Below, in pieces: positions 1 to 59,269 of a stretch of DNA of 59,269 nucleotides. The position numbers were made by a program, and so were the translations under genes. Position 1 is the first letter of the stretch. Each line of letters begins with the position of its first letter. The notes under the pieces are model-generated. The model saw nothing but the letters and a program-made list of their open reading frames with translations. It was not told the origin of the DNA and did not search any database. Origin of the DNA: a virus (Duplodnaviria; Caudoviricetes); the IMG/VR virus record IMGVR_UViG_3300028581_003812, positions 1-59,269 of that record. The stretch is one strand, 5' to 3'.

Positions 1-2
1 TT

Positions 3-344
3 TTTCATGGTGCTGCACAGGCCGACAGTGTGGCAGGGTTCTGGGATGGCAGTGAAGAATTTCTGGAGCAAATTAACAAAGTGTCAGCTTTGAACCGCAG
101 AAATAAAATTACAGTGCAAGCGCCATTGATTGACAAATCTAAGAAAGAAATCATCAAACTGGGCATAAAACTTGGAGTGAATTTTAGTCAGACTTGGACC
201 TGCTATGAGGGAGAAGCACAGGCTTGTGGTGAATGTACTGCGTGCTCTTTGAGAATTAAAGGCTTCATAGATGCAGGGTACATAGACCCAATTTCTTATA
301 AAATTACAATACCTTGGAAAAAGTATAACTGCAAATCAGCATAA
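3..344 (+). CDS. queC: 7-cyano-7-deazaguanine (preQ0) synthase QueC, 5'-truncated by window edge
   Basis: Frame is open from position 3 (FHGAAQADSVAGFWDGSEEF...). It contains APLIDKSKKEII and the Zn motif TWTCYEG-x4-CGECTACSLR typical of QueC. Confidence 0.9.
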   Translation, partial: FHGAAQADSVAGFWDGSEEFLEQINKVSALNRRNKITVQAPLIDKSKKEIIKLGIKLGVNFSQTWTCYEGEAQACGECTACSLRIKGFIDAGYIDPISYKITIPWKKYNCKSA

Positions 345-1427
345 GGTATTATCAGCTACTGTAGGCTGATTATCAAATGTGGCCGTCCAGCCTGGTTTAG
401 TTGGGCAGTAATAAACGGTGCCTGTGAAATACATGCCGTTTTGTCCTAATGTGGGTGGACTGCCTTTGAAATAGAGTTTATTGCAACTATTGCAATTTCT
501 AAACGGGCCTTGTCCAAACACAGTCACACTACTGGGAATAGTAAAGCTAGGTATGTTACTACAACCTATAAATGCAAAGGTTCCTAAACTAGTAACGCTA
601 TTAGAAATGGTTATACTTGTTAATTTAGTGCAATAATAGAAAGCTAACTCTGCAATACTTGTCACGCCATCAGGTACAGTATATGTGGTTCTACTGGGAC
701 CGATCGGGTGTATTAACAATTGACTTTTGTTTTTATTAAATAGCACTCCTTGTGCATCATTGCTAAAATGCAGGTTGTTGGGACTAACTGCAAAAGCAGA
801 TAGCGCGTCACATCCAGTAAAAATGTTATTAGATATAGTATTACTCGGCTGACCACCTGTAACAAAGCTACCGCTCAGACCACTGCCAATGGTCACACCG
901 GTTAAGGATCTGCAACTGTTACACATCCTGTCGCCAATGGTGTTAACACTGTCTGGTATAGTTAAGCTTCTTAACAAGAGACATCTTTCGAATGACCATT
1001 CACCAATAGAGGTCACACCATTGGGAATTACAATATTACGCAAACCGGTGGTTCTTTGAAAATCAGAGCAAGATTGGAACGCATAACTCCCAATACTGAT
1101 CACACTGTTGGGGATGGTAACACCAGACAAGGATTGACAATTTTGAAATGCACTTCTACCAATGGCCTGCACACCATCATCCATGTTAGCATTAATGAGA
1201 GTTTTTCCTGTTCTGGTGTAACTTGCTTGTGTTATGGTAGTGTCACGGGACGTGGATGTTGTGCCATCTGAGTATGTAAAAACTGAGATGGGAAGGTTAT
1301 AGAATTTGCGCCAAGCCTGATTATTATACACCCAACCACCTTGCATTGTTCTCCATGCTCCTGAATCATATGCAGAAAGACCTTTGATGTTCCTCCAAGC
1401 CTTGTTTGAATAGATGCGCATGCTCAT
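336..1427 (-). CDS. BspA-type leucine-rich-repeat (LRR_5) protein, putative receptor-binding adhesin
   Basis: Repeats such as VTIPNSVISIGSYAFQSC, IVIPNGVTSIGEWSFERC and ITISNSVTSLGTFAFIGC. The N-terminus has three AWR pseudo-repeats. Confidence 0.85.
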   Translation of the reverse strand: MSMRIYSNKAWRNIKGLSAYDSGAWRTMQGGWVYNNQAWRKFYNLPISVFTYSDGTTSTSRDTTITQASYTRTGKTLINANMDDGVQAIGRSAFQNCQSLSGVTIPNSVISIGSYAFQSCSDFQRTTGLRNIVIPNGVTSIGEWSFERCLLLRSLTIPDSVNTIGDRMCNSCRSLTGVTIGSGLSGSFVTGGQPSNTISNNIFTGCDALSAFAVSPNNLHFSNDAQGVLFNKNKSQLLIHPIGPSRTTYTVPDGVTSIAELAFYYCTKLTSITISNSVTSLGTFAFIGCSNIPSFTIPSSVTVFGQGPFRNCNSCNKLYFKGSPPTLGQNGMYFTGTVYYCPTKPGWTATFDNQPTVADNTLC

Positions 1428-1439
1428 AAAAGAGCCGTA

Positions 1440-1625
1440 TCAGTATTGATACCAGATATCACCTTCAGAACCAGCAACAGATGGGGCAAGAGTACTCACT
1501 GTTCGCCCTGTTGACAGTATGGATGAAACAGGGGTAGACAACGTACTGGTACCATTACTATACGGAATAAGATCACTGCGCGTTGGAGCTGATCGAGTTA
1601 ACTCAGATATCGTTACATCTGCCAT
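1440..1625 (-). CDS. Small virion fibre/adaptor protein (MADVTISEL family) ending in GDIWYQY
   Basis: The N-terminal ~37 aa align with the proteins at 13921-14865 and 18653-19756. The C-terminal STLAPSVAGSEGDIWYQY resembles phage fibre motifs. Confidence 0.7.
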   Translation of the reverse strand: MADVTISELTRSAPTRSDLIPYSNGTSTLSTPVSSILSTGRTVSTLAPSVAGSEGDIWYQY

Positions 1626-1627
1626 AA

Positions 1628-2527
1628 TTAATCTCCATAACTAAATCCACCGGAGTCGTATCCGCGGCGACCTGGCAGCGCTCCCGTGCCACGTAATTCA
1701 CTGGTCGGTAAATCATCTTCAGGGTATTCTTCAACAGTTTCTACTTCACCGGTACCTTCACCTTCCTTCTTCTCTGATGCAGGGGTGAAGCTGTTCTTAA
1801 ATTTTAATGAGTCAATAAAGTCTTGCACCACCTCTTTGTCGTTGGCCATGGTTTGATCATAGGCACGCGTAATGGCTTCAATTACTTCATTCTTGAGTTC
1901 AGGCGAATCATAAATGTCACCCTGTTCAATTGTTATTTCATCCGGTAGCTCCACAAATATTGGCATCCATTCCTTAATAAAACGAGTATTGGTATTTTTT
2001 AAAAATACATTTGCATTGGTTACTCCCACTGGTGCAGAAGGCGTTTCAGCTGCGCCACTTGTCAATGATTGACCAGACACACCTGCATCAATGGCTTTTT
2101 TAACTGCCACAGGGCTTGCAGAAGTACCACCCTCCATGTCCACCTTTACCACATTCAATAAATTATCAACAACTCTTGCAGTGTACTTGGCATCAGTACC
2201 ACCAAGCTTGAGCTCATTCTTGATGAGCTTCTCCAGCTCAATTCTGAATTTCATTTTTGAACCTGGATAAAACATGGAGTATTCCTTGCCATCAACTACA
2301 TGTGCCTCTGGTTTGAATAGTTTGGTTTTGATGGCCAGCAGCAAGTTGTTAGCTATTTCTGTCTTAGATTTACCATCTCTGGCTGCAGCTTTGCCAATGC
2401 CATAGCCTCCACTAGGACTTTTTTCAATATCCCCAGTGTAACCTATGTCATCCCCATAAATGGGTGCTTCCATGATGGGTTTTCTGGCATTATATGCTTC
2501 AAATATGTGTTTACAGTCATTATTCAT
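1628..2527 (-). CDS. Hypothetical late protein, possible internal head protein
   Basis: 299-aa ORF with TAAATA 7 nt upstream, N-terminal IFE/IME motifs and an acidic C-terminus. Confidence 0.55.
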   Translation of the reverse strand: MNNDCKHIFEAYNARKPIMEAPIYGDDIGYTGDIEKSPSGGYGIGKAAARDGKSKTEIANNLLLAIKTKLFKPEAHVVDGKEYSMFYPGSKMKFRIELEKLIKNELKLGGTDAKYTARVVDNLLNVVKVDMEGGTSASPVAVKKAIDAGVSGQSLTSGAAETPSAPVGVTNANVFLKNTNTRFIKEWMPIFVELPDEITIEQGDIYDSPELKNEVIEAITRAYDQTMANDKEVVQDFIDSLKFKNSFTPASEKKEGEGTGEVETVEEYPEDDLPTSELRGTGALPGRRGYDSGGFSYGD

Positions 2528-2528
2528 C

Positions 2529-2567
2529 TTGAAATATTTAATCTTTTACTTATAATAAATAGGAGGT
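2529..2567 (+). promoter_or_regulatory. Sigma70-type promoter (TTGAAA-N16-TATAAT) and Shine-Dalgarno AGGAGGT for the amidotransferase; overlaps a divergent late promoter
   Basis: TTGAAA 2529-2534, TATAAT 2551-2556, AGGAGGT 2561-2567. TATTTA at 2535-2540 is TAAATA on the minus strand. Confidence 0.7.
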
Positions 2568-2575
2568 AATATAAT

Positions 2576-3259
2576 ATTTGTGGCATATTTGGAGCTAAAG
2601 ACTTTGCGAATTACGTGAAGCTTTACAAAGAAAACAGGAAACGAGGTACGTTTTCCTATGGAGGCCTACTGATTGGCAGCAAAGTGCATGCCATACTCAA
2701 AACCCCTGGAGTCGCTAATCTTACCAACAAGCTCATCATTGAGTATGGTAAAACCAAGAGACACATAACTGATTTCAACGTTTTCTTAGGCCATACACAA
2801 GCACCTACATCTTCACAAAGAGCATTTACAGCCAAGACATCCCATCCCTTTCAGTACAAAGAGTGGATAGTTGCACACAATGGTGTACTGACAAATGACA
2901 AGGAATTAAAAAAACTCATACCAGACAAGAAGGCTTATAATGTTGTGGATTCATCTGTGATTGCACCTTTGCTGACAAAGCATCACAAGGAAACAAAAGA
3001 TGAAATTGTTGCAATCAAAAATACATGTTCCATGTTGAAGGGCACTTTTGGTCTCTGGATATACAATCAACAATCGGCCAATGTGTATCTGGCAAGGTCA
3101 GGCAGCACTCTGTTTGCTGATTATCTCAACAACATGTTTTCATCAACCAAGTACAGTGATTTTGTTGCCCTGGATGAAGGGTTAATTTACCTGTTAACCA
3201 CAGAAGGCATAACTGCTGTGGGCAAGTTTGCATCCAATTCGCCATTCTTCACATCATGA
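2576..3259 (+). CDS. Class II (Ntn) glutamine amidotransferase, ATT start
   Basis: Extending the 2615 ORF upstream gives ATT-TGT-GGC-ATA-TTT-GGA = (M)CGIFG. Other motifs are GHTQAPT, SHPF, VAHNGVLTN and VDSSVI. An in-frame TAA lies at 2567-2569. Confidence 0.85.
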   Translation: MCGIFGAKDFANYVKLYKENRKRGTFSYGGLLIGSKVHAILKTPGVANLTNKLIIEYGKTKRHITDFNVFLGHTQAPTSSQRAFTAKTSHPFQYKEWIVAHNGVLTNDKELKKLIPDKKAYNVVDSSVIAPLLTKHHKETKDEIVAIKNTCSMLKGTFGLWIYNQQSANVYLARSGSTLFADYLNNMFSSTKYSDFVALDEGLIYLLTTEGITAVGKFASNSPFFTS

Positions 3260-3936
3260 AGATAGCGTTCTATAGTGTCACAAGAAACAAGATTGAAGGC
3301 ACACCCTTTCATCGCAGTATTAATAAAATAATTAGAGCTATCCCCAATGAGCTTATAATGTATCATTACAAGGAAAACAATACTGAAGGTCTCAGCAAAT
3401 GTTACAATGCTTTTCTAAAAGAACATAGTAAATTCTATGATTATATTGTGTTTGTTCATGATGATGTGTACATAGATGATTTCAACATTCATGAAAAGCT
3501 AGAAACACATCACAAAGACTTTGATATAGTAGGATTAGCAGGTGGCATTAATCCCAAGATGCAAAAATTAGCTCTTTGGCATTTAATGTGTGGTGGCATA
3601 GGCGGTTCAAATCTGCGCGGCGCAGTTGCTCATTCAGTAAATGATAAGCAGATTTTTATGACTAGCTTTGGTCCCACACCCAGCAGGGTTACCATACTGG
3701 ATGGGTTATTTCTAAGTGTAAACACCAAACGTATTAAAGAAACAGGGTTTAAGTTTAATGAAAACTACACGTTTCATCATTATGACATTGCCAGCTGTTT
3801 GGATGCAAATAAATTAAAATTAAAATTAGGTGTTGCTCCTATTTGGGTGGTGCACAAATCTCCCGGGCTATCTAATGTTAATGATGATGTTTTTATCCAT
3901 AGTCAAGAGAAGTTCTTGCAAGAGTACAATAATTGA
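3256..3936 (+). CDS. GT-A fold (GT2-like) glycosyltransferase
   Basis: GLSKCYN, YIVFVHDDVYI (DxD-like), IVGLAG, LDGLFL and FHHYDIASCL. Confidence 0.8.
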   Translation: MKIAFYSVTRNKIEGTPFHRSINKIIRAIPNELIMYHYKENNTEGLSKCYNAFLKEHSKFYDYIVFVHDDVYIDDFNIHEKLETHHKDFDIVGLAGGINPKMQKLALWHLMCGGIGGSNLRGAVAHSVNDKQIFMTSFGPTPSRVTILDGLFLSVNTKRIKETGFKFNENYTFHHYDIASCLDANKLKLKLGVAPIWVVHKSPGLSNVNDDVFIHSQEKFLQEYNN

Positions 3937-3960
3937 TTATCTTAAACAAGATACTATCAT
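3933..3960 (+). promoter_or_regulatory. Early sigma70-type promoter for the helicase
   Basis: TTGATT 3933-3938, N16, TATCAT 3955-3960; ATG follows after a 6-nt gap. Confidence 0.6.
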
Positions 3961-3966
3961 AAGTTC

Positions 3967-5295
3967 ATGGCAAGGTTAGATCTAGATTACTTTGAAATTA
4001 TTATTGCTTTTAAGGCTCTGACAGATGAAACCTATCTGGCTTCCATTGTTGACTACTTAAAGCCAATATACTTCAAGAACAAGGATATAAAAGCCATCTT
4101 TGCCATCATATCTGACTTTTATGAAAAACGAGGCACAAAGCCAACCATAACTGAAATCAAGTCATACTTAATTACTGATGAACTCAAAACATCACTTAAA
4201 AATGTTGTCACACTCTTTAATAATGTAGATAAAAATTTTAATCTGGATGAGCTTTCAGCCAATACAGAGATATTTTTAAAAGAAAAAGCAGTTTACTACA
4301 CCATGATGGATGTAGTAGATGACATTCAGAAGAGTACTGTTGACACATCCAAAATATTAGACAAGTTTGAAAAGGCTTGTAGCCTGTCTTTAACCACAGC
4401 GGTGGGGTTGGACTTGTTCACTGACATAGACAGAGTAATTACCGATTTAAATTCTAATGAGAATTACATTCCATCTGGATGGAAATGGCTAGATGATAAA
4501 ATTGGTGGTGGGTTTCTAGAGGAAGGCAGAGCATTATATTTGTTTGCTGGTGAAACCAACATAGGCAAAAGTATTTTCCTGGGCAATGTTGCCATTAATA
4601 TTGCCAATCAAGGCAAGACAGTGTTATTGGTGTCACTTGAAATGCCTGAGTTAATTTATGCCAAACGCCTTTGTTCCAGTGTATCAAAGATACCCCTCAG
4701 TCAGTTGAAAGTAGAGTCTGAAACACTTAAAAACCAAATCAACGAATATTGTGTAGAAAAACCCAATTCAAAAATTATTATCAAAGAATTCCCACCTGCG
4801 TCCATATCTTGCAATCATTTGAAAGCATTTATTAAAAAACTAATTCAAAAAGGAATTAAAATTGATGCCATAGTTCTAGATTATGTTAATTTGCTGCACA
4901 CCTCCATAGGTGATACAAGCTATGAGCGAATTAAAATTTGCACAGAACAATTGCGTGCATTGTCTTATGAGTTTGCATGTCCAATTATTTCTGCCACACA
5001 GTTGAATAGAGATGGGTATGAAATAACTGATCCAGGATTGAAGACAATTTCTGAAAGTATAGGTCTTGCAATGACTGGTGACGTCATTTTGAGCATCTGG
5101 CAAGACGACACAGATAGAGAGCTTGGTATTATTAAAATGGGCTTCATGAAGAACAGGTTAGGACCTAATTTCGGTCATTGCTCCATGAGAATTGACTATT
5201 CCACCCTGACTATCACAGAAGACGAACATATGAATGATACAGAAGCCAGTACATCATCTATAAATACACTCTCAAAATTGTCCCTGGGCAATTGA
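3967..5295 (+). CDS. Replicative DnaB-like helicase (T4 gp41-like)
   Basis: Walker A GETNIGKS, VSLEM, IIIKEFP, IVLDYVNLL, SATQLNR, ISESIGL and KNRLG. Confidence 0.95.
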   Translation: MARLDLDYFEIIIAFKALTDETYLASIVDYLKPIYFKNKDIKAIFAIISDFYEKRGTKPTITEIKSYLITDELKTSLKNVVTLFNNVDKNFNLDELSANTEIFLKEKAVYYTMMDVVDDIQKSTVDTSKILDKFEKACSLSLTTAVGLDLFTDIDRVITDLNSNENYIPSGWKWLDDKIGGGFLEEGRALYLFAGETNIGKSIFLGNVAINIANQGKTVLLVSLEMPELIYAKRLCSSVSKIPLSQLKVESETLKNQINEYCVEKPNSKIIIKEFPPASISCNHLKAFIKKLIQKGIKIDAIVLDYVNLLHTSIGDTSYERIKICTEQLRALSYEFACPIISATQLNRDGYEITDPGLKTISESIGLAMTGDVILSIWQDDTDRELGIIKMGFMKNRLGPNFGHCSMRIDYSTLTITEDEHMNDTEASTSSINTLSKLSLGN

Positions 5296-5326
5296 TTTAT
5301 ACCATTTCTACTATAATTAGTTGTAA

Positions 5327-5611
5327 GTGAAAGGATATGATCCTACTGAACGGCTAAATGAATATGAGCAAACACATTTGTTTTTATCTTTTTGTTCGCT
5401 AATAACTCTGTTGCATACTAAAAAATTGAATTTAGCAAATGTATTTATTTTATTGCTTAAAAATAATAATGTGAGATCCTTGTTTCTAAAGTATTGTGAA
5501 TTAAGAAACGATTTTAGCGCAATAAAATTTTTCTTGCAATTTGACTCAGGACTGTATAAAAGTAAGTATGTTATGAAATTCCTAAACACACACAAAAAAA
5601 ATCTGCTATGA
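5327..5611 (+). CDS. Hypothetical protein
   Basis: 94-aa ORF with TTGATT...TATAAT upstream and an ATGA overlap with the next gene. Confidence 0.6.
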   Translation: MKGYDPTERLNEYEQTHLFLSFCSLITLLHTKKLNLANVFILLLKNNNVRSLFLKYCELRNDFSAIKFFLQFDSGLYKSKYVMKFLNTHKKNLL

Positions 5612-5814
5612 AACACAACGCAATAGTTAAACTGGATCCGAAAAAAAGTAAAGACAAGGCCTATTTTGATAGGGCTTGGAATAAATTTAATCGTGAATTC
5701 TTGAATTCTGGAGTTCTAGAAGATCTTAAATTAAAGAGGTGCTATTATAAACCCAGTGCACTCAAGAAAGTTAAGAAACAGATTGTGCGGTTCAAGTGGA
5801 AACACTTAAAGTGA
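5608..5814 (+). CDS. rpsU: Phage-encoded ribosomal protein bS21 homolog
   Basis: 68-aa basic protein. FDRAWNKFNREFLNSGVLEDLKLKRCYYKPSALKKVKK matches the bS21 pattern (ALRRFKR...GIL.E.R.R..YEKPS..RK.K). Confidence 0.8.
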   Translation: MKHNAIVKLDPKKSKDKAYFDRAWNKFNREFLNSGVLEDLKLKRCYYKPSALKKVKKQIVRFKWKHLK

Positions 5815-6452
5815 TATCTGAATACGATAAACTTGTATACAACTCATATCTAAAAACTTCTCGATCGAGAAACAAACTGCCATACAAATTTAGAAAAAAT
5901 TTTGAAAAGGTAGATGATAGAACTTTTGTACAAATTAAAAAACTGTCATCATTCTTAAAGAGATTTCCTCACATAAAAATTGATGAGTTCTTCAATGCAC
6001 CCTACAACCTGTATCCAGACGAAACATATTTTCCTATTGAATATTTTACATCTTTAAAAGCAACAAAAGCTTATACGCTATTTCAAAAGAAGAAAATTAA
6101 TGAAGATCCAGATAGCCTGGATCAGCTTCAAAATATCAAGGAATCATTGATGTTCATAAACAGCTTTTGCAGACAACAAAATATTGATCCACTCAGTTAC
6201 ATTCATCACAAAACAAACAACGAATTTTCATTTCTCATTCATCTAAAAGAGCACAAGGTGAATGTATACACTCTTCTGGGTTTTGTTAATTTTGAAAAGA
6301 ATCTCAAGACAAGAGATGCAGGAGTTGCAAAATTTATCATAGGTGAAGATGTCTATAATAACATTCAAAATTACAGAACACGTCTGTTTAATTCTCACAA
6401 AGCTGTTCGTCTGGTTGAGCTGGGTATCAAGAAAATTTCAAATAGTTCTTGA
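5811..6452 (+). CDS. Putative helicase loader (T4 gp59-like)
   Basis: About 213 aa, basic and aromatic-rich, immediately upstream of gp32 as in T4-like genomes. GTG 5811 overlaps the bS21 stop. The call rests mostly on size and synteny. Confidence 0.45.
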   Translation: MISEYDKLVYNSYLKTSRSRNKLPYKFRKNFEKVDDRTFVQIKKLSSFLKRFPHIKIDEFFNAPYNLYPDETYFPIEYFTSLKATKAYTLFQKKKINEDPDSLDQLQNIKESLMFINSFCRQQNIDPLSYIHHKTNNEFSFLIHLKEHKVNVYTLLGFVNFEKNLKTRDAGVAKFIIGEDVYNNIQNYRTRLFNSHKAVRLVELGIKKISNSS

Positions 6453-6483
6453 TTTATTCAACAAAGCCATTATTATAATAAAT

Positions 6484-7338
6484 ATGAGTACATTTACCAC
6501 ATCAATGTTTGAGAGTATCAAAGGCGCACTAACCAAGGACAACGGACCCACTGCTTCCAAGATCAAGGATTATCTTCGATGCGAGGTTGGTAATACTTAT
6601 ACTGTAAGATTGCTGCCTAACGTTAAGGATCCGTCCAAAACGTTTTTTCATTATTATTCCTATGGGTGGAACAGTCTTACAACTGGCCAGCTTGTCACTG
6701 CCATAAGCCCCACCACATGGAATCAGCGTGATCCTATTGCAGAAGAGCGCTTTCGTGTGCTTCGCAATGGAACTGACAAGGAAAAGGAAAAGGCTCTTGC
6801 CATCAAGCGTCGTGAAAATTGGATGGTAAACATATTTGTAATCAATGATCCAGTTAATCCGGATAACAACAACAAAACCAAGGTGCTTCGATTTGGTCGA
6901 CAACTGCACAAGATCATCATGGATGCCATAGAAGGTGAAGAAGCAGAAGATCTGGGCCCTCGTATTTTTGATCTGTCACCCAAAGGATGCAACCTGCGTA
7001 TCAAAGTGGAAAAGCAAGGTGATTATCCCACATATGTGTCTTCTAAGTTCTCCACACCAAAAGAAATTGAAGGTCTTGACGAAGATTCCTATAACAAGAT
7101 TTATAGTGGTGCTTATGATTTGGAATCATATGTCTCAGTCAAGAGTTATGATGAGCTGAAAGGATTACTGGATGCTCATTATCATTGCACTAAGGATGTT
7201 GAAGATAGTGAAGTAATCACTACCAAAACATCAGCTCCTACACCAGTGGTTGAAGTGGTTGCAATTAAAAAGCCAGCAGCTGCAAAAACCACAGCTGAAG
7301 AAGATGACTCCATCAGTGAACTGTTAAAAGACTTATAA
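6484..7338 (+). CDS. Single-stranded DNA-binding protein (T4 gp32-like)
   Basis: VRLLP, FFHYYSYGW, IFVINDPVNPDNNNKTKVLRFG, IFDL..GCNLRIK, YPTYVSSKF and an acidic tail. Start moved to ATG 6484, behind TTGATT-N16-TATTAT (6449-6476). Confidence 0.92.
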   Translation: MSTFTTSMFESIKGALTKDNGPTASKIKDYLRCEVGNTYTVRLLPNVKDPSKTFFHYYSYGWNSLTTGQLVTAISPTTWNQRDPIAEERFRVLRNGTDKEKEKALAIKRRENWMVNIFVINDPVNPDNNNKTKVLRFGRQLHKIIMDAIEGEEAEDLGPRIFDLSPKGCNLRIKVEKQGDYPTYVSSKFSTPKEIEGLDEDSYNKIYSGAYDLESYVSVKSYDELKGLLDAHYHCTKDVEDSEVITTKTSAPTPVVEVVAIKKPAAAKTTAEEDDSISELLKDL

Positions 7339-7748
7339 TGGATACATTTGAAGAGCTGTCGTCTGAAGACCTAAAGATGACAGCTCTGCAGTTCATAGGG
7401 CAAAACCTCTCTGGCCCCTTAAAAGAGCTGGACAGCTTTATAATCAGTAAAAATCCGACTCTTCAAGGTAAAACACTGGACCCGCATAGGATTATCAATT
7501 CAATTCCCGGGTTAATGCAATCCCCTGTTGCAACAAATGTGGTTAATGCAGGTGTAAATGTGCAACAACACCCCGTGCAGCAGCAGTACATCAACCCACA
7601 TGTGGTTGTTGAAACTTTTCAAAAAGATGACAATCAATTGGAATTTGATTTTGAAAAAAAAGCTCGGTATTCAGATATCTTAGATGCACTTGTTGATATT
7701 AAAACAAAACTCTCTCGCATTGAAGATAGATTAGGAAACAAAGATTGA
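7338..7748 (+). CDS. Hypothetical protein
   Basis: 136-aa ORF coupled to the gp32 stop (TAATG), with a Gln/Pro-rich middle. Confidence 0.6.
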   Translation: MDTFEELSSEDLKMTALQFIGQNLSGPLKELDSFIISKNPTLQGKTLDPHRIINSIPGLMQSPVATNVVNAGVNVQQHPVQQQYINPHVVVETFQKDDNQLEFDFEKKARYSDILDALVDIKTKLSRIEDRLGNKD

Positions 7749-7779
7749 TATTCTCATCTAAGAGGTTATTATAAATACA

Positions 7780-8511
7780 ATGACCCTTAGCATTGCCAAC
7801 AAAGATAACTTTTTAAATAATTTTCTTTCTCCCTTAAGCAAGATAACAGACAGTGCTGTCATTAATGTCAATCCAGGCAAAATTACATCACTCATTTCCA
7901 CTAGTGATAACACCATCATTGTGGATAGCAATTATTCAGATGATAAGATCGATGCAATAAAGACACTCAACATACCTGATTTAAAAAAGTTATCTCGTGT
8001 AATAAGCTGCATTGAAGAGCAGAGTTTTAGTTTGGATATATCATCTAATTTTATTGGGTACTCGTCTAACAATGTTCGCTTCAAATACCATTTGTATGAT
8101 GATGGAATCATAAGTTCACCAAAGCTCAATGTAGAAAAGCTCAAGTCTTTTTCATTTGATGGAAGCTTCACCCTGCCGTATGCAGCTGTGGTTAATCTTG
8201 TCAAAGGCAGCTCCATTAGTACTGAAACTAATAAAATCTATATATCTGTTAAAGACAAGCTAGTTGTTGGTGAGCTCACTGATAAAACAAGGGCCAATAT
8301 AGACTCTTATGGTATTCAAGTTGCAGATAATTATGATGGGACGCAGTTTGCCACAGCTATACCGTTGAATTTCGAGATATTTAGAATAATTTCTTCTATG
8401 AGATTCAAAGAGCTGCACACACAATTAATAACTAAGATGGGAGTGCTCACATTCGACTTAACACTTGACAATGCTCAATTTAAGTTCGTCATATCAGCAC
8501 TGGCAAATTAA
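7780..8511 (+). CDS. DNA polymerase sliding clamp (T4 gp45-like)
   Basis: 243 aa with a clamp-like alpha/beta pattern (LNIPDLKKLSRVIS, VRFKYHL). Replication context, with promoter TTGATA-N16-TATTAT at 7745-7772. Confidence 0.7.
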   Translation: MTLSIANKDNFLNNFLSPLSKITDSAVINVNPGKITSLISTSDNTIIVDSNYSDDKIDAIKTLNIPDLKKLSRVISCIEEQSFSLDISSNFIGYSSNNVRFKYHLYDDGIISSPKLNVEKLKSFSFDGSFTLPYAAVVNLVKGSSISTETNKIYISVKDKLVVGELTDKTRANIDSYGIQVADNYDGTQFATAIPLNFEIFRIISSMRFKELHTQLITKMGVLTFDLTLDNAQFKFVISALAN

Positions 8512-8888
8512 TGAGCAGAAATAAACTAAGAACAGCTGGTTACTTCATTAAGCGATTGCGCGATAACGGTTTCATTGTTATCAAACTCTTTGGTGTGTAT
8601 GCAAAGGATGACCCCCGTATTTGGACCATCATGGTCAATCCAAGTGAAGCTTCCATGTTAATCACATGTTACTTTAATAAAGAAAATATAAATGAAATTC
8701 TCTTTGAAATACATGATGGTGGCAAGAGGGTGCCAAAGAATTTTTTCATAAGAACTGATAGCATAGAGGTGATAATAGATTACTTGTTAAAACATGGTGT
8801 TACCAACAACATATATTATCACGGCCGTGATAGATACATGTCCAAAAGATTAAATATTTATGATGAAAGACAAGAAACCTCAAAATAA
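8511..8888 (+). CDS. Hypothetical protein
   Basis: 125-aa ORF translationally coupled to the clamp gene. Confidence 0.6.
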   Translation: MSRNKLRTAGYFIKRLRDNGFIVIKLFGVYAKDDPRIWTIMVNPSEASMLITCYFNKENINEILFEIHDGGKRVPKNFFIRTDSIEVIIDYLLKHGVTNNIYYHGRDRYMSKRLNIYDERQETSK

Positions 8889-9183
8889 CAAAGAGAGCTT
8901 TGATCCCAATGCAAATAAGGATGTCAAAGAGCTCACGCACAAAGCACTTGTTTCATTTCTCAAAGATCAATTAAAAGATAAAGCTTCTAATAAAACTGAT
9001 TTGGATGTGCTCAGTGTACAGATCAGTGAGTTCTTAAATTCATTTATTTTGATTGGATACACTTTGCAAGGGGAGCCAGTATCTATGATATCAGCTCACA
9101 ATCAACAGGAAGCAGACAGCTTGGGGACACTGCTGAATAAGTTCATGTTCAACAGTAATAATAAAGATTTTCCTGGAGAATAA
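8863..9183 (+). CDS. Hypothetical protein
   Basis: ORF with TAAATA at 8851-8856; starts at ATG 8860 or 8863. Confidence 0.55.
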   Translation: MKDKKPQNNKESFDPNANKDVKELTHKALVSFLKDQLKDKASNKTDLDVLSVQISEFLNSFILIGYTLQGEPVSMISAHNQQEADSLGTLLNKFMFNSNNKDFPGE

Positions 9184-9207
9184 CTCTCCTTAGTATAAAC
9201 TATTGTA

Positions 9208-10101
9208 GTGACTAACATACTAATTCTTGGCAACGGGTACGTCGGCAAGCATCTCTACAATCATTTGTCAAAAAATAATAATTTGCATGTGTCCATAGTG
9301 GGCAAGAATGATGTAAATTATTTTGACCAAATAGCTTTAAAGAAATACATACGTGAAATGTACAATCTATTTCACAATGTTGCTGACGATTTTATTATTT
9401 TAAATTGTTCAGGGTTCACAGGCAGACCCAATGTTGATGAATGTGAAATTAAAAAAGAGTTATGCTTGAAATACAATACAGAGCTGCCTGTGTTCTTAAG
9501 CAATTTTTGCAAGAGAAACAAGTTGTGGCTCATAAATGTTTCCAGCGGCTGCATTTACAACGGTTATGAGAAAGATTTTACAGAACTGGATGTGCCTAAT
9601 TTTGGCATGTACAGTAATGCAAGCAGCTTTTATTCCAAGTGCAAACATTTGAATGAAATTTTAGTAAACAGCGATGTGACTACCAATTTAAGAATAAGAA
9701 TGCCATTTTGCTCTTATAATTCTGATAGAAATATAATTTGTAAAATTTTACAATATGACAATTTAATTAGTTATGATAACAGTTTAACCAGCTTAGAAGA
9801 CTTCAGTGTTTTTATTGAAACATTTATAAACAATCTGCATTACAGAAACAATCCTGGCATTTATAATGTAGTAAATCCAGGCAGAGTCAGTTCCAAACAA
9901 ATCGTGCAACTCCTTTCTTCTAATAATTTAATTAATAAGAATTGGAACTTTGTTGATTTAAAAGACATTAAAACAAAAGCAAATCGTTCCAATTGTGTGT
10001 TGTCAGATGCTAAAATAGCAGACATGGGGCTGCAGCTACCACCAGCAATGGCATCACTGGAATCAAGCATAAAGGAGTTGGCAAATGAACTTGGTAATTA
10101 A
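9208..10101 (+). CDS. NAD(P)-dependent nucleotide-sugar epimerase/reductase (RmlD-like, NDP-rhamnose 3,5-epimerase/4-reductase type)
   Basis: ILILGNGYVG Rossmann motif, GFTGRPNVDECE, SSGCIY, catalytic YSKCK and LRIRMP. Confidence 0.85.
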   Translation: MTNILILGNGYVGKHLYNHLSKNNNLHVSIVGKNDVNYFDQIALKKYIREMYNLFHNVADDFIILNCSGFTGRPNVDECEIKKELCLKYNTELPVFLSNFCKRNKLWLINVSSGCIYNGYEKDFTELDVPNFGMYSNASSFYSKCKHLNEILVNSDVTTNLRIRMPFCSYNSDRNIICKILQYDNLISYDNSLTSLEDFSVFIETFINNLHYRNNPGIYNVVNPGRVSSKQIVQLLSSNNLINKNWNFVDLKDIKTKANRSNCVLSDAKIADMGLQLPPAMASLESSIKELANELGN

Positions 10102-10459
10102 ATTAAAATTATTCTTAAAGAACTTTTTCGCAAAAAAACATCCCTGCGCACGGTATGTTTATGCCATAACTGGTGGTGTATTCTTGGGTGAGATGTTCAC
10201 CCTGATGGAAAAAAATAAATCTTCCAGAGAATATGTCTTCTTATCTTTACCTGATATGCATCATAGAACTGTTTCTTATGAAAAATTTAAATTTGGAATA
10301 GAGAATAAAATCATAGATATTGTCAAGAGAATACCCAAGGATGTGTACAACACGTGCAAAAAGCAATATGCGGCCAATTTAAAAGCAGTTAAAACCTCCT
10401 CTAGTGTTTCTATTGGCAAGATGATGAGCAGTGGAAAACCAGCTGAAAAGGATAAATAA
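10085..10459 (+). CDS. Hypothetical protein
   Basis: 124-aa ORF overlapping the end of the previous gene. Confidence 0.55.
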   Translation: MNLVIKLKLFLKNFFAKKHPCARYVYAITGGVFLGEMFTLMEKNKSSREYVFLSLPDMHHRTVSYEKFKFGIENKIIDIVKRIPKDVYNTCKKQYAANLKAVKTSSSVSIGKMMSSGKPAEKDK

Positions 10460-10463
10460 CATT

Positions 10464-10646
10464 ATGGACTTCATTGACCCCAAACCCATCACATCACCTA
10501 TCAGCGGTCACTTGGTAAGGCCTGTTCTGAAGACATACATCAGAGGAGACAAGGTAATTGTGGAAGCTGAGTACATTGACCCCGCTTCTGGTACGTTCAT
10601 CCGCAAGGGTGTAGTGTCTGCAGAAGACGTAAAAAAGAACAACTAG
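10464..10646 (+). CDS. Small hypothetical late protein
   Basis: TAAATA at 10453-10458 lies 5 nt before ATG 10464 (MDFIDPKPITSP...). Confidence 0.6.
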   Translation: MDFIDPKPITSPISGHLVRPVLKTYIRGDKVIVEAEYIDPASGTFIRKGVVSAEDVKKNN

Positions 10647-10683
10647 TTCTTGTTTTTTTATTTGGATCAGTTATAATAAGCAC

Positions 10684-11715
10684 GTGCTAGTACCGCAAGA
10701 ATACATACTGCAAAAATTTTATCAGTACGCTGGCTATCCAAAATTCAAGCGTCAAAGCAACACATACATGGCCGGTTGCCCCATATGCAGAGAAGGCAAA
10801 TCGTGGCTCAAGAAGAGAAGGTGCATATATGTTGTGGATGATAATATTGTCTGTTGTCACAATTGTGGGTGGTACAGCGACACAATCAAATGGATACAAG
10901 AGGCATCTGGTCTAACATTCAACGAGATACTACATGAATCCAGAGAGTTCGACATTCTACCTTTGGAACAATTGCAACAAACACATGAACTGCCCAGAAA
11001 AATTAACATGGAACGACTGCCTGTTGATTCAATCAACATTTTTGATGCCAATCAGGTGCAGTATTACAGAGACGACAAGACAGTTCAAGCCGCACTTGAA
11101 TTAATGAAGATGCGCAAGATGGATAAAGCGGTGAATCGACCAGATACATTGTGGGTGTCTCTGAAGGATAAAGTGCATAAAAATCGTATCATCATACCTT
11201 TCTATGATGCAAATAATGAAATCATATTCTATCAATCACGCTTAATTTTTGATAAAGATGCAAAGTTCTACCCCAAATATCTCAGCAAGATAAATGGCGA
11301 AAAATCGCTTTATAATATTAACAAAATATGCAACGACTTGGATTACATTTTTATTTTTGAAGGACCCATTGATGCATTTTTCGTAAAGAATGGCACAGCA
11401 GTAGCTGGTATTCAGGAAACTAGCAGCAACACCTTTTCAAAACTGCAGCAAGATCAATTGCAGTCATTTAAATTTTTTAAGAAGATTTGGGTATTGGACA
11501 GTCAGTGGAGAGACAAGGCAAGCAAAAGCAAAACAAAGAAGCTTATTCAGAGTGGTGAGTGTGTGTTCATCTGGCCTGAGGACATGGGCAAGCAATACAA
11601 AGATATCAATGATTATTGCATGGATAAAAACGTATGTAGCATTGACCCAAATTTTTTCATTAATAATAGTTTTGAAGAGATCAAAGCCAACTTGGCTTTA
11701 TCTGTCGTTCGATGA
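10684..11715 (+). CDS. DNA primase (T4 gp61-like)
   Basis: Zn finger CPIC...CHNCG, RIIIPFYD, FYQSR, TOPRIM FEGPIDAFF, VLD and KDIND. Promoter TTGTTT-N16-TATAAT at 10650-10677. Confidence 0.95.
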   Translation: MLVPQEYILQKFYQYAGYPKFKRQSNTYMAGCPICREGKSWLKKRRCIYVVDDNIVCCHNCGWYSDTIKWIQEASGLTFNEILHESREFDILPLEQLQQTHELPRKINMERLPVDSINIFDANQVQYYRDDKTVQAALELMKMRKMDKAVNRPDTLWVSLKDKVHKNRIIIPFYDANNEIIFYQSRLIFDKDAKFYPKYLSKINGEKSLYNINKICNDLDYIFIFEGPIDAFFVKNGTAVAGIQETSSNTFSKLQQDQLQSFKFFKKIWVLDSQWRDKASKSKTKKLIQSGECVFIWPEDMGKQYKDINDYCMDKNVCSIDPNFFINNSFEEIKANLALSVVR

Positions 11716-12111
11716 AATCAAATAACCCTTGAGTGATTCACTCAGGGAACTCAATTCTGCTGCAAGACGTGCAATCTTCTTTTTCTCACTGCGAGCAATG
11801 TCCTCAAAAATTGAATCACAAGGAGCAGCATGCAGCTGCACTTGCATGGAACCTTGATCTGTGCCATTCAAAAATTTTATAAATTCATCAATTCTACCCA
11901 CCCATTCTTGCAATTTTTGACCTTGTTCAGCTTTTACATTGTCAACAAGCTTCTCACGACCTGGACTTTGCACATCAAAATCTTCAGGCTTGGCAGTGTT
12001 CAGTGTCTGTGCCATGGCTTGTCTGTCTGTTTCAGGGGCAGCTACTGGTGCTGCTGCAGGCGCTTCATCAGCTTCTAATACCAGGCCAAAAGTACGTTCA
12101 AACAGATTCAT
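11698..12111 (-). CDS. Hypothetical late protein, possible head protein
   Basis: TATAAATA 5 nt upstream; N-terminal LFE/VLE motifs. Confidence 0.6.
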   Translation of the reverse strand: MNLFERTFGLVLEADEAPAAAPVAAPETDRQAMAQTLNTAKPEDFDVQSPGREKLVDNVKAEQGQKLQEWVGRIDEFIKFLNGTDQGSMQVQLHAAPCDSIFEDIARSEKKKIARLAAELSSLSESLKGYLISSNDR

Positions 12112-12143
12112 AATAATATTTATATCAAACCATAAATAATTTA
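12112..12143. promoter_or_regulatory. Back-to-back divergent late promoters
   Basis: TATTTA at 12117-12122 (minus-strand TAAATA) and TAAATA at 12133-12138, each 5 nt from a start codon. Confidence 0.75.
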
Positions 12144-12527
12144 GTGAAAAACAAGGTTTTGTTTGAGGATTTTACCAATTATTACAACAAATGGACATCT
12201 GGCATGGCTTCCAGGGAACTTGGCGCACAACGAGTTACCCTGAAGGATTTATTCGATAAAACAGTGGATCAACATCCCAATGATGTAAGAGTAGAAAAGC
12301 CCCATCCTTTCCCTCTGCCCAGTGTCATAGAGCAATTGGGGGAATTGTATCTCAATGCTGGCAACTCCAAAGCTTTGTTTCAATCTTCATTGACCAACCC
12401 TTTGATCAGTCAAAACAAAAATGCCAAATTGGCCGTGGAAATCATTGTAAAAAAATTGGACAATATTCTCAAAGAGCTTAACAGCATAATTGATGTGGCC
12501 AAGAAACCTGTTGCAAAGCGCTTGTGA
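12144..12527 (+). CDS. Hypothetical late protein
   Basis: GTG start 5 nt after TAAATA; N-terminal VLFED. Confidence 0.6.
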   Translation: MKNKVLFEDFTNYYNKWTSGMASRELGAQRVTLKDLFDKTVDQHPNDVRVEKPHPFPLPSVIEQLGELYLNAGNSKALFQSSLTNPLISQNKNAKLAVEIIVKKLDNILKELNSIIDVAKKPVAKRL

Positions 12528-12546
12528 AGCAACTATAATTTTCTTA

Positions 12547-12984
12547 ATGCTTAAGAAGTTGTTATCACAAATAACTACCCTGTTGGTTGTGTCCACTCTG
12601 AATGGATTTGCATTTGTATCATTTGGATCCACCTTCATCATTGGGTTTCTCACAGGCACAGTGGTGCAATTTGGCATATACTATGGGTTCATGAATTTAA
12701 TTGAACTGTACGCTGCATTGCAAAACAAAAAATTGGAGAATGAACGGTTGAGAGAATTTTCTTTGCAAAGCCTGGAGGTCACATGTCCATGCCACAGACA
12801 AATCAAAGAGATTATTCCTGTGAGATTGAACACTGACAATCGATACAAATGTACAGAATGCAGCAAAACAGTGAGCATATTGATCACACCAGAGACAGCC
12901 ATTGCCACAGAGCCCATCATCAACACAGACATCAGCTTGCTGAATAAAAATATTGCGGAGAGGTTATCAAATGCAAATACCTGA
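12547..12984 (+). CDS. Membrane protein with Zn-ribbon-like motif
   Basis: Two hydrophobic N-terminal segments and CPC...CTEC. Promoter TTGCAA-N17-TATAAT at 12511-12539 favours ATG 12547. Confidence 0.6.
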   Translation: MLKKLLSQITTLLVVSTLNGFAFVSFGSTFIIGFLTGTVVQFGIYYGFMNLIELYAALQNKKLENERLREFSLQSLEVTCPCHRQIKEIIPVRLNTDNRYKCTECSKTVSILITPETAIATEPIINTDISLLNKNIAERLSNANT

Positions 12985-13029
12985 TAGCATACAAAACATT
13001 ACAACAGATGTGCCTGCCACTCAACTTCA

Positions 13030-13431
13030 GTGCAAGCATCTCGGCCAAACATTGCTCTGGAAGAAGCAATTCTGTTGATCAAAAGGCCATTGGATTCCAT
13101 GGAGCTGTCCAGCTTTGAAACAGGATTAAATTTTTACAAAACAAATTTATCCAATGATAAACTGGTGGTTAAAAATGTACTGCATTTGCTCAGTGAATGC
13201 TTTTGCACTGGCATTAAAAACAATGCAGATCTTGCTGAAAACCACAATGACATCATTGCTGCAATCAAAACACATTTTGTAGATGGGGCAATATCAAATT
13301 TTGATGCCTTTTACAATGCTTTATTTCTATTGAACAAACAAAAGAATATCCTTGACGTTAAGGAATTTACCTTCATAATTCTAGGTTATGCAATCTCACT
13401 CATCAAAAGGTCATATAACAGTAGAAACTAA
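13030..13431 (+). CDS. Hypothetical protein (possibly frameshifted from ATG 12971)
   Basis: 133-aa ORF; see the finding on a possible frameshift. Confidence 0.5.
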   Translation: MQASRPNIALEEAILLIKRPLDSMELSSFETGLNFYKTNLSNDKLVVKNVLHLLSECFCTGIKNNADLAENHNDIIAAIKTHFVDGAISNFDAFYNALFLLNKQKNILDVKEFTFIILGYAISLIKRSYNSRN

Positions 13432-13693
13432 AACAAACAAACACAAACTCACGGTGGATGAATACACTCGATGGCTTTGTTTAATTGAAGGCTTGGACAT
13501 TGTGTCCAGGAAAGCTTCTCAATTCAAAATGGACTTGCAAAACAAAGATGTGGATTGGGTGAAGCCTCTGGCGTTTCAAAAATACATAGTGGAACGCTAT
13601 GAGTCCATGATTGAAGAAGTAAATACTAATGAGACGCTAGACACACCCAAGAAACAAAAATGCATTACATCATTGGAACCAGTTTTGTCGTAA
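13388..13693 (+). CDS. Hypothetical protein
   Basis: 101-aa ORF with TTGACG-N16-CATAAT at 13352-13379 upstream. Confidence 0.55.
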   Translation: MQSHSSKGHITVETKTNKHKLTVDEYTRWLCLIEGLDIVSRKASQFKMDLQNKDVDWVKPLAFQKYIVERYESMIEEVNTNETLDTPKKQKCITSLEPVLS

Positions 13694-13929
13694 ATCCTAA
13701 TCCTAAATTGGGCATCAGGGACAAACGCTTCATGCCTGGCCAAGCTTATTCTTTATTTAACATTAGAAAAGCTGGAGACAAGGTCACATATGTTTTTGTT
13801 GACCAAATGCGTCAAAAGACAGAAGTAGAATTTAATTCTTGCAGAGATGCTGATCAGTTTATTTGCAAATTAAAAAATGAAAGAATTCCTGATTACAGTA
13901 TTAGACCCGAAGAACCGGCTTTAACCTAA
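13660..13929 (+). CDS. Hypothetical protein
   Basis: 89-aa ORF continuing the plus-strand block. Confidence 0.55.
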   Translation: MHYIIGTSFVVNPNPKLGIRDKRFMPGQAYSLFNIRKAGDKVTYVFVDQMRQKTEVEFNSCRDADQFICKLKNERIPDYSIRPEEPALT

Positions 13930-14865
13930 AAGATATCCGTAAAATACACTTTGGTTATCTATAATATAGTTTTTGTTATCTGATGCACCAAAGCCTAAAG
14001 TGATTTTATCACCTGCATTTAAAGCGATTAATTGATGCCAATTTGTAGCAACTGCAGTCCCTCCTAAACTGGATGATATGTTGTGCATTAAACCAGGCAG
14101 AGCACCTTGTGAATCTCCAGATTTAGTAGTCTCAATATAACCTACACCATTAATCATAACCATAGGATACATATAATGAGTTGGCAAGGTGTCGAGTCTG
14201 AGCATACCGGAAAAACTATATACCCCTGCAACTGGTGCAGTGAACTCACTGTTTGCTGCATTGTAGTAGTTCCCATTGTTGAGAATTACACGAGGAAAAC
14301 TAATCTTAGGATAATTAGTAAGTTCGCCTAAATTTAAAATATTTAATGTTTGAGTCTCGGCTTTTACAGCAAAAGCGGGCTGAAAAGGTTTAGTAACTAC
14401 ACCAGATGAACTTATGGTCATTCTAGGCACCGCAGAATTAACTGCAAATTGTGTGTTGTTGGTACAGAAATGAAATGTACCAGTGTTACCTACATAATTT
14501 TTAACAATGATGCTGCCCATGACACTGCCTTTTTCCGTGAAATTAATTCTTGGCTCACTGAAATTGAAAGATGTGCCTCTCAATTCTAGCAAAGGAGCAT
14601 TTTTTGTGTTGAGATCAGAACCATCAGAACCCAGATAATCTTTATTTGCATCATCAGCCATAATGAAAGAAGCACTGGTTGCAGCAGTAATCAGATGTTG
14701 AAAAGAAGTTACACTATCATTTGAAGAATTAAAATACACTTTGGAGGTTTTTTGAAATATGGCGCTTACAGGTGCACCCAGGGTATTGGAACCGGTACTG
14801 TAGGGCAACAAGCTATTACCTGCAGGTGTTCCTTGTGTCAATTGAGATATGGTTACGTCTGCCAT
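13921..14865 (-). CDS. Virion fibre protein with C-terminal C1q/TNF-like domain (MADVTISQL family)
   Basis: C1q signature PAFAV...ISFPRVILNNGNYYN....FTAPVAGVYSF...LNAGDKI...SVFYGYLLG. Confidence 0.85.
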   Translation of the reverse strand: MADVTISQLTQGTPAGNSLLPYSTGSNTLGAPVSAIFQKTSKVYFNSSNDSVTSFQHLITAATSASFIMADDANKDYLGSDGSDLNTKNAPLLELRGTSFNFSEPRINFTEKGSVMGSIIVKNYVGNTGTFHFCTNNTQFAVNSAVPRMTISSSGVVTKPFQPAFAVKAETQTLNILNLGELTNYPKISFPRVILNNGNYYNAANSEFTAPVAGVYSFSGMLRLDTLPTHYMYPMVMINGVGYIETTKSGDSQGALPGLMHNISSSLGGTAVATNWHQLIALNAGDKITLGFGASDNKNYIIDNQSVFYGYLLG

Positions 14866-14877
14866 ACAGTAAAATAT

Positions 14878-15606
14878 TTATGAAGAATACCCTCCATAAA
14901 CATCCGAATAATCAGTCTTAGAATAATCAAAAATTTTCTTGGATGCTTCTCCTGCAGAATAATCATAAGGCTTGTCTGCCCCAGTGGCTGTATTGTTTTT
15001 GGTGTCTTCAAAAATTTGCAGATTCTGATTCTCTGGTGTTACACCAGGTTCAAAGGAGTATTCAAAACGCTTGGCTTTGATCAACCACACATAGTGTCCC
15101 ATCAATGGGTTGATCTGTGCTATGTCTTGGTCCAATCTTTGTGTTATCTCATATATGTTGCCGTTTCTAGCTCCAGGTCTATCACTGCCATACTCAGTTA
15201 ACTGGAACAGATCACCTGATTTGGGTTCTGCACCATAGCCAAACGTTTCATAGAACGCGCTTATGTGTATAAAAGATGTTACCTCATCATCTGATACCAA
15301 ACCAAACTTGCTCAGCATCAATGCATTCTCATTCAAATTGATGGCCATCACAATGTTTTGAGGTTGTGAATACACCTGGGTGGGCTGTTCACCATACAAC
15401 ATGTCTGCACTCAAAGTGGTGGTGTTGTTAACAATGTAACCCACTTGTTGACCATAGATATTGATCTGTTCTCTCCAGTAATTGGAATAATTGTTGCGTT
15501 CACAATCATTATTAGCTTTGGAAGTGTAACGAAAGCACAGATTGTCTTCAAATGTGAAAGGATATATCTTGGGTGCAGGATTCCCTGTATAATATGCCAT
15601 GCTCAT
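14878..15606 (-). CDS. Neck/head-completion protein (T4 gp14-like)
   Basis: EQINIYGQQVGYI, DMLYGE, LSKFGLVSDDEVT, EPKSGDL and KRFEYS. Confidence 0.8.
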   Translation of the reverse strand: MSMAYYTGNPAPKIYPFTFEDNLCFRYTSKANNDCERNNYSNYWREQINIYGQQVGYIVNNTTTLSADMLYGEQPTQVYSQPQNIVMAINLNENALMLSKFGLVSDDEVTSFIHISAFYETFGYGAEPKSGDLFQLTEYGSDRPGARNGNIYEITQRLDQDIAQINPLMGHYVWLIKAKRFEYSFEPGVTPENQNLQIFEDTKNNTATGADKPYDYSAGEASKKIFDYSKTDYSDVYGGYSS

Positions 15607-15923
15607 TTTTCCAGCACAACCTTTCCTATGGTTGGATCAAATCTGATTTGAATGCCAGTGTTGCCAAGCTTCTTGGGTGTGGTGGATGAATACTGCAAGT
15701 TGAATTCATTCTCCACTTGTTTCACATCAGCCTTGTTGAGCACAATTGTGCCTGAGTTCTTACGCAACAAGCTTTGAATCTTCTGATTGCCATGCACAGT
15801 CCTGTGGCTAACTGGAACAAACCGTGATTGAGAAGACTTTGTAGCACCTAAACCTTCATGACGCTTCTTAACAAAATTGCCTTTCTTATTGAACTTGCGC
15901 CAATGATGCTTAAAAGTGTTCAT
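15603..15923 (-). CDS. Basic hypothetical late protein
   Basis: 106 aa, K/R/H-rich, with TAAATA 5 nt upstream. Confidence 0.6.
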   Translation of the reverse strand: MNTFKHHWRKFNKKGNFVKKRHEGLGATKSSQSRFVPVSHRTVHGNQKIQSLLRKNSGTIVLNKADVKQVENEFNLQYSSTTPKKLGNTGIQIRFDPTIGKVVLEK

Positions 15924-15937
15924 ACAGATATTTAAGC

Positions 15938-15973
15938 AAAAAAAAGGCCTAATCTTAAATTAGGCCTTTTTTT
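15938..15973. terminator. Intrinsic (potentially bidirectional) terminator
   Basis: A8-GGCCTAAT-cttaa-ATTAGGCC-T7 hairpin just downstream of the minus-strand gene at 15988-16914. Confidence 0.9.
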
Positions 15974-15987
15974 ACTTTTTAAGTTAG

Positions 15988-16914
15988 TTATTTTAATCCA
16001 GCGAGGTAAGCACCCACTTTGCTTGTCTTGCTAGCAACCACATTGGCTTTGCCTTTGGGCGAGGTGGCTGCACCACCCTTGATGCCTGCACCTACCAGAG
16101 CATGGCCTCTTTCACCGTCATTGCCAACCTTGTCAGTCACTTTGGAATCACCAGCACCACTTGTCTTTAAAGAGTTTGTTGTGTCGCCAACCTTGTTATC
16201 CTTCTTCTGAAGGGATTGACCAGCCGAAGTGGGAAGTTCTTTCATGTCAGTGGCTTCTTTGGCAACTTCTTGATTGTCTTCCTCTTCATCTTCATCCTTG
16301 TCCTTGTGTTTCTTCTCTTCGTTCTGTTCAGAAGGAATGGTGAGCTCATCTTCACCAATGGATCCTTCATCATCACCAGCACCAGCACCTTCTTCACCAT
16401 CAGCATCTTCAACACCATTGTCCAAGGCTGCCATAATAACATCATGAAGTTTCTGAGCTACATCACGAGGCAAAGTAAAAGTTACATCTTCACCGCCAAC
16501 ATCTTCACCTGTATCTCCAGAGGGAAGACCAAGAGCTTCAGCATCATTAGCTTCCACATCCTCAGGTTGACCAGTCATTACATCTTCATATAATTTATCA
16601 AAAATAGATTTGCTCATAAAAGTATTTATTGTTTGTACTTGCGTTTTTTCAAGATTTTGTGAGAATTTTTTAGGTTCATAAAAATTATCTGCTTTTGCTT
16701 TCTCTGGATCAATCATGTCTTTGTTGAATCCATCAGCATTTTCTGGGCCTGATTTTTTGGGAACAAAAGCTTTGGGATCTGCTTTGGCTTCAATGGGCTT
16801 CTTGTCTGTGGCTGTCTTGAAAGTGCCTTTGGGTGCAAATGTGTAATGCTTGCCTTCCACAATGGCCTTGTCATACACATCACCAATATTGAGTAGCGAT
16901 CTTGCAACGTTCAT
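15988..16914 (-). CDS. Acidic, low-complexity late protein; probable prohead core/internal protein with a nested second start at 16617
   Basis: D/E-rich middle. TAAATA precedes both ATG 16914 and ATG 16617, and a strong terminator follows. Confidence 0.6.
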   Translation of the reverse strand: MNVARSLLNIGDVYDKAIVEGKHYTFAPKGTFKTATDKKPIEAKADPKAFVPKKSGPENADGFNKDMIDPEKAKADNFYEPKKFSQNLEKTQVQTINTFMSKSIFDKLYEDVMTGQPEDVEANDAEALGLPSGDTGEDVGGEDVTFTLPRDVAQKLHDVIMAALDNGVEDADGEEGAGAGDDEGSIGEDELTIPSEQNEEKKHKDKDEDEEEDNQEVAKEATDMKELPTSAGQSLQKKDNKVGDTTNSLKTSGAGDSKVTDKVGNDGERGHALVGAGIKGGAATSPKGKANVVASKTSKVGAYLAGLK

Positions 16915-16934
16915 ATTAAGTATTTAATAGATGT

Positions 16935-18644
16935 ATGCCTAAAAAACTAGAAAACAAGTATTATTTGGGTAATGAGAGCTTGCCTTCTGCAGAGTCTTTG
17001 TTTGATTATTCAGAGCATCCTGAGTGGGTACTGGACATAGCCAAGTGCAGAAAGAACATATTGTATTTTGCAGAGAATTTTTTCTTCATAACAAATCTGG
17101 ATGAAGGCAAGATGAAGATCAAGCTGCATAGCTATCAAAAAAGAATTTTAAGAAGTTTGCGAGACAGCAGATTTGTTTGTCTGTTGGCTTCACGACAGAT
17201 AGGCAAGACCACATTGATGACCATATATGCATTGTGGATTGCATGTTTCTTTGAAGACCAACGCATATTGGTGGTGGCCAACAAAGAGCAAACTGCCATT
17301 AACATTTTCAAAAGAATCAGAATGGCTTATGAAAAACTGCCCAACTACTTGAAACCTGGCACAGTGGAATATGGCAAAACTGCCATGTCTCTAGGCAATG
17401 GGAGCAGCATTGGCATTTCCACCACCAGCAGTGATGCAGGTCGAGGTGACAGTTGCAACATCCTCATTCTGGATGAGCTGGCTTTCATTGACAATCATCT
17501 GGTGGAACAGTTCTGGAGTTCTGTGTATCCAATCATTTCATCGTCCAAGAAGTCCAAGATATTTGTTGCGTCAACGCCAAATGGTACTGGCAATCTGTTT
17601 CATGATTTGTACTCTGGAGCCATTGATGGTAAAAATGACTGGAAAGCAGAAAAGGTGGATTGGTGGGAATTTCCAGGCAGAGATGAAGCATGGAAAGACA
17701 AAACCATTCGCACTCTGGGAAGCAGAGAAGTTTTTGATCAAGAGTTTGGCAATGTGTTTTTGGAAACAGGTGAGAGTGCTTTGGATGAAAAATTATTTGA
17801 AGAAATGAAATCTGAATGCATTGAACCCAAATTTATTTTCAATGAAGGCAAATATTTGCTGTGGGATGAACCAAAGAATGACCATCTGTATGTGGTGGGT
17901 GTGGACATAAGTGAAGGCATTGGTGAAGCTGCAAGTGTCATACAGATCATGGATATCACAGATTTGAGAGAAATAAAACAAGTGGCCTGTTATCATGATC
18001 GCCAAATTAGCCCTTATAATTTCACTGCCAAATTGCATGAAATATTGCAACATTGGGGGTCACCTCTGGCCATGATAGAAAGAAACAACTGCGGTTCACA
18101 AGTGGTGGACCAACTCAAGAATACCCATGCTTATGAAAACATTGTTTCTTATGGCATTAAATCTGGCCCTGCTTCATACAGTAAAATTGGTGTGCAAGCC
18201 CATACCAACACCAAGTACAAGGGCGTCATGAACATGCGCTATTGGATGAACGAAGTCAAAGCATTAAAAGTGCATGATTTGAAGACTTTGAATGAACTGA
18301 AAAACTTTGTCAGATACCCAAATGGCACTTGGGGTGCAAAACCTGGTTCAGACAACTGGGATGACAGGGTGATGAGCTTGATGTGGGCACTCATCATCCT
18401 GGAGAATGATTTGGTAGAAAAATATTTCGAAGTAGTACAATATGATAAGAACAAGAAGCCGTTAAAATTAAAAGCCTTGGATTACGGTGTTAAATATTTT
18501 ATTAATCCCACATCCATGTATTCAAATGAAAAAATGGGTGCAGATGGTCTGCCACCATTGCCCATTGTCATCTCACAAGATGGTAATGAGGAACATAATG
18601 AAATAGCTGACTTAGAATCGCAAGGTTACCGCCATTTATCATAA
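16935..18644 (+). CDS. Terminase large subunit (T4 gp17-like)
   Basis: LHSYQK, ASRQIGKTT, LILDELAFI, ASTPNG, FDQEF, GVDISEG, IERNN and DDRVMSL. Confidence 0.97.
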   Translation: MPKKLENKYYLGNESLPSAESLFDYSEHPEWVLDIAKCRKNILYFAENFFFITNLDEGKMKIKLHSYQKRILRSLRDSRFVCLLASRQIGKTTLMTIYALWIACFFEDQRILVVANKEQTAINIFKRIRMAYEKLPNYLKPGTVEYGKTAMSLGNGSSIGISTTSSDAGRGDSCNILILDELAFIDNHLVEQFWSSVYPIISSSKKSKIFVASTPNGTGNLFHDLYSGAIDGKNDWKAEKVDWWEFPGRDEAWKDKTIRTLGSREVFDQEFGNVFLETGESALDEKLFEEMKSECIEPKFIFNEGKYLLWDEPKNDHLYVVGVDISEGIGEAASVIQIMDITDLREIKQVACYHDRQISPYNFTAKLHEILQHWGSPLAMIERNNCGSQVVDQLKNTHAYENIVSYGIKSGPASYSKIGVQAHTNTKYKGVMNMRYWMNEVKALKVHDLKTLNELKNFVRYPNGTWGAKPGSDNWDDRVMSLMWALIILENDLVEKYFEVVQYDKNKKPLKLKALDYGVKYFINPTSMYSNEKMGADGLPPLPIVISQDGNEEHNEIADLESQGYRHLS

Positions 18645-18652
18645 ATAATTAA

Positions 18653-19756
18653 ATGGCAGATATATCAATATCTCAAATAAGTCAAGGAACTCCCACTACA
18701 GGCATTGTTGTCCCGTGGTCCGACGGTGCATCCACATATCAAGCACAACTCAGTTCCTTACTTACTGCTACTGGTGATATTGGCACTGCAGCCATACAGA
18801 TACCCAAAGGTACTACAAGTCAAAGACCAGCTTCTTCTGCAAACGGGATGTTGCGTATGAATACAACAACTAACTCCTTAGAAGCATACTATGACAATAA
18901 CTGGATAACAATTTCTTCATTACTACCATACACAATTTATCTCTGGGGTGCAGGTGGTGGCGGCGGAACTGCTGGCGGCTGGGGATACGGCGCTGCAGGA
19001 GGTGGCGGTGGATTTGCCTCAGGTGATATAAACCTACCGGCAGGGACTGCCTTAACACTTGTGGTAGGGCAAGGTGGAATAGTGAACGGCACATCTGTTT
19101 CATTTGGAGGAGGCGGCCAAGCTAATAGGAATAATGTAGATAACCGCTACGGGTCCAATGGTGGAGGGTACACAGGCATATTTTTAAATTCTGTCACACA
19201 AGCCAATTGCGTACTCATTGCAGGTGGCGGTGGTGGTGGTGGTTCCTCAAGAACAGGTGTAGGTAATTATGGTGGTGCAGGAGGTGGTGCACAAGCACAA
19301 GATGGTAATTCACCATATGATAATAAACCTGGGTACAGAGGCAGAGGCGCTGGCCAATCCGGTGCACCAGCACAAGCATCATGTGACGGCCTTAACACGA
19401 ACTTCCCACCTGCAGCTCTGATAGGTGGAACCTGTCAAAATAACGGTTATGGTGGAGCAGGTGGAGGTGGATATTTCGGTGGATCAGCTGGTGGATTTTT
19501 TGAAAGCAATACAATGGGTGGTGGAGGTGGGGGTTCAGGATACGTAAATTCACAATACATTCTTAATTCAGTCAATACTGCAGGGACTAATTCTCAAGGT
19601 GCAGGTAGCACTAATATATATTATACCAGCAGTGTCGGTACAGGAGGAGCACCCTCCACAGCAGGGCAAAACGGGTATGCTGTTCTAGTGAATAGAATCA
19701 CTGGTCAGATATCAAGTTATTATTACACCGGCAGCAACATAACAATAACACTTTAA
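18653..19756 (+). CDS. Glycine-rich fibre/adhesin protein (MADISISQI family)
   Basis: Shared N-terminal anchor, the fibre motif IPKGTTSQRP...GMLRMNTTTNSLEAY...W, then a polyglycine domain (LWGAGGGGG, LIAGGGGGGG). Confidence 0.8.
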   Translation: MADISISQISQGTPTTGIVVPWSDGASTYQAQLSSLLTATGDIGTAAIQIPKGTTSQRPASSANGMLRMNTTTNSLEAYYDNNWITISSLLPYTIYLWGAGGGGGTAGGWGYGAAGGGGGFASGDINLPAGTALTLVVGQGGIVNGTSVSFGGGGQANRNNVDNRYGSNGGGYTGIFLNSVTQANCVLIAGGGGGGGSSRTGVGNYGGAGGGAQAQDGNSPYDNKPGYRGRGAGQSGAPAQASCDGLNTNFPPAALIGGTCQNNGYGGAGGGGYFGGSAGGFFESNTMGGGGGGSGYVNSQYILNSVNTAGTNSQGAGSTNIYYTSSVGTGGAPSTAGQNGYAVLVNRITGQISSYYYTGSNITITL

Positions 19757-19759
19757 TTT

Positions 19760-20383
19760 ATGGCCAACTTAGTATCTTACACTCAAAGCCCTTTCAACAA
19801 AGCGCGCAAAGACAAATTTTTATTTGTATTGAATTTACCTCAATGCTTGAAAGATATTTCCACCAAATTTGATCGCAACAACCAAACTGTAATTCCTGAT
19901 GCTTTGCAATTCTCTGTCTATGGAGTGAACATTCCAGAGATAGCTGTGCCTCCCATGCAGGTGAGATACTCTGGACAGACACTTAACAGTTCCAGTTATT
20001 CTCGTGATCCTTATCCTGCTGTGAATGTGAACTTCACTGTGGACAACAGATTCAATAATTATTGGTTAATATACAAATGGTTGGATATTTTAAACAACGC
20101 TGAACTGAGCATCTTTGATGCCAACAATCTGATTCAAAATAATATCAAACAAAAAACACTCAATGCAGGGTACGATTATTTGAAGTACAGATCTGATTTT
20201 TCTTTGTTTGTTTTGGATGAATATGACAAAAGAGTCATTGAATTTGTCTATAAGAATTCCTTTCCCACAGCTCTGGGAAACTTGGATTTTAATAACAGAA
20301 CTTCCACAGAATTGGAAACAACCTTCACTTTCGAGTATTCACAGCTGGAAGTATCTCTCATGGAAGATGTAGATAATTTGTGA
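19760..20383 (+). CDS. Tail tube-fold protein, probable tail terminator (T4 gp3-like)
   Basis: VNIPEI, VNFTVDNRFNNYWLIYKWL, FPTALGNLDF and TFTFEYS; lies upstream of the sheath gene. Confidence 0.65.
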   Translation: MANLVSYTQSPFNKARKDKFLFVLNLPQCLKDISTKFDRNNQTVIPDALQFSVYGVNIPEIAVPPMQVRYSGQTLNSSSYSRDPYPAVNVNFTVDNRFNNYWLIYKWLDILNNAELSIFDANNLIQNNIKQKTLNAGYDYLKYRSDFSLFVLDEYDKRVIEFVYKNSFPTALGNLDFNNRTSTELETTFTFEYSQLEVSLMEDVDNL

Positions 20384-20424
20384 GAATTTTTAAAAGTTTG
20401 ATCGGAAAAACATAAATATTTTAT

Positions 20425-22719
20425 ATGGCACGTACAATACAGAGTCCCGGGGTGCAGATTCAAGAGGTCGACTTATCATTAAATAATGTAGGAACACCAG
20501 CAACCACGGTATTTATTCCAGGGTTTGCTTCCAAAGGACCTTCTTCTGAACCCCTTGCAGTAACATCATTATCCGAATTTGAACAGATCTATGGAACACC
20601 ATCCAATTCTGCAGAGAGATATTTCTATCACACTGCAAAAGCAGTTTTCAATTCACCTTGCAATGTGATCATCTACAGATTGCCGTATGGTGCTGGTGCA
20701 GGTGTTGATACCAGTGATGAATACAGTGCATTAGTTTACCCAGTCAAAGGGTATGCCAATGGCCAAACAACAGATAATATTAACTTTGAAAATGGTGCAT
20801 ATTTCTTTGGAACACCCACACATCTCAAATTGACCCAAGAGGAATATCTCTCAATTTTACGTGGAGATGGATTCTTCTGGGCTCCTAACACGAGTGGAGT
20901 CACCACATTCAACAATGTTGCCTCTCTCAGTGGTGCTGGCATGATTGTTCTCAACAAAGCACAGTCCACCATCAATTCAAAATTTGAAGGAACATATGTT
21001 GGCATCATTGACAACACCAATTTAAACCCTGCAACACCATTTAATGATGTGAACAGCATTTACACCATCAACACACCAACAAAGGTCATTTCTAAAAATG
21101 CAGGATATGTGGAAATACCGGATGTGAGATTGAATTTCACATTATCTGCAGACTCCACAGGCTTGCAGGGCACAGTTTCCGAAGTGCTGGAAAACATACC
21201 TTCATTTGACATTTCTTCAAATCAATTTGATGACACACTTTCAGTTGGCATATTCAAGCTCCGTCAATCAGTGTTCTCCCCAGACACAATTGCTCTGGAT
21301 TATGTGTTGCAAGAAGCACGCACTGGTTCACTTGATGCCAATCGTCAAATTAACAGTCAAGCTGGTGGGCCACCTTTGAGCTTCTTCATTGAGCAACTCA
21401 ATTCTGAATCCATCAATGTCACTGTCATAACAAACCCATACATTTCCAATAAATCAGGCAAGACATGGCTTGACACAGCTGGTATACCCAGCAAGAAAGC
21501 TCGCTTATTGAGTGTTGGATTAACTAAACCTCTGCCTGGTGAATCTGCAAGTGAATACACAACTCGTGTGGGTGCACCTTCTGCAACAGTTGCTGCTTTA
21601 GCTGCTGAATATGGTGTTACAAACTCATTATACCCTCTGGGTGATTATGATGATACTGATCTTGCCACCAAAGAAATTGGTGATATTCCTGCCAAGTTGA
21701 CCATGGCCACTGAAAAGGTCAACAACGTTGACCTGTACCCAATTAACTTGAGTCTGGAAGCTGGCCTTGGAACCATTTATGTGAATTCATTCAACCCTTC
21801 AACCAATGGATATTTTGATGACACAGTTCCTTATGAATCCATGCTTGATGCTCTGGCTGTACAGAATCCTGGATCTCTGCCCGTACCAGCTGCACGTTAC
21901 AATGCTGCCATATCGCCATTCTTAAATCTTACTGAAAATCGCAAAGATCACATGTTCATTGCCGATGCCATTACAAACATTTTTGTGCAGGGCTCCAATG
22001 TGAAGACTTTGGATTCTGATTCCAATACATTCTCAACCAACATATACTGGCCCTTGAAGAATCAATTCTCAAGCACTGACACAAGTTATGCTTGTGCATT
22101 TGCAAATGTGGTAAAAGTGGCTGATACCAGTTCCAATCAACAATGTTGGGTGCCTTTTTCAGGATTTGCTGCAGCTGCCATGGCAAGCACTGACACTAAT
22201 TTTCAACCATGGTATGCACCAGCAGGATTCTCTCGTGGTGTTCTGACAGGCATAGTGGACATAGCTCTGTATCCCAAACAGAAACAACGTGATCAGTTGT
22301 ACAAAATCAATCTTAATCCTGTGGCGTTCTTCCCATCTGAAGGCTTTGTAATCTTTGGTCAAAAGACCATGCAAAAGAAGCCCAGTGCATTTGATCGCAT
22401 CAATGTGCGCAGATTATTCTTGAATCTGGAAACAGCCACGCGTGACACAGTGAAATATTTCATATTTGAGCCCAACACACTGTTCACAAGAACCCAGATC
22501 ATCAACAGCTTAACACCTTTGTTTGATAACGCTAAAAATACACAAGGCATATATGATTACCTTCTGATTTGTGATGAGAGAAACAACACACCTTCAGTGA
22601 TTGATGATAATAGTGTAGTGATTGACGTATATATTAAGCCTGTACGTGCTGCTGAATATATCCTTTGCAATTTCTATGCTACTAGAACCGGAACAAACTT
22701 CCAGGAAATAGTAACTTAA
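20425..22719 (+). CDS. Tail sheath protein (T4 gp18-like)
   Basis: SPGVQIQEVDLS, PWYAPAGFSRG, QRDQLYKINLNPV, GQKT, SAFDRINVRRLFL, FEPN and CDERNNTP. Confidence 0.97.
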   Translation: MARTIQSPGVQIQEVDLSLNNVGTPATTVFIPGFASKGPSSEPLAVTSLSEFEQIYGTPSNSAERYFYHTAKAVFNSPCNVIIYRLPYGAGAGVDTSDEYSALVYPVKGYANGQTTDNINFENGAYFFGTPTHLKLTQEEYLSILRGDGFFWAPNTSGVTTFNNVASLSGAGMIVLNKAQSTINSKFEGTYVGIIDNTNLNPATPFNDVNSIYTINTPTKVISKNAGYVEIPDVRLNFTLSADSTGLQGTVSEVLENIPSFDISSNQFDDTLSVGIFKLRQSVFSPDTIALDYVLQEARTGSLDANRQINSQAGGPPLSFFIEQLNSESINVTVITNPYISNKSGKTWLDTAGIPSKKARLLSVGLTKPLPGESASEYTTRVGAPSATVAALAAEYGVTNSLYPLGDYDDTDLATKEIGDIPAKLTMATEKVNNVDLYPINLSLEAGLGTIYVNSFNPSTNGYFDDTVPYESMLDALAVQNPGSLPVPAARYNAAISPFLNLTENRKDHMFIADAITNIFVQGSNVKTLDSDSNTFSTNIYWPLKNQFSSTDTSYACAFANVVKVADTSSNQQCWVPFSGFAAAAMASTDTNFQPWYAPAGFSRGVLTGIVDIALYPKQKQRDQLYKINLNPVAFFPSEGFVIFGQKTMQKKPSAFDRINVRRLFLNLETATRDTVKYFIFEPNTLFTRTQIINSLTPLFDNAKNTQGIYDYLLICDERNNTPSVIDDNSVVIDVYIKPVRAAEYILCNFYATRTGTNFQEIVT

Positions 22720-22744
22720 ATGCTAGGAGGAGATAAATAATTTT

Positions 22745-23290
22745 ATGGCCGATGTAAATCAATTAATTCAAGACTTCTACACAGCAGCAACCACCAGAGA
22801 ATTCGCACGCGATTTTAACTTCCGTGTGCTTTCCATCAATACTGGTGGTGCCAGCACAGTCACCTTTGATCAGAACGATCTGGTATATGTTAAAACAGCT
22901 ACATTGCCTGCTCGTTCGATCACCAACGTTCAAGTGCCTTACATGGGCTTGAATTTTAATCTTCCTGGCAATGTGGTTTATCCCAACAGTGAAGCGTATG
23001 ACCTGGTATTTTACGCAGATTCACAATCTCAAATTCGTCAAAAGTTTGAGCAGTGGTCCAGAGACATATTTGATGACTCTAACTCCACAGGAAACTATTT
23101 CTCTCCCAAGCAGACTGCCATCATTGACTTGGTTCAGCTGGATAATCAGATGAACGCAGTTGCTCAATATCAGCTGGTGGGCGTATCCATACGCAATGTG
23201 GGTCCATTGGCTTACAATATTGCTGCTGGCACTGGCCAAACTATTGAATTTACAGCTACTATATCATATCATTACTGGAGAAAGCTGTAA
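22745..23290 (+). CDS. Tail tube protein (T4 gp19-like)
   Basis: Follows the sheath; ATLPARSI..VQVPYMG, IRQKFEQW, VQLD and EFTATISYHYW. Confidence 0.9.
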   Translation: MADVNQLIQDFYTAATTREFARDFNFRVLSINTGGASTVTFDQNDLVYVKTATLPARSITNVQVPYMGLNFNLPGNVVYPNSEAYDLVFYADSQSQIRQKFEQWSRDIFDDSNSTGNYFSPKQTAIIDLVQLDNQMNAVAQYQLVGVSIRNVGPLAYNIAAGTGQTIEFTATISYHYWRKL

Positions 23291-23317
23291 TTACTGCTGT
23301 TTGAATTAAATACTTAG

Positions 23318-24226
23318 GTGAATAATCCATTCACCGATGCTTTAAACTCTTTAGGTCAAAACTTCACAGGCTTGGGCACTGGTCAAAATCCTGCTTTTGC
23401 TCCTCAAGCAGCAGAGCTCTTCGGGTTCAATATCCCAGGTGTGCCACTCATAAGTCCACGGGATTATTTTCTCGTGCAGATGGAATCGTGGTTCACTGCC
23501 ATACCCAACACATCACAATGGGTCATAGTCATTGACAATTACCCCCAGGCACTAAGAACTAACATCATTCAAGGATTGGAACGGCATGATGGTTCAAGAA
23601 AAGGGTTTGATATTGATGCAGCTAAGAACATACTGAATAGTTTTCCTTTGCAAAAGATTGTTGGATGCCTCTTTGCACATGCCATCACCATACCCACTGA
23701 GCAATTTGCTGTTGCAACAGCTTCTGTTGCAAATAACAGAGGGTTTTTACCAGGCATTTTGGGAAGCTCCAGAGAAACAGAAGCCCCTTCACTGGTAATT
23801 GACTTCAAAGAAACAAACACATCTTTCATAGACTTTGTAATACGCCCATGGGTCATTCTGGGCTCGCATTTTGGCATGTGTGCACGACCAGGTGATGTTG
23901 AGAATAGAAAAGACCCCAAAAATATGAAAGTTAACATGACTTTGCTTGAGTATACATTCACTTATCACAGCATATCCATGATACCTCGCAAAGTATTTCA
24001 TTTTTATAACTGCATGCCATATCAAATTGCTGAGCAATCCTTAGATTACTCAGATCCAAAGCTCACAACCTATGCAACTCGCTGGACCTACTCTAATTAT
24101 ACAGTGGAGAACAACTTGTATCTGCCTGTTGCAGACATAGTCAATCGTATAGCCAATGGAGCCATACCAAGAGTGACAAGTTTTCAAAATGGTATTGGCA
24201 GCATAAACCCTCTTGGATTCATTTAA
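23318..24226 (+). CDS. Tube-fold baseplate-tail junction protein (gp54/gp48-like)
   Basis: Position after the tube gene; tube-like motifs ITIP, IDFKETN...IRPW, FYNCMP and RWTYSNY. Confidence 0.55.
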   Translation: MNNPFTDALNSLGQNFTGLGTGQNPAFAPQAAELFGFNIPGVPLISPRDYFLVQMESWFTAIPNTSQWVIVIDNYPQALRTNIIQGLERHDGSRKGFDIDAAKNILNSFPLQKIVGCLFAHAITIPTEQFAVATASVANNRGFLPGILGSSRETEAPSLVIDFKETNTSFIDFVIRPWVILGSHFGMCARPGDVENRKDPKNMKVNMTLLEYTFTYHSISMIPRKVFHFYNCMPYQIAEQSLDYSDPKLTTYATRWTYSNYTVENNLYLPVADIVNRIANGAIPRVTSFQNGIGSINPLGFI

Positions 24227-25069
24227 ATGCTTTTTTTTATTAATTTCAGGGTGCCAACCCTTGACATAGAGGTAAAGTTAAAAGAGGTCTCCTTTAAAAC
24301 ATTTAAAACCATCAACAAATTCTTAATCAATCAAAACAATGGCCACATAAATGAATTTTTTGATGCAATTCTGATGGAATGTCTGGTTGAAAAAGACATT
24401 TTTCACAAATTAACTAATTTTGATAAATTCTGCGCTTTATTCTTACTCAGATGCACTTCCATTTCACCCACCATTGAATATACAGACAAAGGAATGAATG
24501 TTAAAAAGCCCTTACTGCCATTTTTAAACAAGTGCTTGGATTTTAAAACTAGTTTTTCCAAACAAATACATGTTGATGCTTATGAAATACTGTTAAATCT
24601 GCCAGATACACTTTTTTTTAACGACATTTTTGATGCATTTTACAGTTGCATACACAAGGTGCACACAAAAAACGGTGAAATTGATTTCCATAGTGTCAAT
24701 AAGGTAGATTTTATAGATGATTTGTCTGCAGAAGTGATATCTCGTATAAAGGATTATAGCGACAGCATCAAAGCAGATTTTTCTAGTCTAATTTTTGATG
24801 TTATAGCCAACGAATCTGACAATAAACTCACATTATCACCATTTGATTTGTCTTTTTTTGAAGTTTTAAAAGCTTTATACACATCCAATCTTAAAAATAT
24901 CTTTGAGCTACAGTATATTCTTGTGAGTAAACTAAATTACTCTGCTGATTATGTGGACAACAACACACTCACTGAAAATCTAATATTATGCAATATTTAC
25001 GAGCAAGAAATGCTGAAGCTCAAAGAAGAACAAGAAAATATTGATAAAACTGTGCCCCTAAATAAATAG
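24227..25069 (+). CDS. Baseplate hub assembly protein, gp26-like with gp51-like C-terminus
   Basis: LTNFDKFCALFLLRCTSI (gp26-like) and LVSKLNYSADYVDNNTLTENLILCNIYEQEM (gp51-like). Confidence 0.55.
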   Translation: MLFFINFRVPTLDIEVKLKEVSFKTFKTINKFLINQNNGHINEFFDAILMECLVEKDIFHKLTNFDKFCALFLLRCTSISPTIEYTDKGMNVKKPLLPFLNKCLDFKTSFSKQIHVDAYEILLNLPDTLFFNDIFDAFYSCIHKVHTKNGEIDFHSVNKVDFIDDLSAEVISRIKDYSDSIKADFSSLIFDVIANESDNKLTLSPFDLSFFEVLKALYTSNLKNIFELQYILVSKLNYSADYVDNNTLTENLILCNIYEQEMLKLKEEQENIDKTVPLNK

Positions 25070-25073
25070 CTTT

Positions 25074-25823
25074 ATGGAGAAATTCAATGACGCGTTGGTC
25101 TCTTTGGATGGTTTAAACAAAGAATTAGAATTGTTTGTGCCTTCCCTGGGTAAAAAAGTTAAATTCAAAGGGCTCACCACAAAGCAGCAAAAAGATGCAG
25201 TAAAGAGCGCCTTAGAGAAAGTTTTCTCAGGCATAAGCTTCTCATTGCTAGTCAATTCCATCATAAATGAAAATAGTTTTGAGAAAGTGGAGTTTTTAAC
25301 TTGTGATAGAAGTTATCTGCTGGTAGCCTTAAGAGCAGCATCACTGCAAAAACTCTACAAAAAAGATGACAAAGAAATTGATTTAAGCTTTGTACTGAGT
25401 AATAATTTTTCTGTGCCATCTGCATTAAAAACCGCAGAAATTACTGATGATAATATAAAAGTTAAGCTGTCCATACCCACACTTGCACGTGATACTGCCA
25501 TCAACATTGAAACAAAAAAGAAAATAGCGCCTCTTCCTGATGATGATAACTTGGCCAAAGAAGCTGTTGGTGAAATATACATAAATGAGCTGGCCAAGTA
25601 CATAGATGTTGTTTCCATCACCTCTGCAGGCAATGTCATTGATCTGGAGTTTGATAAATTGTTCTTATCACAAAAGATTCAAGTCATAGAGAAGCTACCC
25701 TTGAGTATCAATAATAAATTAATCGATTTTATTAATGAAGCTAAAGCATTTGAAAAGAAGTATTTCGAAAGAGATGGTGTTTCAGTAGATATTGACATTG
25801 ATCAAACACTTTTCACAGTATAA
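25074..25823 (+). CDS. Baseplate hub assembly protein (T4 gp26-like)
   Basis: VPSLGKKVKFKGLTTKQQK, DRSYLLVALRAAS, LSIPTL and IEKLP. Confidence 0.7.
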   Translation: MEKFNDALVSLDGLNKELELFVPSLGKKVKFKGLTTKQQKDAVKSALEKVFSGISFSLLVNSIINENSFEKVEFLTCDRSYLLVALRAASLQKLYKKDDKEIDLSFVLSNNFSVPSALKTAEITDDNIKVKLSIPTLARDTAINIETKKKIAPLPDDDNLAKEAVGEIYINELAKYIDVVSITSAGNVIDLEFDKLFLSQKIQVIEKLPLSINNKLIDFINEAKAFEKKYFERDGVSVDIDIDQTLFTV

Positions 25824-25847
25824 TAGTATTTTTCCTTAAATATATTA

Positions 25848-27866
25848 ATGGAAAAGGATGATACAAGCTCCAAGTTTGCAGCTGTATTGAACCTCTTGTC
25901 AGGCAATCCTGAAGATAAACAGTTAAAATCAAGGATTGCAGAAAAGCTCACCAAAGACAAGCAGGATGATGAGAGAAAGACCAGGTACAATCAAAAAGAG
26001 AGACTATATCAAGCTGTGCCCATTGTCATTGATGGATTCACCATGGATGGCACCAAAGGCTTAGTCAAAACACTCAAAGTGGCACTTGATGGCATGTTCA
26101 ATGTGGATGCCAAGAAGCCTGAAATCAAATTCCCCTGGTTACGAATGATACTCACTCTGTTGGCTTTTGCTGCTGGGCTAATCATAGGAGTTATTGCTGG
26201 TGCCATAAAAAGTATCAAGGATTGGGGTATGCTTGCAAAACGCCTGTTAGGCACATTGGGTGGAACCCTGCTGGGTGCATTTGACAGATTAAGAAAGTCA
26301 AAACTAGGTCAAATAGTGGATGAGTTGTTTGCTAATATGAAGGGTGTTTTTGTTAATTTGATTGAAAGAATTAAAAAAACTAAAACTGGCAAAATGATTG
26401 AAGAAATTTTTGATGCTTTGAGATCCAAATTTACTAATGTATTAGAAAATATAAAACAATTCAAACCTTCTGCATTTATTAAAAGTAAATTTAGTCTGGT
26501 CACAGAAGCTATTGAACTAATTTTTAATGCAATTAAAACTGCCATAAAAGAAAACGTAATTGTCACCACAGTTAGCAGAGTTTTTAATACCATTGGCGAA
26601 TTCTTCAAGCCATTGACCGATTTGCTACCCAAAATGCAAGGAGTCAAGCCATTTAAAATACTTGAACCCATTCTTGGCTTTTTTGATGACATTTTTAAAC
26701 TGGTGAGTGGGCCTTTCAAAGCTGGTCTTGCCCTAGGAAAAACTCTTGGCCGAGCATTGGGGCCCATTTTTGCTATTTTTGAGGTTTTCATAGGACTTTA
26801 TGAATCTTTTACGGATCCCAAGCTCAAAGACAAATCTTTCTTGCAAAAAGCAGTCACAGGTGTGGTCAAAGGCATAATTGAATTTTTTACTGGTATTACC
26901 AAACTAATTGGGTTAGATTTGTTTAATTTTGATGAAATAAGAGACAGAATAGATAAAATTTTCAGCGCATTCAAACAAGGCTTTCTGCCTGGCATAATGG
27001 TCTTAATAAACCAACTGGTGAGTACTATGACTTCCATACCCATGAAGATTGTAGGCTGGATTGTTGGCTGGTTTGACAAAGATGCTGGTAATGAAATTAA
27101 AGAACTGGGCAAAAACTATGATTATTTTGAAACACTTAAAACCCTTTGGAATTCTATCAAAGAAGTGGTCAGTCTGGCTTTTAATTGGTTCAAAGACATC
27201 TTCACTTGGGATAATATAAAATTAACTTTAATGAACAGCAAAGATTTCTATGTGAACAAATTTCATAGCCTTGTGGATAGTTTTAAAGACATTGTTCCTA
27301 AAATAATTGACTGGCTAAAGAGTTTATTTACCTGGGAAAATTTAAAAAACCTGTTCCTCAACACTACACCTGCAGGAGCAGTAATAAAAACAGCACTGTA
27401 TGTTGGCAAGAAGATCAAAGGAGCTGCGTCCAATGAATCAACAGGCCAACCTGTACCTGTTGGTGATTTAATAGATGACAATCAACGCACCATGTATTCC
27501 AAGCGCGGTGCATACTCATTTGATAAAAATGATCAAATTATAGCCATGAAGAAGGGTGGTCCCATTGAAGGAGTACTCAAAACATATGATACTCAAACTT
27601 CCAAGTCCATGGACCATGTAAAAAAATCACTTGAAGCTTTAGGCAAAAGACTGGAAACACACTTCAGTAAAACTGAAAAGTTTTATGATGCAGAATATAA
27701 GCTTTTAGCTGCTAATAACCAGGCATTGCTGCAGCTCAAAGACATGCCTAAACCCAGTTCAAATGTTATAGTGAATAACAGTTCAAACAGCACAGTGTTT
27801 AGCCAGAAAACCAATTCAAATAATGAATATAGATTTGATCTTGCTGGCAAGACATACGCTTATTAA
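25848..27866 (+). CDS. Putative tape measure / baseplate hub protein (gp29-like)
   Basis: Long amphipathic helical protein with periodic F/W, hydrophobic segments and a C-terminal NVIVNNSSN, within the tail module. Confidence 0.65.
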   Translation: MEKDDTSSKFAAVLNLLSGNPEDKQLKSRIAEKLTKDKQDDERKTRYNQKERLYQAVPIVIDGFTMDGTKGLVKTLKVALDGMFNVDAKKPEIKFPWLRMILTLLAFAAGLIIGVIAGAIKSIKDWGMLAKRLLGTLGGTLLGAFDRLRKSKLGQIVDELFANMKGVFVNLIERIKKTKTGKMIEEIFDALRSKFTNVLENIKQFKPSAFIKSKFSLVTEAIELIFNAIKTAIKENVIVTTVSRVFNTIGEFFKPLTDLLPKMQGVKPFKILEPILGFFDDIFKLVSGPFKAGLALGKTLGRALGPIFAIFEVFIGLYESFTDPKLKDKSFLQKAVTGVVKGIIEFFTGITKLIGLDLFNFDEIRDRIDKIFSAFKQGFLPGIMVLINQLVSTMTSIPMKIVGWIVGWFDKDAGNEIKELGKNYDYFETLKTLWNSIKEVVSLAFNWFKDIFTWDNIKLTLMNSKDFYVNKFHSLVDSFKDIVPKIIDWLKSLFTWENLKNLFLNTTPAGAVIKTALYVGKKIKGAASNESTGQPVPVGDLIDDNQRTMYSKRGAYSFDKNDQIIAMKKGGPIEGVLKTYDTQTSKSMDHVKKSLEALGKRLETHFSKTEKFYDAEYKLLAANNQALLQLKDMPKPSSNVIVNNSSNSTVFSQKTNSNNEYRFDLAGKTYAY

Positions 27867-27874
27867 GTAATCAT

Positions 27875-29137
27875 ATGGATCATGTGTTCTCAGTATCTAA
27901 ATCAAGAGCTTTCACAGGCTTTGACCCAGAGAATGATGCTGAACCACCCATTCTAGTATCACCCAACAATACCCCACTGGGGGCTGGACAGGGATCTAGC
28001 CTCAACACACCCTTGGGCAATACAGTTGATGTGGTTCGCAACTTCTACTGGACTTACAGCAAGCTAGGTGATGCTCGGCAAGAAGTGCCCAAGATTTATT
28101 TAAAAGAGTTGAAACTAAAGACAAATGCTCTCATTTCACAGTTGAAATACTCTTATGGTGTGACAAAAGAGACTGTGCAAGCGTTGGTAGGCGAATTACC
28201 AGATGCACTTAAAACTGCCATGACTTCTTACATAGGCAATACAGTTGCACAAGGTGAGAATTTTTTGCAGACTCTTTTGCCGCAAACAGTAGATAATAAT
28301 CCTGTATATGCAAAAAATCCTCAGCTCAATCCTTATAAAAATTTGTACATCACAGACCCCACTGGATGGGAATTTGTAATGCCATACTTCGAAAATTACA
28401 GCAACATGCAATCTAACACCTTTTCACAAGATGCAAATAATCCTTTTGTTGGGTTGATTAGCCAAGCAGCAGCTGGTGTGACTGACATTGCCAGTGCCAT
28501 GAGCATGCTGAGAAGCCCAACACAAATAAGTTTTGTTGAAAAATCTAAATTTTATAATTACAGTGAAGAAGGAGAGGAATTTACGTTCATGTTTCCTCTT
28601 ATCAACACAGGATCAGTTACTTTTGAGGATGTTATTAGAAATTGGGAATTAATTTTCTTGCTGCTATATAATAACAAACCTTCAAGAAAGAATAAATCGT
28701 TAATTGAACCACCAGTACTCTATCAAGTTGAAATACCAGGTGTAAAATTCTTGCCATTTTGTTATGTGTCACAAATGGCAGTAGACTTTCAAGGATCCCG
28801 TAGAGAGCTCTCATTTGACTTGCCATACATTGATAATTTAAACCTGGATGCAGCACCTCCAACAAGATTACCTGCAGGTTCGTCTGTGTTTAACAATTTA
28901 TTAAACAGAGTTTTTAATAGCACACCACAGGTCAGAGGGTTTGTTAATACTTCAACCCCCAGAAAAATCAATGCCATTATTCCTGATGCATATATTATCA
29001 AAATTACCTTAAAAAGCTTAATTGCGGAATCAAAGAATTTCATGTATTCTATTCTAAATCAAGGATCTCTTGTTTCCACAAGAACCATAGGAGATCAAGC
29101 ACAAGAAATAGTAAGAAATATAATTCCCGGTATTTAA
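27875..29137 (+). CDS. Putative baseplate tail-tube cap (gp48-like)
   Basis: FTFMFPL, EPPVLYQV, FCYVSQMAVDF and ITLKSL; lies immediately before the gp53-like gene. Confidence 0.5.
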   Translation: MDHVFSVSKSRAFTGFDPENDAEPPILVSPNNTPLGAGQGSSLNTPLGNTVDVVRNFYWTYSKLGDARQEVPKIYLKELKLKTNALISQLKYSYGVTKETVQALVGELPDALKTAMTSYIGNTVAQGENFLQTLLPQTVDNNPVYAKNPQLNPYKNLYITDPTGWEFVMPYFENYSNMQSNTFSQDANNPFVGLISQAAAGVTDIASAMSMLRSPTQISFVEKSKFYNYSEEGEEFTFMFPLINTGSVTFEDVIRNWELIFLLLYNNKPSRKNKSLIEPPVLYQVEIPGVKFLPFCYVSQMAVDFQGSRRELSFDLPYIDNLNLDAAPPTRLPAGSSVFNNLLNRVFNSTPQVRGFVNTSTPRKINAIIPDAYIIKITLKSLIAESKNFMYSILNQGSLVSTRTIGDQAQEIVRNIIPGI

Positions 29138-29157
29138 ATTAATTATTAAGTATTAAT

Positions 29158-29523
29158 ATGTTAGGTGTTAAACAAAATTCTATTCAAAACTTGCCACAAC
29201 TTAAAAATACACGTTATGAAAATATTTTTAAGCTGTACACTACAGGCAACAAGCAGTATTATTACAACCTGTTGCAGTCAATTTACCTGCCTCAAGACAT
29301 AGATGATAATTACATCCTGTATCAACAGATCAATCAAAAAACTCCATGGACCATCATAAGTTTTAATGCATATAAGACAATAGATTTATGGTGGTTAATA
29401 TGTCTGACAAATAAGATTTATAATCCAATAAAATTTCCTGAAGCAGGCTCTGTTGTTAAAATTATCAAACCTCAATACATAGCTACAGTTTTAAGTGAAA
29501 TTAAACAAGCAGTAAGAGCATAA
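29158..29523 (+). CDS. Baseplate wedge protein (T4 gp53-like, LysM-like)
   Basis: WTIISFNAYKTIDLWWLICLTNKIYNP...GSVVKII. Confidence 0.75.
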   Translation: MLGVKQNSIQNLPQLKNTRYENIFKLYTTGNKQYYYNLLQSIYLPQDIDDNYILYQQINQKTPWTIISFNAYKTIDLWWLICLTNKIYNPIKFPEAGSVVKIIKPQYIATVLSEIKQAVRA

Positions 29524-29524
29524 T

Positions 29525-31096
29525 ATGGCCAATATTATAGTCAATACATCAGGCGATAGTGACTTTAAAGATGTAATTAATAATAACACCTATCGCTTTA
29601 AGGTGGGACTGGCTTCAGCTGATGGCAGATATCAGGAATTAAAAATAGGTGCAATAAATTCTTTAGTTATTGAAGACAATTTTACAGAGTTCTATCACAA
29701 AGGATATATTGTTTTAAATAATAATTTTGATGCTGTAGAAAGAATTTCAGATTTTTTTAACAAGGAAAAATCATCCGTATCAACTACTTTTACACCAAAT
29801 AAAGGATTCATATTTAAAGGTGATTGTAGAGATTTGTTAATCATAGACATCTTACCCAAACTAGATGAAGGTGTTGGGTATGCTGATAGTGCAGCCGGTA
29901 ATAACGTATTTAGATTGCTATTTAATTTTGCCATATATAACACTGAAGAGGTTGCTGGCAGTTTGCCTGGTGAAAAATACAAAAAGCTGTATTTTTGGGA
30001 TTTATATTATGAGATCTTAAGAGAAAAAAATTCATATTTCTCTACTGCTAATTATGTGGACAAAGAAAATGTAACAGAATTATCAGACGACGACAGAGCA
30101 ATATACACAGGTGACGCCATTAAGAACTTTTTAAAAGACTTTTTCAATGAAAAGGATGGCTTGCCTGTAATCATAAGTGATAACAATTTTGATCAAGGAT
30201 CCACAAAAATATTTTTTTCTGCCCCTGCTAGTTACAAAGGAATAGATTGTCTTACATACTTATTAGAAACACATGTCTCTAGTAAGGCTAACAACTTTGA
30301 TCAAAGCTTCCTAAGACTAAATAGAAGTTCACAGGAATTTACGTTTGAAAGTTTAGGCAAATCATTTTCCAAGGCATTAAACAATAATAGTAGTTCTGCT
30401 GGCGCATTAATTGGTGAAGAGTATTCAGAGACATTTAAATTAGGTACATATTCAGACAGTGATAATGGATACCAAATAGAAAAAGTCAGCTTCACACCAT
30501 CTAATGCTCTTTATTTAGGCAAATATGGCACTATTAATAATTTTACATATGATCCAATGCCTGGAGAAATTTCACAAAATGAATTGGCATCTTATTTAGT
30601 TCATAGCTACAGTACTGGTGAAAAATCTTTTAATGTGGATGAGAATGGAAATTCTATAAACGCTGTATTAAGTGCGTATTTTACCAATTATGTAACACCT
30701 TTTAACAAGCTCAGTTATGACAATGCATATTCTAACTTTTTTCCTGGTGAATACAGACAGATGCAAAAAAATGTAAGAAATATTTTTTCTGTGGTGGAAG
30801 ATGACCCCGACCAACGTCTAAGTGATGGAAGAAACAGGGCTTTATTTAGCTCTGTATTTTTTAATAACTCAGTTTTATTCAGAGTGCCTGGCAGTACACA
30901 CAGACAGGCTGGTAAATTCATAGGAATTGATAGAGATGGTGCACAGCCTTACAGTGATTTTGATAGTAAAATCCTGGGTGTCTATTATGTAATTCAAGCA
31001 AGACATATTTTTGAAGGCAATGAATACTATAATGATCTTCGCTGTGTCAAGACCTATAGTTATGACAATCTCTTCCTAAATACTAAATCAAAATAA
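29525..31096 (+). CDS. Putative baseplate hub (gp27/VgrG-like)
   Basis: SLVIEDNF...KGYIVL at the N-terminus and FRVPGSTHRQAGKFI...GVYYVIQARHIF at the C-terminus. Confidence 0.6.
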   Translation: MANIIVNTSGDSDFKDVINNNTYRFKVGLASADGRYQELKIGAINSLVIEDNFTEFYHKGYIVLNNNFDAVERISDFFNKEKSSVSTTFTPNKGFIFKGDCRDLLIIDILPKLDEGVGYADSAAGNNVFRLLFNFAIYNTEEVAGSLPGEKYKKLYFWDLYYEILREKNSYFSTANYVDKENVTELSDDDRAIYTGDAIKNFLKDFFNEKDGLPVIISDNNFDQGSTKIFFSAPASYKGIDCLTYLLETHVSSKANNFDQSFLRLNRSSQEFTFESLGKSFSKALNNNSSSAGALIGEEYSETFKLGTYSDSDNGYQIEKVSFTPSNALYLGKYGTINNFTYDPMPGEISQNELASYLVHSYSTGEKSFNVDENGNSINAVLSAYFTNYVTPFNKLSYDNAYSNFFPGEYRQMQKNVRNIFSVVEDDPDQRLSDGRNRALFSSVFFNNSVLFRVPGSTHRQAGKFIGIDRDGAQPYSDFDSKILGVYYVIQARHIFEGNEYYNDLRCVKTYSYDNLFLNTKSK

Positions 31097-31097
31097 T

Positions 31098-33236
31098 ATG
31101 GTACGCACATCCACAAAAACTTGTTATCCAGACTTAGTTGATGCACACATTGCCAATGACATAAACTCTGTTAAAAAATTTACAAATTATTTAAATTCCA
31201 TAGGCAGCATCAATTATGATCCCAAGCTTGATTCTGCTGCAACCTCATCCTCCATAGTAACAAAATCCACAACATCTCCACTCTATGTAAATAATAAACC
31301 CACTTCAACTATTAATAGTGATGGATCATATGAAGTGGAAGCGCGTATCACTTTCTATTCACCAGATGAGCCAACTTCCGATTACAACACACGTCAAGGA
31401 TTAGCATCAAAAACTGATGTTTATGGTAAACTACAACAGGGCAAGAGTGTTGCAATTGACCCAGCCATAATTCCATATGGAACTAACATATCCATTCCAT
31501 CATTAGGGGATAATTTTATTGCCATGGATACAGGTGGCGCAGTCATAAGACGCACAGCAAGTCGCAACACTGGTGGTCAACCAGTTATTGATGTGTTTGT
31601 TAGTTCATATGCAGAGCAGTTAAAACTTGAGCGCAATTATCCTTCAGTTATTAAAGTTAAAGTCAATCAATCTGCTCCATTTACAGCCTCTCCAGTTGCT
31701 TTCACCTCACCTGTCACTACCTCTGAAATAACTTCTGTTTCATTAAATGAATTGTCAATAGCAGGAGGCAAGAGAGATCTTAATGGAGATCTCACCCCAC
31801 AAGCTGCAACATGCATTGATTATCATAACCAGGTTAAGAGTGGCAATCCAATTACAAATATTTCAGATTTTTTCTCTAAATTAGACAAAGACGTTTTAAG
31901 CAATTATGATAATGACTTTATTTTCTTCTGGTATAAGAAATATAAAAATGCCATAGAAGTTATCAAAGAACAAACTGAGTTGCAGGATAAATCTTTTTTT
32001 GATGAACCTAGTGACAGTATTGGGCTATTAGCCAACTCGCGAGTAAAATTTGATGATGCTGTTTCACCCTTATTCGATTTAAATTGCTCTTTTGGTGCGC
32101 CCAATACCATACCCACACAATTAGCTAATAAATTAAGCAATAGTGCAAGAGATGTGAATGAAGAGTTAAGCATAAAAACATCCACTCTGATGAAAACCAA
32201 CTTAATCAACTTGCAACGAGTCAATGACACCTACAATATTGCATCTGACTCCACACAGTCTCATGGTTTAAACTTAATAACAGATTTAAATTATTATCTG
32301 GATGCATACAATTCGCTTCCCAGCCTTGTTAGCAGCATAACCACTGAACTGGGGCGAACTTATGAATATGTCTGTTATTTTAGCAACATTAATGATAAAA
32401 CTGGGTATAACCCCAGAGATTACTTGTCCTGCAACATTCAAAACATGCCAAACATACAATATTCTGCTAATGTGGAAAACACTTTACAGAATTTTGACGC
32501 TGCTCATAATCCTGTTAAAGAGTCACGATCTTCTAGAACCATAGCCAAAGCATTGGGTAATGTAGTGCAAACATCAGAGCAACCCAAATTCACTACAAAA
32601 GAAATTAATAACAGATTCAAGTATACAGCAAGAACTTTCAATCTGCCTAAACCTGCATCTCTCACACAATCTGCTCAAGCAAAACTCAATGCAGCTCTTA
32701 GCAATATTAAAATACCAAACGCAAACTTGTCACTTCTTAACAATGAAATTAATAGATTGGGCATATCCAACTTGCCTGGCGGTCAAGCCCTCACTGCACC
32801 TGTTACATATCTAACAAAATCAGTTAACAATATAAATTCATTAGTACAATCTCCAACGTTAAATATGCCTAATATATTACCTTCCCTGGACCCAGGGTCG
32901 TTTCCTGAAATTGCTGCTCTAATAACTGATACCAACTTTAGTGATTTAAAAATTACTAATCCTATTGCTCTGCTTCAATCTGCAGAGCAAATAAAAAATG
33001 TAGCTTGTAACTTCAGATTGCCAGTCATCGGCGATGTTGACTTTGGAGATTTTCTAACTGGCGATTTGGATTTTGACATAGAGTCGTTGGAAGCTAAATT
33101 TAGAAGCATTACTTCCAAGTTCCCCAAGGAAGATGACTTTGTCAAGTTCTTTACGAAACTTGTACCAGACTTTAAGGGTGTTTGGAAAGACTTTTATAGC
33201 AGATTTTTCGAATGCAGCAACAAGAGTGATTCTTAA
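31098..33236 (+). CDS. Tail-associated protein with 3D (MltA-like) peptidoglycan-lytic domain
   Basis: ARITFY...VAIDPAIIPYGT...AMDTGGAV...VIDVFV supplies the three conserved Asp of the 3D domain. Confidence 0.75.
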   Translation: MVRTSTKTCYPDLVDAHIANDINSVKKFTNYLNSIGSINYDPKLDSAATSSSIVTKSTTSPLYVNNKPTSTINSDGSYEVEARITFYSPDEPTSDYNTRQGLASKTDVYGKLQQGKSVAIDPAIIPYGTNISIPSLGDNFIAMDTGGAVIRRTASRNTGGQPVIDVFVSSYAEQLKLERNYPSVIKVKVNQSAPFTASPVAFTSPVTTSEITSVSLNELSIAGGKRDLNGDLTPQAATCIDYHNQVKSGNPITNISDFFSKLDKDVLSNYDNDFIFFWYKKYKNAIEVIKEQTELQDKSFFDEPSDSIGLLANSRVKFDDAVSPLFDLNCSFGAPNTIPTQLANKLSNSARDVNEELSIKTSTLMKTNLINLQRVNDTYNIASDSTQSHGLNLITDLNYYLDAYNSLPSLVSSITTELGRTYEYVCYFSNINDKTGYNPRDYLSCNIQNMPNIQYSANVENTLQNFDAAHNPVKESRSSRTIAKALGNVVQTSEQPKFTTKEINNRFKYTARTFNLPKPASLTQSAQAKLNAALSNIKIPNANLSLLNNEINRLGISNLPGGQALTAPVTYLTKSVNNINSLVQSPTLNMPNILPSLDPGSFPEIAALITDTNFSDLKITNPIALLQSAEQIKNVACNFRLPVIGDVDFGDFLTGDLDFDIESLEAKFRSITSKFPKEDDFVKFFTKLVPDFKGVWKDFYSRFFECSNKSDS

Positions 33237-33700
33237 TCTTTTACAACTTCTGCATCAATAATCTTAGCACTGTTGTTTGCACTGTCGATAAGCATCTTGA
33301 AGACCTGCTCTCTTGTAGCCAACAGCTTGGTATTACTATCCACTTCCTTGAGCTCTCTTCTGGATGCTATGTCCATTTCTTTTGCTTTTATGAGCGCTTC
33401 ATTGCGCTTGTCAGTAACTATGATTTTATTTAGTGTTTCAATGGCAGTTGCTGTTGCAGCTATGAGATCAGAGAGTGAACCCACATCTTTACTTTCAGGC
33501 GCTGAAGAGATATAATCCTTCACATTGGTCATTACTTCCAAGCTCTCTTCCACCAGCTTGCCAGCTTTCTCTATAACAAATCTTTCCATGTTATCCTTGG
33601 TAAGTGGATTTGATTCCTTTTTGACTGACTCAGCTTTTTTATTGGCATCTTTCAATTGATCCAATAAAGTACCTACCATCTCGTTAAGCTCTTCACTCAT
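33233..33700 (-). CDS. Putative terminase small subunit (T4 gp16-like)
   Basis: 155-aa helical protein. KLVEESLEVM...SKDVGSLSDLIAA...LLATREQVFKML resembles the gp16 pattern. Late promoter 5 nt upstream. Confidence 0.55.
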   Translation of the reverse strand: MSEELNEMVGTLLDQLKDANKKAESVKKESNPLTKDNMERFVIEKAGKLVEESLEVMTNVKDYISSAPESKDVGSLSDLIAATATAIETLNKIIVTDKRNEALIKAKEMDIASRRELKEVDSNTKLLATREQVFKMLIDSANNSAKIIDAEVVKD

Positions 33701-33751
33701 AATATTATTTATCGTATATTGATTTTTATAAACCTAATATATAATAAGATT

Positions 33752-34216
33752 ATGTACAATATAGACAATACAGATCCTAATACTAAGTTTTTGCCAAGGT
33801 TAAAATTTGAAAAAACGCATGATTTAGCCAAATTACCCACAAAGAATCATGAGCATGACACTGGGTATGATGTATATTCCATTGAAGATGCTGATATACC
33901 CGCACGAGGAAGCGCCACAGTAGGCGTTGGTCTAAAATTTGCTTCCATTCCAGAGGGTTACTGGGTGAAGGTTGAATCGCGTAGCGGTCTAGGGTTTAAG
34001 CATGGTATCATGGCACATCCAGGCATCATTGATTGTGGATACAGAGGTGATGCTGGTGTGAAACTTTACAATTTTACTGATATTCCCTATCAAGTGAAAG
34101 CTGGTGATAGGATTGCCCAGTTTGTTGTGTACTTGAATTTTTCAATGCCTGTGGAATGGGGCATTATGGAAGAAACTGTACGAGGTGACAAGGGGTTTGG
34201 TTCATCAGGTAAATAA
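33752..34216 (+). CDS. dut: Trimeric dUTPase
   Basis: Motifs GYDVY, SRSGLG, GIIDCGYRG, GDRIAQ and RGDKGFGSSG. Start ATG 33752 lies behind TTGATT...TATAAT. Confidence 0.97.
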   Translation: MYNIDNTDPNTKFLPRLKFEKTHDLAKLPTKNHEHDTGYDVYSIEDADIPARGSATVGVGLKFASIPEGYWVKVESRSGLGFKHGIMAHPGIIDCGYRGDAGVKLYNFTDIPYQVKAGDRIAQFVVYLNFSMPVEWGIMEETVRGDKGFGSSGK

Positions 34217-35145
34217 TGAATTTGGATTTTAAAAATCTTTGGGTCGAAAAGTATAGACCGGTTGAATTGACAGATTTTATCATATCTGAAAAAAACAAAT
34301 CCATCATTGAATCCTTCTACACCACCAAAGAAATACCAAACCTATTATTTTTAGGCACACCTGGATTAGGCAAAACAACACTAGCTAAAATTATTGTAAA
34401 AAGCATCTTAGATTGTCAGTACCTGTATATTAATGCCAGTGATGAAAATGGCATTGATACAATTCGTAGCAAGGTAACCAGTTTTGCACAAACAAAAAGC
34501 TTTGATGGCAAAATAAAAGTTATTATCTTGGATGAAACAGACGGCTTGTCTCTGGATGCTCAACGTGCTCTTCGCAATACAATGGAAGAGTTCGCTAAGA
34601 TTACCAGGTTCATTTTGACTGCTAATTACAAACATCGAGTCATTGCTGCATTGCAAAGTCGTTGTCAAAGCCTGGATTTGACACCACCCCTGGACGGAGT
34701 TGTTAGAAGATGTGTGTTCATATTGAAAAATGAGACTATTGCAATTGATGCAACACAAAAAAGCTTGCTACTTGACTTTATAAAATCCAATTACCCAGAC
34801 TTACGCAAATGCATAAATGAGCTTCAAAAAAATTCTATTGACAAGAAGCTTAGCTTAGTTTCAAATAATAATAATGATGTTCTTAATTTAATATTTCAAG
34901 AAGTTAAGAATAAAAATGTTCTAGCATTGCGCAAGGCATTAATAGAAAATGAATCTAAATTTAATAATGATTACACTACTCTGTTGAGACATTTATTTAA
35001 TTTCATATATAACGCCGAGCTCACTGATGACATGAAACGCATCCACTTGCTCACATTATCTGAATATATTTACAGAAGCAGTTTTGTAGTGGATCAAGAA
35101 ATCAATTGTTTTAGCTGCCTGATAGCGCTATCAAATATTACTTAG
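34216..35145 (+). CDS. Clamp loader AAA+ subunit (T4 gp44 / RFC-like)
   Basis: LWVEKYRP, GTPGLGKTT, INASDENGID, IILDETD, AQRALR, LQSRC and PDLRKCIN. Confidence 0.95.
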   Translation: MNLDFKNLWVEKYRPVELTDFIISEKNKSIIESFYTTKEIPNLLFLGTPGLGKTTLAKIIVKSILDCQYLYINASDENGIDTIRSKVTSFAQTKSFDGKIKVIILDETDGLSLDAQRALRNTMEEFAKITRFILTANYKHRVIAALQSRCQSLDLTPPLDGVVRRCVFILKNETIAIDATQKSLLLDFIKSNYPDLRKCINELQKNSIDKKLSLVSNNNNDVLNLIFQEVKNKNVLALRKALIENESKFNNDYTTLLRHLFNFIYNAELTDDMKRIHLLTLSEYIYRSSFVVDQEINCFSCLIALSNIT

Positions 35146-35746
35146 GCAGGTATTGATAGGTGTAGCTAGCTGGGTCAGCTGCACCTTTCACTGGCTCAGA
35201 AGGAATTCTAATGTTAGTATTTTTCAATTCTCTATCACCTTCTGACAACTTGCCATCACCTAAATCGGATAGTTTGGTTTGATTTGGAGCAAGGAAAGGT
35301 GTTTCGTTCTGCTTATCTTTAAAAACCTTGGGCTTGATATGAGCTCTACGACTTGGATCATCTTTTTTGAACACTTCTGGCACACTGGGCAGATTGGGGT
35401 ATGAGGAGGGCTCTGTTTCTGCAATATGAGCTGGTATGGTGCAAAAATCACCATATCTGCCAGGTGCAGTTTCAGTAGTAATATCCAGATTAAATTGTGT
35501 ACCATTGTAATCAGTATTGCCTGCACCCCCCACATTTGGTCTCACATTCTTAACTGCAGAGACTCTCAGATGTAATCCGCTGCTAACCATTTGTTTGAGT
35601 TTTTCCTGTGTGTTGGTGCCCAATGATCTAAACCATGGATCACTAAATGCATCTTTCTTAAATTTTATGATATCACCAGCTAAAAACCCTCCTAGAGTGT
35701 ACCTTTGCATGGCAGATTCGTACAATTTGACAAAGTTCCTGTTCAT
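35138..35746 (-). CDS. Hypothetical late protein
   Basis: 202 aa with TAAATA 6 nt upstream and N-terminal KLYES. Confidence 0.6.
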   Translation of the reverse strand: MNRNFVKLYESAMQRYTLGGFLAGDIIKFKKDAFSDPWFRSLGTNTQEKLKQMVSSGLHLRVSAVKNVRPNVGGAGNTDYNGTQFNLDITTETAPGRYGDFCTIPAHIAETEPSSYPNLPSVPEVFKKDDPSRRAHIKPKVFKDKQNETPFLAPNQTKLSDLGDGKLSEGDRELKNTNIRIPSEPVKGAADPASYTYQYLPK

Positions 35747-35816
35747 CTCAATTATTTAATGTTTTTATTATGCATAAAACTGTTTTTAAACAAATAAAGT
35801 TTAGATAAATAATAAC

Positions 35817-36296
35817 GTGGCCACCATTAAAGTCAATTCCATTGCTCAGCCCAAAAAACCATCTAGTAAGTTCACGTACACAGATTTAATGCTGGATCTG
35901 GAATTTAGCTACACACAAAACAATGAATTTCTTAAGAACAAGGAAATTAAAGACTTGGAAATCAATTATGACTATGCCGCAATTAGAAATTCCATCTTCA
36001 ACATCATAACTACAATGCCTGGACAAAGAATTTTAAATCCATACTTTGGAACCAATATTGATAGGTATCTTTTTAACAGAGTTAGCGAAATTAATGCAAG
36101 AAGCATAGGCAATGAAATTCTGCAATCTATATCAAATTTTGAACCAAGAGTCACAGTTCAAAACATTGATATTGCAGTGGATGAAATTTTGCAATCTTAT
36201 GTAATAACCCTGTCCCTAAATATTGCCACCGTTGAAACTGCAAGTAGCTTTCAACTAGTTGGCACTCTAAGTAACACTGGATTCTTTTTCAATTAA
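35817..36296 (+). CDS. Baseplate wedge protein (T4 gp25-like)
   Basis: AIRNSIFNIITTMPGQRILNPYFGT...LF...FEPRV. Confidence 0.92.
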   Translation: MATIKVNSIAQPKKPSSKFTYTDLMLDLEFSYTQNNEFLKNKEIKDLEINYDYAAIRNSIFNIITTMPGQRILNPYFGTNIDRYLFNRVSEINARSIGNEILQSISNFEPRVTVQNIDIAVDEILQSYVITLSLNIATVETASSFQLVGTLSNTGFFFN

Positions 36297-36298
36297 TT

Positions 36299-38155
36299 AT
36301 GGCAACACAATTCAATAATTTTCAATTATCGCAAGATGGTTATGTGGCATTTGACGCTATAAGTTTAAAGAGTTTGATCAATGCACGGTTGAATGATAGC
36401 AATGTATTTACAGATCAAAATTTTGAAGGTAGCAATATCTCCTCACTTATAGACATTATTGCCTATGCTTATCACGTTTTAATATTCTATCTGAACAGAA
36501 CCAGTTCAGAAAGCACATTTACAACTGCTGAGCTTTATGAAAATATTAACAAAATAGTAAAGCTACTCAATTATAATCCCATAGGCATACAGACACCCAT
36601 ACTCTCTTTCCTTGCTCAAGCTAACGAAAATTTACCAATAAACATTTACACAATACCAAGATACTCCTACTTTACTTTGAATGGTGTTAACTACTCTTTC
36701 AATAAGGACATAACTTTCTCAAAAAGTGTGAATGGTGTAGAACAGTTAACTGATTTGCAAGAAAATAATCTTTTATATCAAGGTGCATATTTGGAGTATC
36801 TTACGTATGTGGCTACTGGCGAACCATTTGAACTTGTAACCATGACTATAGTAGATGGGCGAAATAATAATCTCCTAATAGATCATTTCAATATTGATGT
36901 GTATGTTAAAGATAACACCATAGACAGCCCCAAGTGGGAAAAGTGGACCCCCTCACAATCATTATTTTTAGAAAAAAGTAATTCAAAAGCTTATGAAATT
37001 AGATTGAATGAAAACCAGAGATATGAAATTAAATTTGGTAATAATGTTACTGGCAAAAAGCTCAATGAAAACGATAATGTAGCTATATACTATCTGCAGT
37101 CAAATGGTAAATCTGGTGAGATAGGCCCGGGAATTCTTGATAATAACAAGATGTTTTTTTATAACACTCCAAGATTTTTAGAAATTAAAAATGATAATAT
37201 TCCTGAAAATCTTCAGTTAATGACAGCTCAGCAAGCTACATACATAAAATTCTCTAATATTGATGCATCAACCAGTTTTCAGGATATTGAATCACCAGAG
37301 AGCATAAAAAATAATGCCATTAATACTTTCCGCAGTCAATACAGACTCATCACCACATCAGATTTTATAAATTACATTTCCAAAAATTATAGCAACATAA
37401 TCTCTTCTACACAGGTCATAAACAACTGGGACTACATCTCAGGCCATTTGAAATATTATTTTGATCTCGGTGTCTCAAAGCCCAACTTAGAGAGCAGGGT
37501 GTTATTCAATCAAGTTAAGTTTGCTGATTCATGCAACTTTAATAATATCTACATATATGCTGTGCCTAAATTAGAAAAACTCACCTCACTAACTACTAGA
37601 GCAAACTATTTAAATGCTGCTCAAAAGCAAATTATCTTAAATGACTTGCAGCAGGTCAAATTGGCTACTGCAGAGGTTATTGTTAATGACCCTGTCTATG
37701 TGGCTGTCGATTTGGGCATAACTACTCCTGGAGAAATTCTATCACCCTCAATTGCAGATACCACATATCTGGAAATAACAAGAGATGTGACTGCCAAAAG
37801 AAATCCAGAAGCTCTCAAAGAGCAGATAAAGAATATTTTTGCCAATTACTTTTCAATTTTAAATAACAATCTGGGAGTACTCATAAGTCTCACAGACATC
37901 ACAAATAGTATCAAATCACTTGAAGGGGTAAATAATATTTCCACAGTACGCATTGTTGATGGAAACACTGTCCGTACACCTGGCATTAGCTTGTTAATAT
38001 ATAACCCTGTTTATCCTGAGAATGACATTAAAATTACCACACAAGATATACAATTGCCTTATTTTAAATTTCCCTACCTCTACAACCCATTAGACTTTGC
38101 TAATAAGATAACAATAATTACTCCATCCATTCAAACTATTCAACAGGAGTTCTAA
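36299..38155 (+). CDS. Baseplate wedge protein (T4 gp6-like)
   Basis: FTDQNFEGSNISSLIDIIAY, ESTFTTA, YEIKFGNNVTGKKL, ESPESIK and QYRLITTSDF. Confidence 0.9.
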   Translation: MATQFNNFQLSQDGYVAFDAISLKSLINARLNDSNVFTDQNFEGSNISSLIDIIAYAYHVLIFYLNRTSSESTFTTAELYENINKIVKLLNYNPIGIQTPILSFLAQANENLPINIYTIPRYSYFTLNGVNYSFNKDITFSKSVNGVEQLTDLQENNLLYQGAYLEYLTYVATGEPFELVTMTIVDGRNNNLLIDHFNIDVYVKDNTIDSPKWEKWTPSQSLFLEKSNSKAYEIRLNENQRYEIKFGNNVTGKKLNENDNVAIYYLQSNGKSGEIGPGILDNNKMFFYNTPRFLEIKNDNIPENLQLMTAQQATYIKFSNIDASTSFQDIESPESIKNNAINTFRSQYRLITTSDFINYISKNYSNIISSTQVINNWDYISGHLKYYFDLGVSKPNLESRVLFNQVKFADSCNFNNIYIYAVPKLEKLTSLTTRANYLNAAQKQIILNDLQQVKLATAEVIVNDPVYVAVDLGITTPGEILSPSIADTTYLEITRDVTAKRNPEALKEQIKNIFANYFSILNNNLGVLISLTDITNSIKSLEGVNNISTVRIVDGNTVRTPGISLLIYNPVYPENDIKITTQDIQLPYFKFPYLYNPLDFANKITIITPSIQTIQQEF

Positions 38156-41100
38156 TGGCTAATCAAATAAACTATTATTATGTTTATTTTAACATTAAGG
38201 ACTATACTGATTCGTTTGCCTTATCCAGCTTCACACTATCTAATACCCCATTAACTTTTTATCCAGATTTTGAAAGATCTTTTTCGCAATTAGATTTGGA
38301 GAATATTTCTACAAATCTAGTTAGGTGGAATTTTGGTGATGGAACATTTTCTAATGAACTAACTGCAGTGCACAAATACCAATGGCCTGGTGATTACACA
38401 GTCACCCTCACTGTTTATGATAGGAACGGCAATGCATTCGATAGTTCCTATCAGCCCATTGTCAACATTTACAACTATTTAAATGATCAGCTGCTTTTCA
38501 ATGATTATAGAAAGTTTGTTTATGATGTGCCTGCTAGCAAGATAAATGATCCATTAACTGTAAAGAGATACTCCAGTTGGCAGTCTTACAATGCATTAAG
38601 TGCTGAAGGATATACTATAAATCTTTATGCATCTGGAGCTGCAGGGGATTATTTGAATGTGGATAATTTCTTTGATGATAAATGGTCCCACCTAAGAACA
38701 CTTAGTAGGTTTTATGAGAAACAGCCTGTGGGTGATGTGTTTGAATTTGCTCCTGTGAGTAAACTAATAACATCAAATACAGAGTTGTATGTTAAAGTGC
38801 AAGATAAAATGCTAGTAAGTTGTGCGGGAGATGATCAAGGCAGCGTGCTGGTTGGTACTACAGGTAGCTCAGAATTTTATTATGCAGATGACAAGGTAAA
38901 GAATTATACCTCAAGAGAGTCACCTATTTTCTTATTTGCTACTCTGGATAATAGTAAATTTAAGGATGAATATTCACAAATTAATAATGTATTTGAGTAT
39001 ATTGCATATCCGCCAGTAGGATTTCAAAACATTAAACAAACACAATTACCAATTATTAAGGTTAGACACAACCCTGCCTCCAAACTTTCTATTACAACAA
39101 CAGGTATTGATGGTGAAGGACCTCTCTCGTCAACACGGTTCAATATACCAGAAATAAGTTGGCGCAATACTGAAATACCTTTTGTAATTAAATTCAAAGA
39201 CAAAGACAATTTCACAACAAAAACGTACCCACCACTGTCTTCTTCTATAACAACCCCATCTCTGTCGTCACTTTCAGCATATGACTTGCAATTTGGCATA
39301 ATAACTTATAACAACGGGGAAGTCAAGCCGCTCACTAGTGTTACATATTATGATGATTTCACAAATGAAGCGCCACAGTCTATTGGTGGATTTTATAAAG
39401 GATATTTTGTACCACAAGAAACTGCTCTCAATTGCGTTTTAACAGCATCCATGGTTATTAGAGACCCAACTAATTTCCCTAAGGATAGCTTCTTTGGCTG
39501 GGTGGCACTGCCTGAATATAACATGCTGTTAAGATTCTTCACAATTTTAATTTATACATATTGCCCGGGTATCCTATCTCTCACTGTTTCAGCTGATGGT
39601 AGATTTTTTGATTCCGATAACAACAGAAACATATACGCTATTCAAATTGCACCATCTGGCTCAACATTTGAAGAAGAGTATAACACTTGGTTTGCTGATG
39701 GTGCAAGTGATAGAATAATAAAGTTTAATAATACTGGGGCGTTAATATCTTCCTTTTCGCTATCTTCTTATCCATATTTAAATTTTGCTACCGGATTAAT
39801 AGAAAATCGTAATTTTCTTTCCAATATACTTTCTAGTGCTGCTCCCGCTAGCCTAGCACTTGATGGTGGCAATGACCTATGGATAGCTTTAATGGATTCA
39901 TCATCTGCTATTAAAATTGATAGGTTCAATGGGTATGTTAAAGCTGTTGCTTACCCATGGAGTGTTCTGAGAACATACAATTTAAGTGGGGATTACAATA
40001 TACCAGAATTACAGGGGTTTGCTGGTGAGCAGTTCCTCATGCCCTCCAGTATAGACACAGATATTAATAATGATATATGGGTATCTTATACAAACCCTGC
40101 ATCAAACTTTCTTGTAAAATATGACACCCTGGGTAACATGATTACTTCTGTTCCTATGCCATGGATGCATTCACCAGTTGAAATTTGCATTGATAGAAAC
40201 AAATTTGTTTGGCTAACAACCTATAATCTATCTGTGACTTCCAAAGAATTTTCTACTAGAAATGATCTGCTATATAAATTTGATACTGCTGGTAGGCTAG
40301 TAGATGGTTATCCGTTGGAAGGATTCAAGCTTATAGGTAATATATCAGTGGACGGAGGCCAAAATGCGTGGGTAATAGAAAATGCTGATACTTTAACCCG
40401 CATAGATGCCGTTAGTAATGAAAGAACATACTTTATTGTAGGATCAGGCAATACTACTAATTATATTCAGAGCATAGGTGGCATTGCATGTGATACATCA
40501 GGGTTTGTTTGGGTTATCAATGACTGGAACAACAGAATATTCTACATTGATACACTAGCGCTTACAGCTGGTCCTCTCTCATCTTACAATAATGTAACAC
40601 TTAATTATCCACCTTCCAGCATAATGAACAATGTAACTGCTTTTGAAGAAAAAAGATGGCAAGCATACGGTGATTGGACTGGCACAAGATGGCTAAACAA
40701 ATACATTGACAATGTTTCAAACTACAGAGTTGTTTCAGGTACATCAAATATGTTTAACATTTATACAGATAATGGTGAATATGACCTTTACAAGATAAAT
40801 GAAGATTTTGATGCCAAAGGATTTTACAAATCATTTATATTTACTGAAAATTTAGAAGATAAACCCATATTCTTTGATAAGTTTTTAGGTAATATTGTAG
40901 GCGGTGTATCAGCTCAGCCCTACGAATTAGGCAAAACTATATATGAAAAAATTGCTAATTATGTTAGCAACACCACAGACATTGATAGTGCTAATCTAGA
41001 TAAACTAATCTCTTTTTGCAAAGCTCTATCAATACAATTTGAGCAATATAACTATAATTATCCACCTCAGCTTAGACGCTTAGTAGATATCTTATCGATA

Positions 41101-41616
41101 AAACACAAGAAGCTCTGGGGGGAGACAAACAAATACAACTATAATTTTGGCTCCACTAATAATCCTGGCATCAATCTGGGTACACAGATATCTGTAATTA
41201 CAGGATCTCTATCCTCTGGAGTACCAATAGTAGCATATGAAAAGTTTTCTGAGATTTATAACGTGGTAAACAGCAATCTCATCAACACACCTTCTGGTTT
41301 ATTACCATATACTACCAAAATTTCACTTTCTGACTTTAGTCCTGATTGGGGCTGGGGATTAGTTGCACCAGCAGCAATAACTGGTGTTAATATCTCTAAT
41401 TACTATAAGTTCTATGAATATAATAACTCGTTCAATAATAGTCATTTAGATAATATAATAGATTGGAATAACCCACTCAACACGCTGAATTACAGTAACA
41501 GCTCATTTGCGAGCTGGAGTGAAGATAGCGGAACAATGCAGAATTTATTAAGTTACGAGATCTCCAAAGGCTTAAAATTATTTTTAAGCGGTAGTGATAT
41601 AGTGTATAATAATTAA
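38155..41616 (+). CDS. Large baseplate/virion protein with PKD domain and beta-propeller (gp7 position)
   Basis: PKD motif WNFGDGT...HKYQWPGDYTVTLTV and repeated blades LALDGGNDLWI, IDTDINNDIWV, ICIDRNKFVWL and IACDTSGFVWV. Confidence 0.7.
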   Translation: MANQINYYYVYFNIKDYTDSFALSSFTLSNTPLTFYPDFERSFSQLDLENISTNLVRWNFGDGTFSNELTAVHKYQWPGDYTVTLTVYDRNGNAFDSSYQPIVNIYNYLNDQLLFNDYRKFVYDVPASKINDPLTVKRYSSWQSYNALSAEGYTINLYASGAAGDYLNVDNFFDDKWSHLRTLSRFYEKQPVGDVFEFAPVSKLITSNTELYVKVQDKMLVSCAGDDQGSVLVGTTGSSEFYYADDKVKNYTSRESPIFLFATLDNSKFKDEYSQINNVFEYIAYPPVGFQNIKQTQLPIIKVRHNPASKLSITTTGIDGEGPLSSTRFNIPEISWRNTEIPFVIKFKDKDNFTTKTYPPLSSSITTPSLSSLSAYDLQFGIITYNNGEVKPLTSVTYYDDFTNEAPQSIGGFYKGYFVPQETALNCVLTASMVIRDPTNFPKDSFFGWVALPEYNMLLRFFTILIYTYCPGILSLTVSADGRFFDSDNNRNIYAIQIAPSGSTFEEEYNTWFADGASDRIIKFNNTGALISSFSLSSYPYLNFATGLIENRNFLSNILSSAAPASLALDGGNDLWIALMDSSSAIKIDRFNGYVKAVAYPWSVLRTYNLSGDYNIPELQGFAGEQFLMPSSIDTDINNDIWVSYTNPASNFLVKYDTLGNMITSVPMPWMHSPVEICIDRNKFVWLTTYNLSVTSKEFSTRNDLLYKFDTAGRLVDGYPLEGFKLIGNISVDGGQNAWVIENADTLTRIDAVSNERTYFIVGSGNTTNYIQSIGGIACDTSGFVWVINDWNNRIFYIDTLALTAGPLSSYNNVTLNYPPSSIMNNVTAFEEKRWQAYGDWTGTRWLNKYIDNVSNYRVVSGTSNMFNIYTDNGEYDLYKINEDFDAKGFYKSFIFTENLEDKPIFFDKFLGNIVGGVSAQPYELGKTIYEKIANYVSNTTDIDSANLDKLISFCKALSIQFEQYNYNYPPQLRRLVDILSIKHKKLWGETNKYNYNFGSTNNPGINLGTQISVITGSLSSGVPIVAYEKFSEIYNVVNSNLINTPSGLLPYTTKISLSDFSPDWGWGLVAPAAITGVNISNYYKFYEYNNSFNNSHLDNIIDWNNPLNTLNYSNSSFASWSEDSGTMQNLLSYEISKGLKLFLSGSDIVYNN

Positions 41617-41624
41617 ATACTTTA

Positions 41625-44600
41625 ATGCTCGATTCAAGCAGATTCATTGACGAACGTATATCCACATCTGTAACTTCCTTGATACCTGTTGAAAATCCTA
41701 TAGATGCAGATAAACCACTCACTTTTATAGAGTGGCTGAAATATAATAACAGCCTATTCACAAATGCAGACGATTTTCTATTGAGGTATCAATCTTATCT
41801 TAACAATTGGTATGAAATAAAAGGCAAATCAAAAGATATTATTGAGATGGAAATAAGAAAGAGCTATACATCTCTTATTAATGAAATTGTTTTAAGTTAT
41901 GCTTCTTCAGAAGAAAAGCGTTTCTTAAAAAATATCGATTTTAATAATAAAAGAGATCTGGCTATAGCTGTACCATTTTTTGCAAAGAAAATTAAAGATA
42001 TATGCTTATATTACAGCACATTGCGTGATGATGTTAAAACCGCCCAACTCAGATACAATTTAAAAGGTTCTAATTTGGGTATTGAGAAGTTAGTTTACAA
42101 TGAGATTTCAAAGTCATTAGAAGCAGATGACTTGGTTGATATTGTTAGAACTCTTAATTTGTCTTTATCTGATATAAGAAACAATCTGGTAATTAATTTA
42201 GAAGATATTTTTGATACATATTCGTATTATTTAGATAATAGTATCAACCAATCACCCTCTGCCAACGGTATAACTAACGGAGAAGGGCAGGACTACTCTT
42301 CAGCAAACACCTATGATATCAATCCAAGCCTATTCTTAGACTTTAACTCTTCCATTGTTCAAGCCATTTCTTCTTATCCTTTCTTTCTAATTGAGCTAGG
42401 CACAAACAATTTCAGTATAAATCTTAAACCTGAATCAACTGACTTGAATCTTCTTAAAGATAGTGATTATATTAACACAGTTAACACCGAGGTACAAGGC
42501 AATTTAAATTTAAACTTACAAATCGCTGCAGCTAAAAAATACATAGGTACAGAATTTTATTTTCTCTCTACTAACAGCACTAATACAGCGTTTATTTCTG
42601 GTATACTCTTTACACCTGACAATGAGTTTGCAAACTATTTAAATAAAAGATTTCCATCTATTGCAGCCATTCCATCCACAGAATATTTAAAAACTGCAAA
42701 AGAGATTGGGTTATTTTTTAAACCCGATAAAATTGGATTATCAGTTTTTAATAATTTTAAAAATAATTACAGTGTTAAATCATTAAGCGCTAACACAGTT
42801 TATGTTTTTCCAAACCCTGAAAAATATGGTAATGTATCCAGCTTAACCAAGGAGAGCTTCAATTCACCGCTAGAGTTTTATGATAACTCATACCTACTCA
42901 AGCTCGACTTTTCAAATCAATTTGCTTTTGGTGATGCCACTAATAACTCTTACCTGCAAACGTTTAGGAGCTATCAGTCGCGCGAACAATCAAACTTAAT
43001 GCCTCTGCAGGGGTTAGCGCGCTACACAGATCCACAAGATTTCTTTAAAGGTGAGTTTAGATCCATATGGTCAAATAGTGACATCTACCCTCTCATACCG
43101 CAAAATCTTTTTCCCATTGACAACAGAGTAGAAAAACTCTATTCGCTAGACAAAACATTAGTGCAATTCAAGAGTGACGTATACGGCAACGATTACAGTT
43201 TTTATAAAGAAGTATACCCAAAAAAATCTCTTTCAAATATTTACGTAGATCAAGATTCCAGAGGCATAAAATACTGCTTTGCCTTTGATGGACATTTGTT
43301 TTATGACCCTGTCTCTGGATCTAATTTTAATTATGATTTGGTTGATGAAAATAAAGGGTATTCAGGAGTAACATTTAGAGCGGTAACTCAAATTCCACCA
43401 GGATCCGGTTATTTTACTCGCGGACCCAACTCACTCACCCCCTCACCCCTTTCAGCTCAATATTATAATAATGGAATACCCAATTACTTGTATTCAGATC
43501 AACCAACACCTGTTATTTCATATCGATTTCAGCCTGAGACGTATTGCAGTGATGTGGCCACTGTAACTTACCTTTGCAATTCATTTGATGGCGTCGGTTT
43601 TGTGTCATCAGACGGTACCATTCTGCCAGATGTGCCATCAGATACTCCAACCTATGATCCCTTCACAGATATATTATATTATGTTGAACTGGCCGATGGT
43701 GGTAGTTGTCCTACAAACTCACCCACATATATTGCTAATTTTGTAAACCCGCCTTCATTTAGCTTTGCACCTCCTCTTTCTGCACTTTCATATGCAGATG
43801 GATTTAAATTTTTAGTAAATGGTGATAATCCTTGTGGTGGTAATGTAAAAAGATCTGCCGTATATACTGAAAAATCACAATATTTAAATTATAGAGTGCC
43901 TTACAGATCCACAGCAGTAGTTGAAACCCAACCCGGGTTAACTAACAAGAGATCTCTTTATGAAACCAAGTTTATTGATTTTGGTGAACTCTATGTAAGA
44001 AATTCTAACTCCTCTTTACTTGCACCTGCATCTGCTGCTCTCAGTGCTCTGTACTACAAATATGATGAATTAATAAACAATGAACTGGATGAAAAATTAA
44101 TTAATTTTGACGTCTTCTATGATGTAATAAATTTCGAAACAGAGAATTACTTAATTTTTGATAAAATTAAATATAATTACACATCAAACTTACCGATAAC
44201 TAATTCTAATGCGGATTGTTTTTTCGCCAGAGGTGAAAATAAAAAGTTTGAGAAGTTTTCCACAATTTGGTTTAATGAAACTGAAAATAAGCTATATTTT
44301 TGTAGAACTGTGCTGTTTAATGAATTAAGTGCCACAAACTATAAAATAATTTATCCAGAAATTTACGAAATTTCTTTGAATACCATGACCTCTTCTAAAA
44401 TATATCCACAAGACACCAACATTAATTTAACTGTTGACAAGCTTAAATTATTTTCTTTAATAGGGAAAAATATTAATTTAAATATTGTGGAAATCGAAAA
44501 ACCACTACTAACTTATGACGATGAAACATCAAATTTTACAATCACATATCTAGGCAAAGATCTTTCCAATGTATTCTACATAAATAAAATATACTTTAAA

Positions 44601-44780
44601 TATATCAATGGTGTCATAACTATATTAAATGCGTTTATGCATAAAATAGATCAAAATGTGGTGAGTATAAATTTTGCAAATGTAGGCACATCTGTACCAT
44701 CACCTGTATTTTCCACATATAATGTAAGAGGAGCTACTGCTGGATCAGTATCTGGCGGAGTATTTTCATTCGGAGTATAA
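41625..44780 (+). CDS. Large virion structural protein
   Basis: 1051-aa ORF in the structural block, with a late promoter 5 nt upstream. Confidence 0.6.
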
Positions 44781-44781
44781 T

Positions 44782-46410
44782 ATGTCTTATTACGTTCTAA
44801 CTAACAATGATAAAGCATCTGTATTATACTCAAAGATGCTTATTGATACAACCAGAGATTTTTATGTTACTTTTGACTACGCGTGCTATGGCAATACATC
44901 ATTAGGTGCACATGGGTTTTGCTTATTTCTAGTTGACATAGCACAATCAAGCCTGATATACGGCAGCCCCGGTCCAGGGCTGGGTGTAACTGCACTTACT
45001 GCAGATCTAGGTGGCTCTAACATAAGAGGCTTCCAGGGCATACCCAATACCTCACTTTGTGTTGGTTTCGATATCAATGGAATTTATGGCAGCAACAATA
45101 CAGGACTAAATGGCCCATCAGCAATTGTACCCAACAGCATCACTCTCAGATCGTCACAGACCAGTGGATTTAGATTTTTATATAGAACGGATAATTTAGC
45201 AAGCTCTACGTTTAGTACACCCTTATCACTATATAAAGTGGCCACAGATGCCCCGGCATACAACACTTTTCGTATCAAAATTACTGACTTTGGCTCCAAG
45301 GTTGAAGTAGATCATAAGGATGCGCAGTCATTAATCTTCACTAATTATGTCACATTTAAATTGCCGTATACTTTGCCTAGCATAATTTATCCTTGCTTGT
45401 CCTTTAGCTCCAATACACCTTCAGCGAGAATGAAAGTTGGTAATATGAATGTGAATGCATATCTGACCACACCCACACCCACACCTACTATCACACCTTC
45501 CAACACTGTAACACCCACTGTCACCCCCACTATTACTGTATCACCCACAGTAACACCCACATTCACCAAGACACCCACTGTCACCCCCACTATTACTGTA
45601 TCACCCACAGTAACACCCACACTGACATTATCTAATACAGTAACACCTACGATAACACTTTCACCCACAACAACCCCCACAGTAACACCCTCACCAAATG
45701 CGACATTAACACCCACATTAACACCCACAGTTACACCCACAATAACACTTTCACCCACAGTAACACCTACCATAACTGTTTCCAATACATCAACACCCAC
45801 ACCCACACCCACACCCACATACACCCCCACACACCCACCCACACCTTCTACTACACAATCACCCACCCCCACCCCCACACAAACAAGAAACCTACCTGAG
45901 TACCTTTTCTTTGCTTCAACTGAAACAAATATTGATATAATTAACAATGCTCCAGCAAGCCCATACCCAGTCAATATTCCAGTTACAGGTGTTGATCAGA
46001 CTGTCAAAAAGGTGGCACTAGTTTTAAGTGGTTACACACATGGCTTCCCATATGATGTAGGCATGCTGTTAGTTGCTCCAGATGGCACTGCTGTTGTGCC
46101 TGTTTATCAGATTGCAGCATCAGAAGGGTTTGAGGCCAATGATGCTGATGTCATACTAGATGATAGCAGCACTAGTGCATGGGATGGGTATTCTTCTGGC
46201 ACATATCATACAGTCAATACAAATGACCCGTCAGCTGTCTTTAACGGCTCTGGTGCTAGACCAGCACCACCATACAATTTGGACTTGACTGTGTTCAACC
46301 AAGTGTCTTACAGCGGCATTAATGGTACTTGGAAGTTGTATATTGAAGACTTCTTTATACGCGATTCCGGAACTTTGTTCCGAGCAGGGCTGAGAATTTA
46401 TTACAATTGA
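44782..46410 (+). CDS. Virion protein: L-type lectin-like domain + Thr/Pro mucin-like linker + proprotein-convertase P-like domain
   Basis: N-terminal GAHGFCLFL...GPGLG...LCVGFDING, a ~140-aa TPT repeat, and C-terminal [20 protein letters not shown]...[10 protein letters not shown]...DSGTL. Confidence 0.75.
45466..45885 (+). repeat. Thr/Pro-rich coding tandem repeat (~30-nt unit)
   Basis: Units like [10 protein letters not shown]; 51-bp exact duplication at 45511-45561 and 45571-45621. Confidence 0.95.
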
Positions 46411-46434
46411 TTTTCTTCTACTAGATATTAAAAT
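46407..46434 (+). promoter_or_regulatory. Sigma70-type promoter heading the glycosylation cluster
   Basis: TTGATT 46407-46412, N16, TAAAAT 46429-46434; GTG start after a 6-nt gap. Confidence 0.65.
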
Positions 46435-46440
46435 AATTTA

Positions 46441-47688
46441 GTGAAAATTTTTATATCTATTGCTTCATACAGAGATCCTCAGCTGCCCGACACATTAAAA
46501 GATTGCATTGCTAATGCAAAAAAACCAGAAAATTTAGTATTCTCTATTTGCTGGCAAAGAGGAGACAGTGAATCACTTAATGAATTTAAAGACGATAAAC
46601 GCTTTAAGATTATAGAAATACCTGCGCAAGATAGCAAAGGTACATGCTGGGCGCGCTCCAAAATACAGGAAAACTATGACGGTGAAAAATACTACCTGCA
46701 ATTAGATAGTCACCACCGGTTTGTAAAGGATTGGGATACAAAATGCATTAAAATGGTAAAAGATTTGCAAAAGCTTGGTCATAAAAAGCCTTTACTAACC
46801 GGTTATGTTTCAAGCTTTAATCCCTCCAATGACCCAGCTGAAAGAATACATACACCCTGGAAGATGAATTTTGATAGATTCATTCCAGAAGGTGCTGTAT
46901 TCTTCTTACCTGCATCAATAGATGATTTCAAATCCAGAACATTGCCTATTCCTTCCAGGTTTGTTTCAGCCCACTTCATCTTCACTCTAGGCAAGTGGTG
47001 CCAAGAAGTGCCATATGACCCACATTATTATTTTCATGGTGAAGAGATCAATCTTGCTGTGAGATCCTACACATGGGGATATGATTTATTTCATCCACAT
47101 GAAGTTGTTGTATGGCATGAATATACTCGCAAAGGTCGCTCAAAACATTGGGATGACATCAAAGAGTGGGGTGAAATGAATAAGAAATCACATTTGAGAA
47201 ATAGAAAGCTATTTGAAATGGATGGGGAGAAAAAGGATATTGATTTTGGTAAATACGATTTTGGTAAGAAACGCTCTGTAAAAGATTATGAAAAATATGC
47301 AGGTCTTTGCTTCAAGAAGCGTGCAGTTCAAAAATATACTCTAGATAACAATCTTGCACCCAACCCTACATTGTCCAATGAGGATCTGGATATGTCCTGG
47401 TTGAAGATTTTCAAGCACTGTATTGATGTGCGATATGAACAGGTACCAGAAAAAGACTACGACTTTTGGTGTGTAGCTTTTAAAGACAAAGATGGTAAAG
47501 ATGTGCATCGTCAAGATGCAGATAAGCAAGAAATAGAAAATATGTTCAGAGACCCTGACAAATATTGTAAAGTTTGGAGATCTTTTCACTCAGAAGAGAT
47601 GCCTGCAAGCTGGATTGTATGGCCTCACAGCATTAGTAAGGGCTGGCAAGACCCCATCACTGGTCAACTCAATAATATTATTAGCTAA
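46441..47688 (+). CDS. GT60-like polypeptide N-acetylglucosaminyltransferase (Pfam GlcNAc family)
   Basis: IFISIASYRDPQL, GTCWARS, YYLQLDSHHRFVKDWD (DxH), FVSAHFIF, EVPYDP, FHGEEI.LAVRSYTWGYDLF and WHEY. Confidence 0.85.
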   Translation: MKIFISIASYRDPQLPDTLKDCIANAKKPENLVFSICWQRGDSESLNEFKDDKRFKIIEIPAQDSKGTCWARSKIQENYDGEKYYLQLDSHHRFVKDWDTKCIKMVKDLQKLGHKKPLLTGYVSSFNPSNDPAERIHTPWKMNFDRFIPEGAVFFLPASIDDFKSRTLPIPSRFVSAHFIFTLGKWCQEVPYDPHYYFHGEEINLAVRSYTWGYDLFHPHEVVVWHEYTRKGRSKHWDDIKEWGEMNKKSHLRNRKLFEMDGEKKDIDFGKYDFGKKRSVKDYEKYAGLCFKKRAVQKYTLDNNLAPNPTLSNEDLDMSWLKIFKHCIDVRYEQVPEKDYDFWCVAFKDKDGKDVHRQDADKQEIENMFRDPDKYCKVWRSFHSEEMPASWIVWPHSISKGWQDPITGQLNNIIS

Positions 47689-48383
47689 TGAACGAATATA
47701 TTAAATCTGTTCTGCAGGAATCTTACAAAACAGTTGCTCCTTTTACTGCATGGGCAACAAACAGCATTTCAGGTGATGATTGCACACACAAAAGAGCCAA
47801 ACCAGCACCTTTTTTAAAGCTTTTAAGCTGCATAAATCAAAAATATCCGTTCAAGACCATTGTGGAGATTGGTGCCATACGATATGCAGTTACACAAAAG
47901 TGCATTGATTACTTCAATCTTGACTACCATACAATTGAAGGTCCTGCGTGCTGTGCAGATGGTCACTCAACATATTTTTTAAGTAAGTTTGGAGGTGATT
48001 TTTATTCTGTAGACATTGATCCCTCCAGAATTGATGCAATTAAAAATTCATATCATCATTTAAATGAAAAACAACCGGACAACTTACATGTTAACATACC
48101 ATGTGATGGAATAGATTTTCTTAAAACCATAGATCGTAAAATCGATCTGTTATTCCTTGATGGTTGGGATGTCGGTACACCCAGTTATGCAGAAAATCAT
48201 TTATTAGCTTATACAGTAGCTAAAGTCTTTAATAAACTGTCAGATAATGTTATTATTGGCATTGACGATACTGATTTCACACCAGGATTTGCTGGCAAGG
48301 ACAATTTACTTGGCCCAGAACTAATAAAAGACGGGTTTGTACCGTTTCTACGTGGAAGATGCTCGCTTTTTATTAAATTATAA
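47688..48383 (+). CDS. Class I SAM-dependent methyltransferase-like protein
   Basis: TIVEIGA, YSVDIDP, DGIDFL, IDLLFLDGWD and IGIDDT. Confidence 0.75.
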   Translation: MNEYIKSVLQESYKTVAPFTAWATNSISGDDCTHKRAKPAPFLKLLSCINQKYPFKTIVEIGAIRYAVTQKCIDYFNLDYHTIEGPACCADGHSTYFLSKFGGDFYSVDIDPSRIDAIKNSYHHLNEKQPDNLHVNIPCDGIDFLKTIDRKIDLLFLDGWDVGTPSYAENHLLAYTVAKVFNKLSDNVIIGIDDTDFTPGFAGKDNLLGPELIKDGFVPFLRGRCSLFIKL

Positions 48384-48384
48384 T

Positions 48385-49560
48385 ATGAAAGTATCAATAG
48401 GTGACATAGTAGACAGGTATTCAATTTGCAAACTCAAATCAGAGAGAACATCCATAGATTGCTCGTCTGAACTGCACGCACTTGAAGCTGAACTCAAGAA
48501 CTATGATGGAATTAATGGGTATGTTGATACATTATACCGGATAAACGGTGACATATGGAATCTTGAAGCAGATATTCGCAAAGGCAATGAAGATATAATT
48601 GGTTTAGAGGAAGTTGGCCGCAGAGCTATTCAAATCAGACAATTCAACGGTCAAAGAGTGGCTGTTAAAAATGACATTAACTCACTTCATAAAGAAGGTT
48701 TCGTTGAAACAAAAATTAATCACGGTAGTCATAAACAGGTACCCATAGTTGTCACACTCAGTACTGTTCCAGAAAGATTAAATCATATTCACTCGGAAGG
48801 ATTGCCTCTGGTTGTCAAGTCTTTATGCGAACAAACATATAAAGACTATGAAGTGCATTTTAATATACCTGAGATTTATAAACCAAACAATACACCATAT
48901 GTTATACCAGAATGGTTGAGTGAATATCAGCTCAAATATCCACACTTGAAGGTATTCCGTACAGAAGATTTTGGGCCACCCACTAAGCTATTGCCAACCC
49001 TGCTTCGTATTCAGGATCCAGAAACAATTATAGTTGTAGTGGATGATGATCTGGTGTATCACAGTGAACTTGTGCAAGAGCATTTCAATCATAATCAAAA
49101 AATTAATAATGCTGGTTTTGGTTATGATGGCAGATCTAATTGCGGTGAATACAGGTATAATGATTTAAGAGATGCATGGGTGCTATGCATTGATAGACCC
49201 ACAAAAACACATATTATTCAGCACTACAAATCTGCCTCTTATAGGAGAAAATACTTTGAATCTGACTTTTTTGAGCATTTCTTAGGCAAGACTCGATCAG
49301 ATGATATACTCATTTCTTATTATTTGAGATTTAAAGAGATTGATCTCATTATAATGCCCTATGAAACAGATCTGCACATGTTTGATACACCAGAAAAATG
49401 GCAAAAACATCAAGGTGTTGAAACATTTCCTGTTCTAAGACATGCTCACATGCCAGGAGCTACAGGCTGCACAAATCCTGATATGCTTAAGATTGAGGAC
49501 AGGTTTTACACCCCACCTATCTTTGAGACTTGGCTAAGAGAAAAACAGATAGTATACTAA
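48385..49560 (+). CDS. Helical N-terminal domain fused to a GT-A glycosyltransferase
   Basis: Start ATG 48385. VSIGDIVDRYSICKLK...INGDIWNLEADIR, then VVTLSTVPERL, DFGPPTKLLPTL, IVVVDDDLVY and SDDILIS. Confidence 0.75.
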   Translation: MKVSIGDIVDRYSICKLKSERTSIDCSSELHALEAELKNYDGINGYVDTLYRINGDIWNLEADIRKGNEDIIGLEEVGRRAIQIRQFNGQRVAVKNDINSLHKEGFVETKINHGSHKQVPIVVTLSTVPERLNHIHSEGLPLVVKSLCEQTYKDYEVHFNIPEIYKPNNTPYVIPEWLSEYQLKYPHLKVFRTEDFGPPTKLLPTLLRIQDPETIIVVVDDDLVYHSELVQEHFNHNQKINNAGFGYDGRSNCGEYRYNDLRDAWVLCIDRPTKTHIIQHYKSASYRRKYFESDFFEHFLGKTRSDDILISYYLRFKEIDLIIMPYETDLHMFDTPEKWQKHQGVETFPVLRHAHMPGATGCTNPDMLKIEDRFYTPPIFETWLREKQIVY

Positions 49561-50532
49561 ATGAACCGTAAGCTAGTGGTTCAATATGAGTTTCCTCATA
49601 ACGAATGGTTCCTTACCCGTTATTTTCATAGTGTTGCTAAAACTTTAGTTGATAAAAATTCAGAGATAGAGTTTACCTTCATAAACTCTGGAGATTTAAG
49701 TGAAAGGAATTCATATACACGCAATTCTGCACATATGATGACTATAACCAATCCTGATAATGGTAAGTACATACTTCAAAGCTTTTGGGATAAGAATATT
49801 TGTTTGTTCAATAAGCATCATTGGGATCCGCCCAACATGGTGCAACTTTTTTGCTCTTCCGGTTTAAACAGGGCAGAATATGACTATTTTTTTGCACATA
49901 CCCCCTGCAGGGATACTGTGCCTATTGATTATGACAACATCCTCACACCTTTTACCTATTTTCCGTACACTACAAGAGCTGCAAGAATAATAGAAGATCT
50001 ATACCCCCAAAGAAATTCAGAACATCTGGATAATAAAATGGTATTTCGTGGAGCACTTTATAATGAAAGACTGTTCCTAAGAAATACTATTCATAATGGG
50101 GAGGATATAGTAGTAGATAATATGCAAGATAGCTACAAAGATGCACCAGAGTTTTTAAAGGAGCAGATTGGCAATCTGTGTGCGCTCAGCATTAACGGTG
50201 CAGCGGAAATATGCAATAGAGACATTGAATTGTTTGGTCTTGGCATGCCTGTTCTTAGATCAGAGCTCAACATAGCTTTCCACAATCCTTTGATACCTGA
50301 TGTACACTACATTGCTGCCGGTAAATGTGATTTTAGATGCAGTACCACTCATACAGATTACAATATACTAAAAAATGCTATACTTGAAAAGTTTGAGTTT
50401 GTAAAAAATCATCGTGACTTCTGTTTACAGGTGGGTGAAAATGCCAGAAAATGGTATCTGGAGAATTGTACTATTAGCAACATGGTATCCATGTTTGAAA
50501 AATTGGTGAAGCTGGACAAGCTATTTGAATGA
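49561..50532 (+). CDS. GT-B glycosyltransferase-like protein (GT90/CAP10- or exostosin-like)
   Basis: KMVFRGA, ALSINGAAEICNRDIELFGLGMP, PLIPDVHYI and VGENARKWY. Confidence 0.6.
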   Translation: MNRKLVVQYEFPHNEWFLTRYFHSVAKTLVDKNSEIEFTFINSGDLSERNSYTRNSAHMMTITNPDNGKYILQSFWDKNICLFNKHHWDPPNMVQLFCSSGLNRAEYDYFFAHTPCRDTVPIDYDNILTPFTYFPYTTRAARIIEDLYPQRNSEHLDNKMVFRGALYNERLFLRNTIHNGEDIVVDNMQDSYKDAPEFLKEQIGNLCALSINGAAEICNRDIELFGLGMPVLRSELNIAFHNPLIPDVHYIAAGKCDFRCSTTHTDYNILKNAILEKFEFVKNHRDFCLQVGENARKWYLENCTISNMVSMFEKLVKLDKLFE

Positions 50533-51449
50533 ACAATTTAATCATATATCAATCATCAAATTTTCAAAATAAATTCTTCAGATACTATCATTTGTTTTTT
50601 GATCAATTAATATGCCAATTAAAAACCAATTATATTGTTAAAGAGGATAGATTTTTTGAAAAAGCTGACGAAATTGGCAGACCCATCAGACTTTCTGATG
50701 GCAGTGAATATACTATTTTAGAATGTGAATTATTGATAGAAAACACCACAACTAACAAAATCTATTTTATTTCTGTTTGCGATTTGCTCTCAAGTTGCAG
50801 CATACATATCCAAATGAACAAGAGATTGCAAAAGGTTTTATTAAGTCAATATAATTTTAAAGAAATTGAGCTCAATATCTTACCTGCACACTCTGATAAG
50901 TTTGTTCCTTGGATATATTTTCCATATGTAAGCAACGATTTGGAGCAACATTATACTAAGCGAGCCACAGCAGTATTGAAGGACGAGCTGTTTTTTAGAA
51001 CTTCATCCTCATGGTACCGTCCGTTATTGAGATACATTGATAACAGCATTCTTAAAGACATAGAGCATATAGGCAGCTTCGACAATTACTGTAGTGATGC
51101 TATAACATATAAGATGGGCCTATCCTTAGGCGGCAAAGGTGATTTATGTTATAGAGACATAGAATACTTGGGTCTGGGCATACCCTTCATTAGATTCAAA
51201 TACAACAGTACACTCAGTCAACCTTTATTGCCAAATTACCACTACATTAATGTGGATTACCCTGAAAGCAGTGTTCGTGATAAAGATGGTACAGAGGAGT
51301 ATGCTGAATTAATTAAAAAAAGGTTTTTGGAAGTTAAAGACGATGTTAATCTTTTAAATTACATCTCCAACAATGGCTACAATTATTATAATACATATAT
51401 AAAGCATCCCAATAATGTAGCATACACTTTACAATTACTTGACCTATAG
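50529..51449 (+). CDS. GT-B glycosyltransferase-like protein, paralog of the upstream gene
   Basis: LFFR, GLSLGGKGDLCYRDIEYLGLGIP, PLLPNYHYI and ISNNGYNYY. Confidence 0.6.
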   Translation: MNNLIIYQSSNFQNKFFRYYHLFFDQLICQLKTNYIVKEDRFFEKADEIGRPIRLSDGSEYTILECELLIENTTTNKIYFISVCDLLSSCSIHIQMNKRLQKVLLSQYNFKEIELNILPAHSDKFVPWIYFPYVSNDLEQHYTKRATAVLKDELFFRTSSSWYRPLLRYIDNSILKDIEHIGSFDNYCSDAITYKMGLSLGGKGDLCYRDIEYLGLGIPFIRFKYNSTLSQPLLPNYHYINVDYPESSVRDKDGTEEYAELIKKRFLEVKDDVNLLNYISNNGYNYYNTYIKHPNNVAYTLQLLDL

Positions 51450-51482
51450 ATTTGTCATTTTAAAGCTATACATATTCAATAG

Positions 51483-53150
51483 ATGAAAAATAAATTAACC
51501 ATTGTCACTGGTATTTTTGATCTGGGCAGAGATAATGCCGGTGAGGGGTTCAAGCGACCATTCACACATTACATAGTCAAATTTACTGAACTGCTCAAAG
51601 CACTAAAGGATTATAATGTAGTTATCTATATTGAAGAGAAGTATAAAAATTTAGTTGAAGATATACGCGATTCATCAAACACAGTAATAAGAACGAAAGA
51701 AATTGATGATTTTAGAAACAATTTTCCTTTCTATGATCAAGTATCTAAAATAAGAAAGGATGAAAAGTGGTTTAAGCAAGCTGGTTGGTTGGAGAACAGT
51801 GCACAAGCTACCATGGAGCTCTACAACCCCATGGTCATGTCAAAAATGTTCATGCTTCATGATGAAAAAATCCGCAATCCTTTTGACTCTGATTATTTTT
51901 GCTGGATTGACGGTGGTTTAACCAATACAGTACACCCAGGATACTTTTCCAAAGATAAAGTATTGGATAAACTACCTAATATTTTGGATAAGTTTTTATT
52001 CTTGTGTTTCCCATACCCTGATGGAGGTGAAATTCATGGCTTTGACCGAAACAAGCTGAACGATTTAGCTGGCACAAAAAATGTAGAGTATGTTTGCAGG
52101 GGTGGAATTTTTGGCGGCCCCAAAGATCTTATAAGTGATATTAATAGCATTTATTATAGTCATTTATGCAGCACTCTTAATGAAGGATACATGGGCACTG
52201 AAGAGAGCATATTCACGTTAATGTCTTACACACACCCTCAGTTATTTAAAAAGCATATGATTGAATCAAACGGACTAGTAAGCAAATTTTTTGAGGATTT
52301 AAAAAATATGGAGGTGCAAGAGAATAACAACATTACTCTGAATAATTACACAGGTACCAGTCTGTATGTCATTGGATTCAATTCACCTAATCAATTTGAG
52401 ACATTGTGTGAAAGTTATCTGCAACAGCCTGGCTTTATAAAAGAAACAAAGAATTACCTGTTGGATAACAGTACTGATGTATCTACCACTCCAGCTTATG
52501 AAGAGCTTTGTAAGAAATATAACTTTGAGCATCTTAAGAAAGATAATTTAGGCATATGCGGTGGCAGACAATTTGTAGCTGAGCATTTTGATTCAACAGA
52601 TTCAAAGTATTATATTTTTCTAGAAGATGATATGCTTCTATATGATAAAGAAGGTGTATGCAAGAATGGGTTCAACAGAAAAACGAACAATTTATTTTAT
52701 AAGATTTTAAAAATAATGGACAAAGAAAATTATGACTTTTTAAAGTTTAGCTTTACTGAGTTTTTTGGCGACAATTCAACACAATGGTCATGGTATAATC
52801 TTCCACAAGTTGCAAGAGAAAGATTTTTTCCTGATTACAACAAACTGCCTAAGATAGGCACAGATCCAAATGCACCAAAAACAACATATAAGAATATTAA
52901 AACTTTGGATGGTGTTGCGTATGCAGATGGTGAAGTGTATTACTGCAATTGGCCACAGATAGTGTCTAGAGAAGGTAATAAAAAAATGTTTTTAACTACC
53001 AAATGGCAACGCCCATATGAGCAAACTTGGATGTCTTACATGTATCAGCTATGCAAAGAGCAGGTATTAGCAGGTAGCATATTGTTAATGTCTCCTATAG
53101 AACATAATAGATTTGATCATTATGCAGGTAACCTCAGAAAAGAGAGTTAA
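51483..53150 (+). CDS. HtrL/YibB-like glycosyltransferase fused to a second GT-A-like domain
   Basis: LTIVTGIFDLGR, YNPMVMSKMFML, NPFDSDYFCWIDGG, GGIFGG and GTEESIF; C-terminal NLGICGGR...YIFLEDDM. Confidence 0.75.
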   Translation: MKNKLTIVTGIFDLGRDNAGEGFKRPFTHYIVKFTELLKALKDYNVVIYIEEKYKNLVEDIRDSSNTVIRTKEIDDFRNNFPFYDQVSKIRKDEKWFKQAGWLENSAQATMELYNPMVMSKMFMLHDEKIRNPFDSDYFCWIDGGLTNTVHPGYFSKDKVLDKLPNILDKFLFLCFPYPDGGEIHGFDRNKLNDLAGTKNVEYVCRGGIFGGPKDLISDINSIYYSHLCSTLNEGYMGTEESIFTLMSYTHPQLFKKHMIESNGLVSKFFEDLKNMEVQENNNITLNNYTGTSLYVIGFNSPNQFETLCESYLQQPGFIKETKNYLLDNSTDVSTTPAYEELCKKYNFEHLKKDNLGICGGRQFVAEHFDSTDSKYYIFLEDDMLLYDKEGVCKNGFNRKTNNLFYKILKIMDKENYDFLKFSFTEFFGDNSTQWSWYNLPQVARERFFPDYNKLPKIGTDPNAPKTTYKNIKTLDGVAYADGEVYYCNWPQIVSREGNKKMFLTTKWQRPYEQTWMSYMYQLCKEQVLAGSILLMSPIEHNRFDHYAGNLRKES

Positions 53151-53179
53151 AAAACTATACTTTTATAGTAAATAATTAG

Positions 53180-54004
53180 GTGAATTATACATATTATGTA
53201 TTGTCCAGTTACCAACCACTTGGTAAGCCTGGATTTGTTAATTCATGGTTTTTTTATGACCCAGTGTATGGTGTCAACATTAATTACCCTAACACTCTGA
53301 GTGGCAGTACATTTGATAGCACTCTGGGCACATATGTGTATCCTGCAACAACTTATGGAGGCAATTTCATACCCTGGGGCTACATAGTACAAAATTCTAC
53401 TCTGAGTGCTGATTTAGGTAATTTTAAAGGTTCAACTACTTTAACTATTCAACCTTCTTCAATAGATGAGAAGTATTTTACCACATTAAAGATTGTATAT
53501 GATTTTAATGACAACGATATAAGAGTGATTGAGAAAAGCATTGTGCAGAACGATGTGTTCAATAACGTGAGTATAGATCCTGGATCGCCTACAGATTATC
53601 CTATTTCCCATACGTACTACACTCCCACTACAACCACCACGTTTTACCCTTCAATAACAGTAATCAATGGCAACTTAGCTTTAAACATTTTTAATCTTAA
53701 ATTAACCTTAAAACAGGATTCACTCTTTGATTTTGATAATTTTCATTTAATCAATTCTGCTCAGTTAACGAAGGCAGCATCTTTAAAATATAAAAGCTTA
53801 GAAGTTATAGAGCTAGATTCACAACCGTCAAAACTCATTTCAAATTTCTTACTGTTAAGTGCAAATGCTGACGAAATTTACAATACCCCCTACCCTACAC
53901 CTTCTTTAACAATAACAAATACACCAACGCCGACACCAACAAAAACAGTGATACCCACACCCACACCCACATTAACCCCCACTCCCACTAAAACCTCACC
54001 ATAA
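53180..54004 (+). CDS. Virion protein with C-terminal Thr/Pro tail
   Basis: Late promoter 5 nt upstream; ends TPYPTPSLTITNTPTPTPTKTVIPTPTPTLTPTPTKTSP. Confidence 0.65.
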   Translation: MNYTYYVLSSYQPLGKPGFVNSWFFYDPVYGVNINYPNTLSGSTFDSTLGTYVYPATTYGGNFIPWGYIVQNSTLSADLGNFKGSTTLTIQPSSIDEKYFTTLKIVYDFNDNDIRVIEKSIVQNDVFNNVSIDPGSPTDYPISHTYYTPTTTTTFYPSITVINGNLALNIFNLKLTLKQDSLFDFDNFHLINSAQLTKAASLKYKSLEVIELDSQPSKLISNFLLLSANADEIYNTPYPTPSLTITNTPTPTPTKTVIPTPTPTLTPTPTKTSP

Positions 54005-54014
54005 ATAAAAACAT

Positions 54015-57000
54015 ATGGATATCATATCTTTAAATCAATTTAATTTTATAGGATTATCAGCTAACTACCCTTTTGATAACACCCTAAAAATAAATCAAAA
54101 TATGTTTTTTTCAGAACAAGGTATTAATATTGCTATTAATAATATCCTTCAAGATGTTAATGATAATAAAATAAATAATTATTCAAACCTATTTCTAACC
54201 AAGTTAGATAATTTGGATAGTAATGTTACTATCCAAACACTCAATAAATTGGACGATGAGGGGTTCTCTACATATTTTGCTTGTAATGCCATAGGCGCAT
54301 TTACGCCCACGTCACGTTTTTGGACAGTGGAAGAGCCTGACATTGATACGAATCTAGCAAGCATTGCTGTAACTGGTGTTTCAACTGAAATTAATAATTC
54401 CTATTTCTTTGATGTCGAACTTCTGACTGACAAACTGTGCACAGTCTCTCATGAAAACAACGGGATAATAAGATATCTTACTCTAGATTATACAGGCAAC
54501 TTAAGCTTTTGTAAAGAAATCGATTTATTAACTACAAATGAATACAATCCTCAAATTTTTTATTATGTTTATGCACGTAATTATGATTATTTTATATTAA
54601 TGAAAAACATTAATGATGTATGCAAATTTTTAACGTATTCAGCTGATGCTCAAGACTTAATTCTAGTGGATCCTTTGACCGGTTCTGTAGTACCCTACTC
54701 TACTACTGCTGTGTTTAGAGTTCGCCCTAGGAATGAGGAGCCCAACTTCACAAGCTTAACAGACTCATGGGTAAGTTATAAGAAAGATTTTAAAACAAAT
54801 TCGTTAACTGTTAATAATGACCGAAGCTACAGTAAAATAAAAAGTAATCTGCTTGTCAATAGTGAGTATTATAATGTTTCAGAAGATAAAAAATCTTTAG
54901 ATGTAAATTTATTATCGTTAAAAAATACTAACACATCTGAAAACAACCAATCTCGAGGCAACCCGTTCTTTAATGAAGATAATGTACAGTTCAGAGATTA
55001 TAAAACAATTTTTACAGGCTCAAATCAAATCAAAGGCAATGACAATATAGTCTTTAATTATGAAACATATACAACATCAATATTTCTTAAGAAAGATAAA
55101 GTAACATATTTTCATGTACCACAAATTTTTTACCCTTTTGTGAGACTTAATATTAATGATTCAAATCTTGTTAATGCAGGTGCCATTGCTGGCGATCACC
55201 CTTTAAAATCTGATAAAATTTTTAAGAAAAAATCTGATTACAAATATTCATCGCATTTCGGTGAAACAATTGAAGAAACAACTGGCAGCTTTTTATGTTC
55301 ATGGCTTTCTGGTAGCACAGACACCACTGTAAAACCCATATGGGTTGACAGGTACTTTAATCCCAAACGCTCTACATTTATTAGTGCTTTGTCTGCTTCA
55401 ACATACAAAGCGATCCAATACATTTCGCTTTTTGATTGTTTGACTGATAAGGCTGCAGAATTACTTGGTGATGTTGATGTTTTTGATAAACCTTCAGATT
55501 TAGTTTTTGAGCCTGGTACCTATTATGCATATCATCACTACGGTCCAAAAGATGTTGACAATTTTATTAAAACGTTTTCAAGCTATTTAGTTCAGAATAA
55601 CTTTGATTATGTATACAGCACTAATGGGTCCGTTATTAATATTGATAAAAATAATTTTGAATATGATTTAAATGGTGAGAATTACTTAATCTCTGATAGT
55701 CTTTCAGCTATACAAGCTACCAATCAATTCACTCTGGCTTTTGATGCACATTCTGATGATTGGACAAAACCCTCGGGCTACCAAATTTTAGGCAATTTTA
55801 ATCGTGATGGGTTTGGAGTTTATAATAAAAATCTGGCCACCCCGTTAATTATATTTCCTGCTGCAAGTGCGCTCTATATAACCAATACTGATTTTAAAGT
55901 ATTGAATACAGTGGAACTCAATTCAAATATTTGCGGCATTATTAGACTGCAAGGTCTAAATGATGTGTATACAATACTGGAGGATAGTAGTATAAGACGG
56001 TACAACCTTTCGTATTCAGAGACAAGAAAAATAGTTCCTAGTGATAATGCCAAATTAAACCAGCTCTATGATATTGACTACGATGAAACAAACGCATATA
56101 TTTTATATAACAATAATGTACCGCCAAATGTAACCTCTCTAGTGAAGCAGTTTAATCTAGTTAACAATGAAATACAAGACGCAACTAATGCTACAAAAAA
56201 CTGCATTCTGTTTACTAGTCCTAATTTACGCAGAACTGTAAACGTTTATAAAGATAAATTATACTTTACTAATGGATCCAAGGCAGAAAGAATTGATAAT
56301 ACTATTTTTTATCAAATTAATAATAGCTTAAGAATGTGGAAAAATATTGATTCGGCTTACTCCACAGATTTTATTGCATTTAGTGCTGCAACTAGTGTAG
56401 ATGATTTTATGTTCGATTTTGATAAAAATTTATGGTTGTTATATGATAAAAATAAATATGTTAAATTTACTAATAAGCGGAAATTCATATTATCTGGTAG
56501 CTTCGGTAACGATAGCTACGACAACTATAAATTGTTTCCCACTGCAGAGTTTGATAACACAGGATACAATAAAAAGATAATTGCATCCAGATTAGCAAAT
56601 GCAAAAACCAATTTAAACATAGTTACCATTGATTCCATTGGTAATATAGAGAAATCTACTCTTTTAAACGCTACATCAGCTAAGTTTAACAATTTTTCCA
56701 ATAGTTCGTATCTTACTAATTATCTTGCTGAAAAATACCCAGAGAGTAGCTTAAATTTTGTTGCGCAGCTAGTCAATTCCTTTGATTTAAACGATACAGC
56801 TTCCACTGAAATTGTATACAATCTTTCAGCGTTAGACCCGGGGTACCATAATTTTGCTCTTCGCTTTGATTCATATGAAGGATTCATGTATTTGTTTGTG
56901 GATGGTCAAATGCAACAGTACTCAGAATTTGCACCCAGAAAGTATAAATTTAGTAATCTGGCTTCCCGACCTTTTTTAATAGGTACCAGTTCCTATACTA

Positions 57001-57374
57001 ATGGCGTACCTCTCTTTAACTACCTTAAAAAAGAAAACTCTTACATGGTTGATAACATTAAAATTAAAAACTTTTATTTGTATGATAAGCCGTTGTTTGA
57101 TTTTGATATTATTTTTCATGCCAGAAAAGGTATGAAAATTAATGATTTAAATTTTGATCTGGCTTGTGGTAAAAGAAATTATCTGGAAGAAGTGGAGCGA
57201 TATTTCAAGGTGGATCCACCTGGTACAAAGAGCACACTCTTCAATGTGGCAATACGCAACACAGGTATCACTAACCCGGAGCTAAGATATGCTCTGGAGC
57301 AAAGAGTAAACCAAATTTTTAGTATATCTGCACCTGCGTATACTAAATTAAATAAATTTGTCTGGATAAATTAA
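54015..57374 (+). CDS. Large virion protein, probable LamG/concanavalin-like and propeller domains
   Basis: 1119 aa with GYHNFALRFDSYEGFMYLFVDG...FLIG...IKNFYLYDKPL; TAAATA upstream. Confidence 0.6.
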   Translation: MDIISLNQFNFIGLSANYPFDNTLKINQNMFFSEQGINIAINNILQDVNDNKINNYSNLFLTKLDNLDSNVTIQTLNKLDDEGFSTYFACNAIGAFTPTSRFWTVEEPDIDTNLASIAVTGVSTEINNSYFFDVELLTDKLCTVSHENNGIIRYLTLDYTGNLSFCKEIDLLTTNEYNPQIFYYVYARNYDYFILMKNINDVCKFLTYSADAQDLILVDPLTGSVVPYSTTAVFRVRPRNEEPNFTSLTDSWVSYKKDFKTNSLTVNNDRSYSKIKSNLLVNSEYYNVSEDKKSLDVNLLSLKNTNTSENNQSRGNPFFNEDNVQFRDYKTIFTGSNQIKGNDNIVFNYETYTTSIFLKKDKVTYFHVPQIFYPFVRLNINDSNLVNAGAIAGDHPLKSDKIFKKKSDYKYSSHFGETIEETTGSFLCSWLSGSTDTTVKPIWVDRYFNPKRSTFISALSASTYKAIQYISLFDCLTDKAAELLGDVDVFDKPSDLVFEPGTYYAYHHYGPKDVDNFIKTFSSYLVQNNFDYVYSTNGSVINIDKNNFEYDLNGENYLISDSLSAIQATNQFTLAFDAHSDDWTKPSGYQILGNFNRDGFGVYNKNLATPLIIFPAASALYITNTDFKVLNTVELNSNICGIIRLQGLNDVYTILEDSSIRRYNLSYSETRKIVPSDNAKLNQLYDIDYDETNAYILYNNNVPPNVTSLVKQFNLVNNEIQDATNATKNCILFTSPNLRRTVNVYKDKLYFTNGSKAERIDNTIFYQINNSLRMWKNIDSAYSTDFIAFSAATSVDDFMFDFDKNLWLLYDKNKYVKFTNKRKFILSGSFGNDSYDNYKLFPTAEFDNTGYNKKIIASRLANAKTNLNIVTIDSIGNIEKSTLLNATSAKFNNFSNSSYLTNYLAEKYPESSLNFVAQLVNSFDLNDTASTEIVYNLSALDPGYHNFALRFDSYEGFMYLFVDGQMQQYSEFAPRKYKFSNLASRPFLIGTSSYTNGVPLFNYLKKENSYMVDNIKIKNFYLYDKPLFDFDIIFHARKGMKINDLNFDLACGKRNYLEEVERYFKVDPPGTKSTLFNVAIRNTGITNPELRYALEQRVNQIFSISAPAYTKLNKFVWIN

Positions 57375-57379
57375 AACAT

Positions 57380-58999
57380 ATGAACATTTCTCAAGTATCC
57401 GCTGAAAATAACATAGTATATGATAGATATCTTTACGATAATCTTGAACTACCATATGGCATAAATGAAATCCTTATTCAAGCCAACGAAACTGTTTCTG
57501 CCAGTGTAATGAACTTAAAATTCGACTACATAAATAAAAACTTCTTGTATCTTTATAAAAATTCATTAATAAGCTCAAATATTATTCCTGTTTCTAATAC
57601 CGCTATTGCTGGTATTACAGCAAATTCGACTCTTTTCACTTGGTATTATAATTTGAGCACATCACAGTTCATACCTCTCTCCACCAATGTTGGTTTGGAG
57701 GGTATGGATCAAGTAAATTTAATGCATATACTGCAAAACCAAGGTACAGGGGCTTATTATATGTTCTTATCCTATTCTAACTATGTTAAGGTTTTTAAAT
57801 TTAATTTACAAGGTACATATTTGCAGAATGTATTTAATTTTAGTGAAATAGACCCCGGTCTCTCACAAGGCACTGGGTATGGTATAGCCTATAAAAGTAT
57901 ATCTGCTTTTGCTGCCATTGATAGATATTTTTATGTTCTAGATTCAGAGAGGTGCCAGCTAGTAAAATATGATGCAATTGGGTTCATAACAAAAAACAAT
58001 ATTTTTAATGAAAAGCTATCATATGTAAATTCAATAGGAAACTTTGGCGGTAAAACATCCAAATTGGAATTCAATAACCCAACAGGGCTAGCTGTGTACC
58101 AAAAATTTATATATGTATTAGATTCAGGTAACAGTTGTGTTAAAAAATACGATGGAGATTTAAACTGGGTTTACACATATAGGCTTTCAAAAGATTTATT
58201 AAACATTACTGCTCTTAATATAGCTTGTGATAATAGTGGCAATATTTACATTTTAACAAATAAAACTTTACTAAAATACAACAACAACTTCACATCAAAA
58301 GAAGAAATCGATTTAACAAAATATACAGGTGAAACGTTTAAAAAAATAGTTATTTCCACTACTAATGAAAATATTTTTTACCTGGTATCAGATAAAAATG
58401 TATATAAAAAGTTTACTAACCGCATAAGCCCTGACATAGGCAAATATCTTTTGTACAGGTACAACTACAACATACCTGCTGATAATATTACAGCATTCAC
58501 AACAATATCAGATGGTACAAATGATAATGTATTAATATTTACAAAAAACGGCAACACTGGTAAATTAGGTTTGTTTAAAGATAATTTGAATTTGTATGAT
58601 ATTTTAGCTCAAAGAGACTTTGATGTGTATACTTTAGGTAATATAGAAATAAACGGTCATGAATATTTTCAAAATTGGTGTATTAACAAAAGTTTAGCTA
58701 AAATTATTTTGAACCATATGCGTTTTAGAGATCAAATTATAGGTAAATTTCAAGCTAAAACTGATATTAATAATAATATAGTGTTTTCTAATACAAGATA
58801 TTTGCTGCCAGACGAATTAGATTCCATTTATTTTCAACAAGAACTCACTGCTTTCATAGGAGCAAATGAAATAGTAACCACAAGTGTTGTTAACAGATGC
58901 ATCAGATATATATACAATGCACAAATAAATATGCTTAAAGTATTGCAAGCTGAAATCCTAGGCATACCATACTTTGATAACACCATCACTTTGAGTTAA
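57380..58999 (+). CDS. NHL-repeat beta-propeller virion protein
   Basis: FNNPTGLAVYQKFIYVLDSGNSCVKKYD and IACDNSGNIYIL. Confidence 0.7.
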   Translation: MNISQVSAENNIVYDRYLYDNLELPYGINEILIQANETVSASVMNLKFDYINKNFLYLYKNSLISSNIIPVSNTAIAGITANSTLFTWYYNLSTSQFIPLSTNVGLEGMDQVNLMHILQNQGTGAYYMFLSYSNYVKVFKFNLQGTYLQNVFNFSEIDPGLSQGTGYGIAYKSISAFAAIDRYFYVLDSERCQLVKYDAIGFITKNNIFNEKLSYVNSIGNFGGKTSKLEFNNPTGLAVYQKFIYVLDSGNSCVKKYDGDLNWVYTYRLSKDLLNITALNIACDNSGNIYILTNKTLLKYNNNFTSKEEIDLTKYTGETFKKIVISTTNENIFYLVSDKNVYKKFTNRISPDIGKYLLYRYNYNIPADNITAFTTISDGTNDNVLIFTKNGNTGKLGLFKDNLNLYDILAQRDFDVYTLGNIEINGHEYFQNWCINKSLAKIILNHMRFRDQIIGKFQAKTDINNNIVFSNTRYLLPDELDSIYFQQELTAFIGANEIVTTSVVNRCIRYIYNAQINMLKVLQAEILGIPYFDNTITLS

Positions 59000-59006
59000 A
59001 TACCAT

Positions 59007-59269
59007 ATGCAACCGTACGTTTTTAGAGTCTTGCAGCATCCAGGCGTGGTAGCCTCCACACCTATCTTACCCAGTCAAACACCAACCATGACTCCACCTG
59101 CCGGGTCACCCACCCCCACCCCTACCCCCACAGTCACTATCACGTTAACCAAGACTAACGAGCCAACACCTACACCTACAACAACACCCACCACGACACC
59201 CACAGTAACCCTTACAAATACACCTACAACCACACCTACACCCACTGGAACACCACTAATTTACTTAAA
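59007..59269 (+). CDS. Thr/Pro-rich (mucin-like) late protein, 3'-truncated
   Basis: Not in the ORF track. ATG 59007 follows TAAATA; MQPYVFRVLQHPGVVASTP...[33 protein letters not shown]... is open to the window end. Confidence 0.75.
   Translation, partial: MQPYVFRVLQHPGVVASTPILPSQTPTMTPPAGSPTPTPTPTVTITLTKTNEPTPTPTTTPTTTPTVTLTNTPTTTPTPTGTPLIYL

Follow-up and report, generated by a model that had tools for sequence, protein, structure and literature searches.

The closest described counterparts of the start site reported here are E. coli infC, encoding IF3, and pcnB, in which, as in the phage gene, AUU is conserved among orthologues and no alternative canonical start is available. Expression of these two genes is limited by a codon against which IF3 discriminates (via PMC13009471), and by analogy the same may hold for the phage gene. 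infC encodes an initiation factor, whereas the phage gene encodes a predicted Ntn enzyme, to which no autoregulatory logic would therefore apply, and its family toggles between AUU with a Shine-Dalgarno (SD) sequence and AUG without one. In S. aureus, cvfC1 (AUU), ccpN (AUA) and infC (AUA) have conserved starts and extended SDs and yield about 10% of the output of AUG (PMC13009471). Like them, the phage gene pairs a conserved odd start with a strong, well-spaced and conserved SD, but the S. aureus sites were mapped by ribosome profiling and reporters and the phage site is predicted from sequence; the phage host, in contrast with S. aureus, seems largely SD-independent, judged from the phage's own genes. 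A general tendency of weaker start codons to go with stronger SDs was reported by Belinky, Rogozin and Koonin in 2017 (PMC5622118), as a weak statistical trend for GUG and UUG from which AUU was excluded as too rare and which could not show coupled switches. Compared with that trend, the coupling in the family described below is nearly all-or-none, involves AUU and is found within one gene family.

The window analysed is a stretch of 59,269 nucleotides from a tailed virus (Caudoviricetes). A sequence-only reading of it had proposed that a glutamine amidotransferase gene starts at ATT behind a perfect SD, and every letter on which that proposal relied is present as claimed:

2561..2567, + strand: Shine-Dalgarno AGGAGGT, 8 nt 5' of the ATT, its GGAGG core ending 9 nt before the ATT.
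2567..2569, + strand: in-frame TAA, closing the amidotransferase frame on its upstream side.
2576..2578, + strand: putative ATT initiation codon, conserved in relatives and the same in independent contigs.
2579..2581, + strand: TGT, Cys2, the predicted N-terminal nucleophile once the initiator Met is removed.
2615..2617, + strand: GTG, the first canonical in-frame start and the gene-caller choice (P0001, 214 aa), whose product lacks Cys2 and the first strand.
2576..3259, + strand: stand-alone class II (Ntn) glutamine-amidotransferase-like CDS, 227 aa plus stop.

Downstream of the TAA the frame reads TAT AAT ATT TGT GGC ATA TTT GGA, translated as a stop followed by YNICGIFGAK..., and meets no further stop for 227 codons, until the TGA at 3257-3259; of this frame an ORF finder that accepts only ATG, GTG and TTG lists just GTG 2615..3259 (214 aa). 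Between that TAA and the Cys codon, the ATT is the one near-cognate start, in agreement with the earlier claim that no upstream start is possible. The predicted duplex of the AGGAGGT region with a generic anti-SD has an energy of -11.6 kcal/mol (10-nt duplex calculation), the SD is unpaired in the predicted fold of the start region (MFE -12.5 kcal/mol, z -1.44), and a search there for riboswitches or structured RNA brought no Rfam family near its threshold. The heptamer by itself lies within chance, since the window has 5 copies where shuffles predict 3.63, and 31 out of 100 of them reach 5; what exceeds chance is the way the site is conserved and covaries among relatives. Most genes of this phage have no SD, and among the strong SD-like sites of the window that lie 4-12 nt from the start of an ORF of at least 50 aa, two precede real gene starts, namely AGGAGGT before ATT 2576 and AAGGAG-7 nt-ATG at 10072/10085. 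The earlier statement that this was the only optimally spaced perfect SD in the window was nearly right, the site at 10085 being the one qualifier.

The ATT is not an artefact of this record. Lake-metagenome contigs from 4/4 runs belonging to four studies (X7, X8, X10, X11) show no difference at 2576-2578, the X10 contig carrying a synonymous T2581C within the Cys codon, and the start codon is ATT in 11/11 close relatives and in 44 of the 79 loci of the broader scan described below. These observations refute the idea that an ATG was misread in sequencing or assembly or was privately mutated, and leave it a negligible probability. The sequencing runs listed for the locus include no RNA run. The check for ATG that had been proposed at the outset thus came out as ATT in independent DNA, and the ortholog alignment gave a close clade that is all ATT, with ATG only in more distant relatives, which lose the SD.

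The same relatives bear on where translation could begin upstream. In the 11 close relatives the frame 5' of the ATT meets a stop 2-7 codons away in four and is open without ATG, GTG or TTG in six; the exception, L010, has a single TTG 22 codons before the ATT, past the start codon of the divergent gene. Some class II amidotransferases undergo propeptide removal, and a propeptide translated by stop read-through or from another start, then self-cleaved to expose the Cys, would give this enzyme its nucleophile by a different route. We consider this extremely improbable: the window and L001, L002, L004 and L006 have a stop 2-7 codons upstream and lack any start codon from there to the ATT, the stop falls at differing positions, and the bases upstream of the ATT vary freely in relatives, the SD excepted.

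The amidotransferase ORF matches Pfam GATase_6 (1.7e-9) and, in a PDB profile search, GlmS (8.3e-12), and an AlphaFold2 model of the 227-aa protein is confident (pLDDT 92.1, pTM 0.90). As modelled, it has the four-layer Ntn hydrolase fold: Foldseek finds 2j6h_A with E 3.2e-12, and a VIA superposition on the GlmS glutaminase domain 1xff_A gives Z 24.0 and rmsd 2.6 A over 207 residues, model 2..220 on chain 1..226, with Z values of 22.8 and 18.9 for the class II domains of PurF (1ecb_D) and EgtC (4zfk_C). Model residue 2 (Cys2) aligns with residue 1 of 1xff_A, the catalytic N-terminal Cys1, and all structural alignments to GlmS and PurF begin with model residue 2 on chain residue 1 or 2. Cys2 is invariant in 29/29 aligned sequences, as are N102, G103 and D125, which a profile alignment places on the HNG and on the D of TD in GlmS; in class II amidotransferases Asn-Gly forms the oxyanion hole and Asp binds the substrate amino group. 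It is therefore strongly supported, by model and alignment together, that the Cys must be N-terminal, directly after the initiator, as had been argued from the motif. GlmS, PurF and EgtC share with the phage protein this fold, the Asn-Gly and Asp motifs and a Cys right behind the initiator, but the phage protein, of 227 aa, is not fused to a synthase domain, and its family was found only in viral or metagenomic DNA: an alignment search of 185,579 bacterial and archaeal species genomes did not find it. The window has no DNA-level match among phage GenBank records, and protein-level matches among phage records are only distant amidotransferases of 24-30% identity.

Initiation at a downstream canonical codon such as GTG 2615, which would yield a truncated non-catalytic protein or mark a decaying gene, is what gene callers have assumed, since 33 of the 34 best database matches are 187-216 aa long and cover at most 94% of the query. 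We regard this as very unlikely, if slightly less so than the artefact or the propeptide. Truncated in this way, the protein would lack both its nucleophile and the first strand of the fold, in strong support of the earlier warning that an enzyme started at GTG 2615 would be dead. Across the first 13 codons (ICGIFGAKDF...) the protein sequence is kept, with synonymous changes (TGT/TGC, GGN, TTT/TTC), the first canonical in-frame start drifts between codon 14 and codon 163 among close relatives, and the more distant relatives are full length, 15 of the 18 retrieved beginning MCGIFG. The public gene calls for the ATT clade, compared in this way, are truncated at the N-terminus.

Further evidence for initiation at ATT comes from the relation between start codon and SD across the family. 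The relatives reported number 349 in total, of which the loci analysed are a part. A start-neutral peptide-pattern scan kept 80 loci of 199 relatives, 79 of them covering the start codon. ATT was found in 44 of these 79, every one with an SD core of at least 5 nt, and ATG in 35, of which 32 were without one. Reduced to 78 unique related viral loci, the set comprises 45 ATT-TGY and 33 ATG-TGY, whose predicted SD:anti-SD energies run from -9.0 to -13.7 kcal/mol in the former (mean -11.8) and from +2.6 to -9.6 kcal/mol in the latter (mean -1.4); only two of the 33 ATG loci reach -9.5 kcal/mol, and both are mis-spaced. GGAGG stands 8-10 nt upstream of the ATT in 42/42 unique ATT loci. The non-ATG start is always ATT and never GTG, TTG or ATA (45/45 unique loci), and the third base of codon 1 is fixed, ATT in 42/42 unique loci, whereas conserved internal Ile columns mix their codons (ATA 35 and ATT 7 in one; ATT 24, ATA 14 and ATC 4 in another). 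A first widened locus scan, in which 33 of 35 loci had ATT, was left out of the association because its count is biased, the Ile having been part of a pattern used to find the loci.

A search of the whole viral collection for counter-examples of the form GGAGG-N6-11-ATG-TGY-GSN-ATH-TTY-GG returned 19 stretches, none from the amidotransferase family; the family profile gives them 46 bits at most, where members reach about 200-370 bits. The pattern ATT-TGY-GSN-ATA-TTT-GG, in a scan that is not an exhaustive census, occurs in at least 117 stretches and at least 80 loci, and among the matches listed 9 of 83 are family members, all with an SD-like tract.

The two states have been exchanged repeatedly. 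At least 8 start-codon changes are needed on the family tree, which offers 5 independent ATT/ATG pairs on well-supported branches and 8 on all branches, and in every independent pair the SD goes with the ATT or does not differ, never the opposite. A phylogenetic sign test over these pairs gives p 0.125-0.25 (median 0.125), the pairs being too few for significance. Individual comparisons suggest how a switch may look: L078 (ATG) and L081 (ATT) have their upstream sequence in common save for an 11-nt indel that creates GGAGGT and its spacer, and L252 (ATT, -9.0) differs from L254 (ATG, -7.8) by G-to-A changes in the purine tract. Several ATT lineages have a similar upstream block (...GGAGGGTAAC...), and recombination may therefore have spread one ATT and SD cassette, in which case the truly independent origins would be fewer than 8.

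Two promoter-like boxes precede the start site:

2529..2534, + strand: TTGAAA, a -35-like hexamer (promoter scan 11/12 matches, 16-nt spacer), conserved in relatives.
2551..2556, + strand: TATAAT, a -10-like hexamer from the same scan, 4 nt upstream of the SD.

The first of these overlaps, on the minus strand, a TAAATA-type motif 7 nt before the divergent gene's ATG. A TATAAT-like box lies 4-6 nt before GGAGG in 34/42 unique ATT loci, and if TATAAT 2551..2556 is the promoter, transcription would be predicted to start inside the SD, which might shorten it. Among the unique ATG loci 22/30 have a perfect TATAAT 6-9 nt before the ATG, an arrangement which, by sigma-70 spacing rules only, suggests near-leaderless or leaderless mRNAs. 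The ATG relatives, with this box and no SD, may be compared with leaderless mRNAs of the lambda cI type (PMC9031893), but the 9-nt spacing would give a leader of about 3 nt rather than zero, and the transcription starts are predicted. Leaderless initiation needs AUG (PMC9031893), which would explain why AUU occurs only with a leader and an SD.

The surroundings of the gene extend the question to a second product and to the ribosome:

1628..2527, - strand: divergent upstream gene, 299 aa, no family found, its start 48 nt from the ATT.
3256..3936, + strand: Glyco_tranf_2_5-like gene, 226 aa (Pfam 3.9e-9), its ATG overlapping the amidotransferase stop (ATGA).
5608..5814, + strand: phage ribosomal protein bS21, 68 aa (PF01165, 29.5 bits), no SD upstream.

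The overlap of the downstream ATG with the amidotransferase stop is kept in 75 of the 78 unique loci, so that the amidotransferase and the Glyco_tranf_2_5-like gene are likely translationally coupled, and one AUU/AUG start site probably sets the output of both. Searches aimed at the host led to no assignment. A homologue search for the phage bS21 gave only 18 relatives, from phages or metagenomes, its alignment against bacterial and archaeal genomes found no relative, and its marginally closest PDB chains, 9i5v_9 and 7jil_z, are weak matches (E about 1e-3). Searching with the HtrL_YibB-like domain turned up no more than three bacteria by name, scattered over unrelated groups (a Chitinophagia MAG, a Neisseriaceae bacterium and a Romboutsia MAG), and no tRNA genes were found. 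Freshwater myophages that encode bS21 are predicted to infect Bacteroidetes (PMC9723584); in the phages described there bS21 lies in the structural module, which is not the case in the window.

A bS21 gene about 3 kb downstream on the same strand invites the idea that AUU and SD act as a regulatory sensor, with output rising when IF3 discriminates weakly or the anti-SD becomes accessible, for instance where ribosomes lack or exchange bS21 in a host of the Bacteroidia type, with its anti-SD normally sequestered. IF3 rejects the codon class to which AUU belongs (PMC9723500; PMC13009471), and leaderless AUG mRNAs are inhibited by high IF3 and enhanced in relaxed infC mutants (PMC9031893); both architectures of the family would therefore be IF3-sensitive. 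In Flavobacterium, ribosomes lacking bS21 preferentially translate strong-SD mRNAs (PMC9976891; PMC13000453), and if host ribosomes ignore SDs as in Bacteroidia, GGAGG would need a special ribosome state. The predicted Bacteroidetes hosts of freshwater bS21 myophages and the exclusive use of ATT point in the same direction. However, the phage bS21 gene has no SD, whereas the strong-SD genes of the rpsU type in Bacteroidia carry the extended SD on the bS21 gene itself (PMC9976891); the amidotransferase SD at -11.6 kcal/mol is weaker than that of rpsU, below -13 kcal/mol in the same source, by methods of calculation that differ; the location of bS21 departs from that in the phages of PMC9723584; and no feature of the sequence links the start site to bS21. 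Simple compensation accounts for the covariation without any sensor and explains the data equally well, and we hold the sensor to be unlikely. If it did operate, the amidotransferase/glycosyltransferase-like pair would be tied to a state of the initiation machinery remodelled by phage bS21. A broader and somewhat more doubtful proposition is that in freshwater myophages of about 200 kb with their own bS21 an early two-gene unit toggles between AUU with a 5'-proximal strong SD and near-leaderless AUG, and that it was selected for dependence on the initiation machinery (IF3 or bS21-governed anti-SD access), not merely for low output, a selection that the repeated switches and the lack of AUG with SD would reflect; the two-state start would then be a natural phage reporter of ribosome remodelling.

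The reading we prefer is that translation begins at AUU 2576, held by a strong SD, and that AUU with SD and AUG without SD are two interchangeable architectures of one start site, to which we assign a probability of roughly 85%. The comparisons above give good support to an AUU start for which the SD compensates, and the original proposal of AUU initiation rescued by the SD has gained strong support from comparative, structural and independent-assembly evidence. From the sequences we infer that the AGGAGGU 8 nt upstream would hold the initiator tRNA on the weak AUU, and that removal of formyl-Met would expose the Cys as residue 1, the nucleophile of Ntn-type class II amidotransferases. The alternative architecture would be an AUG without SD, 6-9 nt after TATAAT and probably on a leaderless or near-leaderless mRNA, and evolution appears to have switched several times between the two. 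Neither AUG behind a well-spaced GGAGG nor AUU without GGAGG seems ever to have been produced in this family, and the total initiation strength of the gene therefore appears to be kept within bounds, probably low.

This locus would add a natural AUU start that is well documented, of a kind seldom met in bacteria and even less often in phages, in a gene where enzyme chemistry pins the start position to an exact codon. Gene callers strip the catalytic Cys from the proteins of this clade, so that annotations and functional screens of it are misleading. Start-codon and SD strength trade off almost all-or-none within the family, which makes it an unusually clean evolutionary dataset, and the site is a ready-made construct for asking if phage bS21 or IF3 levels shift start-site selection.

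The amidotransferase-like gene at 2576..3259 (plus strand) appears to start at an ATT codon, and we put at roughly 0.85 the probability that initiation at this AUU is rescued by the Shine-Dalgarno (SD) sequence upstream of it. The SD, TAA, ATT and Cys codon read as the sequence-only reading described them, and the elements of the site are:

2529-2556, plus strand: TTGAAA-16 nt-TATAAT, matching 11 of 12 consensus positions
2561-2567, plus strand: SD, AGGAGGT (sequence)
2567-2569, plus strand: in-frame TAA, followed by TAT AAT and then ATT (sequence)
2576-2578, plus strand: ATT start codon, followed by TGT GGC ATA TTT GGA (sequence)
2576-3259, plus strand: ORF from ATT in the frame *YNICGIFGAK..., 227 codons, closed by the TGA at 3257-3259 (translation)
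2615-3259, plus strand: GTG ORF, 214 aa (list of ORFs with ATG/GTG/TTG starts)
3256-3259, plus strand: overlap of the amidotransferase stop with the ATG of a Glyco_tranf_2_5-like gene (Pfam)

The TAA bars an upstream start, as had been claimed, ATT being the sole near-cognate start codon between this stop and the Cys, and the GTG ORF is the only one at the locus in the ATG/GTG/TTG list. The SD:anti-SD duplex has a computed energy of -11.6 kcal/mol. AGGAGGT shows no enrichment in the window (5 observed vs 3.63 expected); the site by itself is no proof, and the case rests on relatives.

All 11 related viral loci that cover residue 1 (67–77% protein identity) read ATT-TGY, and all carry AGGAGG or GGAGG upstream of the ATT. 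The upstream frame is closed within 2–7 codons in four of them, as it is in the window, and is open without any ATG, GTG or TTG in six; the exception, L010, has a TTG 22 codons upstream of the ATT, past the divergent gene's start codon. Downstream, the first canonical start ranges from codon 14 to codon 163. Variation after the ATT is synonymous (TGT/TGC, GGC/GGT/GGA, TTT/TTC), and the bases before it, SD excepted, are free to vary. Contigs of four further lake-metagenome runs, from four studies, do not differ from the window at 2576-2578, including the T rather than G at 2578, and in one of them the Cys codon differs synonymously. Both an assembly error and a private mutation are excluded.

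Our start-neutral scan, with patterns that omit the first residue, kept the best 80 of 199 relatives, 79 of which cover the start: 44 are ATT-TGY and 35 ATG-TGY. Within these best 80 of 199, an SD core of at least 5 nt precedes every ATT (44/44) and is absent from 32 of the 35 ATG loci, the three exceptions having AAGGA, AGGTG, or GGAGGAG 13 nt away. The count from an earlier scan (33 ATT of 35) was set aside because one search pattern contained the Ile residue. Adding two further scans and removing duplicates gave 78 unique loci, and among those listed SD:anti-SD duplex energies run from -9.0 to -13.7 kcal/mol (mean -11.8) for the 45 ATT loci and from +2.6 to -9.6 kcal/mol (mean -1.4) for the 33 ATG loci; in the two strongest ATG loci (L117, L119) the purine tract lies 11–13 nt from the ATG. 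The end of the GGAGG core is 8 nt from the ATT in 24 of the unique loci listed, 9 nt in 12 and 10 nt in 6. Codon 1 never departs from ATT in the unique ATT loci listed (42 of 42), whereas conserved Ile columns inside these genes contain ATA, ATT and ATC (overall usage 314 ATT, 235 ATA, 58 ATC), which argues that the T is selected as a start-codon base and not as a synonymous site. A counter-example pattern run on the whole viral collection (GGAGG-N6-11-ATG-TGY-GSN-ATH-TTY-GG) found no family member combining GGAGG with a spaced ATG: its 19 matches are all other amidotransferases, scoring at most 46 bits on the family profile vs about 200–370 bits for members.

The tree built by maximum likelihood from the 78 proteins, first residue left out, requires at least 8 start-codon changes and at least 6 SD changes. 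It holds 5 independent ATT/ATG pairs if well-supported branches are counted and 8 on all branches (6 start-codon changes and 4 pairs on a previous 72-locus tree). Averaged across pairings on the 78-protein tree, the SD goes with ATT in 3.8 pairs, the opposite way in 0 and shows no difference in 1.2. The direction is uniform, and a sign test over independent pairs (median p 0.125) cannot reach significance because the pairs are so few. Two comparisons stand out for clarity. L078 (ATG) and L081 (ATT) are identical upstream but for an indel of 11 nt, which provides GGAGGT and the spacer. The proteins of L252/L253 (ATT) and L254-L257 (ATG) are 88% identical and their leaders equally long; G-to-A changes take the purine tract from -9.0 (ATT) to a weaker -7.8 kcal/mol (ATG). 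Seven loci (L072, L085, L089, L092, L099, L114, L116) have, within the 25 nt before the start, nearly the same block (...CAGGAGAGGAGGGTAAC..ATT) where the TATAAT region would otherwise lie. Since they come from three branches of the protein tree, this block points to phages exchanging a 5' cassette by recombination, which may have inflated the switch count.

A perfect TATAAT stands 6–9 nt before the ATG (mode 9) in 22 of the 30 listed unique ATG loci examined, and sigma-70 spacing rules thus predict a leader of about 0–3 nt. In the ATT loci listed, a TATAAT-like box lies 4–6 nt before GGAGG in 34 of 42, and the promoter-like sequence at 2529-2556 would place the 5' end of the window's transcript at the SD. 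According to the review PMC9031893, leaderless initiation requires AUG, in E. coli as in several other bacteria; this would explain why AUU occurs solely with a leader that bears an SD.

The 227-aa product matches GATase_6 (1.7e-9) and also GATase_7 in Pfam, stands alone without a synthase domain, and its family profile finds the GlmS glutaminase domain in the PDB (1xff_A, 8.3e-12), in an alignment that matches the HNG and D motifs. The AlphaFold2 model (29-sequence alignment; mean pLDDT 92.1, pTM 0.90) has GlmS, GFAT and PurF as top Foldseek matches, and VIA-align superposes its residues 2..220 on 1..226 of 1xff_A (Z 24.0, rmsd 2.6 Å, 207 residues), followed by PurF and EgtC. Because the superposition begins at residue 2, the model places Cys2, invariant in 29 of 29 aligned family sequences, at the position that the N-terminal catalytic Cys occupies in these enzymes. 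On this model, initiation at GTG 2615 would remove the nucleophile and the first strand, in agreement with the earlier prediction of a dead enzyme. Residues 72–79 (GHTQAPTS) are invariant in the family alignment, Gln75 included. Other class II amidotransferases have at that position an Arg that binds the glutamine carboxylate; if this correspondence holds, the substrate may be other than free glutamine. No relatives were found in 185,579 bacterial and archaeal species (one genome each).

Public gene calls for the ATT clade (P0001-P0034, the best protein-database matches) begin at assorted downstream ATG, GTG or TTG codons: 33 of these 34 best hits (65–99% identity) are 187–216 aa long, cover at most 94% of the query and lack the catalytic Cys, and the remaining one, P0003, is wrongly extended from a spurious upstream TTG. 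Hits at 49–60% identity have 227–229 aa. Fifteen of the 18 hit sequences fetched open with MCGIFG or MCAIFG; the other three are two truncated sequences and the extended form.

The window, 59,269 bases long, constitutes a complete IMG/VR record (completeness estimate 26%, G+C 36.4%). It derives from a myophage, encoding a T4-type large terminase, tail sheath and gp6-like baseplate protein, and also a DnaB-like helicase and a gp32-like protein. Further features are:

336-1427, minus strand: BspA-type leucine-rich-repeat protein at the window's left end (Pfam LRR_5, 4.8e-53)
5608-5814, plus strand: bS21 gene, 68 aa, lying between the genes for the DnaB-like helicase and the gp32-like protein in the replication module, without an SD
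10072-10087, plus strand: AAGGAG-7 nt-ATG, ATG at 10085, 124-aa ORF without a family match
18642, 22734, 25837, 41614 and 53169, plus strand: examples of TAAATA-motif starts (motif table)
15934, 12122 and 33711, minus strand: further examples (motif table)
18653-19756: ALK/LTK glycine-rich domain match, 1.4e-15 (domain search)

The sequence-only reading took the amidotransferase SD for the only optimally spaced perfect one in the window, which is nearly true; the start at 10085 is the one further gene start in the window that a strong SD precedes. Of the window's eight AGGAGG copies on the plus strand, four fall within the ORF at 18653-19756 and are thus coding repeats rather than ribosome-binding sites. 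TAAATA, often as ATAAATA or TTAAATA, lies 0–14 nt before 27 starts of ORFs of at least 60 aa on both strands, at exactly 5 nt in 14 of the 27, GTG starts included. The lone other SD-led start and the 27 TAAATA-led ones support a largely SD-independent translation style. TAAATA resembles the T4-type late promoter box, in which case transcripts would begin at or near the start codon and late mRNAs would be leaderless; alternatively, it may be a translation signal.

A role of the start site as a sensor that responds to IF3 or to the phage bS21 had also been proposed and seems to us possible but unlikely. It would fit with the rejection of AUU by IF3 (PMC9723500 and PMC13009471), the inhibition of leaderless mRNAs by high IF3 (PMC9031893) and, in Flavobacterium, the reading of strong-SD mRNAs by ribosomes lacking bS21 (PMC9976891). 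However, homology searches with bS21, the amidotransferase and an HtrL_YibB-like domain pointed to no host, the phage bS21 gene has no SD, and a search around the ATT site found neither RNA structure nor a known RNA element. The bS21 relatives retrieved by homology are from phages or metagenomes only, and a Trp close to their C-terminus (W64) is invariant among them.

The reading of an AUU start rescued by its SD is upheld by the SD pairing in relatives, the fold and the four contig sets. Initiator tRNA would read AUU, kept in place by the SD, formyl-Met would then be removed, Cys being a permissive second residue for Met removal, and Cys1 would serve as nucleophile. E. coli infC and pcnB are known conserved AUU-start genes, which the window site resembles. 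It also resembles, strong SD included, S. aureus cvfC1, ccpN and infC, whose conserved AUU/AUA starts have extended SDs and give about 10% of AUG output (PMC13009471). Compensation between start codon and SD is reported as a weak genome-wide trend in PMC5622118, a study that left AUU out, whereas here a single family pairs AUU with an SD strictly. Our literature search, which covered articles proper, found no report of an ATT/AUU start in a phage amidotransferase.

The amidotransferase and Glyco_tranf_2_5-like genes form a conserved two-gene unit. Their ATGA overlap, present in 75 of 78 unique loci, indicates that they are probably translationally coupled. Weak codons are paired strictly with strong SDs and strong codons with none, and strong with strong is absent; we argue from this that the strength of initiation at the amidotransferase and its coupled neighbor is held between limits. 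The AUU/SD start is a known kind of site, in a case that is unusually well documented and that comes with an evolutionary toggle.

Follow-up and report, generated by a model that had tools for sequence, protein, structure and literature searches.

Bacteriophage genes for bS21 encode the commonest of the virus-encoded ribosomal proteins, and the role of their products is still hypothetical. The window analysed here, the whole 59,269-nt stretch of IMG/VR record IMGVR_UViG_3300028581_003812, raises the question of whether a small ORF among the replication genes of a phage encodes a genuine bS21, and whether such a product could alter which mRNAs are initiated on the ribosomes of the host. The phage is part of a T4-like lineage of large myoviruses from lakes, in which related contigs reach 229,717 bp, and the 20 sequencing runs listed with positions 2400–12200 of the window, DNA or untyped and none of them RNA, are mostly labelled lake-water or freshwater metagenomes.

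The initial annotation had claimed a bS21-like ORF at 5608–5814 (+ strand) and had named a Ribosomal_S21 HMM search as its check. This 68-aa ORF, with an ATG start and a TGA stop, reached the gathering score of Pfam PF01165 (30.3 bits against a cut-off of 27, E 3.5e-7), residues 20–58 aligning with profile positions 10–48 of 55, and a six-frame search of the record gave 29.5 bits. It was also matched by PHROG 21469, 'ribosomal protein S21' (E 2e-4), and bS21 chains made up all 35 PDB matches with E ≤ 1 in a single-sequence search and all 32 obtained with a family profile, so that the original claim is borne out. The NCBIfam rpsU equivalog model TIGR00030 scored 23 bits, below its cut-off of 28.95 (E 5.1e-5), so the protein, though homologous, is no typical cellular rpsU product. 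Residue-by-residue alignments against solved bS21 chains, by which the core motif was judged, showed the bS21 core F/Y-D-x-A-hxxF-[KN]-R ... G-h-h-x-E-h-[RK] ... [YF]-x-K-P-[ST] and, C-terminal to it, a basic tail; F20, F27, P49 and S50 were invariant in 59 family sequences. All 18 candidates from a set of 5.8 billion proteins matched the ORF at E ≤ 4e-17, and the median dN/dS was 0.23 (over the 144 of 990 pairs that could be used, synonymous sites being saturated). The ORF was confirmed as a real gene under purifying selection, beyond a chance ORF. One of seven representative hits, a 752-aa repeat protein (P0024), was discarded as a low-complexity match.

The AF2 model of the protein has three helices (pLDDT 88.6), and its best structural match was the bS21 of a chlororibosome. 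Foldseek placed bS21 chains at ranks 1 and 2 (5mmj_u, TM 0.61/0.63, E 0.9), and the bS21 chain 28jw_u was the sole one of 48,161 with Z ≥ 5 in VIA (Z 5.7, rmsd 3.8, 63 residues aligned), the E value of 0.9 and the Z score of 5.7 being low in absolute terms and weak for small helical proteins.

The S21 gene lies between the genes of a DnaB/gp41-like replicative helicase (3967–5295; PF03796, E 2.6e-26; phrog_19, E 5.8e-70) and a gp32-like single-strand DNA-binding protein (6484–7338, 6484 being the true start; PF08804, E 1e-15; phrog_224, E 1.1e-39), both on the + strand, and helicase–S21–gp32 synteny was common to 51 of 80 loci, with helicase identities of 57–93%. These two flanks stand as first annotated. 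The label 'gp59' given to the gene at 5811–6452 (+) does not, as no family of Pfam or PHROGs matched the gene at E ≤ 1 and none of NCBIfam at E ≤ 0.01, and only the size and position of this replication-module protein (ORF218/213) fit a helicase loader. The gene was kept, at 37–79% identity, in those replication-module (group A) loci long enough to include it, and the ESM Atlas holds a letter-for-letter copy of its 213-aa product from GTG 5811. The 312 nt between the helicase and S21 genes, formerly taken for a spacer, actually hold a conserved gene (ORF94; 5327–5611, +, GTG start) for a small helical protein of 94 aa, which overlaps the S21 start. ORF94 showed three-periodic conservation over 24 aligned loci and 21 invariant columns among 41 sequences, and had a homologue in 47 of 48 group A loci; its AF2 model contains six helices (pLDDT 86.4), and it matched no family in Pfam, PHROGs or NCBIfam and gave 0 rows in Foldseek and a best Z of 4.5 in VIA. 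The motif TTTAAAC/T upstream of S21 was rejected as a promoter element, being ORF94 coding sequence.

The stop of ORF94 and the start of S21 overlap in ATGA (5608–5611, +), a putative termination–reinitiation junction, and the S21 stop overlaps the start of the next gene in GTGA (5811–5814, +). Among the 48 group A loci, the former junction was an exact 4-nt overlap in 32, a longer overlap in 13, a gap of 1–3 nt in two and a contig edge in one, while the latter read NTGA or TAATG in most. In G411, the complete genome of a relative, ORF94 stands next to an unrelated 238-aa ORF that occupies this slot, and the S21 gene lies in the structural module, so that neither ORF94 nor the timing of expression is tied to S21. 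On this ground, and for lack of a fold match, ORF94 was rejected as an S21-specific partner. The S21 position in the window phage is a cassette slot between ORF94 and the pre-gp32 gene.

The observation, made at the outset, that this genome barely uses Shine–Dalgarno (SD) initiation held for the crude and curated gene sets: an SD core 4-mer preceded 7 of 58 crude ORFs, against 6.9% of 2000 random positions, and 7 of 59 curated genes, against 2.7 expected. No SD was found upstream of the window S21 gene (predicted duplex energy +2.2 kcal/mol), which thus lacks the very strong SD of rpsU autoregulation, and a weak SD-like 4-mer preceded S21 in 8 of the 48 group A loci. The motif TAAATA stood 3–9 nt (mode 5) before the start codon in 18 of 59 genes, against about 0.4 expected. 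The T4 late motif occupies −13 to −6 (PMC1524935), and a 5-nt spacer would therefore set +1 on the A of ATG. Sigma70-like −10 hexamers end 6–7 nt before the ATG of the helicase, gp32 and ORF243 genes and are kept in about 40 related loci. The first well-formed promoter met on going upstream from S21 is the sigma70-like TTGATT-N16-TATCAT (3933–3960, +), which ends 6 nt short of the start codon ATG of the helicase gene and whose −35 and −10 blocks were kept in 40 unique related sequences; a promoter-like motif also precedes the gp32 gene (TTGATT at 6449 and TATTAT at 6471, +). A possible second promoter (TTGATT, 14-nt spacer, TATAAT; 5292–5317, +), 9 nt before the ORF94 GTG and with the conserved non-coding blocks GATTT and ATAATTAG, is uncertain because its spacer is short. 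Promoter motifs abutting start codons, in both the TAAATA and the −10 hexamer form, predict leaderless mRNAs, in agreement with the leaderless architecture suggested earlier. As far as titles and the beginnings of abstracts go, literature searches brought up no description of T4-type late motifs abutting start codons and nothing linking phage-encoded bS21 with leaderless phage mRNAs.

Early expression had been read from the location of the gene, and the position in the replication block, the lack of a late motif and the putative translational coupling through start/stop overlaps fit early or middle expression, as judged from the DNA. Early timing is not essential to this bS21, because 29 loci of the same phage lineage and the same bS21 clade carry S21 among structural genes, 28 of them behind the late-type TAAATA motif, which precedes only 4 of the 48 replication-module copies; the window gene has neither an SD nor the late motif.

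We propose the following reading of the locus, to which we assign a probability of about 0.55: a divergent bS21 homologue, made early or in the middle of infection, fills or replaces the bS21 of the 30S subunit and shifts initiation toward phage mRNAs. The replication block would be transcribed, early or in the middle of infection, from sigma70-type promoters abutting start codons, and S21 would be translated by ribosomes re-initiating after ORF94. On the platform of the 30S subunit, the basic 68-aa product would bind at the position of bS21, next to the 16S rRNA 3′ terminus, either filling ribosomes without bS21 or exchanging with the host protein. The bS21 of Pelagibacter phage HTVC008M (Mizuno et al., 2019, cited in PMC9976891), encoded like that of the window in a T4-like myovirus, is reported to enter E. 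coli ribosomes in vivo; the window clade is not close to it, provided that HTVC008M is among the 50,697 deposited phage records, in which S21 found no match at E ≤ 1e-3. The Lys-rich N-terminus and the tail K-W-[KR]-[FYH]-[YL] would lie at the contact of bS21 with the anti-SD and with the mRNA stretch preceding the start codon, and these family-specific parts may alter the choice of efficiently initiated mRNAs in favour of SD-less, probably leaderless phage mRNAs.

The C-terminal region of bS21 touches the 16S 3′ tail, and mRNA selectivity changes when this region is lost; in F. johnsoniae, a C-terminal aromatic residue adjoins the 16S 3′ tail, and the presence of bS21 is described as favouring SD-less over strong-SD mRNAs (PMC7797042, PMC9976891). 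F. johnsoniae, which shares with the window a small bS21 with an aromatic C-terminal tail, offers a working model for the possible action of such a tail, though its type has Tyr at position +12 from the KPS motif (KPS+12), a weakly basic tail and a very strong SD on the gene, whereas the window type has Trp at +14, aromatic residues at +16 and +17, a strongly basic tail and no SD on the gene. Francisella tularensis has alternative bS21 proteins within one cell, with ribosomes reported to differ in mRNA preference (PMC9578407, PMC13374519), but these are cellular paralogues and the window bS21 is a viral gene. The benefit of added bS21 for leaderless mRNAs is not obvious, because the leaderless lambda cI mRNA in E. 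coli is better translated by ribosomes without bS21 (PMC10491246). The sub-cut-off TIGR00030 score, the low absolute structural scores and the variable slot were counted against the proposed reading, as were three loci whose tail has no Trp.

Whether the phage protein prefers any mRNA at all bears on the simplest alternative. bS21 joins the ribosome late, binds loosely and is often sub-stoichiometric, and the phage copy could merely top up its occupancy, giving more complete, active ribosomes with no preference for phage mRNAs. bS21 is a tertiary binding protein (PMC10491246), and the F. johnsoniae ribosome subpopulation without it initiates less well on SD-less mRNAs (PMC9976891). Consistent with plain supplementation, the phage core aligned with cellular bS21 of every sampled phylum at similar scores (25–41 bits). 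However, a mere supplement would be expected to lie near the host protein, and the relatives of the ORF, encoded in 81 IMG/VR stretches (80 loci in the clade), do not show this. All 58 unique phage sequences in the tree, 45 of group A and 13 from structural modules (group B), fell into one virus-only clade (SH-aLRT 100), as distant from each cellular group as the cellular groups were from one another. The clade also retains parts absent from the sampled cellular bS21. The divergent N-terminus (residues 7–19, VKLDPKKSKDKAY) and aromatic C-terminus (residues 61–68, RFKWKHLK) that the initial annotation had pointed out in the window protein both proved family-specific across the phage clade, with a longer Lys-rich stretch at the N-terminus, read by eye, and, as the hallmark of the clade, a basic tail ending K-W-[KR]-[FYH]-[YL]. 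Trp at KPS+14 (Trp64 in the window protein) was present in 58/58 tree sequences, a count that excludes the three loci with a Trp-less tail (L039, L040 and L050), filtered out before alignment A2, and in 24/24 database homologues; an aromatic residue stood at KPS+16 in 52 of the 58. Supplementation alone therefore appears rather unlikely, though it keeps an appreciable share of the probability.

A second alternative concerns the host. Chen et al. (2022) described bS21 from freshwater phages whose predicted hosts are Bacteroidetes and put a substitution model for phage bS21 into print (PMC9723584). The resemblance extends to a bS21 gene in a large lake phage, a divergent N-terminus with the binding core kept, aromatic residues near the C-terminus and the proposal itself, namely host-ribosome substitution favouring phage mRNAs. 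In a Bacteroidota host, the anti-SD would already be hidden; the phage bS21 would replace the host copy, escape rpsU autoregulation because its gene lacks the strong SD of host rpsU, and lower host bS21 synthesis. The SD-less genome of the window is in line with such a host, as are the strong SDs on the Bacteroidota rpsU genes of our panel, set against none on the phage gene. The two best single-sequence PDB matches were of Bacteroidota type (9i5v_9 and 7jil_z, E 9e-4 and 1.8e-3), Phe takes the place of Tyr54 in the window protein, and the Atlas feature neighbours of ORF218, a lead only, were mostly labelled Bacteroidota (score 0.92).

The wider family points elsewhere. With the family profile, 7jil ranked only 18th of the 32 PDB matches, and Bacteroidota bS21 formed a separate clade of their own (support 100). 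Median scores of the profile against cellular bS21 were 31.6 bits for Bacteroidota, 33.2 for Bacillota and 30.0 for Gamma, in a panel biased by the search pattern and with no rows labelled Cyanobacteria or Alphaproteobacteria. KPS+12 was K, R or Y in every cellular group, and Tyr (F. johnsoniae position 54) in 8/8 Bacteroidota; this Bacteroidia signature is absent from the phage clade, in which group A (n = 45) had mostly Asn (23), then Leu (8) and Phe (7, as in the window protein), and group B (n = 13) no aromatic residue. Over its first 18 residues, the tail had a median net charge of +7 in group A and +6 in group B; the corresponding values were +3.5 for Bacteroidota and +7 to +8 for the remaining cellular groups, so the phage tail is as basic as those outside Bacteroidota and lacks the weakly basic C-terminal region typical of Bacteroidia bS21. 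By tree and profile, the phage clade shows no affinity to Bacteroidota, being about equidistant from all cellular bS21 sampled, whereas the proteins of Chen et al. are reported as closest to Flavobacteriia bS21; the earlier suggestion that an S21 phylogeny would hint at the host found no support.

The promoters lead in the same direction. The Bacteroidota promoter consensus is of the TTTG/TAnnTTTG type. The conserved promoters found here are unlike it, being of the TTGAnn/TAtnAT type, and 21 of 29 loci retain a perfect AGGAGGT ahead of an ATT start codon, that of a GATase gene, which implies a usable anti-SD. Canonical sigma70-type promoters and this one conserved AGGAGGT argue against a Bacteroidota host, and we regard the scenario as improbable. 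Other searches bearing on the host gave no close relative. The DNA of the module had no match among deposited phage records, and TerL and the helicase had distant relatives only, at most 39% and 31% identical. Scanning 185,579 species genomes with a family-alignment pattern matched 36 stretches with no relative among them, and the family profile matched 307 of 401 Pseudomonadota genomes (best 36.3 bits), again with no close relative. In five related records, Por_Secre_tail (PF18962) was absent, but control genomes were equally without a match, and psbA (PF00124) was absent from five records including the complete G411. The record classed as 'provirus' (G002) ends on both sides in phage genes and includes no flanking host sequence.

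A more specific form of selectivity can be imagined for a host that uses SDs, which is suggested because the conserved AGGAGGT precedes one ATT-started phage gene. The Trp/aromatic tail could draw the 16S 3′ tail, with its anti-SD, from the mRNA exit path and so shut down SD-led host initiation early, while phage messages would still initiate, almost all of them being predicted either to start on the A of ATG or to be read by re-initiation. If this were true, the phage would supply both a leaderless genome design and a ribosome part favouring such mRNAs, but we consider it improbable. An extraribosomal role, in which the small basic RNA-binding protein would serve away from the ribosome, for instance in regulating translation or replication or as an RNA chaperone, would suit a gene amid and coupled to replication genes, a score under the rpsU equivalog cut-off and the report of bS21 within a non-ribosomal RNP (PMC12054373), but is very unlikely given the 29 same-clade loci in structural modules, which show no tie to replication, the unrelated cargo of the G411 slot and a conserved core that is the ribosome-binding core of bS21.

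Returning to the favoured reading, a bS21 homologue that takes its place on the 30S subunit and shifts initiation toward phage mRNAs, phage bS21 genes as such are known, and what is new is a divergent clade member in a replication gene block. Chen et al. describe a reverse-strand bS21 gene among TerL, portal, protease and capsid genes, with late expression, whereas that of the window is co-oriented with the replication module, overlaps its neighbours and lacks a late motif; of the 900 phages that they surveyed, just 30 had a helicase close to bS21 (PMC9723584). The 29 structural-module loci found here may overlap their set. The clade offers a natural contrast, the same viral bS21 lineage standing either in an early coupled slot or behind a late motif, in genomes with almost no SD motifs and with promoters abutting start codons, and the conserved Trp/aromatic tail is an evident target for mutation. 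Should the protein do no more than top up ribosomes, its gene would be an ordinary auxiliary one. If the protein does confer selectivity among SD-led, SD-less and leaderless mRNAs, a virus would reprogram initiation by the swap of one ribosomal protein, and such a change would bear on how bS21 positions the anti-SD.

The open reading frame at 5608–5814 (+), which starts with ATG and encodes 68 amino acids, had been described as bS21-like in the initial annotation, which cited peptides corresponding to residues 7–19 and 61–68. The comparison with the Ribosomal_S21 model recommended there supported this assignment, as Pfam PF01165 matched the protein, hereafter S21, above its cut-off (E = 3.5e-7; 30.3 bits against 27), and the S21 family of PHROGs matched at E = 2e-4. 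The NCBIfam rpsU equivalog model gave 23 bits, under its cut-off of 28.95. All 35 matches of S21 to PDB sequences at E ≤ 1 were bS21 from bacteria, plastids, and mitochondria, and all 32 matches at E ≤ 0.01 of a profile of 24 family members were likewise bS21, with 5myj_AU at the top (1.1e-6). The AlphaFold2 model, built with 59 family sequences, consisted of three helices (pLDDT 88.6). Foldseek placed chlororibosome bS21 chains at ranks 1 and 2, with values weak in absolute terms (TM 0.61, E 0.9), and the single chain among 48,161 reaching Z ≥ 5 in a second, independent structural aligner was bS21 28jw_u, again with a weak absolute score (Z 5.7, rmsd 3.8, 63 aligned residues). Such low scores are expected because the protein is helical and has 68 residues.

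S21 is a genuine gene under selection and belongs to a virus-only clade. In a set of 5.8 billion proteins, 18 of 18 candidates were relatives, at 62–99% identity, while a representative set of 1.84 billion yielded only seven matches at E ≤ 1e-3, one of which, a repeat protein, was set aside. IMG/VR held 81 stretches encoding a relative, on contigs of up to 229,717 bp, and 80 were retained as loci. No match at E ≤ 1e-3 was found among 50,697 deposited phage records, and a pattern scan across 185,579 species genomes uncovered no relative. For S21, 45 distinct coding sequences sharing the gene order of the window were compared; synonymous sites were saturated (median pS 0.81, pN 0.29), and the median dN/dS was 0.23 for the 144 usable of 990 pairs.

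Cellular bS21 sequences were collected by a degenerate motif scan (80 loci giving 79 sequences; L117 was left out for want of a start) and by searching 401 Pseudomonadota genomes with a profile; 307 of these had a match, the best scoring 36.3 bits, and the best 30 were taken. With the phage-family profile, cellular groups scored alike (median bits: Bacillota 33.2, Bacteroidota 31.6, Beta 30.2, Gamma 30.0), and the best single score, 41.1 bits, came from a Gemmatimonadota sequence. One Gemmatimonadaceae genome carries two bS21 paralogues (G009:C3:381386-381529 and 1049499-1049624), which had the best cellular scores, 41.6 and 39.5 bits. The maximum-likelihood tree (159 distinct rows and 78 columns, from a quick search with SH-aLRT support only) placed all 58 phage sequences in a single clade (support 100), 13 structural-module sequences in one sub-clade (support 99), and the eight Bacteroidota sequences in a clade apart from the phage (support 100); this tree is to be read as one of a motif-biased panel with few columns, no rows labelled Cyanobacteria or Alphaproteobacteria, and group labels assigned from record titles and sequence type. 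The phylogeny therefore gave no hint of the host, contrary to what had been anticipated. Two contigs are probably mis-binned: a 3.4-kb contig titled Pelagibacter MAG (L095) has a Flavobacteriia-type rpsU with a strong Shine–Dalgarno (SD) sequence, and one titled Bacteroides (L104) has a Lachnospiraceae-type rpsU.

The divergent N-terminus and aromatic C-terminus noted earlier for S21 were both recovered across the clade. By direct reading of the sequences, the clade has about five more residues ahead of the first helix than cellular bS21 does, and this stretch is richer in Lys. Counting from the K-P-S of the bS21 core, position +12 is Lys or Arg in cellular groups and Tyr in 8/8 Bacteroidota, the equivalent of F. 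johnsoniae Tyr54; sequences of the phage clade mostly have Asn there, and Phe occurs in seven of 45 replication-module sequences, including that of the window. Trp occupies +14 in 58/58 phage sequences, +16 is aromatic in 52/58, and +17 is Tyr in 46/58. The charge of the phage tail, +6 to +7, matches non-Bacteroidota basicity, compared with +3.5 in Bacteroidota. K63 and W64 were invariant in 24/24 database homologues, an unfiltered set. The filter for S21 loci required K-W near the C-terminus, and L039, L040, and L050 were therefore missing from the filtered set; these form a subclade (6001–6168 in L039, 2637–2804 in L050) in which T-P-S replaces K-P-S and the tail ends in K-R-R-F-A/T without Trp.

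The gene order GATase, glycosyltransferase, helicase, ORF94, S21, ORF218, gp32, ORF136, ORF243, ORF125 ... primase was common to 51 of the 80 loci, with helicase identity of 57–93%. S21 had been placed between the helicase and gp59/gp32 genes; the helicase and gp32 neighbours stood, and the gp59 label found no support, as the gene after S21 (5811–6452) matched neither gp59 nor any other family. Its 213-amino-acid product has a letter-for-letter entry in Atlas. No spacer separates S21 from the helicase; the 312 nt there are coding, with three-periodic conservation in an alignment of 24 loci. ORF94 (5327–5611, +; GTG start), a conserved 94-amino-acid protein confidently predicted to have six helices (pLDDT 86.4), lies there and is present in 47 of 48 replication-module loci with an identified S21. 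It had no family match, no Foldseek rows, and a best VIA Z of 4.5. Its TGA overlaps the S21 ATG; of 48 loci, 32 share exactly 4 nt, 13 have a longer overlap, two have none, and one is at a contig edge. The S21 stop overlaps the next start at 5811–5814 (+; GTGA), the junction being NTGA or TAATG in most loci.

In the remaining 29 of 80 loci, none of the replication-module neighbours was found; in L059, the neighbours of S21 are portal, sheath-stabiliser, and tail-fibre genes. The record of this locus, G411 (229,717 bp, CheckV 100%), is of the same phage lineage as the window, and its replication module has a helicase 56% identical and an ORF94 homologue 45% identical. At the expected S21 position stands an unrelated 238-amino-acid ORF without a Pfam family (L235, G411:C1:144000-153500; 6317–7030, −), which overlaps both its ORF94- and ORF218-side neighbours and is followed by homologues of ORF218, gp32, ORF243, and ORF125. 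Thus a cassette site lies between ORF94 and ORF218, and the position of S21 has changed within the lineage. In 28/29 structural-module copies, but only 4/48 replication-module copies, TAAATA lies 2–10 nt before the S21 start. In another related record (L082, G002:C1:1-20000), two adjoining genes at 3288–5335 (−) have LCIB/C beta-carbonic-anhydrase domains (PF18599; E = 8e-26 and 1e-29), auxiliary genes of an unusual kind.

The window, which comes from a linear record of 26% estimated CheckV completeness, covers part of a myovirus genome and includes genes for TerL, sheath, tape measure, and baseplate. Among or beside its structural genes are a BspA-type LRR protein (336–1427, −; PF13306, E = 5e-53), a C1q-domain protein (13921–14865, −), and an ALK/LTK glycine-rich-domain protein adjoining TerL (18653–19756, +). 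The view that this genome barely uses SD initiation held: an SD core 4-mer preceded 7/58 crude ORFs, compared with 6.9% of 2000 random positions, and 7/59 curated genes, with 2.7 expected. S21 itself has no SD (predicted duplex energy +2.2 kcal/mol), and in 21/59 genes the start overlaps the preceding gene or lies no more than 3 nt from it. TAAATA preceded 18/59 genes with a spacer of 3–9 nt (mode 5, 10 cases), against 0.3–0.4 expected, as at 18642–18655, 20413–20427, 25837–25850, and 41614–41627, and at 2528–2545 and 16915–16931 (−). The T4 late motif is located at −13 to −6 (PMC1524935), which with a 5-nt spacer would place the transcript start at the A of ATG; given this geometry, late mRNAs of the window would be leaderless. 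Sigma70-like promoters (TTGAtt, 16–17 nt, TAtnAT) before the helicase, gp32, and ORF243 (3933–3966, 6449–6483, and 7745–7779) end 6–7 nt before ATG, with both hexamers conserved across roughly 40 distinct related sequences; from these abutting promoters, leaderless transcripts are predicted for early and middle genes as well. The single well-placed full SD, AGGAGGT (2561–2567), precedes the ATT start (2576) of the GATase gene, and [AG]GGAGG with ATT is kept in 21 of 29 aligned loci, the other eight having ATG, no SD, and a start 5–6 nt downstream of the −10 element. This class-II glutamine amidotransferase (2576–3259; N-terminus CGIFG) follows a predicted divergent promoter region (2529–2578; TTGAAA-N16-TATAAT, then AGGAGGT and ATT), and a QueC fragment lies at 3–344 (PF06508, E = 2.2e-25); genes of these types take part in 7-deazaguanine DNA modification in other phages.

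Because the Bacteroidota promoter consensus differs from the canonical −35/−10 type, the promoters of the window, together with the conserved strong SD, argue on sequence grounds against a Bacteroidota host. The sequencing runs containing the region, none of them an RNA run, were mostly labelled as lake-water or freshwater metagenomes. psbA was not found in five related records, and the nearest isolates were only 39% identical by TerL (Sinorhizobium phage phiM9) and only 31% identical by helicase (cyanophages).

In F. johnsoniae, the C-terminal region of bS21 and Tyr54 keep the 16S 3′ tail away, and ribosomes lacking bS21 or its tail initiate faster on strong-SD mRNA and slower on SD-less mRNA (PMC7797042, PMC9976891). 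The E. coli bS21 supports the anti-SD within the exit path, and in that species leaderless lambda cI is translated better by ribosomes without uS2 and bS21 (PMC10491246). Phage bS21 is already known, selective translation is an idea in print, and a published model has phage bS21 substituting into host ribosomes (PMC9723584); our literature search found nothing tying phage bS21 to leaderless phage mRNAs. S21 may plainly supplement host bS21, or may replace it in the Bacteroidota manner; an extraribosomal role may also apply. New here are a divergent virus-only bS21 clade with a Trp/aromatic tail, its occupation of a coupled cassette slot within the replication module, the difference between these copies and late-motif copies in one lineage, and its co-occurrence with promoter-abutting start codons. 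We favour selective translation, in which S21 would occupy the bS21 site at an early stage of infection, and its tail and N-terminal stretch would move initiation towards the SD-less, probably leaderless mRNAs of the phage.
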